Assembly: GCA_963828165.1 (NCBI GenBank) | Contig: CAWHDR010000001.1 | Span: 2,432,001-2,496,000 of the forward strand | Direction of reading: 5' to 3' | Source: an uncultured Chloroflexia bacterium | Lineage (GTDB): Bacteria > Chloroflexota > Limnocylindria > Limnocylindrales > CSP1-4 | DNA: 64,000 nucleotides | Shown here: piece after piece, positions 1-64,000 of the stretch | Layout of the letters: each line of letters opens with the position of its first letter | Position numbering within the stretch: position 1 is the stretch's first letter | Translations under genes and position numbers: made by a program | Notes under the pieces: generated by a model | What the model was told of the DNA's origin: nothing | Databases searched by the model: none | The model's input: only the letters and a program-made list of their open reading frames with translations

Positions 1-540
1 CCAGTACCGGATCGGGTAGCCCTCGAACAGCAACGCCGACACGCCAGCGTCCTTGCGAGCCTTCTGACGCTCACGGTCGGCGTCGAAATCGTCGACGTCG
101 ATATGTAGCGGCGCCAGGAGCAGGATCGTTCCGGAATCGCGAGCGACGGCGACGCCCGCGATGCCACCCGCCGGCGCCAGCAGGAGCCGCGCCTCGCCGC
201 TAGCCGCGGGGAGGTGCCACAGCGCCGTCGGCGGCTTCTCGTCCGGCTTGTCGCCCGGTTTGTCAGCCGCCTTGGCGTCCGGGTCGGGGCGGGCAGACGT
301 GAACAGGAGCGAGCCATCGGGCAGGAACTCGGCGTTGCTCTCACCCACGGCCGACCGGGTCAGCCGGCGCGGAGCCGTCTCGCCGGTCGGATCGACCTGC
401 CACAGCGCGGAGCGGAGGTCCTTGCCGTCGGGGCCAGGGGTCGCCACCGCCACCACCAACCGCGATCCGTCGGGCGACAACCGGAGCCCGGAGAGACGCG
501 GAAGCGCGACGAAATGTTCGAAATCGAAGGGTTCGGTCAT
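1..540 (-). CDS. S9 family (prolyl oligopeptidase/acylaminoacyl) peptidase, N-terminal part; runs off the window start
   Basis: Read by hand on the minus strand from ATG at 540: MTEPFDFEHFVALPRLSGLRLSPDGSRLVVAV...LWQVD...PRRLT...FLPDGSLLFTS, a beta-propeller N-terminus typical of S9 peptidases. The catalytic domain is outside the window. Confidence 0.7.
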   Translation of the reverse strand, partial: MTEPFDFEHFVALPRLSGLRLSPDGSRLVVAVATPGPDGKDLRSALWQVDPTGETAPRRLTRSAVGESNAEFLPDGSLLFTSARPDPDAKAADKPGDKPDEKPPTALWHLPAASGEARLLLAPAGGIAGVAVARDSGTILLLAPLHIDVDDFDADRERQKARKDAGVSALLFEGYPIRYW

Positions 541-644
541 GTGCCCAAGTTTGGCAGACGGCGCTGCCGCACCCGTCCGAGCCTGCACCCGTCATCGGTC
601 ATTCGACCGATGACCTGCGACCGTCACGATCTACACTCGGCCCG

Positions 645-3530
645 ATGCATGCCACCACCGGCACGGTTCGAAGCCCGCTCCTCATCGGGCGCGACGACCT
701 GCTCGAGCTCGCCGAGCGTCGTCTCGACGACGTAGAGGCGGGCCGCGGTCAGTTCCTTCTCGTCGCCGGAGAGGCGGGCGTCGGCAAGTCGCGGTTCATG
801 GACGCGATCAGCCGCAAGGCGACCGAGCGTGGGATGGCCGAGGCCTGGGGGTTGTTGGCTCCGCAGGACATGGAGGTCCCGGCGGCATCCATCCTGGACC
901 TGGCGCGGTCGATGCAACGCATGCCGATCCTCGCCGATCTCGGCAACGACCTCCTGGCCTTGCGCGAGCAGGGGCCTGACTTCGCCCAGACCGGCCGTCG
1001 ACGCCTCGTGATGGACATCGTCGACCGAATCCTGGCCGGGCTACCCGGGAGGATGTCCCTCTATTTCGAGGATCTCCAGTGGGCGGACGACGTGAGCCTG
1101 GAGGTCATCGCGGAGCTCGCGCGCCGGTCGCGCGACCGATCGCTCCTGCTGACGGCCGGCTATCGAACCGATGAAGCCGTGCTCAGCACGAGCCTGCGAG
1201 ACTGGCGATCACGCCTCCTGACCCAGCGGATCGCCGAGGAAGTGCGGCTCGGACCGTTGTCCGCGGTCGAAACGGCGCTGGTGACCACGCTCATCCTCGA
1301 TACCGGGCTTCCGGCGCCACGCGAAGTGGCGTCGGCCGTGTACGAACGGACCGACGGTATCCCGCTCCACATCGAGGAACTCCTGGGCGCCCTCAGTGCG
1401 GAGGGGCGGGCCAGCGGCCTCGCGATCCGAGAGGCGGTCGTTCCAGACTCGATCGAGGATGCGGTGCTGAGCCGAATCGCCCACCGATCGACCGAAGCGC
1501 AGGCTGCGGCCCGCGCGGGCGCGGTCATCGGGCGGTGCTTCACGGCCGATGTCCTGGCAGGGATCATGGACCTGCCGGTCGAGGCGCTCGACGGCCCACT
1601 CCAGGAGCTCGTCGATCATTTCGTGCTTGGTTGGCCGGGGCCGAGCGGGCTGTTCGATTTCCAGCATCAGCTGCTCCGCGATGCCCTGTATCGCAGCGTC
1701 TCGGTCGGCGATCGACGTCGGTTCCATGCCCGCGCCGCGGAATTCGGAGCGCATCTGGAGGGGCAGTCGGAGATCCACGCGTCCGCCCATTTCGAGCGCG
1801 CCGGCCTCCGACAACGGGCGTTCGAGACGGCCCTGGCGGGGGCGCGCGAAGTCGCGCGGATATCCGCGCACCGGGAGGCGTTCGAGCTATACCGGCGGAC
1901 CGTGGACAACCTCCCGGACGACCTCGCACATCAAGAACGCGCCGAGATCCTGGAGGCCTACAGCATCGAGGCCGAAGCCATCGAGGAGAACGCGATCGCG
2001 GAACGCGTGGGGAGAGACGCGGCCGAGGCGTATCGGGCGGCCGGCAAGCCCGCCACGGCGATCCTCGCGATGTCCGCTGTGTACTCCGCGTGGCGGCGCG
2101 AGGGTCGACCGGTCTCCGAACGAGTCGCGCTCATGAGCGAGCTGCTGACGGAGCTTGATGGGCTGTCGCCGGGCACGCCCGACCTGGCCATGGCCCGGGC
2201 AGACCTGTCCATCTACCTGGCGATGACCCTCGTTGACGGGCGCGCGTTGCCGGAAGCCCGCGCACTCCTCCGTTCGTCGGGAGCCTTCGCAGCGGAGGCC
2301 GGTCACGAGGACCTGCGCTTGGTCACGGACTGGAAGACCGCGCTGGCGGACTTCGCCGACGGCGACGTGCATGCGGCCATCGCCCGCGTCGGTGCAGCAG
2401 CCGTGCAGGCGGAGGGCGCCGGATTCGAGGCGACCGGGGTCTCGGCGTTCCGAGATGCGGCCACGCTCGCCGTCGCCGGGATGCAGTACGAGGAGGCCGC
2501 GCGCTGGATCAACGAGGGTCTGCGGTACGCGGACTCGATCGAACAATCGCATTGCGCGCATGTGATGAGCGCGACCTCCGCCATGGTGTCCTGGGCCGCC
2601 TCGGACTGGGTGGCGGCGGAAGTCCGCGCACGACAGGCGATCGCCGACCGGGGATGCCGGCGGGGAGCCGCGATGGCGCGGTGGGCGTTGGGGTACGTCG
2701 CTCTGGGCCGGGGCGATCTCGCTGCCGCGACCAACGAGCTTACGGAGGCGCTCCAGTTCGGAGAGACGAGCCAGGAGATCGACCTGATCCTGCCGCCGCT
2801 GTGGGGATTGGCTGAGGTCGCCGCAGCGGCCGGCGACCCGGAACGGGCCTTCGCCCTGTGCCACGACGCACTCGAGCGAGCGCTTGCGGTCGGCGAGCGG
2901 ACGCTGCTGACACCCTTCGTCGTGACCGGCGTCCGCGCCGCACAGTCGGCGGGTCGTCCGGATGAGGGAGCGTCATGGTTCCGGACCTGTGTCGCTCACC
3001 TCGAAACCATCCCGAACGTGTCAGATGCCGCGCTCGCGCACGGCCGAGGACTCGTGGCGATGGCTGAAGGCGCCACCGGCGTCGCCCGCGTCGCACTCGA
3101 GTCGGCGCTGGCCGGCTGGGATGCGCTTGGGCGCGTGTGGGAGTCGACCTGGGTCCGCCTTGACCTTGCCCAGTGCCTCATCCGTTCGACGCGGTTCGCG
3201 CAGGCCGTGGGCGTCAGCGTGGAGGCGCACGCGATGGCCAGCCAGCTGGACTCGATCATGCTCGTCCATCGAGCCGAGGCGTTGCAGCGGATGGCTCGTG
3301 GGCATGCTCCGGACGACGAGCCATGGCGACCCTTGACCGCTCGTGAGTTCGCCGTGGCCCGGCTGGTGGGTGAGGGCCGGACGAATGCCGAGATCGCCGA
3401 ATCACTCGGGATCGCTCCCAGGACCGCCAGCAGCCACGTGGAGCACATTCTGGCCAAGCTCGGGGCGGCGCGTCGCGCGGAGATCGCGACCTGGGCGAGC
3501 CACGTGCACGAGACGAGTACGCCCCACTGA
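645..3530 (+). CDS. LuxR-family large ATP-binding transcriptional regulator (AAA ATPase + TPR-like + HTH)
   Basis: Walker A GEAGVGKS, FEDLQWAD Walker B region, C-terminal LTAREFAVARLVGEGRTNAEIA...HVEHILAKLG LuxR HTH. Confidence 0.92.
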   Translation: MHATTGTVRSPLLIGRDDLLELAERRLDDVEAGRGQFLLVAGEAGVGKSRFMDAISRKATERGMAEAWGLLAPQDMEVPAASILDLARSMQRMPILADLGNDLLALREQGPDFAQTGRRRLVMDIVDRILAGLPGRMSLYFEDLQWADDVSLEVIAELARRSRDRSLLLTAGYRTDEAVLSTSLRDWRSRLLTQRIAEEVRLGPLSAVETALVTTLILDTGLPAPREVASAVYERTDGIPLHIEELLGALSAEGRASGLAIREAVVPDSIEDAVLSRIAHRSTEAQAAARAGAVIGRCFTADVLAGIMDLPVEALDGPLQELVDHFVLGWPGPSGLFDFQHQLLRDALYRSVSVGDRRRFHARAAEFGAHLEGQSEIHASAHFERAGLRQRAFETALAGAREVARISAHREAFELYRRTVDNLPDDLAHQERAEILEAYSIEAEAIEENAIAERVGRDAAEAYRAAGKPATAILAMSAVYSAWRREGRPVSERVALMSELLTELDGLSPGTPDLAMARADLSIYLAMTLVDGRALPEARALLRSSGAFAAEAGHEDLRLVTDWKTALADFADGDVHAAIARVGAAAVQAEGAGFEATGVSAFRDAATLAVAGMQYEEAARWINEGLRYADSIEQSHCAHVMSATSAMVSWAASDWVAAEVRARQAIADRGCRRGAAMARWALGYVALGRGDLAAATNELTEALQFGETSQEIDLILPPLWGLAEVAAAAGDPERAFALCHDALERALAVGERTLLTPFVVTGVRAAQSAGRPDEGASWFRTCVAHLETIPNVSDAALAHGRGLVAMAEGATGVARVALESALAGWDALGRVWESTWVRLDLAQCLIRSTRFAQAVGVSVEAHAMASQLDSIMLVHRAEALQRMARGHAPDDEPWRPLTAREFAVARLVGEGRTNAEIAESLGIAPRTASSHVEHILAKLGAARRAEIATWASHVHETSTPH

Positions 3531-3710
3531 GCCCAGGCGAGCCAACCAGCGCCGAAGGTGCGATCGGTCGTCGCCAACTCCGCGGTCCGAGATGACGCGA
3601 TCCTGCGCGGCTCGGGCGAGGAGGTGCCCACCAGCTGCCTCCCGTCGAAGGTCATCGCGACGGTTTCCGGCGAGGGCCTCGTAGGCTGTCGGGTGCATGA
3701 CGACCTCCAT
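3402..3710 (-). CDS. small hypothetical protein convergent with the LuxR gene
   Basis: ORF MEVVMHPTAYEALAGNRRDDLRREAA..., with GGAGG upstream of the internal ATG. The 3' end overlaps the LuxR gene, so the true stop is uncertain. Confidence 0.4.
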   Translation of the reverse strand: MEVVMHPTAYEALAGNRRDDLRREAAGGHLLARAAQDRVISDRGVGDDRSHLRRWLARLGSVGRTRLVHVARPGRDLRATRRPELGQNVLHVAAGGPGSDPE

Positions 3711-3946
3711 GTTCGGTTGCGGTGTCGATGCGACCCACGGTGGTCTGCGGCTGGGACCGCGTCATCCGTCGGACGACGGACGAGGGCCCGATACCGCGAC
3801 CGATGGCGGAGCCCGCTGCGATACGGAAGCGTGATGCCGACCCGCAACCCGAGGTGGCCGGGTCGCGACGGTACAATCCCTCCGACACACGACCGATGCC
3901 CACGAGCGGCGCCCGGAGCGGCCGCCGCAGCCCCCGGAGGCCCCCG

Positions 3947-6730
<2,784 letters not shown>

Positions 6731-6766
6731 GTCCGCGCGCCCACGACGATCTCTTGGATGCGCGCT

Positions 6767-8560
6767 CTAGAAGTGGGGCTCGTTCAGCAGCCAGCCGCGC
6801 TCGCTGAGCACGAGCTCCCAGCTGCCGGCGAACTGGCGCGGCGACGGGCCTGACGACCGGTACTCGGTGAGGGCGACCGAAACGAGTGCCGTGCCGGCAC
6901 GCAGGCTCATGCGCTCGATCCGCAAACGGGTGATGTCGATGCGCGTCGTCGGGGCGAACCGCCCGTCGATGTAGCCATCGGGCGGGTATCGCTCGCGCAT
7001 GCTGCGCGTCCAGAGTCGGGCGGCGGCATCGAATTCGTGCTGCTCCACGAGGTCATAGAACAGTCGCACCGTCTCCGCGGGATCACGTGCCGGGGCCGTC
7101 GAGCCGGTATCCGGTCGTGGTGTCGGCCGCGCGGTGGGTCGCGCCGTCGGCGGCGCTGTCGGCGCAACGGTGGGCTGCGGGGTCGGCGCGGCGGTCGGCA
7201 CGGGCGTGGGCGTTGGCGTTGGCGTCGGCGTTGGCGTCGGCCTGACGGTTGGGATCGGAGATGGGGTCGCCGGGGGCGTCGGGACCAGGGTCGCCTCGGG
7301 CGTGGTCACGACGGCGGCGTCCGAGGCTCGCGGTGGCGACGTCTCGCCGAGCACGGACCCACTGAGCCCGCGGCCGACCAGCGTGGCCGTGGCGACGAGG
7401 ACGGCGATCGACAACAGCGCCAGGCTGAGCCCAGCCGCGATCGCGACGGGGGCGATCGTTCGCCGCCGACGCCGCGTGCGAGCCCCGGTCCGCGCGGCCA
7501 CGGCGCCGCGCGCCGGGGAGGTGGACGGAGGGATCGCGTCGTGCGTATCGTCGAGGTGGTCGACGGGCACGACGGGCACGATGGGCACGATGGGAACGAC
7601 GGACGTCGGATCCTGGTCCCAGCCGCCCGCCCCGGATTCCTCACGGGCCCGGGTCAAGGTCGCGGCCCCAGCGGCCGCGCCGGTCGCCCGGGCGGCTCGC
7701 GCGCCGAATCCGCGGCGGCGGATCCCGCCAAGCTCGGCGATGCGGAAGCGTTCGAGCTCACCGGCCAGCTCGGCTGCCGACGGGTGGCGCGCCTCGGGGT
7801 CCACATCGAGCGCGCGCATCACGATGGCCGCGAGGCTCTCGGGCACGTCGGGTCGGATCTCGCGCACGGGGCGGGGAGGCACGCGCAGGCGTTCCAGCGC
7901 GACCGCGGCGGGCGATGGCCCGTCGAACGGACGCATGCCGGTCAGGGCCTCGTACAGCACGATGCCCAGCGAGTAGATGTCCGAGCGCGGGGTCACTGGT
8001 TCGCCCGAGACCTGCTCTGGGCTGGCGTATTGCGCCGACCCGAGGATCGCCCCCGATGTCGTACCCCCGACGTCATTCGCGGCACGGGCGATCCCGAAGT
8101 CAGCGACCCGCGCCTTACCGTCGTCGCCGATCAGGATGTTCGCGGGCTTGATGTCGCGATGGACGATGCCGTGCTCGTGAGCGAACTGGAGAGCATTGGC
8201 GGTCTCGATGCCGACTCGAACGGTGAACCCGATCGACAGCGCCCGGTTGCGGCCGATGACCTCGCGGAGATCCAGGCCGTCGACCAGGCTCATCACGATG
8301 AAATCGCCACTTGCCTCGTCGGCACCGGTGTCGTGGATCGTGACGATGTTCGGATGGAGGAGGGCCGCAGCATTTCGCGCCTCCCGACGGAAGCGCTCCA
8401 CGAAGGCGACGTCCTCCGCGAACGCCGGTCGCAGCACCTTGACGGCGACATCTCGGGCCAACATCTCGTCCCGCGCGCGGTATACGACGGCCATGCCCCC
8501 CTGGCCGATCATCTCGAGCAGGCGATAGCGTCCGGACAGCACGCGTCCCGTCATCGTCAT
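6767..8560 (-). CDS. Hanks-type Ser/Thr protein kinase (PknB-like kinase domain, TM helix, Pro/Thr linker, extracellular domain)
   Basis: IGQGGMAVVY, VAVKVL, HRDIKPAN, DFGIA, YASPEQ, SDIYSLG; hydrophobic segment followed by PTPTPT repeats. Confidence 0.92.
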   Translation of the reverse strand: MTMTGRVLSGRYRLLEMIGQGGMAVVYRARDEMLARDVAVKVLRPAFAEDVAFVERFRREARNAAALLHPNIVTIHDTGADEASGDFIVMSLVDGLDLREVIGRNRALSIGFTVRVGIETANALQFAHEHGIVHRDIKPANILIGDDGKARVADFGIARAANDVGGTTSGAILGSAQYASPEQVSGEPVTPRSDIYSLGIVLYEALTGMRPFDGPSPAAVALERLRVPPRPVREIRPDVPESLAAIVMRALDVDPEARHPSAAELAGELERFRIAELGGIRRRGFGARAARATGAAAGAATLTRAREESGAGGWDQDPTSVVPIVPIVPVVPVDHLDDTHDAIPPSTSPARGAVAARTGARTRRRRRTIAPVAIAAGLSLALLSIAVLVATATLVGRGLSGSVLGETSPPRASDAAVVTTPEATLVPTPPATPSPIPTVRPTPTPTPTPTPTPVPTAAPTPQPTVAPTAPPTARPTARPTPRPDTGSTAPARDPAETVRLFYDLVEQHEFDAAARLWTRSMRERYPPDGYIDGRFAPTTRIDITRLRIERMSLRAGTALVSVALTEYRSSGPSPRQFAGSWELVLSERGWLLNEPHF

Positions 8561-8650
8561 GGGTCGATTCAGCGGCACCGAGGGTCGCAGCGCGGCTTCA
8601 GCCGAGCCCGAGGCCTCACGACGGGGTTGCATCGCGCTAGAATTCGACAC

Positions 8651-10090
8651 ATGACGACTCAGGCGCCCGCCAGGCCGGCCCGCCATCGCGTCGCGATCGT
8701 GGGCGGCGGGTTCGGCGGGCTGTACGCGGCGCGTAGCCTCGGCCACGACCCGGAGGTGGCGGTCACGCTCGTCGACCGGCGCAACTTCCACCTGTTCCAG
8801 CCGATGCTCTACCAGGTGGCTACCGGGGCGCTGTCGCCCGGGGAGATCGCCCAGCCGCTGCGCTCGGTGCTGCGCCGGCAGCGCAACACGACGGTCATCC
8901 TGGGCGAGGCGGTCGATCTGGACGTCGAGGGTCGGCGGGTGATCCTGTCTGACGGCGGACCCATCGAGTACGACTCCCTCATCGTCGCCACGGGCGCCGG
9001 GCACACCTATTTCGGGCACGACGAGTGGAAAGCCGTGGCTCCGGGCCTCAAGACCCTCGAGGACGCGCTGGAGATCCGCAAGCGCATCCTCATCGCGTTC
9101 GAGGCCGCGGAACGGGAAGCCGATCCGGACCGGCGGCGCGAGTGGATGACGTTCGTGATCGTCGGCGGCGGGCCGACCGGCGTCGAGCTCGCAGGCTCCA
9201 TCGGCGAGATCGCCCGCGACACGCTGCGTCGCGACTTCCGGGCGATCAACCCGGCCGACGCCACGATCCTCCTGGTCGAGGCGATGGATCGGGTCCTGCC
9301 GCCCTATCCGCCCGATCGCTCCGCGTCGGCACGGCGCCAGCTCGAGCGTCTGGGCGTGACGGTCCGCACGGGCACCCGGGTCACGGACATCGACGAGCGG
9401 TCGGTGCACGTCGTGGACACCCAGGCGGGCGAGGGCGCGCCCGAGGAGGTCATCCCGGCCCACACGGTGCTGTGGGCCGCCGGCGTGCTCGCCTCATCGT
9501 TCGCCCGACGGGTGGCCGCGGTCACCGGCGCCGAAACGGACCGCAACGGCCGGGTCCTCGTCGGGCCCGACCTCACCGTGCCGGGCCACCCAGAGATCTT
9601 CGTGGTCGGGGATGCGGCTGTGCAGCCCTGGAAGGAGGGGAAACCCACGCCCGGCGTCGCCCAGGGCGGCATCCAGGGCGGCTCGTACGCCGCCGGGGTC
9701 ATCCGGCGCCGGGTGCTCGATCGGCCGCACGAGCCGTTCCGATACCGCAACAAGGGCGATGTCGCGGTCATCGGCCGGCTCGCCGGCGTGACGAACATCC
9801 CGTGGCTGGGCCCGTTCGGCCGGCAGGGCGGGTTCACCGCCTGGCTGCTCTGGCTCGGGATCCACATCGCGTACCTGATCGGGTTCGCCAATCGGATCGT
9901 GGTGATCGTCCGCTGGGCGGGCAGCTTCCTGACCCATGGCCGCGGGACGCGCCTGATCACGGGCGGACCGCTGCTCCCCGAGATCGAGGAGCCCGAACCG
10001 CCGGTCATCGCCGACGCGGAGGACGAGGTCGCGATCGAGACGGCCACCGAGCCGAAGCCGCCCGCGGCGTCCGTTGTCTCCGGGGGTTAG
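8651..10090 (+). CDS. ndh: type II NADH dehydrogenase (NAD(P)/FAD oxidoreductase)
   Basis: VAIVGGGFGG, FQPMLYQVATG, VGGGPTGVELAG, WAAGV, FVVGD motifs. Confidence 0.9.
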   Translation: MTTQAPARPARHRVAIVGGGFGGLYAARSLGHDPEVAVTLVDRRNFHLFQPMLYQVATGALSPGEIAQPLRSVLRRQRNTTVILGEAVDLDVEGRRVILSDGGPIEYDSLIVATGAGHTYFGHDEWKAVAPGLKTLEDALEIRKRILIAFEAAEREADPDRRREWMTFVIVGGGPTGVELAGSIGEIARDTLRRDFRAINPADATILLVEAMDRVLPPYPPDRSASARRQLERLGVTVRTGTRVTDIDERSVHVVDTQAGEGAPEEVIPAHTVLWAAGVLASSFARRVAAVTGAETDRNGRVLVGPDLTVPGHPEIFVVGDAAVQPWKEGKPTPGVAQGGIQGGSYAAGVIRRRVLDRPHEPFRYRNKGDVAVIGRLAGVTNIPWLGPFGRQGGFTAWLLWLGIHIAYLIGFANRIVVIVRWAGSFLTHGRGTRLITGGPLLPEIEEPEPPVIADAEDEVAIETATEPKPPAASVVSGG

Positions 10091-11191
10091 CCGAACTCGA
10101 TGATCTGGCGGGTGTACTCGCCGCGGCGCATCGCGGCGAAGGCGTCCTCGACGTCGTCGAGCCGGATCCGGCGATCGATGAGGCGCTCGACCGGCAGGCG
10201 GCCGTCCAGGGTCCACGCGGCGTATCGCGGGAAATCGATGACCGGCTCCGCGAAGCCGTAGTTGGAGCCAAGGATGCGGCGCGAGCCGTCGACGAATGGA
10301 TAGACCTCGAACGCGGCGCGCGCACCGAGCGGGGTCATGCCGACCAGCACCGCGGTCCCCCCGAGCGGCAGCGCCGCGATCGCGAGCTCCGCGGTGTCGG
10401 TCCGGCCGATCGCCTCGAACACGAAGTCGGGGCCGCCGTCGGTCAGGTCGCGCAGCGCTTCGATCGTGGCCGCCGGGTCGTCGCCGGCCAGGATCGTGTC
10501 GGTCGCCCCGACGGTCCGTGCGGCGTCCAGCTTGGCCGCGACCCGATCGATCGCCACGATCCGCGACGCACCCGCGACGACCGCGCCCATCACGCACGAG
10601 AGACCGACACCACCGAGCCCGATCACGGCAACCGACGCGCCCGCCGGGACGGCGGCGGTCTTGAGCACGGCACCCGACGCCGGTCGTGACGCAGCAGCCG
10701 ATGAGGGCCGCGACGCCGGCATCCGTGCCCTCGGGCAGTGGGATCGCGGCCGCGGCCGGAACGACGACGGCCTCGGCCATGGTCGCGATGGCGCAATAGG
10801 CCCGGACCGGGGTACCGGCACGGCTGAACGGCGCCGTGCCGTCCAGGAGCGCGTGCCGGTACGACGGGGAGTCCGGGCAGGCCCAGACGTGGCCCCGCCG
10901 GCACGATCGGCATACCCCGCACGGGATGAGCCACGACAGCGCCACGAGTTCGCCGACCCGCGGCGTCGTGACGCCCGGCCCGACCGCCTCGACGACGCCC
11001 GCGCCCTCATGACCCATCACGATCGGGGTCGGGCGATCCCACTCGCCGTCGCGGACATGCAGGTCGGAGTGACAGACGCCGGACGCCAGCATCCGGACGC
11101 GGACCTCGCCGGCGCGCGGCTCGACCAGATCGAGGTCGGCGATCACGACCGGCGCGCCGACGGTCTCCAGGACGGCGCCGCGGACCGGCAT
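10087..11191 (-). CDS. Zn-dependent alcohol dehydrogenase (frameshift near 10670)
   Basis: GVCHSD, GHEGAG, CGVCRSC...C and IGCCVTTG in one frame; VIGLGGVG and GSNYG in the next. Confidence 0.88.
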
Positions 11192-11196
11192 GGGGC

Positions 11197-12934
11197 TCAG
11201 ACCTCCGCTCGCTGGCGCCGCTCGACGGCGCGGGCCCGCGTGTAGGGAACGTACTCGGGCCGCCACATGGCGGCCTCGACCTCGGTCTCGGGATCGAACG
11301 GCCCGCGCTCAGCCGCCGCGGACAACCCGGCGGCCACGGCCTCGCGGGCCACGACGACGGCGATGCGCCGGGCCGTGGTGCGGAGCGAGGCGACCGCCGG
11401 GTAGAGCGCCCCGGTCGCCAGGCGCTCGTCGGTCACCTCGGCCGCCAGCTCGTGGGCCGCGAGCAGGAACATCCGGTCCGTCACGGCCCGCGACTCGGCC
11501 ACGATGGCGCCCAGGCCCACGCCCGGGAAGACGAACACGTTGTTCGCCTGGCCGATGTGGCGGAGCGCGCCATCGACCTCGACGGCCTCGAACGGGGAGC
11601 CGGTGGCCACGAGCGCCCGACCGTCGGTCCAGGCAAGGACTTCGGCCGGGGTGGCCTCCGCGACCGAGGTCGGGTTGCTCAACGGCAACACGATCGGTCG
11701 CTCGGCCGGCCCGAGCGCATCGGCCATCGCCCGCACCACGGTCTCGCTGAACGTGCCGGCCACCCCGGTCGTGCCCACGAGGATCGTGGGCCGGCGGGCT
11801 CGGATGGTCTCGACGAGGTCCGGCGTCGCACCGGCGGCGGCCGCCACCGAAAGCTTCGATTTCGAAGCATCCAGATCGGAGCGGCCGGCATGGACGAGGC
11901 CCTTCGTGTCGACCAGCGCGATCGCGTCGAGCACGATGTCCTCCGCCACGCCCGCTTCGCGCATCGCCAGGCGCAGCAACCGCCCGATGCCGATCCCGGC
12001 CGCGCCCGCCCCGACGAGCACGATCCGCGCGTCGGCCAGGGACCGACCCGTCGCCCGAAGCCCCGCCAGCACGCCGGCCAGCACGACCGCGGCCGTCCCG
12101 GAGATGTCGTCGTTGAAGGAGGGCACCCGGTCCTGGTAGCGGTCGAGGAGGCGGAGCGCGTTGTGCTGCTTGAAGTCCTCGAACTGGATCAGGCAGCCTG
12201 GCCAGACCTCCTCGACGCCGGTGACGAATGCCTCGACGAGCGCGTCGTACTCCGCGCCGCGCAGCCGAGGCGCTCGATAGCCCAGGTACAGCGGATCATC
12301 CAGCAACCACGGGTTGTCGGTCCCGACGTCGAGCGAGACCGGCAGCGTCAGCGCTCGGATGGATGCCGCAGGCCGCCGTGTACAGCGCGAGCTTGCCGAT
12401 CGGGATGGCCATGCCGCCCGCGCCCTGGTCGCCCAGGCCCAGGATCCGCTCGTTGTCGGTCACCACGATCAGGCGGACGTCCTCGAACGGGCCCTGGCGC
12501 AGGAGGTCCGGGATGCGGTCCACGTCGGCCGGGGTGATCCACGTGCCGCGGGTCCGCCGGATGATGTGGCTGAACTCCTGGGTCGCCCGCCCGACCGTCG
12601 GCGTGTAGACGATCGGCAGGAACTCCTCCAGGTGGTCGGCCAGCAGCCGGTAGAACAGCGTCGCGTTGCGGTCCTGGAGCGCGGCAAGGCCGATGTACTG
12701 CTCGAGCGGGTCGGTCTTGACCCGGAGGTGCTCGAGCTCGAGCTCGACCTGTTCCTCGATCGTCAGGACCCGGGCCGGGAGGAGGCCGCGCAGCCGGAAC
12801 GCCTCGCGCTCCTCGAGCGGGAACGCGAGATCCTTGGTGAGCAGGCGGCTTCCGAGGAGGGCCGGGCCGGCGACCGCGATGCTGGCCGGACGCCCGGCCA
12901 CCATGTCGTCGAACGGGGACGGCAGCGGCTTCAC
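11197..12934 (-). CDS. maeA: NAD-dependent malic enzyme (frameshift(s) near 12310-12355)
   Basis: [65 protein letters not shown]. Confidence 0.9.
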
Positions 12935-12956
12935 GGCGCCAAGTATGGTTCGCGTC

Positions 12957-13850
12957 ATGGAGCCCTTGCCGCCCGGTTTTCGCTGGCCCGACGGCATCCG
13001 GGCCGCGGCGCTGTTCGGCTTCGACCTCGATGCCGAGGCCGTGATGCTGGTCGACCACCCCGAGACCGCCGAGTACCTCGACGTCATGGCCCACCAGCGC
13101 TACGGCCCGCGCGTCGCGGTGCCGCGGCTGCTGCGGATGCTCGACCGGGTCAAGCTGCGGACGACGTTCTTCATCCCGGGCTGGGTCGCCGAGACGTGGC
13201 CGGACGTCGCCCGTTCCGTGCGCGACGCGGGCCACGAGATCGGCCATCACGGGTATCTGCACGAGAGCGTGCGCGGCGTGGACGCGGCCACGGAGGAGGG
13301 CTACCTGCTGCGCGGCCTCGAGGCGCTCGACACCGTGCTCGGGGTTCGGCCGATCGGCTACCGGCCCCCGTCCTGGGACATGAACTTCGAGACGCCGGCC
13401 CTGCTGGCGAAGCACGGGTTCCGCTACGACTCGGCGCTCATGGATTCGGACCATCCGTATCGCCTCGCGGCGGGCGGGGCGGGACCCGCTGGCGGGGGCG
13501 TCGCGACGGCCGCGACCCTCATCGAGCTTCCCGTCCACTGGAGCCTCGACGACTGGAACCGCTGGAACTACGTCCCGGGCTACGCGTCCTCGCCCATCCT
13601 GCGCCCGAGCGCCGTCGAGGCCGACTGGGCCGAGGAGCTCGAGGCGATCGTCGAGGTCGGCGGCCTCTTCAACGTCACGATGCACCCGTTCATCTCGGGC
13701 CGGCCGTCACGCGCCGCCGCCATCGAGCGCCTGATCGAGCGCGCCCGCTCGATCGACGGCCTGTGGGTCGCGGCCGCTGACGAGATCGCGGCCTGGGTGG
13801 AGACCCTGGACCTGCCGCCGGTCGCGCACGAGCGTCCGAAGGGGACCTGA
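12957..13850 (+). CDS. polysaccharide deacetylase family protein (CE4, PuuE/PgdA-like)
   Basis: [45 protein letters not shown]. Confidence 0.88.
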
Positions 13851-13858
13851 CCGGAAGG

Positions 13859-13880
13859 GGTGGTGCGTCCACGCACCACC
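13859..13880. repeat. perfect inverted repeat GGTGGTGCGT-CC-ACGCACCACC (terminator or operator)
   Basis: 10-2-10 palindrome just after the deacetylase stop and upstream of the S8 gene. Confidence 0.55.
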
Positions 13881-14056
13881 ATGCGATTCCGTGACGTTGC
13901 GCGCGTACCCGAGGTGTAGTCTGCCGCTGCCTGTCACGCGCGCCTCGGTTGCGCGTCCTCGCGACGGGAACCGAAGCGAACGGGATGCGACCACTGCGAT
14001 GGCCGCGACTGTGGGAGTGACCGTCGGTGAGGGCCGGCGGGATGGAGGGGTTCGGG

Positions 14057-17000
14057 ATGACTCGTCATCGTCTCGTGGCGGCCGTTGTCGCCCTGTTTCT
14101 GGTCGTCGCCCAGGTGGCCACGGTGGCCGCAGCCCCCGGGCAGGGGAACAGAGGCGAACGCAACGGCAACGCGGCCCCGATCGACAAGGAGCTCCAGCGC
14201 GCCCTGAAAGCAGGCACCGCGACGGAGATCGTCGTCGAATTCGACGCCCAGGCGAGCCTGAATGCCGCCAGGAAGGTCAAGGATCGAGAGAAGCGTGGCA
14301 ACGCCGTGGTCAAATCCCTCAAGACGACCGCCGCCACAGCCCAGAGGACGGCCCGCGCAACGGTTGCCAAGACCAAAGGCGCGACGGCCACCTCCTACTG
14401 GCTGGTCAACGTCCTCGTGGTCGAGGGCGACGCCAAGACCCTCGACAAGGTCGCGAAGCAGCTCGCGAAGCAGCCGGGCGTCAGCAGCATCCGCGCCCCG
14501 CAGATCTACCCCCTCGTCAAGCCGGTCGAGACCAGCGTCGCGATCCTCGCGGCCATCGGCGACCCGGAATGGGGCGTCGAGAAGATCCGGGCGGACGAGG
14601 CCTGGGTCGACGGCATCCTGGGCCAGGGAATCGTCGTCGCCAACGTCGACACGGGCGCCGACTTCACCCACCCGGCCCTGATCGAGCAGTACCGCGGCAA
14701 CCTCGGCGGCGGCGACTTCGACCACAACTACAACTGGTGGGACCCGAGCGGCATCTGCGGCGATGAGCCGTGCGACAACGTCGGCCACGGCACGCACACG
14801 ATGGGCACGATGGTCGGCGGTGACGGCCCGGGGCCATTCACGCCCGACACGGGTGTCGCACCAGGCGCCCAGTGGATGGCAGCCAAGGGCTGCGAAGACC
14901 TCGGCTGCAGCGACATCGCGCTGCTGTCCGCGGGCCAATTCATCCTGGAGCCGACCGATCTCGCCGGCGAGAATCCCGACGGCTCCAAGCGCCCCGATAT
15001 CGTGAACAACTCCTGGGGCGGAGGTCCCGGCAGCACGTTCTATCTCGAGATCGTCCAGGCCTGGCGCACCGCCGGGATCATCCCGGTGTTCTCGTCCGGC
15101 AATCCCGGGCCGTTCTGCGGCGAGGGCGGCTCGCCCGGCGACTTCCTCGAGTCGTTCAGCGCCGGGGCCACCGACGTCAACGACGAGATCGCCGAGTTCT
15201 CGGGCCGCGGCCCATCTGCGTTCGGCAAGATCAACCCGGACGTCTCGGCCCCCGGCGTGGAGGTCATCTCGAGCGTGCCCGGTGGCGGTTACGAGGCCTT
15301 CTCCGGTACGTCCATGGCCGCCCCCCACGTCGCGGGCACCCTCGCCCTGATGCTGTCGGCGGAGCCCGCGCTGCGTGGCGACTTCACGGCCGCGACCGAC
15401 GCCCTGCGCGCCACCGCCGTCGATCGCATCGACGAGAGCTGCGGCGGCGACGAGGACGGCGACCCCAACAACGTCTACGGCGAAGGCCGCATCGACGCCA
15501 AGGCCGCAGTCGATCTCGTCGCGACCGGCGGCACGCTCGCCGGCACGATCACGGATTCCGCGACCGACGCGCCCATCGCCGGTGCCCGAATCACCGCGAA
15601 TGACGGCGATCGCGACTTCACCGCCGTCACCGACGAGAACGGCGACTACGACCTCTTCCTCGCCGCCGGCACGTACCTCGTGACCGCGGAGGCGTTCGGG
15701 TACTTCGGTGACTTTGCGTCCGGCGTCGAGATCGTCACCGACGAGACCACGGACCAGGACTTCTCGCTCGTGCTCCTGCCGCGGTTCATCGTGAGCGGCA
15801 CGATCACGTCGGCCGAGAACGGCTCGCCCATCGCCGGCGCCCACGTGACGGCGGTCGGCACGCCGGTCCCGCCGGCCACGACGAATGCCAGCGGCGACTA
15901 CTCCATGGAGCTGCCGATCGGCACCTACCTGCTCCACGCGAGCGCCAACGGCTGCACCGAATCGGGCGAGGCCGAGATCGTCGGCTCCGACGAGGACGAG
16001 GTCGTCGACCAGGACTTCGTCCTCTTCCGCAAACTCGATGATTTCGGGCACGCGTGCACGGCGATCCCGTTCGACTGGGTCGACGCGACCGGTCAGTCGG
16101 CCCTGTACGGCGATGAGTTCGCCGGGCGCCTGCGACTGCCGTTCGAGTTCCCGTTCTACGACGGCGCCTACGAGCAGATCTACCTGTCCGACAACGGCTA
16201 CATGAACTTCCTGGCACCCGAGCAGTCCAACAACTTCCCGCAGTCGATCCCGTCGGCGAACCCGCCGAACGCCGCGATCTACGCGCTGTGGCAGGACCTG
16301 TACCTCGACGACGGCAGCTCGGTCGACTACGAGCTCATCGGCACTGCGCCCGACCGCGCGTTCGTCATCTCCTATTCGAACATCAAGGCGTTCGGGTCCA
16401 CGGGCACGAACGACTTCCAGGTGAAGCTGTGGGAGAGCGGCAACATCGATCTCCTGTACGGCCCGAACGCGCCCAATCCGGGTGACGGCCGCAACGCGAC
16501 CGTCGGCATCGAGGATGCCAGCGGTACCGACGCGCTCCAGCTCGGGTTCATGGAGCCGATCCTGACCCCGAACAGCGCCACCCGTATCACCGTGGTCCCG
16601 ACCGGTATCGCCACGGGCGTCGTTACCGACGCGAACGACGGCTCGCCGATCGTCGGCGCCACCGTCGAAGCGCAGCCGGGCGGACGCACCGCCGAGACCG
16701 ATGAGACCGGCACGTACCGGCTCCGGCTGCTGCCGGGCAACTACACGCTGACCGCCTCGAAGGATCCGTACGAAGCCGCCTCCAGCCCGGCCACGATCGT
16801 GGACGGGGAGGAGCTCACGGTCGACTTCTCGCTCAACGCCTCGATCGCGTCGGTCACTCCGATCGAGATCATCGAGACCGTCGACTTCGGCGCCACGACC
16901 ACCGTGCCGATCACCATCGGGAACACCGGCTCGGCGGACCTCGACCTGGGAAGCCAAGGAGCGCCTGCTCGGCGTGACCACGCCGGAGCTGCCGCCGGCC

Positions 17001-19665
17001 GTCAGCGTGACCCGCAACCCAGGTTGGGGCCCGCTCAAGGACACGGACAAGGTGCCGCTCATCGTCATCGACGACACGGCCCCGTCGCCCGTCCTGTCCC
17101 CGATCATCAGTGACCCCGCGGGCGACTCCGAAGGGCCGATCGACGTCATCTCCGTCCGGGCCGGTTCCGATGGAACGGTCCTCGCCGGGATGGCGCTCGA
17201 CTTCACGGCCGACACGCCGATCGACCAGGCCGTGGGCTACGTCTTCCTCGATATCGACCAGAACCCGGACACCGGCGTGCCGGCCGAGGCGCTCTCGGGC
17301 CTGCCGACGCAGGACGTCGGCATGGAGTACTTCATCGACCTCTTCGGGATCCACGATCCCGAGCCGGTCATCTTCATCGTGGACGTCGAAACCTTCGAAG
17401 CCGTCGCTGTGCCCGCCACGGTCGACGGTCAGTCGCTCATCTTCGACATCCCGCTCGACGCCATCGGCGGCGATGACGGGAACATCAACACCGCCATGGT
17501 GTTGGGCGACTTCAACTTCCCGTACGACTGGGCCCCGGACGAGGGCCACGGCACGATCGAGCCCTTCTCCGACCTCCCGTGGATCGTCACGGAGCCGGAG
17601 TCCGGCACCGTCGCGCCCGGTGACTCGCAAGTCGCCCAGGTGACGCTCGGTGGGGCAGGGCTCGCGCCCGGCAACTACCAGGCGCTCGTCGTGCTCGTCA
17701 CCAACGACCCGAAGACGCCGCAAGTGCCCATCGCGATCGACCTGACGGTGCTGATGCCTGAGGAATTCGGGGTCATCACCGGCACGGTCACCGATGCCCA
17801 CAGCGGCGAGCCACTCCCCGGCGTGAGCGTCTCGGTCGCGTCCGAGTGGCCGGCTGGGACACCGCTCGAGCTCACGGCCACCACCGGCGACGACGGGACC
17901 TACAGCCTCGTCGGGCCGGAAGGCACGTGGCCCGCCACGTACAGCCTCGATGGCTACCTGTCCGTGACCAGCGACGTCACGATCGTTCGTGGCGTCTCCT
18001 CGGGCGGCAGGGATGCCGCCCTCCATCGCATCCAGCCACACGCCGTCCTCGACGGCGAGATCCCGGTCTTCGTCCTGACCCCGGGTCGCACCGCCTCGGC
18101 CACGATCGGGCTCGGCAACCCGGATGGGCACGCCGACCTGGAGGTCGAGATCGGTGAGGTCGACCTGGGTGGGCCGTCGTCCGCGGCCTCGATCCCTGCC
18201 TCCACGACCAAGGTCAAGCTGCCGGCGGGCGTGGACCGCAACGCCAAGTCCACCCGTGGCTTCGGGACCGCGGCGAAGGGCCTCGCGGTGCCGCCGCGCA
18301 TCGCGGCCGAGGGCGATGTCATCGCCTCGTGGCCGACCGGCATGACCAATCCGTGGGGTGTCGGCTATGACGGTGGCGTCTGGCTCTCCGACTTCGAGGA
18401 CATCATCGACGTCCACTTCAGCACCGACGGTGAGCGCGGCGACCAGTTCGACATCCCCTCAGTAGGGGAGTGGGGTGCCGACATCGCCTTCGACACCGAA
18501 CGCAACCTCATCTGGCAGGTCGCGGTCGGCGGCGACAACGGGATCTACGGCATCGATCCGAGCGACGGCTCGATCGAGCAGGTGATCACCGGTTCGCCGT
18601 GGAGCAACATCAGCCAGCGCGGCCTCGCCTACGATCCGGGCACCGACGTGTTCTACATCGGCGGCTGGAACGAAGGCATCGTCTACAAGGTCGCCGGCCC
18701 CTCGTGGCCGACGCCCGGGGAGACGCTGAACCAGTGCAGCCCGCCGGACTTCCCGATCTCCGGGCTCGCCTTCAACCGCTCCTTCGGGATGCTCTGGGAG
18801 GCGACCAACTCCGAAGCCAACACCATCTGGCTGCTCGATCCGCTGACCTGCGAGGCCAGCGTCGGCATCCCGCATCCCGACGGCGACGGCAACGGCGCCG
18901 GCCTGGAGCTCGATGCCGTGGGCAACCTCTGGACGGTCGGCCAGTTCACCCAGAACGCCTACCTCATCGAGTCCGGCCTGCCGACCTTCAGCGACGTGCC
19001 GTGGCTGACCGTCTCGCCGACGGAAGCGACGATCGCCCCTGATGGGTCGATCGACATCGACATCGCGGTCGATTCGACGGGTCTGGAGCCTGGTGTCTAC
19101 CGGGCGCTCGTCGTGATCCTGACCAATGACCCCGACAACTCCACGATCCAGCTGCCGGTCACGCTCGTCGTGCCGACCTACCAGCAGGGCATCGACGCGG
19201 GTGGCGGGGCCGATACCAACTCGAACGGCGACGTGTTCGCCGCCGATCGTCCATTCGGGTCCGGCCCGTATGGCTACCTCGGGTCGAGCTCGGCCAAGAG
19301 CACCAATGCACCGATCGCCGGGACCGTGGACGACAGCCTGTATCAGGAGCGCCGCGTCGGGATGTCGAGCTATCGGTTCGCCGTGCCTGACGGCACGTAC
19401 CAGGTCGACCTGCTCTTCGCGGAGATCGACAACGTGAAGGCCGGTGGCCGCAAGTTCGATGTGAGCATCGAGGGTGAGCTCGTGCTGCCCAAGCCTCGAC
19501 GTGTTCGCCGCCGCGGGCGGCAAGAACATCGCCCTCGAGCGTTCGTTCGTCGTGAGCGTCGATGACGGGCTGCTCGATATCGCCTTCGACGCCCAACGGG
19601 GCGACAAGCCGATCGTCAACGCGATCCTCGTGACGGGCCTGCCGGAGGGCGCACCCGGGACGTGA
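14057..19665 (+). CDS. large secreted S8 subtilase (bacillopeptidase F-like) with carboxypeptidase-regulatory-like repeats and C-terminal malectin-like domain; frameshifts near 16950 and 19490
   Basis: Signal peptide; catalytic triad ANVDTG / GHGTHTMG / GTSMAAPH; repeated GTITD..PIAGA.V modules; C-terminal YQVDLLFAEI...RKFDVSIEG...PIVNAILV malectin pattern. Confidence 0.88.
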
Positions 19666-19691
19666 TCGTCGCCACCAACCCGTAACGCAAC

Positions 19692-19722
19692 GAGCCGGCG
19701 GCGCCCTTCAGCCCGCCGGCTC
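19692..19722 (+). terminator. putative intrinsic terminator hairpin
   Basis: GAGCCGGCGG...CCGCCGGCTC 10-bp stem downstream of the S8 stop. Confidence 0.5.
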
Positions 19723-19891
19723 CTTCGTGCCAGTGGCGCCACGACGTCCGGGCCGCCGTGATGTCACTCTGAGTGACGCCCGCCGAACGAAGCAGCGGGG
19801 CTGCCGTCAAGAATCGGTGGAATCTGGAACAACTCGGGATCACACACGCTCGTTCATCGCGGACGCGCTACTGACCGTGACTCGGATCGCG

Positions 19892-20380
19892 TCAGCCCGC
19901 GGGCAGGACTCGGACGATGCCGACCATGCCGTAAGCCTCATGGCCTGGCAGGTGGCAGATGAAGCGGTACTCCCCGGGGTCCTGGAACGTGACGGTGGTC
20001 GTCCTGGATGTGCCCGCCGGCACGGAGACCTCGGTCGGGCGACGCCCGTGATCGGGTTCGGTGCCGGTTCGGTGGCGCTCGTGGAACGCGTCGTCGCCGA
20101 CGAGCCACTCGTGGTCGATGGGGTCGGCATTGACCAGCACGAACGTGAACGGGACGCCGGCCGTGGCGACCACCTCGGTCGTGCTGAATGCCGAGTACCG
20201 CATGCGGATCTCGGCACGGCCGTCATCCAGCCCCGGCGCCTTCACCCAGGCCGCCGCGATCCCGGCGAGACCGAGGGACAGGGCGATGCCGCCGACCAGG
20301 GCGAGGCGCCCCGGCCGGCGGCGTGAGGATCGGGTGCCGGCCGGCGCCCCAACGCCGGCCGGACCCAGGGATCGATTCAT
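19892..20380 (-). CDS. cupredoxin/plastocyanin-like copper-binding protein
   Basis: N-terminal hydrophobic segment; IDHEW and CHLPGHEAYGM type-1 copper ligands. Confidence 0.82.
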   Translation of the reverse strand: MNRSLGPAGVGAPAGTRSSRRRPGRLALVGGIALSLGLAGIAAAWVKAPGLDDGRAEIRMRYSAFSTTEVVATAGVPFTFVLVNADPIDHEWLVGDDAFHERHRTGTEPDHGRRPTEVSVPAGTSRTTTVTFQDPGEYRFICHLPGHEAYGMVGIVRVLPAG

Positions 20381-20395
20381 GCGGGATGCATGCCA

Positions 20396-21440
20396 CTACC
20401 CGACGGTCGACGCGTGACCAGCACGATGAGCGCACCGAGCGTGCCGATGACGAACATCATCGTCCCGAGCGTGCGGAGCATCGCCGGCCCCGTCGGGTCG
20501 TTGGCACCCGGCAGGTCGAGTCCGGCGGCGACGCGGGACGGCGCATCCGGCACCGGAGGCGTCGATCGCCAGGTCGTACCCGAACTGGGCGGCCTCGCCG
20601 TCGAGCGCGACCTTGGACAGCCACGCATGCTGGGGCACCCATTCCATGCCGCGGTCGGACCGAAGGTCGGCCAGGAGCGACTCGGACGCGGGCTGGCTGT
20701 AGTCGAGCGACATGCCGTTGAAGCCGTCCGGCGCGGGCAGCATCGCGGGCTTCAGGTCGTTCAGGAGGTACACGTCGGCCTCGACGACTTCGGTCCCACC
20801 CTTGCCGAGGGCCAGGATGCGCAGCGGCACCCAGGGGTTCTCGGTCGGGATCGTGATGTGGACCGGCGTGCCGTCGCCGACGTTCTGGCCACGTGCCGCG
20901 GCCGCTTCGCCATCGAAGGCGGCAGCCAGGAAGATCTCGCTGCGGGCCGCGTAGAACTCGAGCACCTCGGGCGCGTCCGGCGGGAGGCGGAAGCCGTGGT
21001 CCTTGGCCCACACGCCGACCTCGTCGGCGCCGCCGCGCAGGACCGTGATGTCGAGCGCGTCGATCGTGACTTCCATGAGGACCTCGGCGGAGGCCGGCGG
21101 CCGCCGCGGCCGACAGGAGATCGAAGCTGAGCGCTCGCTGGACCGGGTCGGTCTCGAGGCGCAGCCGCTGGAGCGTCCAGTCGCCGCCCTTCTCGACACT
21201 CGTCGGTACCCCGGGGAGTGGCGTGAGACTGCCGAAGGCGCCACCGCCACCGGCGAACTCGAACGAGGTGATGTAGTGCTCCACCCCGTCGTGGTATCCG
21301 GCGAACGTCGTCGTCCGGAGCAGATTGACGGCCCCATTGGGACCGATGAGCCCGCCGCAGGCCAGAGCGGGGGCCGCAGTCACCGCGACCAGGAGGAGTC
21401 CGGCGATCAGGGCGCCGCCGGCTCGGTTGATCGAACGCAT
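20396..21440 (-). CDS. DUF2330-like exported protein (frameshifted)
   Basis: Signal peptide ending ALA-CGG, then GYHDGVEHYITSFEF...; ends in a probable C-terminal membrane anchor in another frame. Family call is from recalled sequence pattern. Confidence 0.6.
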
Positions 21441-21600
21441 CGTCGATCCTCCTGTCGGTCGGCCGGTCCCGTCGTCGGGCCGGTCCGTCGGCGGGTAGAG
21501 ACTGCCGGGCGGCGCGAGATGTTCCGCCCGCACGGGTCCCGGTGCCCCGTGGCACCATCGCGCCATGGCCACCACGGAACGGGGAGCTGACACTCCCCGC

Positions 21601-23214
21601 ATGCTCCACCGACTCGCGCCCCTCGGTTTCGCCGCGCTCCTCGCCGTGTCGGCGGTCGTCTCGGCTCCCGCCGCGGCCCCGGTCGCCGCCGCGGACTTCC
21701 CCGCGAAGGACTCCCGCTACCACACGTACGCGGAGATGGTCGCGGAACTGAACAAGGCCGTCGCCGACCACCCGGCGATCGTCAAGAAGTTCTCGATCGG
21801 CAAGAGCCACCAGGGCCGCGAGATCTGGGCCGCGAAGATCTCCGACCACGTGGGGACCGACGAGATCGGAGCCCGAGCTCCTCTTCGATGGCCTCCACCA
21901 CGCCCGCGAACACCTGTCGGTCGGAGCAGACCCTCGCGATCCTGCGCTGGCTGACCGACGGCTACGGCACGAGCGAGCGAGCCACGAACATCGTCAACAG
22001 CCGCGAGATCTTCATCATCTTCATGGTCAATCCCGACGGCGGCGAGTACGACCTGACCGGCTCGCCATATCGAGCCTGGCGCAAGAACCGCCAGCCCAAC
22101 GCCGGCAGCTCGTACGTCGGCACGGACCTCAACCGCAATTACGACTATCGATGGGGCTGCTGCGGCGGCTCATCGGGCTCCAAGTCCGCGCTCACGTACC
22201 GCGGCCCCAAGGCGTTCTCGGCGCCCGAGACGCGGGCGGTCCGCGACTTCATCAAGAGCCGAGTCGTCGGCTCGCGGCAGCAGATCCGCGCGGCCATCAC
22301 GTTCCACACGGCGGGCCAGGAGATCCTCTGGCCGTACGGCTACACCCAGACCGACATCCCCGCCGACATGAGCGCCGACGACCACGCCGCGCTCCGGGCG
22401 CTCGGCATCAAGATGGCCAGCAAGAACGGCTACACGCCCAAGCAATCGAGCAGCCTGTACGTCACCGACGGCGACGAGATCGACTACGCCTACGGCCGCC
22501 ACCGGATCTTCATGTACACGTTCGAGATGTACCCGAGCCATGCGCAGGTCAGCTCGACCGCTCGCTTCTACCCGCCCGACGAGCAGATCGTGCCGCAGAC
22601 CGACCGCAACAAGGACGCCATCTACTACCTGATGGAGTCGGCCGGCTGCCTCTACGCGCTCGTCGGCAAGCGCACGACCCACTGTGGGGCGCTACAACGA
22701 GGACTTCGAGATCTCGCGCGGCTGGAAGGCGGACCCGCTCGGCACGGACACGATCAGCGGCGGCGCCTGGCAGCGGGGCAATCCGTCGACGACCACGTAT
22801 CAGGCCGGGACCGTCCGGTCGGGATCCATGGCGCTGGTCACCGGTGCGTCGGCCGGGACATCCGCGAACTCGTACGACATCGACGGCGGACCGACCACGA
22901 TCCGCTCGCCCGAGATCAAGCTGCCGTCGACCGTGGGCAACCTCGTGTTCCGCTACTACCTGGCCCATGCCTCGAACTCGTCGTCCGCGGACGTGTTCCG
23001 CGCGTATGTCGAGGCCGCGGACGGGACGCGAACGCTCGTCCGCGAGGAACGCGGCGCCGCGAACAAGGACACGCCGGCGTGGACCCTCGCCACGATCCCG
23101 ATGACGCCGTGGGCCGGGCAGACGGTCCGGATCGTGTTCCTGGCGCAGGACCGGGGTACGGCCTCGACCGTCGAGGCGGCCGTGGACGACGTCCGGATCA
23201 CGCGACCGGAGTAG
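21601..23214 (+). CDS. secreted M14 zinc carboxypeptidase (carboxypeptidase T-like) with C-terminal beta domain; several frameshifts
   Basis: Signal peptide; [39 protein letters not shown]. Confidence 0.88.
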
Positions 23215-23224
23215 GGGCGGCGGC

Positions 23225-24468
23225 TCAGGCGGAGGTCAGCGGCAGGCTGGCACGGAACGTGGTGCCGGCGCTCCCCGTGGCCTCGACCTCGAGCGTGCCG
23301 CCGTGCGCGGCCACGAGGTGGCGCGCGATCGCGAGGCCCAATCCCGAACCGCCCGAACCCGCGCCCTTCACGAATCGATCGAAGACGTGCGGGAGCACGG
23401 CCGGGTCGATGCCCGAGCCCGAATCCGCGACCCTGCAGCACGAGCCGGTCGCCCGCGACCTCGCCGCGGATCACGACCGTGCCGCCGGCCGGCGTGTGCC
23501 GGATCGCGTTCGCGACGAGATTGGCGAGTACCTCCCGGAGCCGAACCGGATCCACGTCGAGGATCGGCAGGTCGTCCCCGACCTCGGCCGTGACGGTCAC
23601 CCCGGCCGTACCTGCCGCGCCTTCGAACGACCGCACGACCTCGGCGATCAGCACGTCCGGGTCGGTCGGTTCCCGATGCAGGGTGAGCGTGCCGGCCTCC
23701 GACAGTGCCACCGTCCGGAGGTCGTCGATGAGCCGCTCCATGACCCGGGTCTCGTCGAGGATCGCGCCCAGGCGGGCCTCGTCGATCGGGTGGACGCCGT
23801 CGATCATCGCCTCGAGGTTGCCCGAGATCACGGTCAGCGGCGTCCGAAGCTCGTGGCTCACGTCGGCGAGCAACGAGCGACGCTGCTGCTCGTCGACTTC
23901 GAGCCGCTCGACCATCGTGTCGAAGCCGCGGACGAGCTGGCGGACCGGACGGAAGCCGCCTTCAGGCACGTCGACGCGGACCGAATAGTCGCCGTCCTCG
24001 ACCCGCCGGGTCGCATCGACGAGCGAGTCGAGCGTCGCGGCATTCCGTCGCAGCCCTCGACCCAGGCTGATGATGGCGACCACGGCCACGAGGACCACGA
24101 TGATCGCGGGTCCTGGACCGCCATGGGTCACGATCGTGCTCAAGATCGTCCCGATGACGGTGAGGACGACCACGACGAACACGAGGAAGATCAGGCCGAA
24201 GAGACAGCCGAAACCGCGTCCACGGCGGCCACCCTGCCACGGGCCGTCCCCGCCCGGTCCCCATGGCGGACCGCCGCGCGCCCACGGCGGACCCTGACCC
24301 GGCCCCCAGCCTCGGCCGCCGTCGGCGCGTCGCTGGGCCGCCCACTGTTCCCACAGCTCGCGACTCCGCCTGGCGGTCGCCTCGCCGGTCGATCGGCGCC
24401 GACGGCGTCGCGCCGTCGCCGGGGCTCGCCGCGGCCTGGCCGCGCTCGTCGTCGCGCCGTGTCGTCAT
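23225..24468 (-). CDS. sensor histidine kinase (HAMP, BaeS-like), frameshifted
   Basis: Two TM helices, [30 protein letters not shown]; start overlaps the response-regulator stop (ATGA). Confidence 0.88.
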
Positions 24469-25179
24469 GCGTCCGTCGCCCGGTCGTCGGCGAGTCGATA
24501 GCCCACGCCGTAGACCGTGAGGACGTAGCGAGGCTGGCGCGGCTCGGGCTCGAGCTTGCGGCGCAGGTTCTTGACGTGCGAGTCGATCGCCCGCTCGTAG
24601 CTCTCGAACGCGACCCCGTGCAGCGCGTCGAGCAGCTGCGACCGCGTGAAGATGCGGCCGGGCTGGCGGGCGAGGGTCGCGAGGAGCGTGAACTCGGTCG
24701 GGGTGAGGTCGACGGTCCGGCCGGCCACCTCGGTCCGCATCCGCGGCACGTCCAGGGTCAGCGTCGCCGACCGTGATGACGTCGCCGGCCCCGACCGGGC
24801 GATCGGCACGACGCAGGACCGCCCGCACGCGCGCGACGAGCTCGCGCGGCGAGAACGGCTTGGTGAGGTAGTCGTCGGCGCCGAGCTCGAGGCCGAGCAG
24901 CTTGTCGAGCTCGTCGTCCCGCGCGGTCAACATCACGATCGGGAGGGCCGCGGTGCGCTCCGCGGTCCGGAGCTGGCGGGTGATGTCGAGCCCATCGAGC
25001 CCCGGCAGGCCGAGATCGAGGACCACGAGATCCGGGTTGCGCGTGCGGGCCAGCGCGAGGGCCGCGGGGCCGTCGGACGCCGTCAGCACGGCGAAACCCG
25101 CGTGCTCGAGGTAGTCGCGGGCGAGCTCGACGATCCGCGGCTCGTCGTCGACGACGAGGATGGTCTTCTGCGTGGTCAT
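24465..25179 (-). CDS. OmpR-family response regulator (frameshift near 24770)
   Basis: [23 protein letters not shown]; winged-helix LTPTEF...[12 protein letters not shown]...TVYGVGY. Confidence 0.92.
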
Positions 25180-25278
25180 CGGTCGCATCCTACGCGGGGG
25201 GAGGGGAGTGGCTGGGACGTACGCAGGCTCCGGCCCGGAGATCCGGGGCCGGAGCCGCTACGCCATGGGCCGTCCGGG

Positions 25279-25779
25279 TCAGGCGCCCGGGGTGCCGGTC
25301 GATGGCCGGTCGGTCGCCGACCCGCCGCCGGACTCGCCGGGGTTGTCGCGGTGCCACGAGTCGTGGAGCTCGCGGGCCTGGCGTTCCCAGGGGCGGTCGC
25401 CGTCGTGCTCGTGGTTGCCCCAGCCGCCTCGGCCGCCCGGGCCACCCGGGCCACCGCGGTAGCCCCAGCCGCCCGGTCCGCCCCAACCGCGACCGGCGCC
25501 GAACGCCGCTCGCAGCAGCCCGATGAACAGGAAGAGGATGAAGATCCCGAACAGGATCCCGAAGATCCCGGGGCCGCCGTGCCAGCCGAACCCGTAGCCG
25601 GGGCCGTAGCCATACCCGTAACCGGGGACGACCGGGGTGACGACCGTGCCGGCCGGTGCGCTCGCGGCGGCCGTGTTGACCGCCACCTGGACGCCGGTCT
25701 GGTAGGCGACGCTGGCGACGATGCTCCCTCCGACGAGCAGCGCGGCGATGACCAGGAATGCGATGAAGAACTGACGCAT
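25279..25779 (-). CDS. Gly-rich membrane protein upstream of the two-component system
   Basis: GGAGG RBS; two hydrophobic segments, GYGYG/GGPGG tracts, ELHDSWH C-terminus. Confidence 0.72.
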   Translation of the reverse strand: MRQFFIAFLVIAALLVGGSIVASVAYQTGVQVAVNTAAASAPAGTVVTPVVPGYGYGYGPGYGFGWHGGPGIFGILFGIFILFLFIGLLRAAFGAGRGWGGPGGWGYRGGPGGPGGRGGWGNHEHDGDRPWERQARELHDSWHRDNPGESGGGSATDRPSTGTPGA

Positions 25780-26040
25780 GTCGTGCGCCTCCTTGGTGGT
25801 TCATGTCGGCCGCCCGGGGTGGGTGGCCTTCCTGACACGCATGCTCGCGTCGGAATGTGGAGCCGCGATGGAGCCGGTCGGGATGACTCGGGCAGTCGGA
25901 CGCCAGCCACGGCGACGGTGCGCGGCCGCACCGAAGACAGCTGGACAGACACATCGGCGACAAATTCGGCTTGCCGCGAAGGGCTACCCTGTCGGCACTG
26001 AACCCCCAGGCCATCGCGCATAACGGGAGGAAGCGTCTCG

Positions 26041-27030
26041 ATGCATCGATCGAAGGCCGCCGTTGCGGCTGCCCTGCTCACGGTCCTCGCCCTGCTGCCC
26101 CTTGCCGTCGCGCCGGTCGCGGCCGGCGACTCGAAGGACAAGGCGAAGGCCGAGCACGAACGGATCGTCAAGTACTGGACCGCCGAGCGGATCGCCGGCG
26201 CCAAGCCGCGCGACTTCGTCCGGACGGACCGCGGCAAGTTCGAGCCCAATGCCAAGCCCGCCAAGCCACCTCCCCCCGGTGGCGGCACGGTGACCGGCGC
26301 GTCGTGGACCGGCGGCGGACCCGTCGTCCAGCGCACCGGCAAGGTCCTCTTCACGATGGACGGCGGCAACTGGGTGTGCTCGGCATCGGCCATCTCCGAC
26401 GGTCGATCGACCCACTCGCTGATCCTGACCGCCGGACACTGCGCCTACGACGAGGTCAACGAGGCGTTCGCCACGAACTGGACGTACGTGCCCTCGTTCG
26501 ATACGGCGCCGACGTTCACGTGCGCCCAGTCGACCTTCGGTTGCTGGACCGCCGCCGGCCTCGTCGTCCACAACGGGTACGCGTCCGCGGGCGGCTTCAA
26601 CACCCAGGCCACGGTCCACGACTTCGCGTTCGCGATCGTCGGGGCGGGCGGCAAGAGCAATACCCAGCTCGATGCCCTTGGCACGTACGGCATCTCCTAC
26701 CCGGCGATCTCGACCGGTGGGAGCGTGCATTCGTTCGGCTATCCGGCCGCCGGCCGGTACAAGGGCAAGGACCTCACGTACTGCGCCGGCCCGACCTTCA
26801 ACGACAACCTCAACGGCAACCAGACCTGGGGCATCGCCTGCAACATGACCGGCGGCTCGTCCGGCGGCCCGTGGCTGGCTGGCTTCACCAACTCGGCCGG
26901 GACGGCGACGTCGCTGAACTCGTACGGCTACAGCGGGCTGAGCAACATGTACGGGCCAAAGTTCAATTCGAACACCCAGGCCGTCTTCAATCGAGCCAAC
27001 ACGACCACCGGGAACTCGATCGTCCAATAG
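26041..27030 (+). CDS. secreted trypsin-like (V8/Glu-endopeptidase-like) serine protease
   Basis: Signal peptide; CSAS, LTAGHC, DFAF, GYPA, GGSSGGPW. Confidence 0.88.
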   Translation: MHRSKAAVAAALLTVLALLPLAVAPVAAGDSKDKAKAEHERIVKYWTAERIAGAKPRDFVRTDRGKFEPNAKPAKPPPPGGGTVTGASWTGGGPVVQRTGKVLFTMDGGNWVCSASAISDGRSTHSLILTAGHCAYDEVNEAFATNWTYVPSFDTAPTFTCAQSTFGCWTAAGLVVHNGYASAGGFNTQATVHDFAFAIVGAGGKSNTQLDALGTYGISYPAISTGGSVHSFGYPAAGRYKGKDLTYCAGPTFNDNLNGNQTWGIACNMTGGSSGGPWLAGFTNSAGTATSLNSYGYSGLSNMYGPKFNSNTQAVFNRANTTTGNSIVQ

Positions 27031-27221
27031 TGAGCGACGAACCTCAGGAACCAAACCTGCCGGCTTGCCCTCTCTGCGGGAACCGCACGTTCCAGCAGGA
27101 GCAGGGCAAGCTGGACAGCGCCTGGGGCCTGACCGCGCATCGGGTCCGGATGCTCATCTGCGAGCGCTGCCAGCACGTGATGATGTTCTACGACGGCAAC
27201 ACGATCTGGGACTTCGACTGA
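27030..27221 (+). CDS. small Zn-ribbon protein
   Basis: GTG overlaps the protease stop; CPLC...CERC pair in 63 aa. Confidence 0.65.
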   Translation: MSDEPQEPNLPACPLCGNRTFQQEQGKLDSAWGLTAHRVRMLICERCQHVMMFYDGNTIWDFD

Positions 27222-27570
27222 CGGTCGAACCCGTTGATATGCGGATGTAATGCCGCTTCGGAGTCGGTACGAGGCGGTCCCGAGGCAGTTCGCCGTACCG
27301 TTTCTGCATTCGATTCGGGCTGGTCCCCGCCAAGCTCGTTCCTCCAAGCCGCGCATACACCGGCGGCGACTCGCTCGAATCGGAGAATGACCCGCGCGCC
27401 GGCGGGCGCCCGGGCACCAACCACACGCGCCGTGGTCGATACGGATGGGCGACAACTCGGAGCAATTCCGTTTGCTCGCTCCGGTCCTGGGGGGCCCGAG
27501 ACGTATCGATAAGAGGCGATCGTGCCGGCTGGTGGGGCGCCCGCCGGGAGCGCACTCCGCATTCCCAGAG

Positions 27571-27608
27571 ACGATCAGCCGGCTCGCCCCCGAGGGCCGG
27601 CTGATCGT
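27571..27608. terminator. strong hairpin, probable terminator
   Basis: Perfect 13-bp arms ACGATCAGCCGGC / GCCGGCTGATCGT. Confidence 0.55.
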
Positions 27609-27654
27609 TACTTCCGGACCAAGACGCGGCCAACCAGGGACGCTGGAGGCCACC

Positions 27655-28607
27655 ATGTCGCTCGCCCGTCGCCTCGCTCTTCTCACCGCGCTCGCCCTGG
27701 CCCTGAGCCTCGTGCTGGCGCCAGCCGCCGCGGCCGTCCGGCCAGTGGATCCCGACCTGCCCGCCCGCATCGACCTGCCCGATGGCTTCCAGCCCGAGGG
27801 CATCGAGTCCGACAACGCGGGGAACCTGTACGCCGGGTCGCTCCGGGACGGCGACATCTGGACCGTCAACGTGCTGACCGGCGAGGAGCGCCTCCTCGTC
27901 GATAACGCGGCGGACGCCGGGCTCGTGTCGGTCGGGCTCCATCTCGACGACCAGGGGCGCCTGTGGGTCGCCGGCGGGCCGACGCAGCAGGTCCGCGTGT
28001 ACGACGTCGCGACCGGCGAGCTGCTCGAGACCTACCCGTTCCCGACGGCCGGGTTCATCAACGACCTCGACATCAGCCGCAACGCGGTCTACGCCACCGA
28101 CTCCGTGAACCAGCAGCTCGCTGGTCATCCCGCTGGGCGGCGGCGGCGCGCTGCCGGCTCCGACGGCCGCCACGACGATGCAGCTCACCGGCGACCTCTC
28201 GTACTCGGCCGGCTTCAACGCGAACGGCATCGCCGCCCGCGGCGGCTGGCTCGTGCTCGTCCAGGGGAACGAGGGCCTGCTGTTCAAGGTGAACCCGCGC
28301 ACCGGCGAGACGACCGAGATCGACACCGGCGGCTACTCCGTCGCCATGGGCGACGGGCTCGTGCTGCGCGGAAAGACGCTCTACGTCGTGCGCAACTTCG
28401 CGAACACCGTGGCCGTGCTGACGATGCGGGCCGGCCTGACCGAGGCGGAGCTGGTCGGGGAGTTCACGTCGGAGGACTTCGAGCTCGACATCCCGACCAC
28501 GGGGACGCTCACGCAGGGTGCCCTGTGGGTCGTGAACGCCCGGTTCAGCACGCCGCCGACGCCCGACACGCGAGTACTGGATCACGAGGCTGCCGACGCA
28601 GCCGTAG
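27655..28607 (+). CDS. secreted SMP-30/gluconolactonase-like beta-propeller protein (frameshifted)
   Basis: GGAGG RBS, signal peptide, LPDGFQPEGI, FINDL, YATDS, NANGIA, GDGL, VVNARF. Confidence 0.75.
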
Positions 28608-28721
28608 ATGAGCGGTGCCTTGCCGCACCGCTCGTGACAGGAGAGCTGTCACGCGTTTCGCCGAGGCTGACCGTGACGTCGGGGATCGACCGGGATCCTC
28701 GCGACTCGGAGGGGCCTGCCG

Positions 28722-28910
28722 ATGGTGGGCGAGACGACCTGGTTCGTTGGTGATCTGCGCTGCGTGACGTGCGGACGCGCCCTGAACGGCGACCCCGATG
28801 AGGACCCGACGGGCGACGCGGGCCAGCCAATCTGCGGCGAGTGCTATCGCGAGCGCGACTTCTTCCTGATTGACGCCGCTGACGGCCAGCTGGACGGCGA
28901 AATCGCGTGA
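28722..28910 (+). CDS. small acidic Zn-finger protein
   Basis: GGAGG RBS; CVTC...CGEC. Confidence 0.55.
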   Translation: MVGETTWFVGDLRCVTCGRALNGDPDEDPTGDAGQPICGECYRERDFFLIDAADGQLDGEIA

Positions 28911-29008
28911 TCAACAGGCTCAAAGCGACGGAATCGCCCAACACGTGCAGTACCATGCCGAGACCCCGCGACTCCCGTCACAAGTTTCGGGGTGCACCGG
29001 GGATGTCT

Positions 29009-30746
29009 ATGCGCGCGACCACCGCCATGCCGAAAGGCGAGACGGCCGAACGTCTCGTCGTCGAGAGGCTGCGCGCGGTGGTCGGATCCGGACGTCCTCG
29101 TCCTCGCCGGCGTGAAGTGGCTCCTGCGCGAGCGCGGGGCCGTACGCAACGGCGAGGCCGATGTGGTCCTCGGCGATCCCGGGCGCGGCATCCTCGTCAT
29201 CGAAGTGAAGGCCGGCGAGATCCGGCGGGACGACAGCGGAACGTGGTGGGCTGGGCCGAACCGGCTCGACCGGAGCCCGTTCGACCAGGCGCGCGACAAC
29301 AAGTACGCGCTGCTCAAGAAGCTCCATGAGCTACCCGACTGGCCCACCGACCTCAAGCCGATCAGCGGGCATGCCGTCGCGTTCCCTGATGTCGACCTTG
29401 ACACGATGCGCGGACGGCTGGGACTGCTCGGGCTCGATGCCGACAGCGAGCTCGTGGCCGACCAGTCGATGTTCGTCGACAGCGACGAGGGCCGGGACGA
29501 GCTGCGGCGCTTCCTCGAGGTGCCTTCGCCGCGTGGGGCCAGAGCGCGAGCGAGCGCGCGCCGGGACAGGCGGCGATCGACCTGCTGCGCGCCGTCGGGA
29601 CCGAGCCGTTCGAGATCCGCTCGATGCTGCGGCACGAGCTGGTCGAGGGCGAGCGCGACGTCGTCCGGCTGACGACACGGCCAGTTCCAACTTCTCAACC
29701 AGCTACGAAACGTGCGGCGGGCCTCGATCGTCGGCGGTGCGGGCACCGGCAAGACGCTGCTCGCGGCCGAGAAGGCGCGCCGGCTCGCGCGCGAGGGCTT
29801 CAACACGCTTCTCGTGTGCTTCAACGCGCCGCTGGCGCGCGTGCTGGCCGACGACCTTGAGCCCACGGCACGTGACACGGGGCTGCTAGACGTGAAGACC
29901 TTCCACCAGCTGTGCGAGGACCTCGGAAACGAGGCCGACGTGCTGGCCGCGCGGCCGGACCCGATCACGCAGGACTGGTGGGACCGGACGCTGCCGCGGG
30001 CACTCGATGACGCCGTTGCGAAGCTGGGTCCGCGATATCACGCGGTGGTGGTGGACGAGGGCCAGGATTTCGCGGCCGACTGGCTGGCGTCTCTCAACGA
30101 GCTGCTCACGGCGGGCGTGAGGACGTGCTGTACGTGTTCCACGACCCCGCCCAGGCGATCTATCGCGACGACGTCGTCGCGCAGCTCGGGCTGATCGAGT
30201 TCCCGCTCGAGACCAACTGCCGGAACGCGGCACCGATCCACGCGGTCGTGTCGCGGTTCGCGGAGGGCGGGCTGGCGTCGGAGGCGATGCGGATCGGGCG
30301 GTCGGGAGCCCGAGTTCGTGGAGGCCGCGGCCGGCGCCGAGACCGTCGAGGCGCTGCGGACGTGCTGCATCGACTGCGGGCGACCGACAGCGAGGCCGTG
30401 AACCCATGGGACATCGCGGTCCTGACGGCGTCGAAGCTGGAGGAGTCGGCCGGTCTGGTTGGCCCCGGGTCGTCGGTACGGGAACGAGGTGCTCGGAAAC
30501 CCTGCCTACGATGACGCCGGGCATCACCTGGGACTGCCGGCGCACCTCGCGCCGCCGCTGCCCGACGACGTGATCCTGTGCGAGACGATCCGGCGGTTCA
30601 AGGGCCTCGAGAAGCCCGTGATCGTGCTGGTCGAGCTGCGCGAGGACGACAAGCGGCTCGATCGGATGCTCTACGTCGGCGCGTCGCGGGCACGGCAGCA
30701 CCTGGTCGTCATCGCGCCCGCAGGCGTACTTGAGAAGCTTCGATGA
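29009..30746 (+). CDS. NERD-like nuclease fused to SF1 (UvrD-like) helicase; multiple frameshifts
   Basis: GEADVV...GILVIEVKAG...SPFDQA (PD-(D/E)xK NERD); GGAGTGKT, VVVDEGQD, NCRNA, TIRRFKGLE, LYVGASRA. Confidence 0.85.
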
Positions 30747-31018
30747 TCGCTGTGGCGCTCCCGCTTCGGACGAAGATCGGCGAGCGACAGCGGTGTCCTC
30801 GATGTGCCTCGAGGGATGTGGCGAGGATCCTCCGCGGCTATCCGATCTTCGGTGATGACCTCCGAGTGCGCATCGACGCGGGCGAGGTCGTCCTTGGCGG
30901 TTGTGCGCTGATGGGCAACGATCCCGACTTCCGCTGTCACAGCTGTCGTCATGAATTCCGCGATCGACCGGCGGCTGCACGTGGCGCCCACGGCGTCGTC
31001 ACGGCTTGTGACGGATGA
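30743..31018 (+). CDS. small Cys-rich Zn-ribbon protein
   Basis: ATGA overlap with the helicase stop; CPRC...I.GYP...GEVVLGGC...P..RCHSC. Confidence 0.7.
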   Translation: MIAVALPLRTKIGERQRCPRCASRDVARILRGYPIFGDDLRVRIDAGEVVLGGCALMGNDPDFRCHSCRHEFRDRPAAARGAHGVVTACDG

Positions 31019-31782
31019 CATGACCGCGCCGAAGAGTCGCAAGCTGGCGTCGAAGTCGATGCTGCGCACCGCCAACGTGTTCTTGAGGCCGTTGGCCATA
31101 GCAAGACCGATATCGGGAATCAGCCGCTGACCTTCCATTGGCCGTTGGTCGGGAGCAGGTTCGACCGCGGTGTCCTCGTGGTGGGTCAGGCGGTTTTCGG
31201 CTGGTTCGGTGACTGGACGGCGGCAGACGCGACCGACATCAGGGGGCGTTCAAAGATTGTCGGAGAGGCTCGGGATCTCTTCTGCGACCGGCCCGACCGC
31301 ATGGACTGGATCCAGGGACATCGAGTCTGGAATTCGCCGTTTTGGCGGGTCGCTCGTGACGTCACGGAAGCCGTTGCCCCGGGTGACGGGCCCTTCTACG
31401 CTCGGATGGCCTGGGCAAATCTATATCCGATCGCTCCTAACGATGTGAAGTCAAACCCCGGCGGGGCGCTCCTCTGAGGCGCAGACGGTGCCTGCTGCCG
31501 CGTTCCTTGATGCCACGATCGACAGGATTTAGCCCCGGCGTGGTCTTGGTGGTCGGCGGTCCATATATCTGGCCGTTCATCTATCCGCTTCGCCTCGACA
31601 AACTCACGACCGCACAGCGACCGCTCGACCTCACCGGCCTCCGAGATGGCATCGACTGGATCGTCGGGCAGCACCCTGGCGGAGCGTCTCGACGCGGCTG
31701 GGGACTCCGACGCTACGGCGAGCTCATATCCAAGACTCTTGGAATGACTGTGACGGGGGTCGACCATGCCCGGTGCCGGTGA
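31015..31782 (+). CDS. uracil-DNA glycosylase superfamily-like protein (frameshifted)
   Basis: Joined frames give VLVVGQAVFGW (motif A-like), SPFWR, AWANL, PGVVLVVG and IVGQHPG (motif B-like). Confidence 0.6.
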
Positions 31783-32104
31783 ACCGTCGGAGAAGGACCT
31801 GGAGTACCGGGAGCTCCTTGCTCGATTTCCATTGACGGGGCGTGCGCCGTCCGGACCCGAGGCTACTGTGCTTGCGCGGCGCCTCCAGGGAGACCTGGGC
31901 GCCCTCGTCGCCCAATGGGATGACGCCCGTACCTACTGCCGGGCCGAGAAACGACGGTGGCGAGTGACCAGCTCAAGAAGTTCCTCGATCAGAACAACCT
32001 ACGCCGAAGCGTTGAATGATCGGCAAAGTGCATGGATCGAGCAGATCCTCGAGCTTCCTGCCAGTCGTGCGACTACCGGGCGACGTGCCCGGTGCGGTCT
32101 GTGA
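31766..32104 (+). CDS. hypothetical protein immediately upstream of the MORC ATPase
   Basis: ATG overlaps the end of the preceding gene; no recognisable domain; probable internal frameshifts. Confidence 0.45.
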   Translation: MPGAGEPSEKDLEYRELLARFPLTGRAPSGPEATVLARRLQGDLGALVAQWDDARTYCRAEKRRWRVTSSRSSSIRTTYAEALNDRQSAWIEQILELPASRATTGRRARCGL

Positions 32105-32138
32105 TCGAGCGGGTTGCTATTCACGCTGTGTTGATGTC

Positions 32139-33606
32139 GTGAGAGAAATCGCGCTTCCGCCCAACGCCCCGGCACTGCTTGCGTCGCTGCGGGCGATCGG
32201 CTATTCGTTCGATTCGGCACTGGCCGACATCGTTGACAACAGCCTTGCGGCCGAGGCGACCAGGGCCGATGTGTGGTTCCCGCCTCGCATCCCTTTGTAC
32301 CTCGCCATCGTTGACGATGGGCTTGGTATGTCTGCGGAAGGGCTGATCGCAGCCATGCAGCACGGCGGCGTCGGGCCCGACGAAGCTCGCGCCGAGGGAG
32401 ACCTCGGCCGTTTCGGGCTGGGGTCTGAAAACGGCGTCGTTCTCGCAGTGCAAACGCCTAACCGTCGCGACAATGCATCACGGAAAACTGCATGGAGCGG
32501 CCTGGGATCTCGACCGGGTCAAGGAGACGGGCGAGTGGACCTTGATGCTCCTGGACGAGGACGAAGTTGCGGCACTGCCTCATGTGGATCGGGTCCGTGC
32601 TAACGGCCGCGGGACCCTCGTGCTGTGGCAGGAGCTCGACAGAGCACTCGCCGGCGAGGCGGATCCAGCCGATGCGTTGGGACGCCTCATGGACAAGGCC
32701 CGATCGCACTTGGGCCTCGTATACCACCGGTGGATCTCTGCCGAATTGGGGCAGTCGAGGATCGTCCTTTCCATGAACGGATTGCCCGTCGAGGCGTCGG
32801 ACCCGTTCCTCACCTCCGTCTCCACTGAGCAGCCATCCCAGAAACTGAACGTCGAAGGGAGGCAAATCACGTTCACTCCCTACATCCTTCCGCACCGGTC
32901 TCGCTTGTCCAAGAAGCAGCTGGCCGAAATCGACGGCGAGGACGGGCTACGCCGATCTCAAGGCTTCTACGTCTACCGGCAGCGCCGTCTCATCACGTCA
33001 GGGACTTGGTTCAGGCTAATGCGGCAAGGCGAGCTCACGAAGCTAGCCCGCGTGCGCGTCGATATCCCCAACGCCCTGGATCACCTGTGGCAGCTCGACG
33101 TGAAGAAGTCGACGGCTACGCCGCCGCAGCAGGTCAGACAGGGCCTCCAGCAAGTGATTTAAGAATTCGGTCAGGGCAGCGAAAAGGTGATTAATCACCG
33201 CGGTTGGAAGGAGAAGAGCCCAGTTACCCGTCTCTGGGACCGCCTCGAGATGCCTGCGGGGGTGAACTACGCGATCAACCGGGGTCACCCGGCCGTATCT
33301 GCCGTTGCTTCGGGTATGACTCCTAGGAGCGCCCAATACTTCGACCGGCTCCTCGACGCACTGGAATTCACGATCCCGTTCGAGGCCATCTACGCCGACA
33401 TCGCGTCCGAGCGAGATCTGAAAACTGAGGCGCCGCCGGAGGATGTCGAAGAGGCGCTGAAGGCGATGCTTGATGCAATGGTCACGGCGCTTACCACGAA
33501 TTCGCAGGCCCTCGACAAGCTTCTTAAACAGGTCCCGACGATAGAGCCCTTCTCCAGCTATCCCGATCTTGCGAAGCAACTTCTCCAAGAGGTGCGCGTT
33601 GACTGA
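32139..33606 (+). CDS. mzaB: MORC/MutL-like GHKL ATPase (MzaB-like); frameshift near 32425, interruption near 33160
   Basis: SLRAIGYSFDSALADIVDNS, DDGLGM, DLGRFGLG(L)KTASFSQC, QGFYVYR..RLI..GTW, LARVRVDIPN, LDVKKS. Confidence 0.85.
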
Positions 33607-36284
33607 CACCGTCGCCGATCTGCTTGATCGGACCATCATGGCCTCGCTTCCGACAGATCGTAAGCCGACCGAGGCGGAGCTTCATGAGCGAGCGGAGGCG
33701 CTGCGCAAGGCCTTCCCTGTTCCGGATGATGTCTTCACAGCTGTCGTCAAGGCGATCGAGGCGCGGCTCGTGATTTCCATGGACATGGGCACGGTCCTGT
33801 CCAGACCGGACCATGTTCCTTGGCTGATGGGTAGGAAGGCCGAGATCGATCCGTTCTACTTCGAGCGATACCGTCAGTACCTGCCGAAGCTAGCCATGAC
33901 GCCGGCGGTGATCGGAACGCTCGATCGAGTCACGGACGAGCTTCTTGACATGTGCGGCAACCCGCACTTGGCTGGGCAGTGGAGCCGGCGGGGCTTGGTG
34001 GTCGGCGACGTTCAGTCGGGCAAGACAGCGACCTATACGGCCCTTACGTGCAAGGCCGCTGACGCAGGCTATCGGCTCATCGTCCTCATGACGGGGACGC
34101 TCGAGAACCTTCGCCGCCAAACCCAGCAGCGGTTGGACGAGGGCTTCGTCGGGCTCGACAGCTCAGACAAGCTGCAGAAAGCGCAGATCGCCAAGAACAA
34201 TGCGGTCGGCGTTGGCGTCATCGACAACCGGCGGGTCGCGGGCGTCTTCACCTCGCGGTCCCGGGACTTTAGCAAGGTCTTGCTGAACAGCCTTGGCTTC
34301 CGCCTGGATGCCTTTCAGGAGCCCGTGCTCCTCGTCATCAAGAAGAACGCGCGAATCATCGAGAACCTCCACAACTGGCTCGAGGCATATAACAGCGGGC
34401 CCGACGGGAGGATTGCCGCGCCACTGCTCCTCATCGACGACGAGGCGGACTCGGCTTCAATCAATACGGCGGACCCCTCGGGAGACCCAACCGCGATCAA
34501 CACCCGAATGCGAAAACTGCTGAGCCTCTTTCACAGGTCGACTTATGTTGGCTTTACGGCAACGCCCTTCGCTAACGTGTTCGTGGATCCGGACACGGAA
34601 GATGAAATGCTCGGTGATGACCTGTTCCCGCGCGACTTCATCTACGCACTCGAGGCGCCCTCGAACTACATCGGCGCACAGATCATCTTCTCTGACGAGC
34701 TGACAGGCGTCCTGTCGAACGACGACGCGAGGGACTGGTACCCGCCGAAGCACAAGTCGACTTACATTCCGGCGGGCTTGCCCCCGTCCCTGTCGGAGGC
34801 TATGCGGTCCTTCTTCGTCGCCTGCACCATCAGAGACCTTCGAGGCGAGCGCAGTGCGCATCGCTCGATGCTCGTCAACGTCTCGCGCTTCACTGCTGTT
34901 CAGAACGTGTCACGGGACCTGATCTACGAGTACGCGGCCGCCCTCCAGCGGGACATTCGCAACTTCAGCCAGCTGCCAGGCGACGATGCGATGCTCAACG
35001 GCTCCCTCGTTGACCTGAAGACCACTTGGCAGGAACAGTTTAAGGACGCGGGGACGTCCTGGCGTCAGGTGCGAAATCAGCTGCACGAGTCGACCTCCCC
35101 AATCACGGTGAGGTCAGTGAACCAAAGTGCTCCGGCCGCCTCGTTGGACTACACGAGTTATGGGTCTGGGCTCCGGGTCATTGCTGTGGGTGGCGACAGC
35201 CTCTCTCGAGGCCTGACCCTGGAAGGGCTGAGCACTAGCTACTTCTACAGGAATTCCCAAGCCTACGACACGCTAATGCAGATGGGCCGCTGGTTCGGGT
35301 ACCGGGATGGTTACGCCGACCTGTGTCGCGTATGGCTAACTGATGAGGCGGTCCACTGGTACTCCCACATCTCGATGGCCTCTGACGAGCTTCGCGCCGA
35401 ATTCAAGAGGATGTGGTCCTTGAATTTCACGCCCAAGGACTTCGGCATGAAGGTGAGGTCGCACCCAGATGCCCTGACCGTCACGGCCCGGAACAAGATG
35501 CGTTTCGCCGAGGACTTCGTCCGGGATATCTCCTTGTCTGCCAACGGCATTGAAACAGCGCGTCTCTTGGCGTCCGAGGCACAACTGGATGCCAACGCGC
35601 TGCGAGTTGAAGCATTCGTCGGTCGGATGGAGGCCGCTGGGCTCCAGGTCGAGGACTCCGAGTGGGGATCCAAGATATGGCGAGGCGCGCCAAAGGCCCT
35701 CGTGGCCAGCCTCCTTGCAGAATTCGAGACCCATCCGCGCGCAGTTGACTTCCAAGGCAAGGCTATTGCGAAGTTCCTCGAAGCGACCACGGTTCCTGCG
35801 CTCGACGTCTGGGACGTCGCCATGCCCCAGGGCAGTGGTGATCCTGAAGTGTTCGCCGGCATCGAGTTCAAGCCCCCCAAGCGATCAATCGTCGCAAAAT
35901 CCGGGGATTTGCTCTCTCCTCGTTTCTGGAGCGAAGGCGCGTGTAGGAAGTCGCGGAGTCGAACGAGAGGGCATGACGGAGGCAGAGGTCCGCGCCGTTG
36001 AACAGGCGAATCCGGGGCCCAACGTCTCGGACAAGCAGTATCGCCTTGGGCGCCGCCGACCGCTCTTCCTGCTCCACGTTCTAAGGGGTACGGCTGGCGA
36101 GGACAAGGCCCCATTCCGGCCGGCACCAGCTGCACCGCTTACAGCGCTCGGGCTGAGCTTTCCCGAATTCGACGACAGCGGTATCGCAGGTCGTGTCGAG
36201 TACAAGGTCACGATGAGGTTCTGGAAGGATCTTTTCGATGTCGAAGCGTCCGACGAGGTAACAGGTGCGGACGATGCTGATTGA
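33599..36284 (+). CDS. mzaC: Z1-domain SF2 helicase-like protein (MzaC-like); frameshift near 35910
   Basis: GDVQSGKT, NLRRQTQQRL, IDDEADSASIN, YVGFTATPFAN, SMLVNVS, SRGLTLEGL, DTLMQMGRWFGYR. Confidence 0.9.
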
Positions 36285-37203
36285 CGGCGCCTGGGAGAAA
36301 GTCAGCACCGCAGCCTCCGATGGAGGCTACATAAGGATTGATCCCACGCATCCCGGGGACTTCTTCGCTGCCGAGGATGCCGAACGTCGCAAGGGTCTGG
36401 TGCTCTTGCTCGACATCGAGCCCCCGAAGCCCCCCAAACTTGAGTCACTCGAGTTAGCGATCACGCAGCGGCCCGATAGTCGATGGGTGCTGAGTGTCTA
36501 CCTACACTCAGGCGCCCTGCTTGCGCCATTCACCCAACTCTGTGAAGACCTGATCGCATCGAGCCGGGGCGTATCGCAGGATCGCATCGGATCGTTCGTC
36601 GTGGCGCGCCTTCATCGCTGGCAAGACCTGCTCGAAGGCGCATCCACGTGGTCGATGAGCAAACTGCGGGGCTTCCTCGGAGAACTCCGCCTACTCCACC
36701 TTGCCGCGAACACAGTTGGCGCCGAGACGGCCGTGCTGGCCTGGGCCGGCCCCTACAGCGCCCCTCAGGACTTCGCGCTGCCTGGGACATGGATCGAGGT
36801 GAAGGCGACATATCCCACGGCAAGAACAATTCGGGTCACATCGGCGGATCAACTGACTGCCCCGGGCGAACTGCTTCTCGCTGTATTCACGTTCGCGACA
36901 CTCGTTCCCGACCAGCAAGGAGTCTCGGCCGGCAGTCTTGTCACGGACTTCGAGGCAAGGCTGGCAACCGATGGACTCGCTGACAGCCTTCTGGAATTCG
37001 GTAAGCGACTGTCGGTCGTAGGCTTCGACCGGACCGCCGATTACGCGGCAGTCGGGTTCCGAGAGGATGCGTTGCACTTCTACGCAGTCGGCGGGTCGTT
37101 TCCCCGGCTCACACCTTCCGATCTCCCGGCCGGCGTTGCCGAATGCACGTATGACCTTGAACTCGGCGCACTCCCGCCATTCGAGGTCACCTCGCCTTTC
37201 TAG
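36274..37203 (+). CDS. mzaD: PD-(D/E)xK motif protein (DUF4420-like, MzaD-like)
   Basis: GFLGEL, WAGP...QDF...IEVKA, VTSADQL, FPRL; lies between the Z1 and AIPR genes. Confidence 0.85.
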   Translation: MLIDGAWEKVSTAASDGGYIRIDPTHPGDFFAAEDAERRKGLVLLLDIEPPKPPKLESLELAITQRPDSRWVLSVYLHSGALLAPFTQLCEDLIASSRGVSQDRIGSFVVARLHRWQDLLEGASTWSMSKLRGFLGELRLLHLAANTVGAETAVLAWAGPYSAPQDFALPGTWIEVKATYPTARTIRVTSADQLTAPGELLLAVFTFATLVPDQQGVSAGSLVTDFEARLATDGLADSLLEFGKRLSVVGFDRTADYAAVGFREDALHFYAVGGSFPRLTPSDLPAGVAECTYDLELGALPPFEVTSPF

Positions 37204-37212
37204 GGAATCACG

Positions 37213-39291
37213 ATGGATCTCAACGAGTTTCGCGAATTGTTCCTGAATACAGTCGATGTCCGCGCGGCCAGTGAGGGAGACTTTCGTCACACGGCGTTCG
37301 TCGAGTACGCCTGCGAACAGCTCGGTGAAGCCGGCGAGATCAGCGACTACCAAGTGGCGTTCTATCGCGGCGTGGGGACGAAGAGCCGAGCCTTGGGTGT
37401 CGATGCGTACGCGTTCGACGACGCCGACTCCTCCCTGCGCTTGGTGCTGGCGAATCCCACCCATGCGGAAGCGGCCACCAGCTTCACGACGAGCGATATC
37501 TCGCCCCTCGTCTCGAGGGCCCTCACATTCATCGAAGACGCGATCTCTGGCCGGAGTCTATCGGCGATTGAGCCGTCTCTACCCGCTTGGGACCTTGCCA
37601 ACGACATCAACAAACGTGCAGGCGACCTGGCTCGGATCCGCGTGTATCTCATCACCGATGGGGTGCTCAAGGTTCGGTCGACGGACTGGGCTGAGGGCGC
37701 GATCGGAGCACTTCCCGTGGAGGTCCACGTGTGGGACATCGCCCGCTTCCACCGCATGGCGGAGTCCGTATCGGGGCGTGACGAGCTCGTTATCGACTTC
37801 GCAGCGCGGCAACCTGGCGGGTTACCGTGTCTGCCCGTGGCCGCGGGCAGCTCAGAGTACGAGGCGTATCTCCTGGCCGTGCCCGGCCCACTGCTGGCGG
37901 ACATCTACGACGAATTCGGAAGTCGTCTGCTTGAGGGCAACGTCCGCTCCTTCCTCTCGACGCGACCGGCCGTCAACAAGGGCATCCGCAATACCGCCAC
38001 CAACCAGCCGCACATGTTCTTCGCTTACAACAACGGGATCGCCGCCACCGCCAGTAAGGTAGAGGTCCGGAGCACTCCGAGCGGGCCGTCTTTGGTCTGG
38101 GCCGCGGATCTTCAGATCGTGAACGGAGGACAGACGACCGCGTCTCTCGCAACGGCGCGGCGCACTGAGAAGAAGGACCTAACTGGGGTCTTCGTGCAGA
38201 TGAAGCTGTCGGTTGTCACGGCCGAGAAGTCTGCCGAAATGGTCCCAAGCATCGCCAAATTCGCCAACAGCCAGAACAAAGTGAGCGAGGCGGACTTCTT
38301 CTCGAACCACGAATTCCACCGCCGCATTGAGGGCTTCGCGCGCCGAATTTGGGCCCCGGCGCCGGCGGGTTCCCAGCACGAGACGAAGTGGTTCTACGAG
38401 CGGGCTCGCGGGTCCTACCTCAACGCACAGGCAACGCTCACTCCCTCAAGGAGGCGGCAGTTCCTGCTAGAGAACCCGAAGTCACAACTCGTCACCAAGA
38501 CAGATCTCGCGAAGTCCGAGATGGCATGGGCGGGAGAGCCCCACATCGTGAGCTTGGGCGCTCAGAAGAACTTCCTGAAGTTTGCTGAGTCCGTTTCCAC
38601 TGCGTGGGAAAAGGACAACACACAGTTCCACGAGGGCTACTTCAAGGACGCGATGGTCCGTGTCCTCCTGTTCCGGGCCATTGAGCGCATCGTCTCGGAC
38701 CAGTCGTGGTACCAAGGAGGCTACAGAGCCAACGTCGTCGCCTACACAATGGCGAAGATGCCGCAGGCGATTTCCCACCAGTCCGCAGGTCTGACGTTCG
38801 ACTTTGACAGCATCTGGAAGAAGCAGGCGCTTCCGGATGTCGTTCAGCGTCAGCTCGGGATCGTGGCCAAGGCGATGCATGAGGTGATCACCTCCCCTCC
38901 CAGCCACGTGCAGAACGTCACTGAGTGGGCAAAGCGCGTGACCTGCTGGGAAAGGGCCAGGGAGATCGACGTCGATCTCATGCCGGCGTTTAGGCCCCTT
39001 CTCTTGTCAAGATCGAAGGCACGCGAGGCCGAGGTCGGGGAGAAAAAGCAGCAGAAGGTCGACTCGGGCATCGAAGCCCAGAGGAAGGTCCTGGAACTCG
39101 GCTTGGAGTTCTGGGGCGGCATGCGATCGTGGGCCAACGTACGGCAACTTCTGATCGGTGATGAAGACACCCTGCTCAAGTTTGCGTCCGGCCAAGGAAG
39201 CGGCTTCCCAGATGACCGCCAGAGCGTTCGCCTGCTACGGCTCAAAGAGAGACTGGAAGGCGAGGGCTTCGATCTCACGCGGCCCATCTGA
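37213..39291 (+). CDS. mzaE: AIPR family protein (MzaE-like)
   Basis: GSRLLEGNVRSFL, VNKGIRNT, FFAYNNGI, QIVNGGQTT, NSQNKV, WFYERARGSY. Confidence 0.92.
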   Translation: MDLNEFRELFLNTVDVRAASEGDFRHTAFVEYACEQLGEAGEISDYQVAFYRGVGTKSRALGVDAYAFDDADSSLRLVLANPTHAEAATSFTTSDISPLVSRALTFIEDAISGRSLSAIEPSLPAWDLANDINKRAGDLARIRVYLITDGVLKVRSTDWAEGAIGALPVEVHVWDIARFHRMAESVSGRDELVIDFAARQPGGLPCLPVAAGSSEYEAYLLAVPGPLLADIYDEFGSRLLEGNVRSFLSTRPAVNKGIRNTATNQPHMFFAYNNGIAATASKVEVRSTPSGPSLVWAADLQIVNGGQTTASLATARRTEKKDLTGVFVQMKLSVVTAEKSAEMVPSIAKFANSQNKVSEADFFSNHEFHRRIEGFARRIWAPAPAGSQHETKWFYERARGSYLNAQATLTPSRRRQFLLENPKSQLVTKTDLAKSEMAWAGEPHIVSLGAQKNFLKFAESVSTAWEKDNTQFHEGYFKDAMVRVLLFRAIERIVSDQSWYQGGYRANVVAYTMAKMPQAISHQSAGLTFDFDSIWKKQALPDVVQRQLGIVAKAMHEVITSPPSHVQNVTEWAKRVTCWERAREIDVDLMPAFRPLLLSRSKAREAEVGEKKQQKVDSGIEAQRKVLELGLEFWGGMRSWANVRQLLIGDEDTLLKFASGQGSGFPDDRQSVRLLRLKERLEGEGFDLTRPI

Positions 39292-39463
39292 TGCCGCGTC
39301 CGATCCCGACCAAGGGTCACACTCGAGCAGATCTGGATGCGCCAAGATCTCCCCGTCCCTCGCAGCCAGGCTAGGACGGCGAGCTAGGTGTCACTGAGAC
39401 CCGAGCTTGAGCGGGCGAGGCAAAGAGCTAAAAGGCCGTCGATGAGGTTGCGCGATTTGGGGT

Positions 39464-39904
39464 CTACCCTCGAGGACTCGACTCGCCGACGGTTGGCGCG
39501 CAGCGGCGCCTGATTCTATGGGCGAGTGCGTCAATGCTCTGAAGCGGATCGCACTCCCAGATTGTCTCGACCTGCCATCCGTTCTGGCGGAGCTTCGCTT
39601 CCACCAAGGCGTCTCGATCCACATTGGCGTTGAGCTTGTTGCGCCAGAAGTCGACGTTGGTCCCGGGCTTAGTTGCGAGACGACAGTCTCGATGCTGATG
39701 CCAGAAGCAGCCGTGCACGAAGACGGCGGTACGAGCGCCCCTGAGAACCAAGTCAGGCTTCCCCGGAAGGCTGTTGACATGCAGCCGATACCGGATTCCG
39801 GCGGCGTGCAGCCTCCGCCGGACGCGCATCTCCGGCTGGGTGTCCTTGCCGCGGATGCGACTCATCATCCGACTGCGCGTCGCAGCATCGACGATGTCAG
39901 GCAT
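39464..39904 (-). CDS. vsr: very short patch repair endonuclease
   Basis: RSRMMSRIRGKDTQPE, LPGKPD, FVHGCFWHQH, NVDRD, IWEC. Confidence 0.95.
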   Translation of the reverse strand: MPDIVDAATRSRMMSRIRGKDTQPEMRVRRRLHAAGIRYRLHVNSLPGKPDLVLRGARTAVFVHGCFWHQHRDCRLATKPGTNVDFWRNKLNANVDRDALVEAKLRQNGWQVETIWECDPLQSIDALAHRIRRRCAPTVGESSPRG

Positions 39905-41132
39905 CGGGGTGGTCCGGTCGACTGGAGGCCGTGAGCGACTCGAGCAGGGTGGCGACCGTTGCTAGAGAAGCCCTGTACGCATGGTTCGCGTACGCCGTCT
40001 CGATTAGCGGTCCCGGAAGAAATGGCTGGATTCGTGCCGACACCATCGCGGCGATAACCGATCCCGTGAGCCCTAGGTCCACAGTCAGCAAAAACTTGAC
40101 GGGGATGCGCGCCGCCTCATTCAGGACCTGCCGCCAGCGCTCCTTTGCGGTCGACTTGCAGGCGACCATACGCAATCTGCGTGACGGGAAGTGCGCGTCA
40201 TGGTATTCGGGACATCCTGGCACCAGGAAGTCCGGTCGCTCTCCGGGCTCCGTCTGGCACTGCTCCGTGAAGGGGATGCCCGAGGCACGCAGGAGCGTGG
40301 CGAAGTGGTTTTGGAGGCTCTGGCCTCGCCGAGATTTCCGAGACTGTTGGATGGACATTGCGAAGTCGAGGATCTCAGTCAGGTTCGGACGCGTCGCGGC
40401 CAGCTGTTCATAGCGGGAGCGTTGGACCTCGTCCTCGATCGCGAAGTAGAGGTCGGTCTCGGCCCGGAGTGCTGCAAATAGGTAATCGTCTGGATCGTTG
40501 GGACCTGCGCCGCGGTTGCGGGCGATCTCGTCTGCCGCTGAGGCCATTTCGCGGGTGTTCGGTACGGCACCCTCCCGGGACGCGCGATGGAAGAGGGCGT
40601 GGTCGGTTACGTCGTACAGACCGGCGGGGATCGGCCCGGGGATCGGCCCGTTGTGAGGGGTCAGCTGGCCGGTTATCAATCGTGATTCGGTTTCGTCGGG
40701 CAGGGGAACGTCGAGAAAGCGGAAACGCTCGCGAACGGCGTCTTCGCCGAGCTCGAGTGCGCGGAGGAGTTCGTGCTCGGGTTGCGTGCCAGCCCTTGCG
40801 ATGACCGCGCGAAGGCCATGGTCGTATCGATAAAGAAGGAGCAGGTCACCCTGCGCGGCGTGCGTCGGAATCACGTCGCCGACATAGTAGAGGTGCCACT
40901 CCGACCGCTCCAGGTTGCGCTCGCGGGCGTCGTAGAGAGTGAACACCGTTTCGTCGACAACCGGGGTCTCGCTTGTTGCGCGGAGAATCAGGATCCCGAG
41001 AGGACCGGACCACCGTTCCGCGGGCAGTCCGAGCTCCCGTCGGAGTTCGCCAGCGTGGAACTCGTGCTGATGCGAGCGCCCCGGATCGGTTTCGACGGCA
41101 GATAGGCGCTTGACCGCAATCCGAAGCGCCAC
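39897..41132 (-). CDS. EcoRII-like type II restriction endonuclease
   Basis: N-terminal KRLSAVETD..SHQHEF; C-terminal SRKSRRGQSL.NH, PDFL.PG, KSTAKERWRQVLNEA. Confidence 0.85.
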   Translation of the reverse strand: MALRIAVKRLSAVETDPGRSHQHEFHAGELRRELGLPAERWSGPLGILILRATSETPVVDETVFTLYDARERNLERSEWHLYYVGDVIPTHAAQGDLLLLYRYDHGLRAVIARAGTQPEHELLRALELGEDAVRERFRFLDVPLPDETESRLITGQLTPHNGPIPGPIPAGLYDVTDHALFHRASREGAVPNTREMASAADEIARNRGAGPNDPDDYLFAALRAETDLYFAIEDEVQRSRYEQLAATRPNLTEILDFAMSIQQSRKSRRGQSLQNHFATLLRASGIPFTEQCQTEPGERPDFLVPGCPEYHDAHFPSRRLRMVACKSTAKERWRQVLNEAARIPVKFLLTVDLGLTGSVIAAMVSARIQPFLPGPLIETAYANHAYRASLATVATLLESLTASSRPDHPDA

Positions 41133-41136
41133 GGCG

Positions 41137-42248
41137 TCAACTCGCGGCGGCGAGGCTCGCCCCCGTGCCGATCTGGGAGACGAGGGCCACGGCCAAATGG
41201 CGGATCACGGGAACGACGACGGAGTTCCCGAACTGGCGATACGCCTGTGTATCCGAGACCGGGATGACAAAGCGCTGGTGCACGCCTGCCGCAGGCAACT
41301 CCACCGACTGTACCTGGTACGGGTCCGGGAAGCCCATCAGGCGGGCGCATTCATGCGGTGTGAGACGGCGCGGTAGCCGCGCCGGCCGTGTTGACGAGGA
41401 TCTCCGAGCCATCCTTGTAGTAGCGGGCGCTCAGGGTGCGCGCGACGTCGTCGGCCCCACTAAGCCGAAGCCGAAGCCGTTTCCTGCCGCCCGTGCTTCT
41501 CCGCGTAGCCTGCAGATAAGTCCACAGGTGTGGCTCAGGATGTACTTACGCTACGACCCACGAGGATGGAGGCTGTCGCGGAGGACAGGCCGACGAGTCG
41601 CTGGTATCGGGGGAAATTCGAACCGCGGCCGCCAAAGACCTCGCGCCGCAGGCCGACGATGAATATCCGCTCGCGATGCTGCGGCACCCAAGATGCTGCG
41701 TCCACGAGGCTGTGGCTGACTTCGTAGCCGAGTCGTCGAGCTCGGCCAAGATGACTGGAACGTACGTCCGCTGTCGTGCGAGCGCAGGTTCTTGACGTTC
41801 TCAAGGAAAAGGACCGGCGGCTTCGTGGCTTCGGCGAGCGGACGATTTCAAAGAAGAGGGTGCCACTCTTCTCGTCGACGAAGCCATGCTCCCGCCCGAG
41901 ACTGGCTTTCTTCGACACACCGGCGATGCTGAACGGCTGACACGGGAATCCTGCCGCAAGGACGCCGTATGCGGGCAGGGTGGCTGGGTCCACCGCGCGA
42001 ACGTCTGCCTCGTCGATCGGCCCGAAGTTGGCGGCATAGGTCACCTGGGCGTGACGGTCAATCTCGACCGAATATGCGCACTGACCGCCAGCCTGTTCGA
42101 GGCCGAGCCGCAGGCCGCCGATGCCGGCAAACAGGTCGATGAAGCGAAATGCGGGCTCACCGCCGAGTGGGCGCTGCCAGAGGGTCGGGAACATGCGTTC
42201 CTCCGGGATCGGGGCGGGATCGGTGAGCTGATGGTCGACAGATGCCAT
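41137..42248 (-). CDS. dcm: DNA cytosine-5 methyltransferase, Dcm/M.EcoRII-like; several frameshifts
   Basis: [86 protein letters not shown]. Confidence 0.9.
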
Positions 42249-42249
42249 G

Positions 42250-42501
42250 TCAGCTAGCCTGTCGCTCGTCGCCGAGCAGCTCGAGCGACAACTGATTCGT
42301 CGGTGTTCGACGGGCCTGACTTCGCGGTCGACGACCGGGTTTACCTCTCGAGGCTTCGGCATACCGCCGGACCTCGTCCTCGTCGACCGTCCAGTCGCGT
42401 CCGACCTTGATACCCTCGAGGCTCCCGTTCCGGATCTGGTGTCGCAGCGTCGCTGTCGCCACGCCTAGGCTTTCTGCGGCTTCGGTCAGAGTCACTGCCA
42501 C
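42250..42501 (-). CDS. small excisionase-type (HTH_17) DNA-binding protein heading the R-M operon
   Basis: TLTEAAESLGVATATLRHQIRNGSLEGIKVGRDWTV; stop lies 1 nt before the dcm ATG. Confidence 0.8.
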   Translation of the reverse strand: MAVTLTEAAESLGVATATLRHQIRNGSLEGIKVGRDWTVDEDEVRRYAEASRGKPGRRPRSQARRTPTNQLSLELLGDERQAS

Positions 42502-42503
42502 TC

Positions 42504-42537
42504 GACTAATCTACACGGATGCGTGTAGATTAGTCAA
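42504..42537 (-). promoter_or_regulatory. palindromic operator overlapping a sigma70-type leaderless promoter
   Basis: GACTAATCTACACG-N4-CGTGTAGATTAGTC (14-bp arms); minus strand reads TTGACT-N18-TAGATT-N6-GTG. Confidence 0.7.
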
Positions 42538-42619
42538 TGGGCCCTTGTGTGGGTAGTGGGGCAGTTTGACTCTGCGCGCAACCAGTTAGGCTGTCCAGCG
42601 TCATTGTCGGAGGGGATCG

Positions 42620-42919
42620 GTGGACGAGCAGGATGAGCTTGACGGCCTGCTGTTTGAGTGGGACTCGCTGAAGGCGGCCCAGGTTCTCCGGGAGCATGGA
42701 ATTGACTTCCGGGATGCGATGACCGCATTCGCCGATCGTCTCTCCGCCACGATAGCTGACGACGAGCATTCGTTCGATGAAGAACGGTTTGTGACTATCG
42801 GCGAAATGGCGAACGGCAAATTGGTAGTTGTTGTACACACCCCAAGGGGTAGTAGGATAAGGCTCATAACCGCACGGAGGCCGACTGGGCCTGAGAAACA
42901 TGACTACGAACAAGGTTAG
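42620..42919 (+). CDS. brnT: BrnT family toxin
   Basis: FEWD..KA....HGIDF, HS.DEERFVTIG, VVVHT, IRLITARR. Confidence 0.9.
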   Translation: MDEQDELDGLLFEWDSLKAAQVLREHGIDFRDAMTAFADRLSATIADDEHSFDEERFVTIGEMANGKLVVVVHTPRGSRIRLITARRPTGPEKHDYEQG

Positions 42920-43082
42920 ACGGCAAGATCCTGATGTCTCGGTGGAGTACAACTTCTCCGGGGCGAAGAGGGGCGTCTACAGCAAACAAGCAAAGAAGAG
43001 CATGCGCTACGTGATCGTCAGCGATGCCGAAGATCGCGCACGCCAGGACAGCCAGAAGAAGGCTAGCAAGAAGACGGCCTAG
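42900..43082 (+). CDS. short BrnA-like antitoxin
   Basis: Overlaps the brnT end; EYNFSGAKRGVY motif. Confidence 0.6.
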   Translation: MTTNKVRRQDPDVSVEYNFSGAKRGVYSKQAKKSMRYVIVSDAEDRARQDSQKKASKKTA

Positions 43083-43103
43083 GAAGGTCGCTCTTGCCAC
43101 CGA

Positions 43104-43134
43104 CACGAGGCCCAGCCGAAGCTGGGTCTTCGTG
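43104..43134 (+). terminator. putative terminator after brnTA
   Basis: CACGA-GGCCCAGC-CGAA-GCTGGGTC-T-TCGTG hairpin followed by ATTTATT. Confidence 0.6.
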
Positions 43135-43168
43135 ATTTATTGCCACTTGACACTGGGGTCCACGCTGG

Positions 43169-43245
43169 ACCCGTGAAGGCCGCCGCGAGGCGGCCGTGCA
43201 AGCAGCATCAAAACGACGGGCCACCGAGCGGCGGCCTTCACGGGT
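43169..43245. repeat. 18-bp perfect inverted repeat at the right edge of the island
   Basis: ACCCGTGAAGGCCGCCGC (43169-43186) / GCGGCGGCCTTCACGGGT (43228-43245). Confidence 0.75.
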
Positions 43246-43289
43246 GCACTTCTCGCGGTCATCCCGGACCGCATCGTGAAACTGACCCC

Positions 43290-43955
43290 CTACCCTTTGG
43301 TGTGCGCCGCGTCGCCCATCCAGGCCGTCAAGGATCAGGTCGAGCCCGAACGCGAACTCGACGTCGTCGTCGCAGCGACCGAGGACGCCCTCGTGGCTGA
43401 CCGACATCGCCAGCTCGGTGACGCGGGGGTAGCGGGTCGCCATCGCCGGGCCGAGGAGCTCGGCCACGTCGGGGGAGGGGTCCGCCCGGCCGGAGTCGTC
43501 GAAGAGGTCCTGGTTGAAGCCGAAGATGCGGCTGTCGAGGACGTGCAGGGCGTGATGGGCCAGGTCGAGCGAGAAGCCGCCATCGCGGAGGATCGCCAGG
43601 ACGGACTCGATGTAGCCGATGACCGCGATGCCGCCGGTCCCTCGTTCCTCGAACACGCGCCGGGCCCAGGGGTGGCGCAGCATGACCGCCCGGGCCGCCA
43701 TCACCTGCTCGCGTAGCGCGGTCTTCCAGTCGCCGGCGGCGGCCGGCCGTTCGATCTCGGCGACGATCAGCTCGATGATCCCGTCGAACAGGTCGTCCTT
43801 GCTCCGGACGTGGCGGTAGAGCGCCATCGCGTCGACCCCGAGCTCCTGGCCGAGCTTGCGCATGCTCAGCGCCTCGAGGCCGTCGCGATCGGCGAGCTCG
43901 ATGGCGACGCGGAGGACGCGGTCGCGGTGAGCGGCGCGCGGCGTGGACGCGGCAC
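43290..43955 (-). CDS. TetR family transcriptional regulator (frameshift near start; 3' end uncertain)
   Basis: AIELADRDGLEALSMRKLGQELGVDAMALYRHV, C-terminal FAFGLDLILDGL; GGAGG before GTG 43955. Confidence 0.85.
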
Positions 43956-44025
43956 GGACAGCCTCCCATGTAGGCTGTTCCCACCGCCGCCTCCTATCCC
44001 CGCGGCGCCGCCACCAGGAGAAGTC

Positions 44026-44407
44026 ATGGCTCGCCAGATCGTCTTTGCGGCCAAGGCCGCGAAGCCTCCGGCCACCTACAGTCAGGCCGTCAAGGCGGCA
44101 GGGCTCGTGTTCGTCTCCGGCACGGCGCCAACGGATCCGGCCACGGGCCAGATCGCGGGCGACGACCATCCAGGAACAGACGCGCCAGTGTCTGGAGAAC
44201 ATCGCCGCGATCCTCGAGGAGGCCGGCAGCTCGCTGGACAAGATCGTCAGTGCCACGGTCGTGCTCGCGGACGAGGACGACTTCGGCGGCATGAACGAGG
44301 AGTGGCTGCGCTGGTTCCCGTCGGATCCGCCGGCGCGCCAGGGCGCGAAGCTTCCCGCGAGGATCCCAGGCCTCAAGGTGTCGATCGCGGCGATCGCGGA
44401 GGCGTGA
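44026..44407 (+). CDS. RidA/YjgF family protein (frameshift near 44160)
   Basis: YSQAV, VFVSG, QTRQCLENI, FGGMNE, PPAR. Confidence 0.85.
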
Positions 44408-44454
44408 CCCAAGGCCACAAGCCAGCCAGCGCCTCCGCAACGCTCGCCGCTTCC

Positions 44455-44991
44455 TCAGCCGGCCCGCCAGGGTCGGGGGTCCGACCGGAGAAGCGAGTAG
44501 ATCAGGAGGTCCTGGTTGCGACCGTCGTTGAAGAACGCGCCGCGAGCCGTGCCTTCGAGCGTGAAGCCGCATTTCTCCGCGATCCGCCGGGAGGCGGCGT
44601 TCTCGGGAGCAACGTCGAGCTGGATGCGGTGCTGCTTCTTGGAACCGAACAGGTAGTCAACGAGGAGCTGCACCGCCTCCGTGGTGTAGCCGCGGCCGGC
44701 GAATCGATCGTCGTAGAGCTGGTACGACAGCTCGAACGCGTCCCAGTAGTTGACCGCCTTGAAGAACTCGATGTGACCGGCGATCTCGCCCTCGCCCGAG
44801 ATCATCAGCAGCATCCCTTCCTCGCGCTGCCAGAAGCCGTGTTCGTTGAACTCGCGCTTGAACGCCGACTCGGACTGCACGCCGAGCGGGAAGTACGCCC
44901 CGCGGTTGCGGATGTCGACGTGGGCCGCATAGACGGCGTCCACGTCGGCCTCGCGGATCGGTCGGAGCGTGAGGCGCTCCCCATGGAGCAT
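44455..44991 (-). CDS. GNAT family acetyltransferase (RimJ/RimL-like)
   Basis: ERLTLRP, GRGYTTEA, ENAASRRIAEKCGFTLEG. Confidence 0.88.
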   Translation of the reverse strand: MLHGERLTLRPIREADVDAVYAAHVDIRNRGAYFPLGVQSESAFKREFNEHGFWQREEGMLLMISGEGEIAGHIEFFKAVNYWDAFELSYQLYDDRFAGRGYTTEAVQLLVDYLFGSKKQHRIQLDVAPENAASRRIAEKCGFTLEGTARGAFFNDGRNQDLLIYSLLRSDPRPWRAG

Positions 44992-45130
44992 CGACGTGAC
45001 CTCCTGGATGCGGCACGACGGAAGGACGACGAGGATACCGTCGGCAGGGTCCCCGAGCCAGTGCCAAGGACCGCGGTAGACTGGTTGCGCACTGAACGAC
45101 ATCGGGCCCCGAGAGGACGCGAGGGCCCTC

Positions 45131-46056
45131 GTGCCGTCGGCGCGACCAGCGCAGCTCCTCCGCGAGGCCTTGCCGATGGCCGGGGCACCGACACCTCCAG
45201 GAACCGGGACGCCGCCACCCACCGACGGTGGTGCGCGCGCGGACCAGCCCGCGCTCCGACGCGCGCACCCGCCTGACCCGCCTCGCACCCGTCGGCCTCG
45301 GCGCCGCCCTGACCCTGGCCGCGGTCCTCCTGTTCAACCTCCTCACCCCGAAGGCGCCCGCCCTCACCCAGCGGAACGTCGACGACGCCATCGCCAGCGC
45401 CCTCGCCTCGCAGACGCCGCCGCCGGCCTTCTCGCAGGTCGTCTACCAGCGGGTCCAGCCGTCGCTCGTGCTCATCCAGACCCACGGCGACACCGACCCC
45501 GACACGACCGACGAGGACGACGACGGCCTCGGCAGCGGCGTCGTCGTCAGCCTGGCCGGCGACATCCTCACCAGCCTCCACGTCGTCGACGGCGCGACCG
45601 CGATCGAGCTCACGTTCGCCGACGGCTCGAAATCGCCCGGCGAGATCGTCGGGGAGCAGCCGGAGAACGACATCGCCGTGCTCCGCGCCCTGCGAGCCGC
45701 CGGCGACCATGGTCCCCGCCACGCTCGGCAACCCGGGCGCCGTCACGCAAGGGAGCGAGGCCTACGCCCTCGGCTCGCCGTTCGGGCTGCACGGCTCGGT
45801 CTCGGCGGGCGTCATCTCCGGGCTCGATCGCTCGTTCACGATGCCGGGCTCCGGGCAGACGCTGACCGGCCTCTTCCAGATCGATGCCGCGGTCAACCCG
45901 GGCAACAGCGGCGGCGCCCTCGTCGATCGCGACGGGCGGCTCATCGGCATCGTCACCGCCCTCGTCAATCCCACCGAGGACGACGTATTCATCGGGATCG
46001 GCCTGGCCGTCCCCATCGATGTCGCCGGCGGTGCCGCCGGCCTGCTGCCGTACTAG
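45131..46056 (+). CDS. membrane-anchored trypsin-like (S1C/HtrA-like, no PDZ) serine protease; frameshifted, start uncertain
   Basis: GSGVV, LTSLHV, NDIAVL, GSPFGL, DAAVNPGNSGG. Confidence 0.8.
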
Positions 46057-46076
46057 CCGCACAAGGGAGAGCGAGC

Positions 46077-47088
46077 GTGGATCAGCACGACGGTCAGGAT
46101 CGAGCCGCCCCCATGGAGCGGCTGCTGTACGAGGTCAAGAAGGTCATCGTCGGCCAGGACCACCTCCTGGAACGGCTCGTCATCGCGCTGCTGTGCCGCG
46201 GCCACATCCTCGTCGAGGGCGTGCCGGGCCTCGCCAAGACGATGGCCATCAAGACCGTGGCGGACACGATCGGTGGCGAGTTCAAGCGGATCCAGTTCAC
46301 GCCCGACCTCGTCCCGGCCGATCTCGTCGGCACGCGCATCTACAACCAGAAGACCGGCGAGTTCGGGACGTCGCTGGGCCCGGTGTTCACGAACCTGCTG
46401 CTCGCCGACGAGATCAACCGGGCGCCGGCCAAGGTCCAGAGCGCGCTCCTCGAGGTGATGCAGGAGCGGCAGGTCACGATCGGCCGCGAGACGCACAAGG
46501 TCCCCGATCCCTTCCTCGTGCTCGCGACCCAGAACCCGATCGAGACCGAAGGGACCTACGCGCTCCCGGAGGCGCAGATCGACCGATTCATGATGAAGGT
46601 CGTCGTGGGCTACCCGAGCGAGACCGAGGAGTTCGTGATCGTCGACCGGATGACCGGCGTCGTCCCGAGCGCCCACCAGGTGCTGACCACCGAGGCGCTC
46701 CAGGAGATGCAGCGGGCGGCCGACGACGTCTTCGTGGACCCGGCCCTCAAGTCGTACGCGGTCCAGCTCGTGGCGGCGACGCGGACGCCCGGCAAGCACG
46801 ACCTGGCCGACCTGCAGCGCTTCATCACGTTCGGGGCGAGCCCGCGGGCATCGATCAACCTGATCCTGACGGCTCGGGCGCTCGCGTTCGTGCGCGGGCG
46901 GGACTACGCGCTGCCGGAGGACGTGCTCGACATGGCGTTGGACGTGCTGCGCCATCGGCTGGTGCTGTCGTTCGAGGCCCTCTCGGAGGACGTCTCGAGC
47001 GACCGCATCCTGCAACACGATCATCGATCGGGTGCCCGTCCCGGTCGTCCCGTTGCGATCCGATGACCGCGTCCGCGTCGGCGCCTGA
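46077..47088 (+). CDS. moxR: MoxR family AAA+ ATPase (probable frameshift near the C-terminus)
   Basis: EGVPGLAKT, RIQFTPDLVPAD, LADEINRAPAKVQSALLE, ATQNPIE, EAQIDRF, GASPRA. Confidence 0.93.
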
Positions 47089-47963
47089 GCGCGTCCTCCA
47101 GCGACTCGACTGGACGGTCGTCCGCCGGCTGGACGGCCTGCTCCAGGGCGACTACCGGAGCCTGTTCCGGGGCAACGGCGTCGATTTCGCCGACCTGCGC
47201 GAGTACGAGTACGGCGACGACATCCGCCACATCGACTGGAACGTCACGGCGCGGATGGACACGCCGTACGTCCGCGAGTTCCTCGAGGATCGCGAGATCA
47301 CGGCCTGGTTCCTGCTGGACCTGAGCCCGTCGGTGGACTTCGGGTCCGGGGAGGCGGAGCGGCTGAAGCGGAGCGTGCTGGTGGACGCCGTCACGACGCT
47401 GGCCCGGGTGCTGACGCGGCACGGGAACAAGGTGGGCGCGGTCTTCTACGGGTCGCAGGTCGAGCGGACGATCCCGGCGCGGGGTGGGCGGGTCCAGGTG
47501 CTGCGGCTCATCAACGACCTGCAGGCGCATCCGCGGCACGCGTCCGCGCCGTTCACGGATCTGGGGGTCTTGCTCGACGCCGGCCGGCGCTGGATCAAGG
47601 GTCGATCGCTGGTGTTCGTGATCTCGGACTTCATCAGCGCCCCGGGCTGGGAGCGGGCGCTCCAGGGGCTGACGCGGAAGCACGAGGTCATCGCGATCCG
47701 GCTGTACGACCGGCGGGAGCGCGAGCTGCCCGACGTCGGGCCGATGCTCATGGACGACGCCGAGACCGGCGAGCAGCTCTACATCGACACGCACGACCCG
47801 AAGTTCCGGCGGCGGTTCGAGGCGGCCCGCGACGCGCGCGAGGCGGAGCTTGCGGCCGCGTTCCGGCGCGCCGGGGTGGATGCGTTCGCGCTCGCGACCG
47901 ATGACGACCTGGTCGGGCGCCATCGTCCGGATGGCCGCGCGCCGTCGGCGGTCGAAGCGGTAG
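47063..47963 (+). CDS. DUF58 protein
   Basis: DFADLREYEYGDDIRHIDWNVTAR, LDLSPS, ISDF; follows MoxR. Confidence 0.9.
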
Positions 47964-47966
47964 CCC

Positions 47967-48984
47967 GTGTCGTTCATCTGGCCACCGCTCCTGCTGCTCC
48001 TCCTCGCGGTCCCGGTCGGCGTGCTGCTGTACACGTCGCGGGAGCGGCGGCGGGCGGAGCGGGTGGCGCGGTTCGGCTGGGGCGGGGCAGGGGAGGCGTC
48101 GGCGTCCGCCCCGCGACCCCGACCGTGGACCCGCCGCATCCCGGCGGCCCTCACCGTCGCTCGGCATCACGATCCTGGTCTTCTCGCTCGCCAGGCCGCA
48201 GAGCGTCATCGGCGTGCCGCGTCTCGAAGGGACGGTCATCCTCGCGTTCGACGTCTCGGGCAGCATGGCGGCCACGGACGTCGCCCCGACCCGGATGGAG
48301 GCCGCCAAGACAGCGGCGCTCGCGTTCATCGAGGGTCAGCCGAGCTCGGTCCGCATCGGGACGGTGGTCTTCAGCGACACGGGCTTCTCGACGCAGACCC
48401 CGACCGCGGACCGCGCCGAGCTCGTGGCCGCGATCGAGCGCCTCGGCCCGGAGCGCGGCACGTCCCTGGGCCGCGGCATCCTGGCGGCCCTCCAGGTCAT
48501 CGAGAAGGACCTCGATCCGTCGAAGACCGACTACTACCAGAACGCCTCCGCCCCGCCGCGGCCGGAACCGACCCCGGTCCCGGCCGGCGTCTACGAGCCG
48601 GCGGTGATCGTGCTGCTGACCGATGGCGAGAACACCGCCGAGCCGGGCCCGAGCGAGGCCGCGCAGGCCGCCAGGGACCGCGGCATCCGCATCCACACGG
48701 TCGGGATCGGCAGTGCGGCCGGGACCACGCTCGAGGTCGAGGGCTTCCTGGTCCACACCCAGCTCGACGAGGCGGCGCTCCAGGACATCGCGACCCTCAC
48801 CGACGGGACGTACCACGCGGCCGCTGACGGGGAGGACCTCGCGTCGATGTACGACGACATCGGCAGCCGGCTCGTGGTCCGCACCGAGCCGTTCGAGCTG
48901 ACGTCGCTCCTCGCGGCGCTCGGGTTCGCGCTGCTCCTGGTCGGTGGCGTCGCGTCGCTGCGCTGGTTCGGGCGGATGCCATGA
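47967..48984 (+). CDS. VWA domain membrane protein (BatA-like), frameshift near 48160
   Basis: N-terminal F.WP TM, DVSGSM MIDAS, LLTDGE, C-terminal TM. Confidence 0.88.
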
Positions 48985-50069
48985 CCTTCCTGTGGCCGAC
49001 CCTGCTCGTGCTCCTGGCCGTGCTGCCGATCCTCGTCGGCATCCGCATCTGGGGTCTCCGTCGTCGACGAAGCGGCGTGCGGTTCTCGAGCCTGTCGCTC
49101 GTCCGCGTCGCCGCCCCGGGGTCGTCCCGGATCCGCCGCCACCTGCCGTTCGCGCTGTTCGTGCTCGGGCTCGGGAGCCTCGTGTTCGCGATGGCCCGGC
49201 CGGCGGCGATCGTCCCGGTGGCGTCCAGCCGGACGACCGTGGTCCTCGCGATGGACGTGTCGCGGAGCATGTGCGCGACCGACATCCCGCCGAACCGGCT
49301 CGTCGCCGCGGAGGAGGCCGCGTCGTCCTTCGTCGAGAACCAGGACAGCGGCACGCAGATCGGGATCGTCGCCTTCGCCGGCTTCGCCGAGATCGTCCAG
49401 GTGCCGACGAACGACGAGGAGGTGCTGCTCGACGTCATCGCCTCGCTCGCGACGGGGCGGCGCACGGCGGTCGGCAGCGCGATCCTCGAGGCGATCGATG
49501 CCATCGCCGAGATCGACCCATCGATCGCGGCCAGCATCGACGCGTTCGACCCGGGCGCGAGTGCGCCCCCGAGCGTGCCGGAAGGGGCGTACGCGCCGGC
49601 GATCATCGTCCTGCTCACCGACGGCGCCAGCAATGCCGGTCCGGAGCCGGTCGAAGCGGCGCAGCAGGCGGCCGCTCGCGGCATCCGGGTCTTCACGATC
49701 GGGTTCGGGACGGAGGATCCGGGCGGCCGGCCGCCACGCTGCGGGGCGCAGTTCATCGGCAACGAGCCCGGTGACGACGGCTCGCAAGGGTTCGATCCTG
49801 GGTTCGGCGGTGGCGGCTTCGGTGGTGGGGGCGGCGGGCTCCGCCGGGCGATCGACGAGGAGACGTTGACGGCCGTGGCCGAGGCCACGGGTGGCGAGTA
49901 CTACCTGGCCGAGAACGCCCAGCAACTCAACGAGGTCTTCGCCGACCTCCCGACGGACCTGATCGTGGCCCACGAGGTCGTCGAGATCAGCGTCGCCTTC
50001 ACGGCCGTCGCGGTGGTGCTGATCGGCCTGGCGATCCTGCTCGGGCAGGCCTGGCGGCCGTTGCCGTAG
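48981..50069 (+). CDS. VWA domain membrane protein (BatA-like)
   Basis: N-terminal TM, DVSRSM MIDAS, LLTDGA, C-terminal TM; ATGA overlap with the previous gene. Confidence 0.9.
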   Translation: MTFLWPTLLVLLAVLPILVGIRIWGLRRRRSGVRFSSLSLVRVAAPGSSRIRRHLPFALFVLGLGSLVFAMARPAAIVPVASSRTTVVLAMDVSRSMCATDIPPNRLVAAEEAASSFVENQDSGTQIGIVAFAGFAEIVQVPTNDEEVLLDVIASLATGRRTAVGSAILEAIDAIAEIDPSIAASIDAFDPGASAPPSVPEGAYAPAIIVLLTDGASNAGPEPVEAAQQAAARGIRVFTIGFGTEDPGGRPPRCGAQFIGNEPGDDGSQGFDPGFGGGGFGGGGGGLRRAIDEETLTAVAEATGGEYYLAENAQQLNEVFADLPTDLIVAHEVVEISVAFTAVAVVLIGLAILLGQAWRPLP

Positions 50070-50120
50070 GCAGGATATGACTGGACGCCAGCGATAGGTA
50101 TCTGTATCCTCGTCCCTATC

Positions 50121-50378
50121 ATGGCAAGCAAAGTAGGCGAGCGCGGACAGATCACCATCGAGAAGGGCATTCGCGAGGAACTGTCGATCTACGCCGGCGA
50201 CGAGACCATCCAGCGCGTGGAAAACGGGCGGATCGTCATCGACGTCGTCCCTGGTCGGCATCGCCGGTCGCTCGCAGGATCGCTGCGCAACAAGGTGGGC
50301 CGGATGCCCACGGATGAATCGTGGGACGCGCTGCGCGACGCGGCCTGGCGGACGCCCGACCCTGATCGGACGCCTTGA
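50121..50378 (+). CDS. AbrB/MazE-type antitoxin (VapB-like)
   Basis: SKVGERGQITI..IREEL.I swapped-hairpin pattern; overlaps the PIN gene. Confidence 0.8.
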   Translation: MASKVGERGQITIEKGIREELSIYAGDETIQRVENGRIVIDVVPGRHRRSLAGSLRNKVGRMPTDESWDALRDAAWRTPDPDRTP

Positions 50379-50773
50379 TCGGGCTCGATACCTCTGTCGT
50401 CGTTCGCTACCTCGTCGGCACGCCCGCGGCGCAGGCGAGACGTGCGGCTCGCTTGATCGACGATGACGCGAATGACTGCGGCGTCTCCGTCGTGGCTCTT
50501 GCCGAGTGCGCCCATGTGCTCCGAACCCAGTACGAGGTCGGGCAGCGCGACATCATCGACGCGCTCATCGGGTTCATCCAGCGCGCGAACGTCCGCGTCA
50601 TCGACCTCCGGACCGATCTCCTGGTCGAGGCGCTCGTGCGCGCCCGAGACCTCCCAGGTCGACCGATACCGGATGCCATGATCGTAGCCGCGAGCCTCGC
50701 CGCCGATGCGGTGCCGCTCGCCACGTTCGACCGCGGCCAGCGCCGCTACGGGATCACGATCCGCGAGCCCTGA
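50375..50773 (+). CDS. vapC: PIN domain toxin (VapC-like)
   Basis: LDTSVVVRYL, LAE, DAMI, LATFD. Confidence 0.85.
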   Translation: MIGLDTSVVVRYLVGTPAAQARRAARLIDDDANDCGVSVVALAECAHVLRTQYEVGQRDIIDALIGFIQRANVRVIDLRTDLLVEALVRARDLPGRPIPDAMIVAASLAADAVPLATFDRGQRRYGITIREP

Positions 50774-50866
50774 CAAGGAACGCGATGCGTCGGATCCTGA
50801 CACACGGTGTCATGAACCGGACGCGACAATGGCCGCCAACGCAACGCATAGGGAGGCATGCAACGC

Positions 50867-51583
50867 ATGGCGAGTGCACCGATCATCCTGGTCCCGGGGT
50901 TCTGGCTCGGAGCGTGGGCGTGGGACGAAGTCGCCCAGAGGCTTCGAGCCGACGGTCACGATGTCACGGCGCTGACGCTGCCGGGCCTCGAGTCGAAGGA
51001 CGCGGACCGGTCCTCGATCACGTTCGGAGACCACGTGGACGCGATCAAGCAGGCACTTGAGGATGCCGGGCGCCCGGCCGTCCTCACCGTCCACAGCGCG
51101 TCCGGGTTCAGCGGCTATGCCGCGAGCGACCAGGTGCCGGAGCGGATCGCGGCGATGGTCTACGTCGATACGGCGCCCGGGAAGCCGCCGCTCGACCCGC
51201 AATTCACCGACGCCGAGAAGCCGCTCGACTGGGCTTCGGTCGAGGAGGAGGAGAACCTCACCGGCTTGAGCGACGAGCAGAAGGCGACGTTCCGCGAGCG
51301 GGCCGTGCCGGTCCCCGGTGCCATGCTCCGGGAGAGCTACACGTTCACGAACGATGCCCGCCGGGATATCCCCTCGACCATCATCGCCACCGGCTACTCG
51401 GCCGCGGACTACCAGAAATACGCGAAGGAGCACCCCGACTGGGCGTTCCTCGCCGGCATCCCGGAGCTGCGAAACGTCAGCTGGGTCGACCTGCCGACCA
51501 GCCACTGGCCGATGTGGTCGAAACCGAACGAGCTCGCGAAGATCATCGGCGACGTCGCGACGGCCGCCGGCGACGCCCGGTGA
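50867..51583 (+). CDS. alpha/beta hydrolase
   Basis: LVPGFWLGAWAW, VHSAS nucleophile elbow, SHWPMWS. Confidence 0.85.
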   Translation: MASAPIILVPGFWLGAWAWDEVAQRLRADGHDVTALTLPGLESKDADRSSITFGDHVDAIKQALEDAGRPAVLTVHSASGFSGYAASDQVPERIAAMVYVDTAPGKPPLDPQFTDAEKPLDWASVEEEENLTGLSDEQKATFRERAVPVPGAMLRESYTFTNDARRDIPSTIIATGYSAADYQKYAKEHPDWAFLAGIPELRNVSWVDLPTSHWPMWSKPNELAKIIGDVATAAGDAR

Positions 51584-52089
51584 CGGGCAGCCTGCTCGAG
51601 GACGCCATGGCCCATCACATCTGGGCGACCGAACAGCTCATCGATGCGTGCGCCGTCCTGACGCCAGAGCAGCTCCGCACGCCGGCGCCGGGGACGTACG
51701 GCTCCATCCTTGCCACCCTCGGCCACCTCGTTTCTTCCGACCGCTGGTATCTGTCGTTCCTGCGCGAGGGAGTCACGCAATTCGACGACGAGCGGGACGT
51801 CAGCCTCGACGAGCTACGGGCCGCGATCACGGGCAACGGGACGGCCTGGATGGAGCTCCTCGCGGAGGGCCTCGACCCGGACACCGACATCCCGGAGGTG
51901 GACAACGGCACGCTGATCCACTCACCGATGGGCGTCCGCCTCGCGCAGGTGGTCCACCACGGCACCGATCACCGCAGCCAGGTCTGCACGGCCATGACCA
52001 GCCTCGGCGTCACACCCCCCGACATCGATGTCTGGGCCTACGCCCGCGCGACCGGTCGCGAAACGTCCGAGCCGGCGCCGCAGTCGTAG
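51580..52089 (+). CDS. DinB family protein
   Basis: HHIWA, SILATLGHL, HGTDHRSQV. Confidence 0.85.
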   Translation: MTGSLLEDAMAHHIWATEQLIDACAVLTPEQLRTPAPGTYGSILATLGHLVSSDRWYLSFLREGVTQFDDERDVSLDELRAAITGNGTAWMELLAEGLDPDTDIPEVDNGTLIHSPMGVRLAQVVHHGTDHRSQVCTAMTSLGVTPPDIDVWAYARATGRETSEPAPQS

Positions 52090-52096
52090 TTAGGCT

Positions 52097-53194
52097 TCAG
52101 GGCGCCTCGCGCCAGCGAAAGGACAGGGCCGTGTCGCGGAAGGCCGGCAGCAGCTCGTCCCGCATGTCCGCCGTGGCGATCGCCTCCATGTGCACGTATC
52201 GATCCCCGTCTGGGCCGGGCACGATGACCTCGTAGACGAACAGCTCTCGGTCCGCGGCCTCGAGGGCGTCCAGCGCCGACGCCACGATCTGGAACCCCTC
52301 CAGGTCGTCGATCAACACGCCCGCCTCGAGTTGCACCTTGGGATCGAACAGCTGCTGGCCGTTGCGGTCGAGCTGTTCGCGCAGGAATGCCGCGGCATCT
52401 TCCGGTGGTGGCTCCGGACGGACGTACACGTTCATCGTCGGGATGGCTGCGTCGAGGGGATGGTGCTTGCGGCCGAGCGTGTTGTACGTCGCGCCCAGCC
52501 CCAGCATGCCCGCGAGGCGCAGCGGGGGCGCCGGCGTGACATCGAAGGCGATGGCCAGGCCCGGTTCGATCGCTCGCGCCGGGTCCAGCCGGACGGTTTC
52601 GAGCGCCGCGAGGATCGACGCGTGTGCGTCATCGTCGTCCGGTGCGTGCTGGGCGACGATGAGCGTGGACATCTCGTTCGACCCCACGCTCAGCAGGACG
52701 GTGGCGACCTTCGTCTTGTCCGCAAGGGTCTGCACGCCCTGGACCAGGATCCGGAATCGCCCATCCAGGATCGATTGCGCGCGGTCCTCGACGACAAAGC
52801 CCTGCTGGGCGTACGCGGCGTCCGTCCGGTCGAACGGCCCGCCGGGTAGCTCCTGGATGCTGATGACGGCGTCGCTCGCCGGATCGCGGAACCCGGCTCC
52901 TTCCGTGGCGCTCGGCTCGAAACCGGCCGGCGGAACGATCGAGACGTGTGTACCGGGCACCCAGACCGCCCCCGGTACCGGGCTGGCGCCGGCGATCGCC
53001 GACGGAGCGGCCGAGACGGAGATCGATGGCGACGCGGTCGGGGAGGGGATTGCCGGCGACCGGCTGGGCACGAGTGACGGAGGCTGGGTCACATCGACCG
53101 GCGCGGGCGAAGACGCGGCGGGTGGCGATGCGCTGCAGGCACCGAAGATCACCGTTGCGAGAAGGCTGGCCAGGAGCTGCATCGCCGGGCGCAT
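52097..53194 (-). CDS. hypothetical lipoprotein
   Basis: Lipobox-like FGAC, Pro/Ser linker, then a globular domain. Confidence 0.65.
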   Translation of the reverse strand: MRPAMQLLASLLATVIFGACSASPPAASSPAPVDVTQPPSLVPSRSPAIPSPTASPSISVSAAPSAIAGASPVPGAVWVPGTHVSIVPPAGFEPSATEGAGFRDPASDAVISIQELPGGPFDRTDAAYAQQGFVVEDRAQSILDGRFRILVQGVQTLADKTKVATVLLSVGSNEMSTLIVAQHAPDDDDAHASILAALETVRLDPARAIEPGLAIAFDVTPAPPLRLAGMLGLGATYNTLGRKHHPLDAAIPTMNVYVRPEPPPEDAAAFLREQLDRNGQQLFDPKVQLEAGVLIDDLEGFQIVASALDALEAADRELFVYEVIVPGPDGDRYVHMEAIATADMRDELLPAFRDTALSFRWREAP

Positions 53195-53366
53195 CCACCG
53201 AGGGTACCGTGGCGGGGAGGGGAAGCCTCAGGCCAAGGTGCCGCAACGGGCGACGTTCGCGCTCCCGGCTCCCAACCGTGGCTACGTAGCGAAGCCCGGC
53301 GTCACCGACGCCGGGCTTCGTGTCGGGTTGGGATGGGCGCCCCGCTACGCCACGATCAGCGGAACC

Positions 53367-54197
53367 TCAGGGCGACGCCGACGGTCCGGGATCGACGGCA
53401 TCCTCGGGCTCCAGCCGCAGCGTCGCGAGGATCTCGTCGAAATACGCTTCGTCGTATCCCGCGACGGCCGCCGGGTTGTCCCCGGATGTGTACAGCAGGA
53501 TCACGTAGCCTCGACCCCCGGCCGCCACCGCAGCGGTCGAACCACAGCGCCGTCCCTGGTTGCCATCGATCGTGACGGGCTCGATCGGTGGATCGCAGAA
53601 GTCATCCGCGCCGAGCACGGCCAGCGCGTCGTCGACCCACTGTGTTGCGGTCGTCCCGTCGGTCAGGGGCTGCGAGGCGACCACGATCCAGAGGCTGGAT
53701 TCGAGGACCGGGTCATAGATGATGTCGCCGGCCGTCGAGCCGAAGTCCGGGACGCCTGTCGTCCACGGGGAGGTCGCGGGTCGTGTCACCCAGCCAGTCG
53801 GGTACGAGATCGAGAAGCCACGCGCCGACGTGAATGTCTCCGTCAAGGCCGGAGGCGACTCGGGCGAGCTGCTCGGCGACGCACTGGGCGTCGGCGAGGG
53901 CGAGGGCGAACCGGACGGGCTGGCAGTGGGCTGACCGCCCACGCCGGACGGGGTCGAAGGCCTGAGCACGCTCAAGCCCACCGCCCCGACGGCGATCACG
54001 ACCACGGCCGCGATCGCTACCTTGGCAAAGCTGTTCATGTTCGTGAACCTCCACGGCACGCTGATGAGCACGCGCCGCTGTGGTGTTGCATCGATGGTTT
54101 CGAGGGTCGATGCGAGCAGCCAGTCAGGAGCTCGCTGCGGCGCCTCGGCCGCGTATTGGTCGGCGATCCGGCGTTCCAGGCTGTGGTTGGCAGTCAT
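53367..54197 (-). CDS. single-pass membrane protein, putative anti-sigma factor
   Basis: ATGA-coupled to the ECF sigma; short N-terminal cytoplasmic part, TM helix, PS linker, extracellular domain. Confidence 0.65.
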   Translation of the reverse strand: MTANHSLERRIADQYAAEAPQRAPDWLLASTLETIDATPQRRVLISVPWRFTNMNSFAKVAIAAVVVIAVGAVGLSVLRPSTPSGVGGQPTASPSGSPSPSPTPSASPSSSPESPPALTETFTSARGFSISYPTGWVTRPATSPWTTGVPDFGSTAGDIIYDPVLESSLWIVVASQPLTDGTTATQWVDDALAVLGADDFCDPPIEPVTIDGNQGRRCGSTAAVAAGGRGYVILLYTSGDNPAAVAGYDEAYFDEILATLRLEPEDAVDPGPSASP

Positions 54198-54751
54198 GCC
54201 ATTCGGCCCTCCCGCTCGTCACCGATGGAGGACCGCTCTTCGGCGGCCATGACCGCCCGGAGCGCCTCGACGGCGTGGTGAAGCCGGGACTTGGCGGTCC
54301 CGACGGGGATCTCAAGAGCATCGGCCGCCTCGGTCGGAGTCAGGCCGACGTAGAAACTCAGGACGAGGATCGTCTGCTGCGCAGCGGTAAGCCGTCGCAA
54401 TCCGCGCTCGAGCTGGTCGCGGTCGGCGAGTGCCGACGTGCGATCCGACTCGAATGGCTCTTTGGGCATGATCGTGACCTCGGCTCGCCACCGTCGACGG
54501 TGACGGCCAACGTCGGTGCTCGCTCGGACGATCAGCCGGTACAGCCAGGCGTCAAACCGCTCGACGTCGCGAAGCGTCGGCAGATCGCGCCATGCCCGCA
54601 CCAGTGCATCTTGCGTCGCGTCCTCGGCGAGTTCGGTATCGCGGAGGATGAGACGAGCGATCGCGTACAACCGATCGACGGCGCCGGCAGCCAGCACGCC
54701 GAAGGCCTCACGGTCCCCGCGTCGCGCCCTGTCGACGAGCTCCGCCTGCAC
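54194..54751 (-). CDS. ECF-type RNA polymerase sigma factor
   Basis: AEDATQDALVRAWR, FDAWLYR (region 2); EAADALEIPVGTAKSRLH (region 4). Confidence 0.92.
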   Translation of the reverse strand: MQAELVDRARRGDREAFGVLAAGAVDRLYAIARLILRDTELAEDATQDALVRAWRDLPTLRDVERFDAWLYRLIVRASTDVGRHRRRWRAEVTIMPKEPFESDRTSALADRDQLERGLRRLTAAQQTILVLSFYVGLTPTEAADALEIPVGTAKSRLHHAVEALRAVMAAEERSSIGDEREGRMA

Positions 54752-54897
54752 GCTTCGCTCCTTTACGGTGCGACCGATCTGGTCGCCTACACGTTATGGC
54801 GGAGTGCAGTCGTCACGGGTTCATTCTTCGCTCGGCACGCCCTCCTACGCTTCGAGATCGAAGCATTCGGCAGGCCCAAGCGGTGCCCGAGGCCGCC

Positions 54898-56574
54898 TCA
54901 GGCGACGAGGCGCTTGTACCGGATCCGGTGCGGCTGGTCGGCGGCGGTGCCCAGCTCCTTGTGCCGGAACGCCTCGTAGTCGGAGACGTTGCCCTCGAAC
55001 CAGCGGACCTGACTGTCGCCCTCGAAGGCGAGGATGTGGGTCGCGATCCGGTCCAGGAACCAGCGATCGTGGCTGATGACGACGACGCAGCCCGGGAAAG
55101 ACTCCAAGCCGGCCTCAAGGGCGCGGAGCGTGTCCACATCCAGGTCGTTTGTGGGTTCGTCGAGCAGCAGGGTGTTCCCGCCGGACTGGAGCAGCTTCGC
55201 CAGGTGAACCCGGTTCCGCTCGCCACCGGACAGCTGGCCGACCAGCTTCTGCTGATCCGTGCCGCGGAAGTTGAACGACGACACGTACGCCCGAGCCGGG
55301 AGCTCGCGCTTGCCCACGGTGATGATCTCCGCGCCCTGGGTGATCTCCTGGAAGACCGTCTTGTCGGCGTCGAGGTCGTCGCGGCTCTGGTCCACGTAAC
55401 TCAGCTGGACGGTGTCGCCGATCGTGATCGTTCCGGCGTCGGGCGCCTCCTGGCCGACGAGCATCCGGAACAGGGTCGTCTTGCCGGCGCCGTTGGGCCC
55501 GATGATCCCCACGATGCCGGCCCGCGGCAGCGAGAACGTCAGGTCCTCGATGAGCAGCCGGTCGCCGTAGCCCTTGCGCAGGTCCTTGACCTCGATGACC
55601 TGGTCGCCGAGTCGCGGCCCGGGCGGGATCGCGATCTCGAGCTCGCGGGTCGTGTCCTTGGCGTCGTTCGCCTCGGCGAGCAGCCGCTCGTAGGCCGAGA
55701 GTCGGGCCTTGCCCTTCGCCTGGCGGGCCTTGGCGCCCATCCGCACCCATTCGAGCTCGCGCGCGAGCGTGCGCTGCCGCGCGTCGGCCGTCTTGTTCTC
55801 GCGGGCCAGGCGCTCGAGCTTCTGCTCCAGCCAGCTCGAGTAGTTGCCGCTGAACGGGATCCCGCGGCCGCGATCGAGCTCGAGGATCCACTTGGCGACG
55901 TTGTCGAGGAAGTAGCGGTCGTGGGTGATCGCGACGACCGTGCCCGCGTACTCGTCGAGGAAGCGCTCGAGCCATTCGACCGACTCGGCATCGAGGTGGT
56001 TCGTCGGCTCGTCGAGCAGGAGCAGGTCGGGGTGCTGGAGCAGGAGCCGCGCGAGCGCCACGCGACGCTTTTCGCCACCGGACAGGGTCGTAACATCGGC
56101 GTCGTCGGGCGGGCAGCGCAGCGCGTCCATCGCGATGTCGACGTTGCGCTCGACGTTCCAGGCGTCGGCGGCGTTGATCTTGTCCTCGAGCGCGCTCTGC
56201 TCCTTGCCGATCGCGTCGTAGTCGGCGTCCGGGTCGGACCACTTCGCCATGACGGCGTTGTACTGATCGATGAGGCCCTGGACCTCGCCGACGCCATCGA
56301 GCACGTTGCCCTTGACGTCCTTGGTCGGGTCGAGCTGGGGCTCCTGGCTCAGGTAGCCCACGGTGAAGCCGGGCGTGAGGCGAGCCTCGCCCGTGAACCC
56401 GTCATCGAGCCCGGCCATGATCCGCAGCAGGCTCGATTTGCCGGCGCCATTCGGCCCGATGACGCCGATCTTGGCGCCCGGGTAGAACGAGATCGAGATG
56501 TCCTCGAGCACGGTTCGGTCCGGCGGGTAGTGCCGGGCGAGCTTGTACGCGGTGTAGATGAATTCGGCTGGCAT
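54898..56574 (-). CDS. ettA: energy-dependent translational throttle protein EttA (ABC-F)
   Basis: ISFYPGAKIGVIGPNGAGKS, LSGGEKRRVAL, ELEWVR, LSGGERNRVHLA, HRIRYKRL; 558 aa. Confidence 0.95.
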   Translation of the reverse strand: MPAEFIYTAYKLARHYPPDRTVLEDISISFYPGAKIGVIGPNGAGKSSLLRIMAGLDDGFTGEARLTPGFTVGYLSQEPQLDPTKDVKGNVLDGVGEVQGLIDQYNAVMAKWSDPDADYDAIGKEQSALEDKINAADAWNVERNVDIAMDALRCPPDDADVTTLSGGEKRRVALARLLLQHPDLLLLDEPTNHLDAESVEWLERFLDEYAGTVVAITHDRYFLDNVAKWILELDRGRGIPFSGNYSSWLEQKLERLARENKTADARQRTLARELEWVRMGAKARQAKGKARLSAYERLLAEANDAKDTTRELEIAIPPGPRLGDQVIEVKDLRKGYGDRLLIEDLTFSLPRAGIVGIIGPNGAGKTTLFRMLVGQEAPDAGTITIGDTVQLSYVDQSRDDLDADKTVFQEITQGAEIITVGKRELPARAYVSSFNFRGTDQQKLVGQLSGGERNRVHLAKLLQSGGNTLLLDEPTNDLDVDTLRALEAGLESFPGCVVVISHDRWFLDRIATHILAFEGDSQVRWFEGNVSDYEAFRHKELGTAADQPHRIRYKRLVA

Positions 56575-56601
56575 GGTCGGTAAGGGTAGCGGTGGCGGCC
56601 G

Positions 56602-57714
56602 TTACCCGGCGTCGACCGGCGTCCCGCGTCGAAGCCGTTCCATGACTTCCGGGGTGCGGAGTGGTAACGGATCGAGGCGAGGCCCGGACAGATACCTTCG
56701 CCCACGATTCTCACCTTCTCTCCGCAGCCAGCCGGCGGCGACGGCTGCTGCAAGCATCGCTCGGACCCGGGGCGTCGACAACTCGAGGGGCCCGGCGAGG
56801 CTCGTGGTCCTGACTGGCGCGATCCTGGACGCGAGCAGGATCGGAGCCCACGTGAGTGGCTCGCCCGCTCGATCGAGCTCCATCATCAGGAGGCCGATGT
56901 CCTGTTCGATCGCGGCATCGATCCGTGTGCGGAGGGCCAGTCGATCGACAGAGATGCCGGCGAAGTATTCGAGCCAGACCGTGGCCGAATGGCGGTCAGG
57001 TTGGTAGGCCGGCCCGTGCGTTTCCTGGAGGGCGGCGATGTACGAAGCAGGATCGGCACGGATCACACTTTCGATATTCACGAGTTCGGGTGCGGCGATC
57101 CCGCGACGCATCAAGATGAGCGAGCCCACGACGCGAGAAGTGCGGCCGTTGCCGTTGAGCCATGGATGGATGGAAACCACATTGAGGTGTGCCAATCCGG
57201 CACGAACCAAGGTGTGGTCGCCATCTTCGTTGCGGAGCCATTCGACAAGCTCGGACATCAGATTCGGCACGACAAGGTGGTCGGGAGGCGCATAGACGCC
57301 ACCGACGGTCACAGGTTCGCGACGGTACTCACCACGTTCGTCGTCTTCGAGCCCGGCCAGGATCTCCGCGTTCAGGCGCCGAAGCAGCTCCTGCGACCAC
57401 TCGAAGTCGCCGCGGAGGGCAGCCCTGTTCGCGATATCGAGCGCCGCGTTGTAGTTCTGAACATCGCGGATATCGGCCGGATCAGCGCGGATCGAGCCCC
57501 CGGCCAGGACATTCTCGACCTGCTCGGCGGATAGGGGATTGCCTTCGATCCCGGTGCTCCCGGCGACGGTGGCGCTTCGTGCGGATGGCCAAACCGCAAG
57601 GTTCGTCCACCGGTGGAGGGCGGGCGGGCCTTCGGCGGCGATCGACTCATCCCAGGTTCGGAGCAAGGCATCGAGCGCAGCTGTGCGCCGGTAGGTGACA
57701 TGAAGTTCAGACAT
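56602..57714 (-). CDS. Fic family protein with C-terminal HTH-like region
   Basis: STGIEGN inhibitory motif; IHPWLNGNGRTSR Fic motif. Confidence 0.85.
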   Translation of the reverse strand: MSELHVTYRRTAALDALLRTWDESIAAEGPPALHRWTNLAVWPSARSATVAGSTGIEGNPLSAEQVENVLAGGSIRADPADIRDVQNYNAALDIANRAALRGDFEWSQELLRRLNAEILAGLEDDERGEYRREPVTVGGVYAPPDHLVVPNLMSELVEWLRNEDGDHTLVRAGLAHLNVVSIHPWLNGNGRTSRVVGSLILMRRGIAAPELVNIESVIRADPASYIAALQETHGPAYQPDRHSATVWLEYFAGISVDRLALRTRIDAAIEQDIGLLMMELDRAGEPLTWAPILLASRIAPVRTTSLAGPLELSTPRVRAMLAAAVAAGWLRREGENRGRRYLSGPRLDPLPLRTPEVMERLRRGTPVDAG

Positions 57715-57825
57715 ATCGCTTGGTTCTCGAGCGAATCTATTCGTTTCAGAGTCGCACAGTATCGATTGGATTGCAAGCGATAGCGGTGCGACTGAGTCGC
57801 CCGGTCGGATGCCGGCTGCCTCGGA

Positions 57826-57893
57826 AGTTTGTGCCACAAACTAGTTGACAGATGTGGCACGACCCGGTATGGTTTGCCTCGTCAACTAGTTTG
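57826..57893 (+). promoter_or_regulatory. sigma70 promoter with flanking palindromic operators
   Basis: TTGACA(57845)-N17-TATGGT(57868); AGTTTGTG-C-CACAAACT palindrome; 13-bp inverted repeat CAAACTAGTTGAC / GTCAACTAGTTTG. Confidence 0.65.
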
Positions 57894-57909
57894 GAGCAAA
57901 GGGAACACC

Positions 57910-58515
57910 ATGGAACGCCGACAGCTCGAGGCCGCGGCCGCCAACTATCCATACCTGCAGGGTCTGTGGGCCATCCCACTCGGGATCGGGATGATCCTCG
58001 CCGGCATCTCGAACCTGCAAAACCGACCGACCGGGCCGCTGATGCTCCCCATCATCATCAGCGGGCTGGCGATCGCGGCAGGAGTGGCGCTGTTGATCGG
58101 CCGCTACTACCGCGACCGCTACGGCTCGGTCACGCCGACCCGCGACCGAACCATTCGCCAGGCCCTGGCGATCGGCACCTGGATCGCGATCCTCTTCGTC
58201 GGCGCCAACGACGCGCTCCTCTGGTCACCAGACGGACCGCAATGCATCTACGCCTCCGCGTTCGCGCTGGGGATCCTGGCCTACTACGCGATCCTCGTCG
58301 GTCTGCGCGCCCACCACGTGATCATCTGGGGCGCCGTCTTCGTCGCCGGCCTGCTTCCGATCTGGGGCGGCCTCGGCGCCGACCGGGACCCGCTGGCGAT
58401 GATCCCGCTGGGCCTCTTGCTGATGGTCTCCGGCGTGCTGGACCAACGGCTGCTGGCCCGATCGTTCCGACCGTCCGGCAGCGAGCAGCTCGAGAGCAGT
58501 CGTGTCGGAGGGTAA
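57910..58515 (+). CDS. multi-pass membrane protein
   Basis: About six hydrophobic segments; overlaps the downstream regulator. Confidence 0.75.
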   Translation: MERRQLEAAAANYPYLQGLWAIPLGIGMILAGISNLQNRPTGPLMLPIIISGLAIAAGVALLIGRYYRDRYGSVTPTRDRTIRQALAIGTWIAILFVGANDALLWSPDGPQCIYASAFALGILAYYAILVGLRAHHVIIWGAVFVAGLLPIWGGLGADRDPLAMIPLGLLLMVSGVLDQRLLARSFRPSGSEQLESSRVGG

Positions 58516-58819
58516 CGAGGTCGTCCTGGACCGGCTCATCCACGAGCCGGCCAGGCTGGCGATCCTGACGATGCTGTCGTCGGTCGCAGCGGCCGATTTC
58601 GTGTTCCTGCAGCGTTCGACCGGGCTGACCCAGGGCAACCTCTCGAGCCACCTCACGAAATTGGAGGAGGCCGGTCTGGTCCGGATCGAGAAGTCGTTCG
58701 TGGGCAAGCGCCCGAATACCAACGTCGCGCTCACCTCGACCGGCAAGAAGCGGATCGCGGCCCACTGGGACCAGCTGGACCAGCTGAAACGACGCGCGGG
58801 AGCTTCGAGCGGGGCGTAG
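58502..58819 (+). CDS. winged-helix transcriptional regulator (ArsR/MarR-like, HTH_34)
   Basis: LDRLIHEPARLAIL, LTQGNLSSHLTKLEEAG, KRPNT. Confidence 0.88.
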   Translation: MSEGNEVVLDRLIHEPARLAILTMLSSVAAADFVFLQRSTGLTQGNLSSHLTKLEEAGLVRIEKSFVGKRPNTNVALTSTGKKRIAAHWDQLDQLKRRAGASSGA

Positions 58820-58841
58820 CGCCGCCTGTACCATCGCGCTC

Positions 58842-59477
58842 GTGCAGAGGAACCGGATCCTGACCGTCATACGGACCGTCTCGCTGGTCCTCGTGGTGGC
58901 GGCGATCGTCGCGCAGGCGATCGAGCTCGCGAACCACGGCCTTCTCGATCCGACCAGGTTCTTCGCGTACTTCACGATCCAGAGCAATCTCATCGGTGTC
59001 GTCGCGTTCGCTTGGCTGGTCCTGGGGCGGGGCGCGGCCCGGTCGCGCGGGCTCGAGCTCCTTCGCGGCGCCGCAGCCGTCTACCTGACGGTCACGTTCT
59101 TCGTGGTCATCTTCCTGTTGTCGGGCATCGACGTAGGGCTGCAGCTCGGCTGGGTCGATTTCGTGCTCCACAAGCTCTTCCCGGTCGTCGTCGTGCTGGA
59201 CTGGATCGTGGATCCGCCGACCGTGCGCCTGTCCCCGCGAGATGCGATCACGTGGCTCGTGTACCCGCTCATCTGGACCGGGTTGACGCTGGTTCGCGGG
59301 GCGGCTGACGGCTGGTATCCGTACCCGTTCCTCGATCCGGCCAACGGTGGCTACGGCCAGGTGGTCGTCACGGCCGTTGCGGTGACGATCGGGTTCTTCG
59401 TGATCTCGCTCGCCATGATCTGGGTCGGGAACGCTCGGAGGGGCCCCGACATCGATTCGAACGGCGTGGCACCCTGA
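58842..59477 (+). CDS. Pr6Pr-family membrane protein
   Basis: FFAYFTIQSNL, VLH, LDW, WYPYPFLDP. Confidence 0.8.
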   Translation: MQRNRILTVIRTVSLVLVVAAIVAQAIELANHGLLDPTRFFAYFTIQSNLIGVVAFAWLVLGRGAARSRGLELLRGAAAVYLTVTFFVVIFLLSGIDVGLQLGWVDFVLHKLFPVVVVLDWIVDPPTVRLSPRDAITWLVYPLIWTGLTLVRGAADGWYPYPFLDPANGGYGQVVVTAVAVTIGFFVISLAMIWVGNARRGPDIDSNGVAP

Positions 59478-59483
59478 ACCGCG

Positions 59484-60085
59484 ATGACCGACCACGATCA
59501 CGAGCATCACCACGAACATGTCCCCGTCGCGTACAAGGACGCGGTCGAGGGCTTCCGACTCGACAAGGACGAGTTCTTCAAGACGATGGCCGGCAGTCCG
59601 ATTCCCGAGGCCGAGCGCGCCGCCTTCGAAGGGCTGCCGTACTACCCGGTCGACGAGGCACTCGTCTTCGACGACGGGTTCTCGAGCCGTACACGGGGGA
59701 CGAGCCATCGAACTTCCAGATCCCGACCTCGGATGGGAAGCTCCGGCCGGCCCATCGGGCCGGGATCCTGCGCTTCGAGCTGGGTGGCGCACCGCGCCAG
59801 CTCACGGCCTACACCTTCGACGGCGGAGACGGCGAGTCGCTCTTCGTCCCGTTCCTCGACCAGACGAGCGGCAAGGAGACCTACGGCGCGGGCCGCTATC
59901 TCGACCTCGAGCCCGAGCTGGACGGCACGTACTCGCTCGACTTCAACCTCGCCTACCACCCGTCGTGCGTGTACGACGCGAAGTTCTCGTGCCCGCTGAC
60001 GCCAGCCGAGAACCGGCTGCCGGTCCGGATCGAGGCAGGGGAGCGCCTGGCGCCGGACGGCGGCGAGTCGGCGACTCGGGCCTAG
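59484..60085 (+). CDS. DUF1684 protein (frameshift near 59670)
   Basis: FEGLPYYP, then LFVPFLDQTSGKETYGAGRYL, LDFNLAYHPSC.Y..CPL.P.ENRL; His-rich N-terminus. Confidence 0.85.
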
Positions 60086-60651
60086 TCGGCGCGCGCGTAA
60101 TCCAGAAGCACGGCCCCCGACGGGAACGTCCGAGTCCCCGTCAGCCGCAGGTGGAGCGGCTCCTTGAGCGACCCGAACATCGACTTGCCCTGGCCGATCG
60201 CCATCGGGTGGATGAGGAACCGGTAGTCATCGATGAGGCCGGCGTCGCTGAGCGTCGCGAACAGGTCTGCGCCGCCGGCGACCGCGATCAGCGGGCCGTC
60301 GCCCGCCTTCATCGCGCGGACCGCCTCGACGACGTCACCCTCCACGAGCGTGGCGTTGGGCCGAAGGTCCGGCCGGCCGCGCGAGACCACGCGCTTGGGC
60401 GTCTCACGCCAGAAGATCGCGAACTCGCGCTCGACATCGGTCGTCGCCGGGTCGTCGATGTCGAGTTCGTCCCAGTAGTCCATCACGCCGTACATGACCC
60501 GGCCCATGACCTCGTCGCCGGTGTCGCGCATCAGTTCGTTGGCGAAGCGATGCACATCCTCGGCGGGTTCGAAGTCGGCGAGGCCGCCCTCGGGGTCGGC
60601 GTACATCCCATCGGCCGTCAGGTTGATGAAGAACACGACCCGCCGCGTCAT
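60082..60651 (-). CDS. dihydrofolate reductase/RibD C-terminal family protein
   Basis: MGRVMY, KRVVSR, GGADL, GLIDDY, PMAIGQG. Confidence 0.85.
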   Translation of the reverse strand: MTRRVVFFINLTADGMYADPEGGLADFEPAEDVHRFANELMRDTGDEVMGRVMYGVMDYWDELDIDDPATTDVEREFAIFWRETPKRVVSRGRPDLRPNATLVEGDVVEAVRAMKAGDGPLIAVAGGADLFATLSDAGLIDDYRFLIHPMAIGQGKSMFGSLKEPLHLRLTGTRTFPSGAVLLDYARAD

Positions 60652-61004
60652 GCGATACCCGCCTTCTTGTCGAGGACCTGGAGCAGGTCGTGGGCAGCGA
60701 GCTCGACCGCCTTATGGCGCCACTCGGCGGCGCGGAAGTGGCAGGCGATGATCCCGGATCGATGGACCCGCTTGAAGTCCCCGACCACGAACGCGTAGCG
60801 GCCCTTGGTCTCGTCGGTCGCCCCGTCGGTGAGGCCGACGTGCCACCCGGCGTAGTCGTCCCAGGAGTGCTTCGCAAGGTACGCGTTCTCGTCGTCGGCG
60901 CTTGGCTGGGACTCGCCCCAGTCGCTGTCGAGCACGTACTGGCGCGCTTCGATGAGCTTCTTGATGTTCGCGACGGCCTGCTTGTTTAGGGTGTAGCTAG
61001 CCAT
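60648..61004 (-). CDS. conserved hypothetical protein
   Basis: Protein-like composition, ATGA overlap with the next gene, GATAAT 6 nt before ATG. Confidence 0.75.
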   Translation of the reverse strand: MASYTLNKQAVANIKKLIEARQYVLDSDWGESQPSADDENAYLAKHSWDDYAGWHVGLTDGATDETKGRYAFVVGDFKRVHRSGIIACHFRAAEWRHKAVELAAHDLLQVLDKKAGIA

Positions 61005-61140
61005 GTGCCGATTATCGACGGTTGGAGAGTCCGGCATATCGTTGCGTTGCTCGGGAGCACAAACCGGACTTTGGTCCTACTCCTTCCGGGTCAGGACCCC
61101 CCGTACCATCCGGCCACGCACTCATGAAGGAGTCCGGGGA

Positions 61141-61629
61141 ATGAATAGAACCATCAGGGCCGCACTCGCGGCGCTCGCACTCACCGCCATCGCCGTCGCG
61201 CCGGCATTTGCCGCCAAGCCACTCGTCGAGACAAACGAAGAGAGCGGCACGTTTCTCATCCCGTGCGGGACCGTTACCCTGGTCGAGGAGTGGAGGCAGT
61301 CGGTCGTCCTGACGACCTGGCTCGACGGCACCGGCGACCCGACACGCGCTCATGCTCGCGTTCGGTTCGACGGGAAGATCACCGCACCCGGATCGACGCT
61401 TCGCCTGTCCGATGTCGGCCGGTTCACGAGCTTCATCGACTTCGGGCCTGACGGCGCGACCGAGCGCCAGGTCGGCCTCGTTTACAAGTTCAGTGCGCCG
61501 GGCCTCGGCGTCGTCGCCCACGACGTCGGCCAGATCACGTTCTTCCCGGATGGGTCGGTCGAGACCAAGGGACCGCACGACGTGTGGGACAACGGCCTCG
61601 AGGCGCTGATCTGCCCGCTCTTCGAGTAA
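61141..61629 (+). CDS. secreted hypothetical protein
   Basis: Signal peptide ending AFA; beta-rich body with a Cys pair. Confidence 0.7.
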   Translation: MNRTIRAALAALALTAIAVAPAFAAKPLVETNEESGTFLIPCGTVTLVEEWRQSVVLTTWLDGTGDPTRAHARVRFDGKITAPGSTLRLSDVGRFTSFIDFGPDGATERQVGLVYKFSAPGLGVVAHDVGQITFFPDGSVETKGPHDVWDNGLEALICPLFE

Positions 61630-61691
61630 CGATGCCGGCGGCGGCCACGGCGCGGTAAGCGGCGGTGGGCGGCGGCCCGCGGCGAGGCGGC

Positions 61692-63011
61692 TCAGTAGCC
61701 GACGGGCGCTTCGGGCCAGGGCTTCTGATACTCGACGCGGTCGAACTCCTCCTGCGCCGACGACAGCTCCTTGGCCCACCGCCCGATGATCGAGTCCGCG
61801 TCCTCGCAGTCCTCTCCGACCAGCCGCCGGTTCAGGCGCTCGAGGCTGTCGAGCGTGATGTCGACATGGCCGGCCTCGTGGTCACGGATGAACACGACGA
61901 TGTCGCGCCACCACGCGAGCAGCCGCTTGGGCACGCGTTTGGGTGCCACCCAGCGCGGCATGTGGACGGCGAACTTGCCCCGGACCGTCGCCTTCGAGAT
62001 CGTGCATTCCCCGCTGCTGACGCGCTGGTCGATGGCGTCCTCGATACCCGGGAACGCCGTGATCGTGCAGGCGGCCGGCCGGGCATCGCCCTCGTGCCAT
62101 TCGTAATTGATCGCGCCGCAGGACTGCACGCCGCCTTTCGCGAGGCTGGCGGCAAGCTCGGCGACCGTGTCGCCTTCGATCTCGAAGTAGACGACCTCGG
62201 CGCCGTTGACCTTGACGCTGATCGGTGGCAGGTTCGCGACGCCACCGGCCGTGTTCGGCGGAAGCTCGACGTCGGGCAGCGGATCGTCGCGCACGGCGAC
62301 CGCCTCGCGACGGCCGCTGAGCTCGTACGCCGCCGTTTGCGCGACGCAACCGGCAGCGGAACCGATCGAGGTCGGCGCGAGGTCCAGCTCCAGGGAGCCG
62401 CGCATCTCGGTCGTCTCGACCGCTGATCCTGAGGCCCGGACCGTCGACAGCCACAGGCGCATGACCGAGGTGACCCGTGCGCCACCACGGATGGCGTCCC
62501 CATCCTCGTCCAGACAGGGACCCTCGTTCTCCTCCTGGGCCGCCGACACGTAGCGGTTCCCATCGCGTTCGAGCGTAGCGATCGAGACCGGCTTGCTGCG
62601 ACCAAGCGGCGTCATCCGGACTTCGATCGACGAGCAGGGCTCGTCGTCACAATCGGGCGTGACGGTGTAGGCCTCCTCGTCGAAAGCCGCTCCCGGGACC
62701 AGCGCGGATCGATCGTCGAGTGACAGGATCTTGCGGATGCGCCAGACGCCGCCGACAGGGCCGAGCTCCGCGACGGGCTCGTCTGACGCGGACGGCGTCG
62801 GGGCGGTGCGCGGGGAAGCGGCGGCGGTCGGGCTGGGCGCGACGTTCGCGGTGGTCGGCGATGGGGTCGCGGAGGGTGCCGGGGCGCCCTGGCAGGCCAC
62901 GGCGATCACCAGGGTAAGCGCCAGGCCCATCTGGTACGTCGCCGCGCGGCGCGTCACCGATCGCCGGATGTTGGTCCGCGAGCCCGACCGGATGCCTCCA
63001 CCCCACAGCAT
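61692..63011 (-). CDS. exported protein with C-terminal DUF922-like Zn-peptidase motif
   Basis: Lipobox-like AVAC, Pro/Thr linker, MPRW, HEAGH, QEEFD. Confidence 0.65.
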   Translation of the reverse strand: MLWGGGIRSGSRTNIRRSVTRRAATYQMGLALTLVIAVACQGAPAPSATPSPTTANVAPSPTAAASPRTAPTPSASDEPVAELGPVGGVWRIRKILSLDDRSALVPGAAFDEEAYTVTPDCDDEPCSSIEVRMTPLGRSKPVSIATLERDGNRYVSAAQEENEGPCLDEDGDAIRGGARVTSVMRLWLSTVRASGSAVETTEMRGSLELDLAPTSIGSAAGCVAQTAAYELSGRREAVAVRDDPLPDVELPPNTAGGVANLPPISVKVNGAEVVYFEIEGDTVAELAASLAKGGVQSCGAINYEWHEGDARPAACTITAFPGIEDAIDQRVSSGECTISKATVRGKFAVHMPRWVAPKRVPKRLLAWWRDIVVFIRDHEAGHVDITLDSLERLNRRLVGEDCEDADSIIGRWAKELSSAQEEFDRVEYQKPWPEAPVGY

Positions 63012-63197
63012 CGACGCATCCTACGGCCGGTGCCGTCGACATGCAGCCATCGGCATGGGTGCTTCAGCGAGCGAATGGTGCGCAGGCGCAACGCCCAGCT
63101 ACCACCTCGGGCGTAGAATCACTGCGACTCCCGACCCGCCCACGAGTCGAGGCGCATCGCTTCCTCGGACGGGCCGAGCATGGCAGGAGGGCCGCTC

Positions 63198-63596
63198 ATG
63201 CAGGCATTTCTCGTGGAGTTGAGCAACAAGCCGGGTTCGCTCGCCGATGTGGCCGAAGCCCTCGCCGCGAAGGGCATCAACATCACGGCCGTCAGCGGCA
63301 CGGCATGCGGTGACGGTGGTCGCGCCGCGTTCATGACCAGCGACGAGGCCACGACCCGCGCCGCGCTCGATGCGACCGGGCAGAAGTACACGGTCATGGA
63401 CGCGACCGACACGGCCATGCGTCACGAGCCGGGCACCCTGGCCAAGGCCGCTCGGCGGCTGGCCGACGAAGGCATCAACATCGAGGCCATCCTGCCGATC
63501 GGCATGGAAGGCAACGAGGTCCACGTCGCCTTCGTGACCAGCGACGCGGCCAAGGCCCGTCAGGTCCTGACCAGCGCCGGGATGGCATCCCGCTAG
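63198..63596 (+). CDS. ACT domain protein (two ACT repeats)
   Basis: NKPGSLA...GINI and HEPGTLA...GINI; GGAGG RBS. Confidence 0.85.
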   Translation: MQAFLVELSNKPGSLADVAEALAAKGINITAVSGTACGDGGRAAFMTSDEATTRAALDATGQKYTVMDATDTAMRHEPGTLAKAARRLADEGINIEAILPIGMEGNEVHVAFVTSDAAKARQVLTSAGMASR

Positions 63597-63621
63597 CGAG
63601 GGCCCTTTTAGAGGCACTCGG

Positions 63622-63655
63622 TCGAAGGGCGGAGCTTGGGGGCTCCGCCCTTCGA
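63622..63655. terminator. hairpin between convergent genes
   Basis: 14-bp arms TCGAAGGGCGGAGC / GCTCCGCCCTTCGA. Confidence 0.65.
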
Positions 63656-63666
63656 TGTTCGGGTCG

Positions 63667-64000
63667 TTAGCGCTCGCCGGCCAGGTAGGCGTGCCAGAGC
63701 AGGCGCGCGGCGACGGCCCGCCAGGGCCGCCACGCCTCGGCGACCGCCGACTGCTCCGGTTCGGTCGGCAGAGCGGGCAGGCCCTTCGCTCGCCGCATCG
63801 CGCCCGCGAGGGCGAGGTCGCCGGTGGGCCAGATGTCGGGGCGGCGCAGGGCCATCAACAGGTAGATGTCGGCGCTCCACCGCCCGATGCCCACGACGCT
63901 CGTGAGCATCGCCCGCGCGTCGTCGTCATCCGCCGCGGCGACCGCATCAAGGTCGAGCCGGCCATCGAGCACGTCGCGTGCCAGCCCGACGAGATAGCGC
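63667..64000 (-). CDS. alkA: DNA-3-methyladenine glycosylase II family (HhH-GPD), C-terminal part
   Basis: GIGRWSADIYL, PDIWPTGDLAL, WRPWR..AARLLW. Confidence 0.8.
   Translation of the reverse strand, partial: RYLVGLARDVLDGRLDLDAVAAADDDDARAMLTSVVGIGRWSADIYLLMALRRPDIWPTGDLALAGAMRRAKGLPALPTEPEQSAVAEAWRPWRAVAARLLWHAYLAGER

Follow-up and report, generated by a model that had tools for sequence, protein, structure and literature searches.

A candidate Brig-like DNA glycosylase gene in a low-GC defence island directly behind a resident NERD-helicase gene of a Chloroflexota genome

To our knowledge, antiviral DNA glycosylases (Brig1, Brig2, Brig3 and the Dag proteins) were recognised only in 2024–2026, and each of those we know of reads a different phage base modification. 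The Nhi and NERD + UvrD-like single-gene defence helicases join an N-terminal NERD PD-(D/E)XK nuclease to an SF1 helicase. According to the available parts of the reports describing the glycosylases, Brig1 (bacteriophage replication inhibition DNA glycosylase 1) excises alpha-glucosyl-5hmC (Hossain et al., 2024; PMC11078745); Brig2 targets hypermodified thymidines and has homologues in Proteobacteria, Bacteroidetes and Firmicutes (Getz et al., 10.1101/2025.10.29.685425); and Brig3, with residues N50, F101 and D127, is encoded in an operon with BapA, a protein of > 250 amino acids with two beta-barrels (10.64898/2026.02.25.707755). In the Mza system (mzaABCDE), MzaA is given as a sigma factor in the portion of the source available (PMC9523054).

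Within the window, by which we mean the whole 64,000-nucleotide stretch of DNA that was analysed, a 3.1-kb stretch holds the gene for a NERD nuclease–helicase followed by those for a Zn-ribbon protein, a UDG-superfamily glycosylase-like (UDG-like) protein and a small protein, ORF4 (Table 1). A sequence-only reading had proposed that these four genes work as a unit in front of Mza-like genes. Its domain calls (NERD and SF1 helicase, Zn-ribbon, UDG-like protein and downstream MzaBCDE) all proved correct by Pfam, PADLOC or fold, and the four genes and mzaB are indeed co-directional. The stretch looks more like a junction between a resident helicase gene and an inserted island that opens with the other three genes than like one system.

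Table 1. Features at and around the junction, in coordinates of the window.
Feature	Position	Strand	Evidence or remark
Small CxxC...CxxC protein 'up0', 62 aa	28722..28910	+	Resident backbone, outside the four-gene stretch
NERD nuclease + SF1/UvrD-like helicase, ~580 aa	29009..30746	+	Pfam, PADLOC, orthologues
Zn-ribbon protein, 91 aa, CPRC...CHSC	30743..31018	+	Intact ORF
UDG-superfamily glycosylase-like protein, ~250 aa, Brig-like candidate	31020..31782	+	Start frame off, two +1 insertions
ORF4, small helical protein, ~83 aa	31766..32018	+	Assembled as 112 aa to 32104
MzaB, HATPase_c_3 / MORC-like ATPase	32139..33606	+	PADLOC, Pfam; 2 frame changes
MzaD, DUF4420, putative PD-(D/E)XK	36265..37203	+	Pfam DUF4420 5.3e-48; PADLOC MzaD 4.3e-15
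MzaE, AIPR	37213..39291	+	Pfam AIPR 3.2e-97, AIPR_N 1.4e-36; PADLOC MzaE 1.6e-82
Vsr	39464..39904	-	Pfam Vsr 2.5e-29; PADLOC Vsr
EcoRII-C endonuclease	39897..41132	-	Pfam EcoRII-C 4.8e-43; PADLOC REase_II
C5 cytosine methyltransferase, frame-broken	41137..42362	-	Pfam DNA_methylase 8.4e-38; PADLOC MTase_II

The gene borders had been read as a series of overlaps, and not all of these survived in full. The ATGA shared by the helicase stop and the Zn-ribbon start is present at 30743–30746, and the end of the UDG-like gene (stop at 31780–31782) does overlap the ATG of ORF4 at 31766. The ATG at 31015 overlaps the Zn-ribbon stop as described (ATGA, 31015–31018) but is unusable as a start, reading ATG ACA TGA; the ATG at 31020, 1 nt past the Zn-ribbon stop, is the likelier start of the UDG-like gene, and homology to its family starts at about 31061 in another frame. 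The 34-nt spacer reported between ORF4 and the MORC ATPase gene holds for the sequence as assembled, in which ORF4 stops at 32104 and an in-frame GTG at 32139 opens MzaB. The real gap is about 120 nt, because a frameshift near 31,940 displaces the end of ORF4: the frame shared with its homologues ends at about 32016–32018. Stop/start overlaps are commonplace in bacterial gene arrays and are alone no proof of a functional unit. A scan of 28500–32400 for promoters and terminators gave nothing exceeding shuffled controls. The ATGA overlap of the helicase and Zn-ribbon genes was unexpected at an island boundary and counts against the junction reading.

GC content falls at the helicase stop and remains at 0.58–0.65 until 43,062, by comparison with 0.696 for the genome and 0.656 for the 5th percentile of its 1.5-kb windows. 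By gene, it is 0.649 for the Zn-ribbon protein, 0.633 for the UDG-like protein, 0.644 for ORF4, 0.61–0.62 for MzaB–E and 0.63–0.65 for the restriction-modification (R-M) genes, with 0.58 at 42363–43062 and 0.695 in the first gene past the island, encoding a TetR protein. Positions 30743–43062 form a 12.3-kb low-GC defence island starting right behind the helicase gene and containing the Zn-ribbon, UDG-like and 83-amino-acid helical ORF4 genes, MzaBCDE without MzaA, and a convergent Dcm–EcoRII–Vsr group. MzaB was matched by Pfam HATPase_c_3 and, in three pieces, by PADLOC (profile positions 7–99, 94–345 and 371–493; E = 1.4e-17, 6.6e-43 and 8.4e-12), and MzaC was matched by PADLOC between MzaB and MzaD in the gene order. 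As in the Mza system, the four matched components are in order on one strand, and none of the helicase, Zn-ribbon protein, UDG-like protein and ORF4 is an Mza component. The MzaA model (PDLC02203), run against the whole genome at E <= 1, had no match inside the window; the single match in the genome is ~40 kb past the window, and 11 of 14 control genomes have a match to this model as well. There are no tRNA genes in the window, and the direct and inverted repeats at the island ends were only short, chance-level ones.

The helicase matched NERD (1e-06), AAA_19 (1.6e-07), UvrD-helicase (1.7e-05) and UvrD_C_2 (6.2e-10) in Pfam, and C3a187 'NERD+UvrD' (2.8e-17), RTasNERD-Hel (2e-15) and Nhi (2.1e-05) in PADLOC, the profile searches having been run on gene pieces owing to frame breaks. 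It carries the D...EVK motif in NERD, a Walker A (GGAGTGKT) and a Walker B (VVVDEGQD). The architecture is that of the Nhi-type defence helicases, although the Nhi model covers the P-loop stretch only (residues 14–48 of one piece), and the better PADLOC matches are candidate or accessory models. Unlike Nhi-type island cargo, the gene has native GC (0.701), is present as intact frames of about 580–890 amino acids in 81 of 401 genomes of the class (G000 counted) and 56 of 137 of its own family (41%), and has a conserved small CxxC partner; on these grounds it may serve defence or repair across the lineage instead of being island cargo. The partner, up0, matched no Pfam family; its homologues (58–77% identity) immediately precede the orthologous helicase gene in 11 loci (L005, L054, L055, L060, L061, L062, L083, L084, L087, L088 and L089), and the two form a resident gene pair of the lineage. 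Downstream of the helicase in 20 fetched orthologue loci were BrnT, PIN, HicA, PemK, DUF2442, UvrD-PDDEXK_1, ADP-ribosylglycohydrolase, AlkZ-like, BrxC/D with SNF2-Mrr, or housekeeping genes; the site 3' of the helicase is variable, with varied defence and toxin–antitoxin genes in related genomes.

The UDG-like protein belongs to an uncharacterised branch of the UDG superfamily, of ~250 amino acids and with 1,335 cluster representatives at 50% identity clustering, which is without a Pfam or PADLOC model of its own. In its AF2 model (pLDDT 92.9) an alpha/beta UDG fold spans the whole domain; all 25 Foldseek matches at E <= 0.001 were UDG, TDG or UdgX entries, and two clusters among the ESM Atlas neighbours are named as UDG family. 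The two pieces of the window protein matched no Pfam family at E <= 0.01, a genome-wide PF03167 search (E <= 0.001) found four other loci and not this gene, and a profile search of PDB sequences gave no match at E <= 10. The link to PF03167 is transitive only, through 24 of 115 relatives at E <= 0.001, with 8 reaching the 24.3-bit cut-off. Relatives were present neither in viral contigs nor, by tblastn, in plasmids.

Residues conserved at >= 90% in the branch are G54-Q55-A56-V57 (putative motif A), N132 (putative pocket Asn) and H216-P217 (putative motif B), numbered on homologue P0002. hhalign placed PLVG..VLVIGQAV onto PGFG..ILIVGLAP of the genome's own family-5 UDG, with E = 0.02 over 17 columns only. 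With the family 4/5 UDGs (PF03167) the branch shares the fold, and it appears to have in common with them the motif-A position (GQAV versus GEAP/GLAP), a motif B of HP[GS] and an Asn within an N-x5-P-N-like stretch; unlike them it is without conserved cysteines for an Fe-S cluster, and ~51 residues lie between motif A and the stacking Phe as against ~13 in the S. tokodaii enzyme (read from residue numbers). Active UDG families have Asp, Glu or Asn in motif A where this one has Gln. Its motif A, GQAVY, has no acidic or Asn residue and therefore catalysis would need Gln55 or another residue.

Comparison with the antiviral glycosylases was made against the published descriptions, so far as these are available. 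Brig1 and the protein described here are both single UDG-superfamily proteins of about 250–266 amino acids annotated as hypothetical, both come from soil bacteria with high-GC genomes, both are encoded in defence islands, and the stacking aromatic and the pocket residue are 26 positions apart in each (Y121–E147 versus F106–N132). Three landmark residues of Brig3 appear collinear with those here at a constant offset of 5 (N50/F101/D127 versus Q55/F106/N132), with the same 51-residue stretch from motif A to the stacking Phe; in both cases the gene that follows the glycosylase gene is small or unknown and overlaps it, within an operon of a defence island. Brig3 reads N-P-S at motif A where this family reads Q-A-V, and the Brig3 structure was not among the PDB matches of the UDG-like model. 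Brig2 and the integron UDG-like proteins are, as here, divergent UDG folds on mobile or defence loci, whereas the phyla reported for Brig2 differ from those of this family's genome matches, which are mostly Chloroflexota. The family may overlap the 11 clusters of Getz et al. (10.1101/2025.10.29.685425), with which it was compared by description only. The available Brig1 homologue table (PMC11078745 supplement) has no entry for Sphingomonas or for names beginning with Chloroflex or Solirubrobacter. Kinship with the Brig proteins is drawn from the fold, a common best PDB match and residue spacings given in the papers rather than from an alignment.

The pocket residue would set the family apart from Brig1 and Brig3. 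Where Brig1 has Glu (E147) and Brig3 Asp (D127), the family has N132 (>= 90% Asn), the positions being equated by spacing only. Because of this difference the target is expected to be of uracil or thymine type (dU, 5hmU or hypermodified T) and not a cytosine derivative; the Brig1 substrate, alpha-glucosyl-5hmC, is not expected for this family.

A scan of 185,579 species genomes gave 11 loci carrying the UDG-like gene. Ten of these are informative (L010, cut at the UDG-like gene, was left out), and in at least 7 of them R-M, Type IV, OLD/GajA-like, SoFic or NERD-helicase genes lie within ~5 kb of it. In L001 the next selected ORF downstream encodes a Type IV mREase (6.9e-269), and one short unannotated ORF overlaps the glycosylase gene; a Type I R-M system lies upstream in L003; and nearby genes include a GajA/OLD-like gene in L004, SoFic in L007, a Type IIG and an Mrr-type enzyme in L008, Dcm–Vsr–EcoRII with a methyl-directed REase in L009, and a NERD helicase in L005 and L011. 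The neighbours in L002 and L006 are not clearly defence genes, and no single partner is common to all informative loci. The UDG-like gene is a defence-island resident that stands alone, as Brig-type glycosylase genes do.

Like Brig1, Brig2 and Brig3, the glycosylase would most likely act alone: in phage DNA entering the cell it would flip out a non-canonical base and cut the N-glycosidic bond, and the abasic sites left would stop replication. A junction with an inserted island that carries a stand-alone defence glycosylase of the Brig1/2/3 type, directed at a uracil- or thymine-type base, is on balance the probable account of the locus. Its new component would then be the glycosylase, as an undescribed relative of the antiviral Brig enzymes in a class that is already known. 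The window points to a sizeable uncharacterised UDG branch with an Asn pocket beside restriction and Type IV systems; should its members prove active, this class of defence could gain a new substrate specificity, and a new enzyme with which modified bases might be mapped or cut could become available.

Were the four genes instead one defence system, as had been suggested, the glycosylase would make abasic sites in modified or uracil-containing phage DNA at which the NERD nuclease–helicase would load and begin degradation. We regard this as very doubtful, even though the genes are tightly packed on one strand with the ATGA overlap between the first two. Of the four, the helicase alone shows native GC, the others having that of the island, and co-occurrence is not conserved: at the 20 nearest-orthologue helicase loci the UDG-like gene and ORF4 are absent and no Zn-ribbon gene is adjacent, none of the 11 genome and 17 metagenome UDG-like loci has the Zn-ribbon gene, ORF4 or Mza, and the Zn-ribbon and ORF4 genes are each found elsewhere without the others. 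No other locus examined has more than two of the four genes, within the limits set by tblastn cut-offs (1e-2 to 1e-4) and by the shortness of the metagenome contigs. That the combination is not a named system was confirmed, since no PADLOC model matches the Zn-ribbon protein, the UDG-like protein or ORF4. Genes packed tightly at the edge of a defence island do not make a system.

The helicase and the UDG-like gene do have an association of their own. In L005 and L011 the UDG-like gene is preceded at 0.9–1.3 kb, on the same strand, by a helicase of the same subfamily (~40–70% identity by piece); the two genes are adjacent in 3 of the 5 genomes having both, and in a fourth, G432, both appear ~18 kb apart on one contig (C6 being assumed to be the contig of L002). 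The 3/5 adjacency exceeds a purely independent model, unless the site is a strong hotspot. It would be explained if the two were a facultative two-step effector pair, in which the glycosylase would convert a phage-specific base to abasic sites and the NERD nuclease–helicase would enter at these or at the resulting nicks to shred the genome, with the Zn-ribbon protein and HTH-like ORF4 as local adaptors or regulators; this too is a decidedly improbable account. As to the four-gene system, the helicase is present at just 2 of the 11 genome loci of the UDG-like gene, and 6 of the 10 other UDG-like genomes have no such helicase at E <= 1e-15. In L005 and L011 the gap between the genes has no match to the Zn-ribbon gene or to its counterpart in the other locus, and tblastx of the window against these loci found no shared gene there, in output swamped by high-GC noise. 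Brig1 immunity in E. coli is independent of RecBCD, RecQ, RecJ and RecA, as stated in the available text (PMC11078745).

An alternative role for the UDG-like protein is that of a methylation-repair accessory like Vsr, which would protect the host by removing U or T from U:G or T:G mispairs, these coming from deamination at C5-methyltransferase sites. A pocket Asn would be typical of uracil- and thymine-recognising UDG families, the family is nearly always beside R-M genes, and both the window and L009 have Dcm–Vsr–EcoRII < 10 kb from the UDG-like gene. These are 2 of 12 loci; most have no C5 methyltransferase nearby, and their neighbours are Type I/IIG N6-type, Type IV or OLD-like. The genome moreover has four canonical PF03167 UDGs elsewhere and a Vsr in the same island, and the patchy, island-borne distribution of the family (11 loci in 185,579 species genomes) fits defence better, leaving a repair function unlikely.

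The frame breaks of the locus bear on whether its genes function at all. About 10 frame changes fall within 4.6 kb (29.0–33.6 kb; ~2.2 per kb), in the helicase, UDG-like, ORF4 and MzaB genes: mapped against intact orthologues, five in the helicase are near 29.09, 29.5, 29.68, 30.11 and 30.45 kb; the UDG-like gene has two internal +1 insertions near 31,476 and 31,520 in addition to its start problem; and ORF4 has one. Only the Zn-ribbon gene is intact, of the four as assembled. Were these changes real, the four broken genes would be functionless pseudogenes in a decaying remnant, a reading to which we give some weight but consider rather unlikely. The genome-wide rate is far lower, at 0.067 per kb (7 frame changes in 82 orthologues, ~105 kb), and rpoB and rpoC are intact. 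The excess is nonetheless regional and not specific to the island, because conserved flanking genes in the window are broken too: 11 orthologous genes (~10.5 kb) carry 5 frame changes, which all fall at 10.6–22.7 kb, and a response regulator, a histidine kinase, an L-PSP protein and a trypsin/MoxR gene have their Pfam domains split across frames. Identity of the broken genes to intact homologues is still 53–75% between the breaks, no further stop codons were seen in the homologues' frames, and four of the five helicase shifts are compensating pairs. The frame changes are probably consensus errors; being frame-broken, the window copy of the UDG-like gene may be dead.

ORF4 has homologues in four clusters (81–93 amino acids), one of them (P0097) aligning in two frames, 31766–31939 and then 31924–32013. 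Its AF2 model (pLDDT 83.1) has four helices. Foldseek returned nothing at E <= 0.001, and its weak list was mostly HTH DNA-binding domains; ORF4 may, on this modelled fold, be an HTH-type DNA binder and possibly a regulator. An ORF4 homologue is present in a genome of the same genus without Mza, the UDG-like gene or the Zn-ribbon gene. The identification of ORF4 as MzaA was ruled out, as the MzaA profile has 683 positions and no match in the window, and that as BapA was ruled out on size and fold (~83 amino acids and all-helical, versus the larger double beta-barrel protein). The Zn-ribbon protein has a CxxC...CxxC pattern and matched Pfam Zn_ribbon_8 and Zn_ribbon_IS1595 below the cut-offs. 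Weaker relatives (30–46% identity) occur in 12 other genomes, adjoining no window gene in the 7 loci fetched. Its close kin form only two clusters among 5.8 billion proteins, of 79–80 amino acids, 79–81% identical to it and sharing its start MIAVA, and as judged from these sequence searches it represents a rare family.

The gene identities proposed for the 29.0-33.6 kb region are right, and the observation behind them is partly confirmed. The helicase matches the Pfam families NERD, AAA_19, UvrD-helicase and UvrD_C_2 and, in PADLOC, C3a187 'NERD+UvrD' (2.8e-17) and RTasNERD-Hel (2e-15); its PADLOC Nhi match is limited to the P-loop stretch (2.1e-05). The Mza-like genes downstream are MzaB (three pieces), MzaC (2.1e-149), MzaD (DUF4420) and MzaE (AIPR); the 683-position profile of MzaA, described as a sigma factor (PMC9523054, in excerpt), had no match anywhere in the window. 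The Zn-ribbon ORF gave Zn-ribbon matches below threshold only, and the UDG-like pieces and ORF4 matched no Pfam family at cut-off and nothing in PADLOC at E<=0.01, with one sub-threshold DUF6415 match for ORF4. The ORF4 model consists of four helices (pLDDT 83.1); a Foldseek search with it returned nothing at E<=0.001, and its weak list held mostly LysR, homeodomain, Myb and GerE DNA-binding domains. At most one may guess, reasonably, that ORF4 is a small regulator.

Features of the region (window coordinates)
Feature	Coordinates	Strand	Source
up0, 62 aa, CxxC...CxxC	28722-28910	+	
NERD + SF1 helicase	29009-30746	+	ORF tables, sequence
Zn-ribbon ORF, 91 aa	30743-31018	+	ORF tables, sequence
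UDG-like gene, ~250 aa	31020-31782	+	ORF tables, sequence
ORF4, small ORF	start 31766	+	ORF tables, sequence
MzaB	from 32139 (GTG)	+	ORF tables, sequence
EcoRII-like endonuclease	39897-41132	-	
Region's lowest GC (0.58), between methyltransferase and TetR	42363-43062		
Near-perfect hairpin	42497-42542		
Unannotated 148-aa frame	42533-42976	-	

The gene overlaps claimed by the sequence-only reading exist (ATGA at 30743-46, ATGA at 31015-18 and the ATG of ORF4, 17 nt within the preceding gene). The ATG at 31015 has ACA TGA as its next codons, and the ATG at 31020 is therefore the likelier start of the UDG-like gene. The 34-nt gap described before MzaB holds for the sequence as assembled but not after correction of ORF4, which is frameshifted and whose homologues are 81-93 aa long: the homologous protein P0097 aligns first to 31766-31939 and then, in a second frame, to 31924-32013, which puts the true stop near 32016-18 and the gap at ~120 nt.

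Frame changes are frequent here, about 10 in 4.6 kb (helicase 5, UDG-like gene 2, ORF4 1, MzaB 2; ~2.2 per kb), against 7 in ~105 kb genome-wide for 82 orthologues of a short-read relative (0.067 per kb). They could reflect real decay of these genes or errors of assembly. Eleven conserved flanking genes in the window carry 5 frame changes in ~10.5 kb (0.48 per kb), all at 10.6-22.7 kb, and several flank Pfam domains are split between frames, so the excess is regional and not specific to the island; the indel rate in this part of the contig is far above the genome average, rpoB and rpoC are intact, and between breaks the genes keep 53-75% identity to their homologues. Assembly error is the probable cause and real decay the less likely one. 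Conserved genes outside the island are frame-broken as well, at 10,600-25,300 and 43,700-46,100; among them are those of an M14 peptidase (broken twice), a histidine kinase, a response regulator and an L-PSP protein, a trypsin/MoxR gene, and two genes at 10.1-12.9 kb.

The longer window piece of the UDG-like protein matched 94 clusters in a search of 5.8 billion proteins, nearly all of 220-265 aa and none (0/94) with a Pfam domain. An alignment of 29 of these clusters with the two window pieces showed conserved blocks (HWPLVG; GQAV[YF]GW; SPFWR; WANLYPxAPN..K.NP; HPGGA[QS]RRG) and placed two +1 insertions in the window gene, near 31,476 and in a TTT at ~31,520. The AlphaFold2 model of its first row, P0002 (60-71% identical to the window protein over three frames), had a pLDDT of 92.9 and gave 25 Foldseek matches in the PDB at E<=0.001, all of them family-4 UDG, TDG or UdgX, with 4ZBY the best; two of the three nearest ESM Atlas clusters are also named as UDG family. 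Searched with a profile, 1.84 billion representatives gave 1,335 matching proteins at E<=0.001 (797 at 1e-10, 46 at 1e-30). PF03167 matched 24 of 115 scanned relatives at E<=0.001, 8 of them at cut-off, the 115 being the 150 matches listed minus 28 shorter or partial proteins (73-228 aa) and 7 already seen. The profile had no matches among PDB sequences, and with the family-5 UDG of the genome itself hhalign aligned motif A alone (E 0.02). The sequence evidence for UDG kinship is weaker than that from the fold and points in the same direction. As four canonical PF03167 genes lie elsewhere in the genome, the UDG-like gene is an extra. In two relatives, P0110 (456 aa) and P0111 (575 aa), the UDG-like domain is C-terminal, behind 215-340 extra residues without a Pfam match; such fusions may be a clue to the function of a partner.

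Comparison with the antiviral Brig glycosylases was made by residue number, not by alignment, and from excerpts of the sources. Brig3 excises 5hmC, with N50, W100/F101 and D127 of importance (10.64898/2026.02.25.707755); N50, F101 and D127 correspond at a constant offset of 5 to the near-invariant Q55, F106 and N132 of the UDG-like family (P0002 numbering), and the Y121-E147 spacing of Brig1 (26) equals that of F106-N132. This suggests a Brig-like architecture with Asn replacing the acidic residue, a change which in turn suggests a uracil- or thymine-type substrate; the target of Brig2 is hypermodified thymidines (10.1101/2025.10.29.685425). The names Chloroflex*, Sphingomonas and Solirubrobacter* were not among the organisms in the Brig1 homologue table. 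We regard the family as a candidate undescribed one; our literature searches were not aimed at this exact family and absence from print is not claimed.

The proposal that the four genes form one cassette is not supported by neighbourhoods searched from the UDG-like gene, the Zn-ribbon ORF, ORF4 or the helicase. Scanning a single genome for each species located 11 UDG-like loci elsewhere (L001-L011; nine Chloroflexota MAGs, one Solirubrobacterales MAG and one Sphingomonas MAG fragment). In tblastn searches with every window gene (cut-offs 1e-2 to 1e-4) the helicase lay upstream in L005 and L011, at a distance of 0.9-1.3 kb, and the Zn-ribbon ORF, ORF4 and Mza were absent from all 11; several of the loci compared are themselves indel-rich long-read MAGs. 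A further 17 metagenome loci, most <3.1 kb, held no other window gene. The helicase was present in 4/10 other genomes with the UDG-like gene: adjacent in two, apparently ~18 kb off in a third and on a different contig in the fourth. Conversely, among 20 loci of the nearest helicase orthologues (~11 kb downstream fetched) none contained the UDG-like gene or ORF4, and one had a Zn-ribbon-like match 10 kb away. The Zn-ribbon ORF has only two close clusters; weak relatives occur in 12/60 related genomes, and at none of seven retrieved loci do they adjoin another gene of the window. ORF4 has four clusters and only two convincing matches in a sample of 400 class genomes. In a genome of the same genus (G010) its homologue lies in a second locus of the window's type, L046 (G010:C6:3000-22999), which reads at 3400-15200 (-): up0-like, YccF, unknown ORF, UvrD-PDDEXK_1 helicase-nuclease (1192 aa), ORF4 homologue, unknown 140-aa ORF, DUF6998, STAND-like ATPase, DUF3320 protein and AlkZ-like glycosylase. 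It has neither Mza nor the UDG-like gene nor the Zn-ribbon ORF.

Neighbours of the UDG-like gene, called with a simple GC3-based ORF picker and scanned with PADLOC and Pfam, included a Type IV methyl-directed enzyme in L001 (first downstream among the selected ORFs; a short unannotated ORF overlaps the glycosylase gene), Type I R-M directly upstream in L003, a GajA/OLD-like ATPase-TOPRIM in L004, a ParE toxin in L005, SLATT and SoFic in L007, a Type IIG enzyme, a HARE-HTH-Mrr protein and a weak SRA-like protein in L008, and Dcm-Vsr-EcoRII (upstream) with a methyl-directed endonuclease (DUF6998) in L009. No clear defence gene was found near it in L002 and L006, and no partner is shared by the loci, a pattern typical of a self-sufficient, stand-alone defence gene. 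The Brig-like family remains of interest, as does its position behind a NERD helicase, which is recurrent and not obligate. DUF6998 (methyl-directed REase model) is common to L046 and the L009 neighbourhood.

The helicase occurs as intact frames in 81/401 class genomes and 56/137 of its own family, and up0, which matches no Pfam family, is kept directly upstream in many relatives (58-77% identity) and may be its partner or regulator. The content downstream varies by genome: toxin-antitoxin genes (BrnT, PIN, HicA, PemK, DUF2442), genes for UvrD-PDDEXK_1, ADP-ribosylglycohydrolase or AlkZ-like glycosylase, or BrxC/D together with SNF2-Mrr and Mrr. GC is 0.701 in the helicase (genome 0.696), breaks at its stop, stays at 0.58-0.65 up to 43,062 and is 0.695 in TetR. 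Given this break and the varying content, we take the helicase and up0, its CxxC partner, to be resident genes and 30743-43062 to be a defence island inserted at a variable site. The Zn-ribbon ORF is a candidate member; it is short, its start overlaps the helicase stop, and it may belong either to the island or with the helicase. On the island's opposite strand lie Vsr, an EcoRII-C endonuclease and a C5 methyltransferase. The EcoRII-like protein bears the EcoRII-C catalytic domain only (residues 257-419 in a scanned frame of 435 aa), and its N-terminal 250 residues match no Pfam family; the L009 counterpart bears both EcoRII-N and EcoRII-C. The low-GC stretch with the hairpin could mark where the island ends on the right, or serve as a control region.

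In ~1.1-Mb genomes of the same order (L034-L039), a Zn-ribbon domain 31-44% identical to that of the window lies, in L034 and L039, just upstream of an ADP-ribosylglycohydrolase-like ORF identified by eye from sequence. ADP-ribosylglycohydrolases are reported neighbours of brig1 and brig3 too, and brig3 overlaps its accessory gene bapA (10.64898/2026.02.25.707755, in excerpt).
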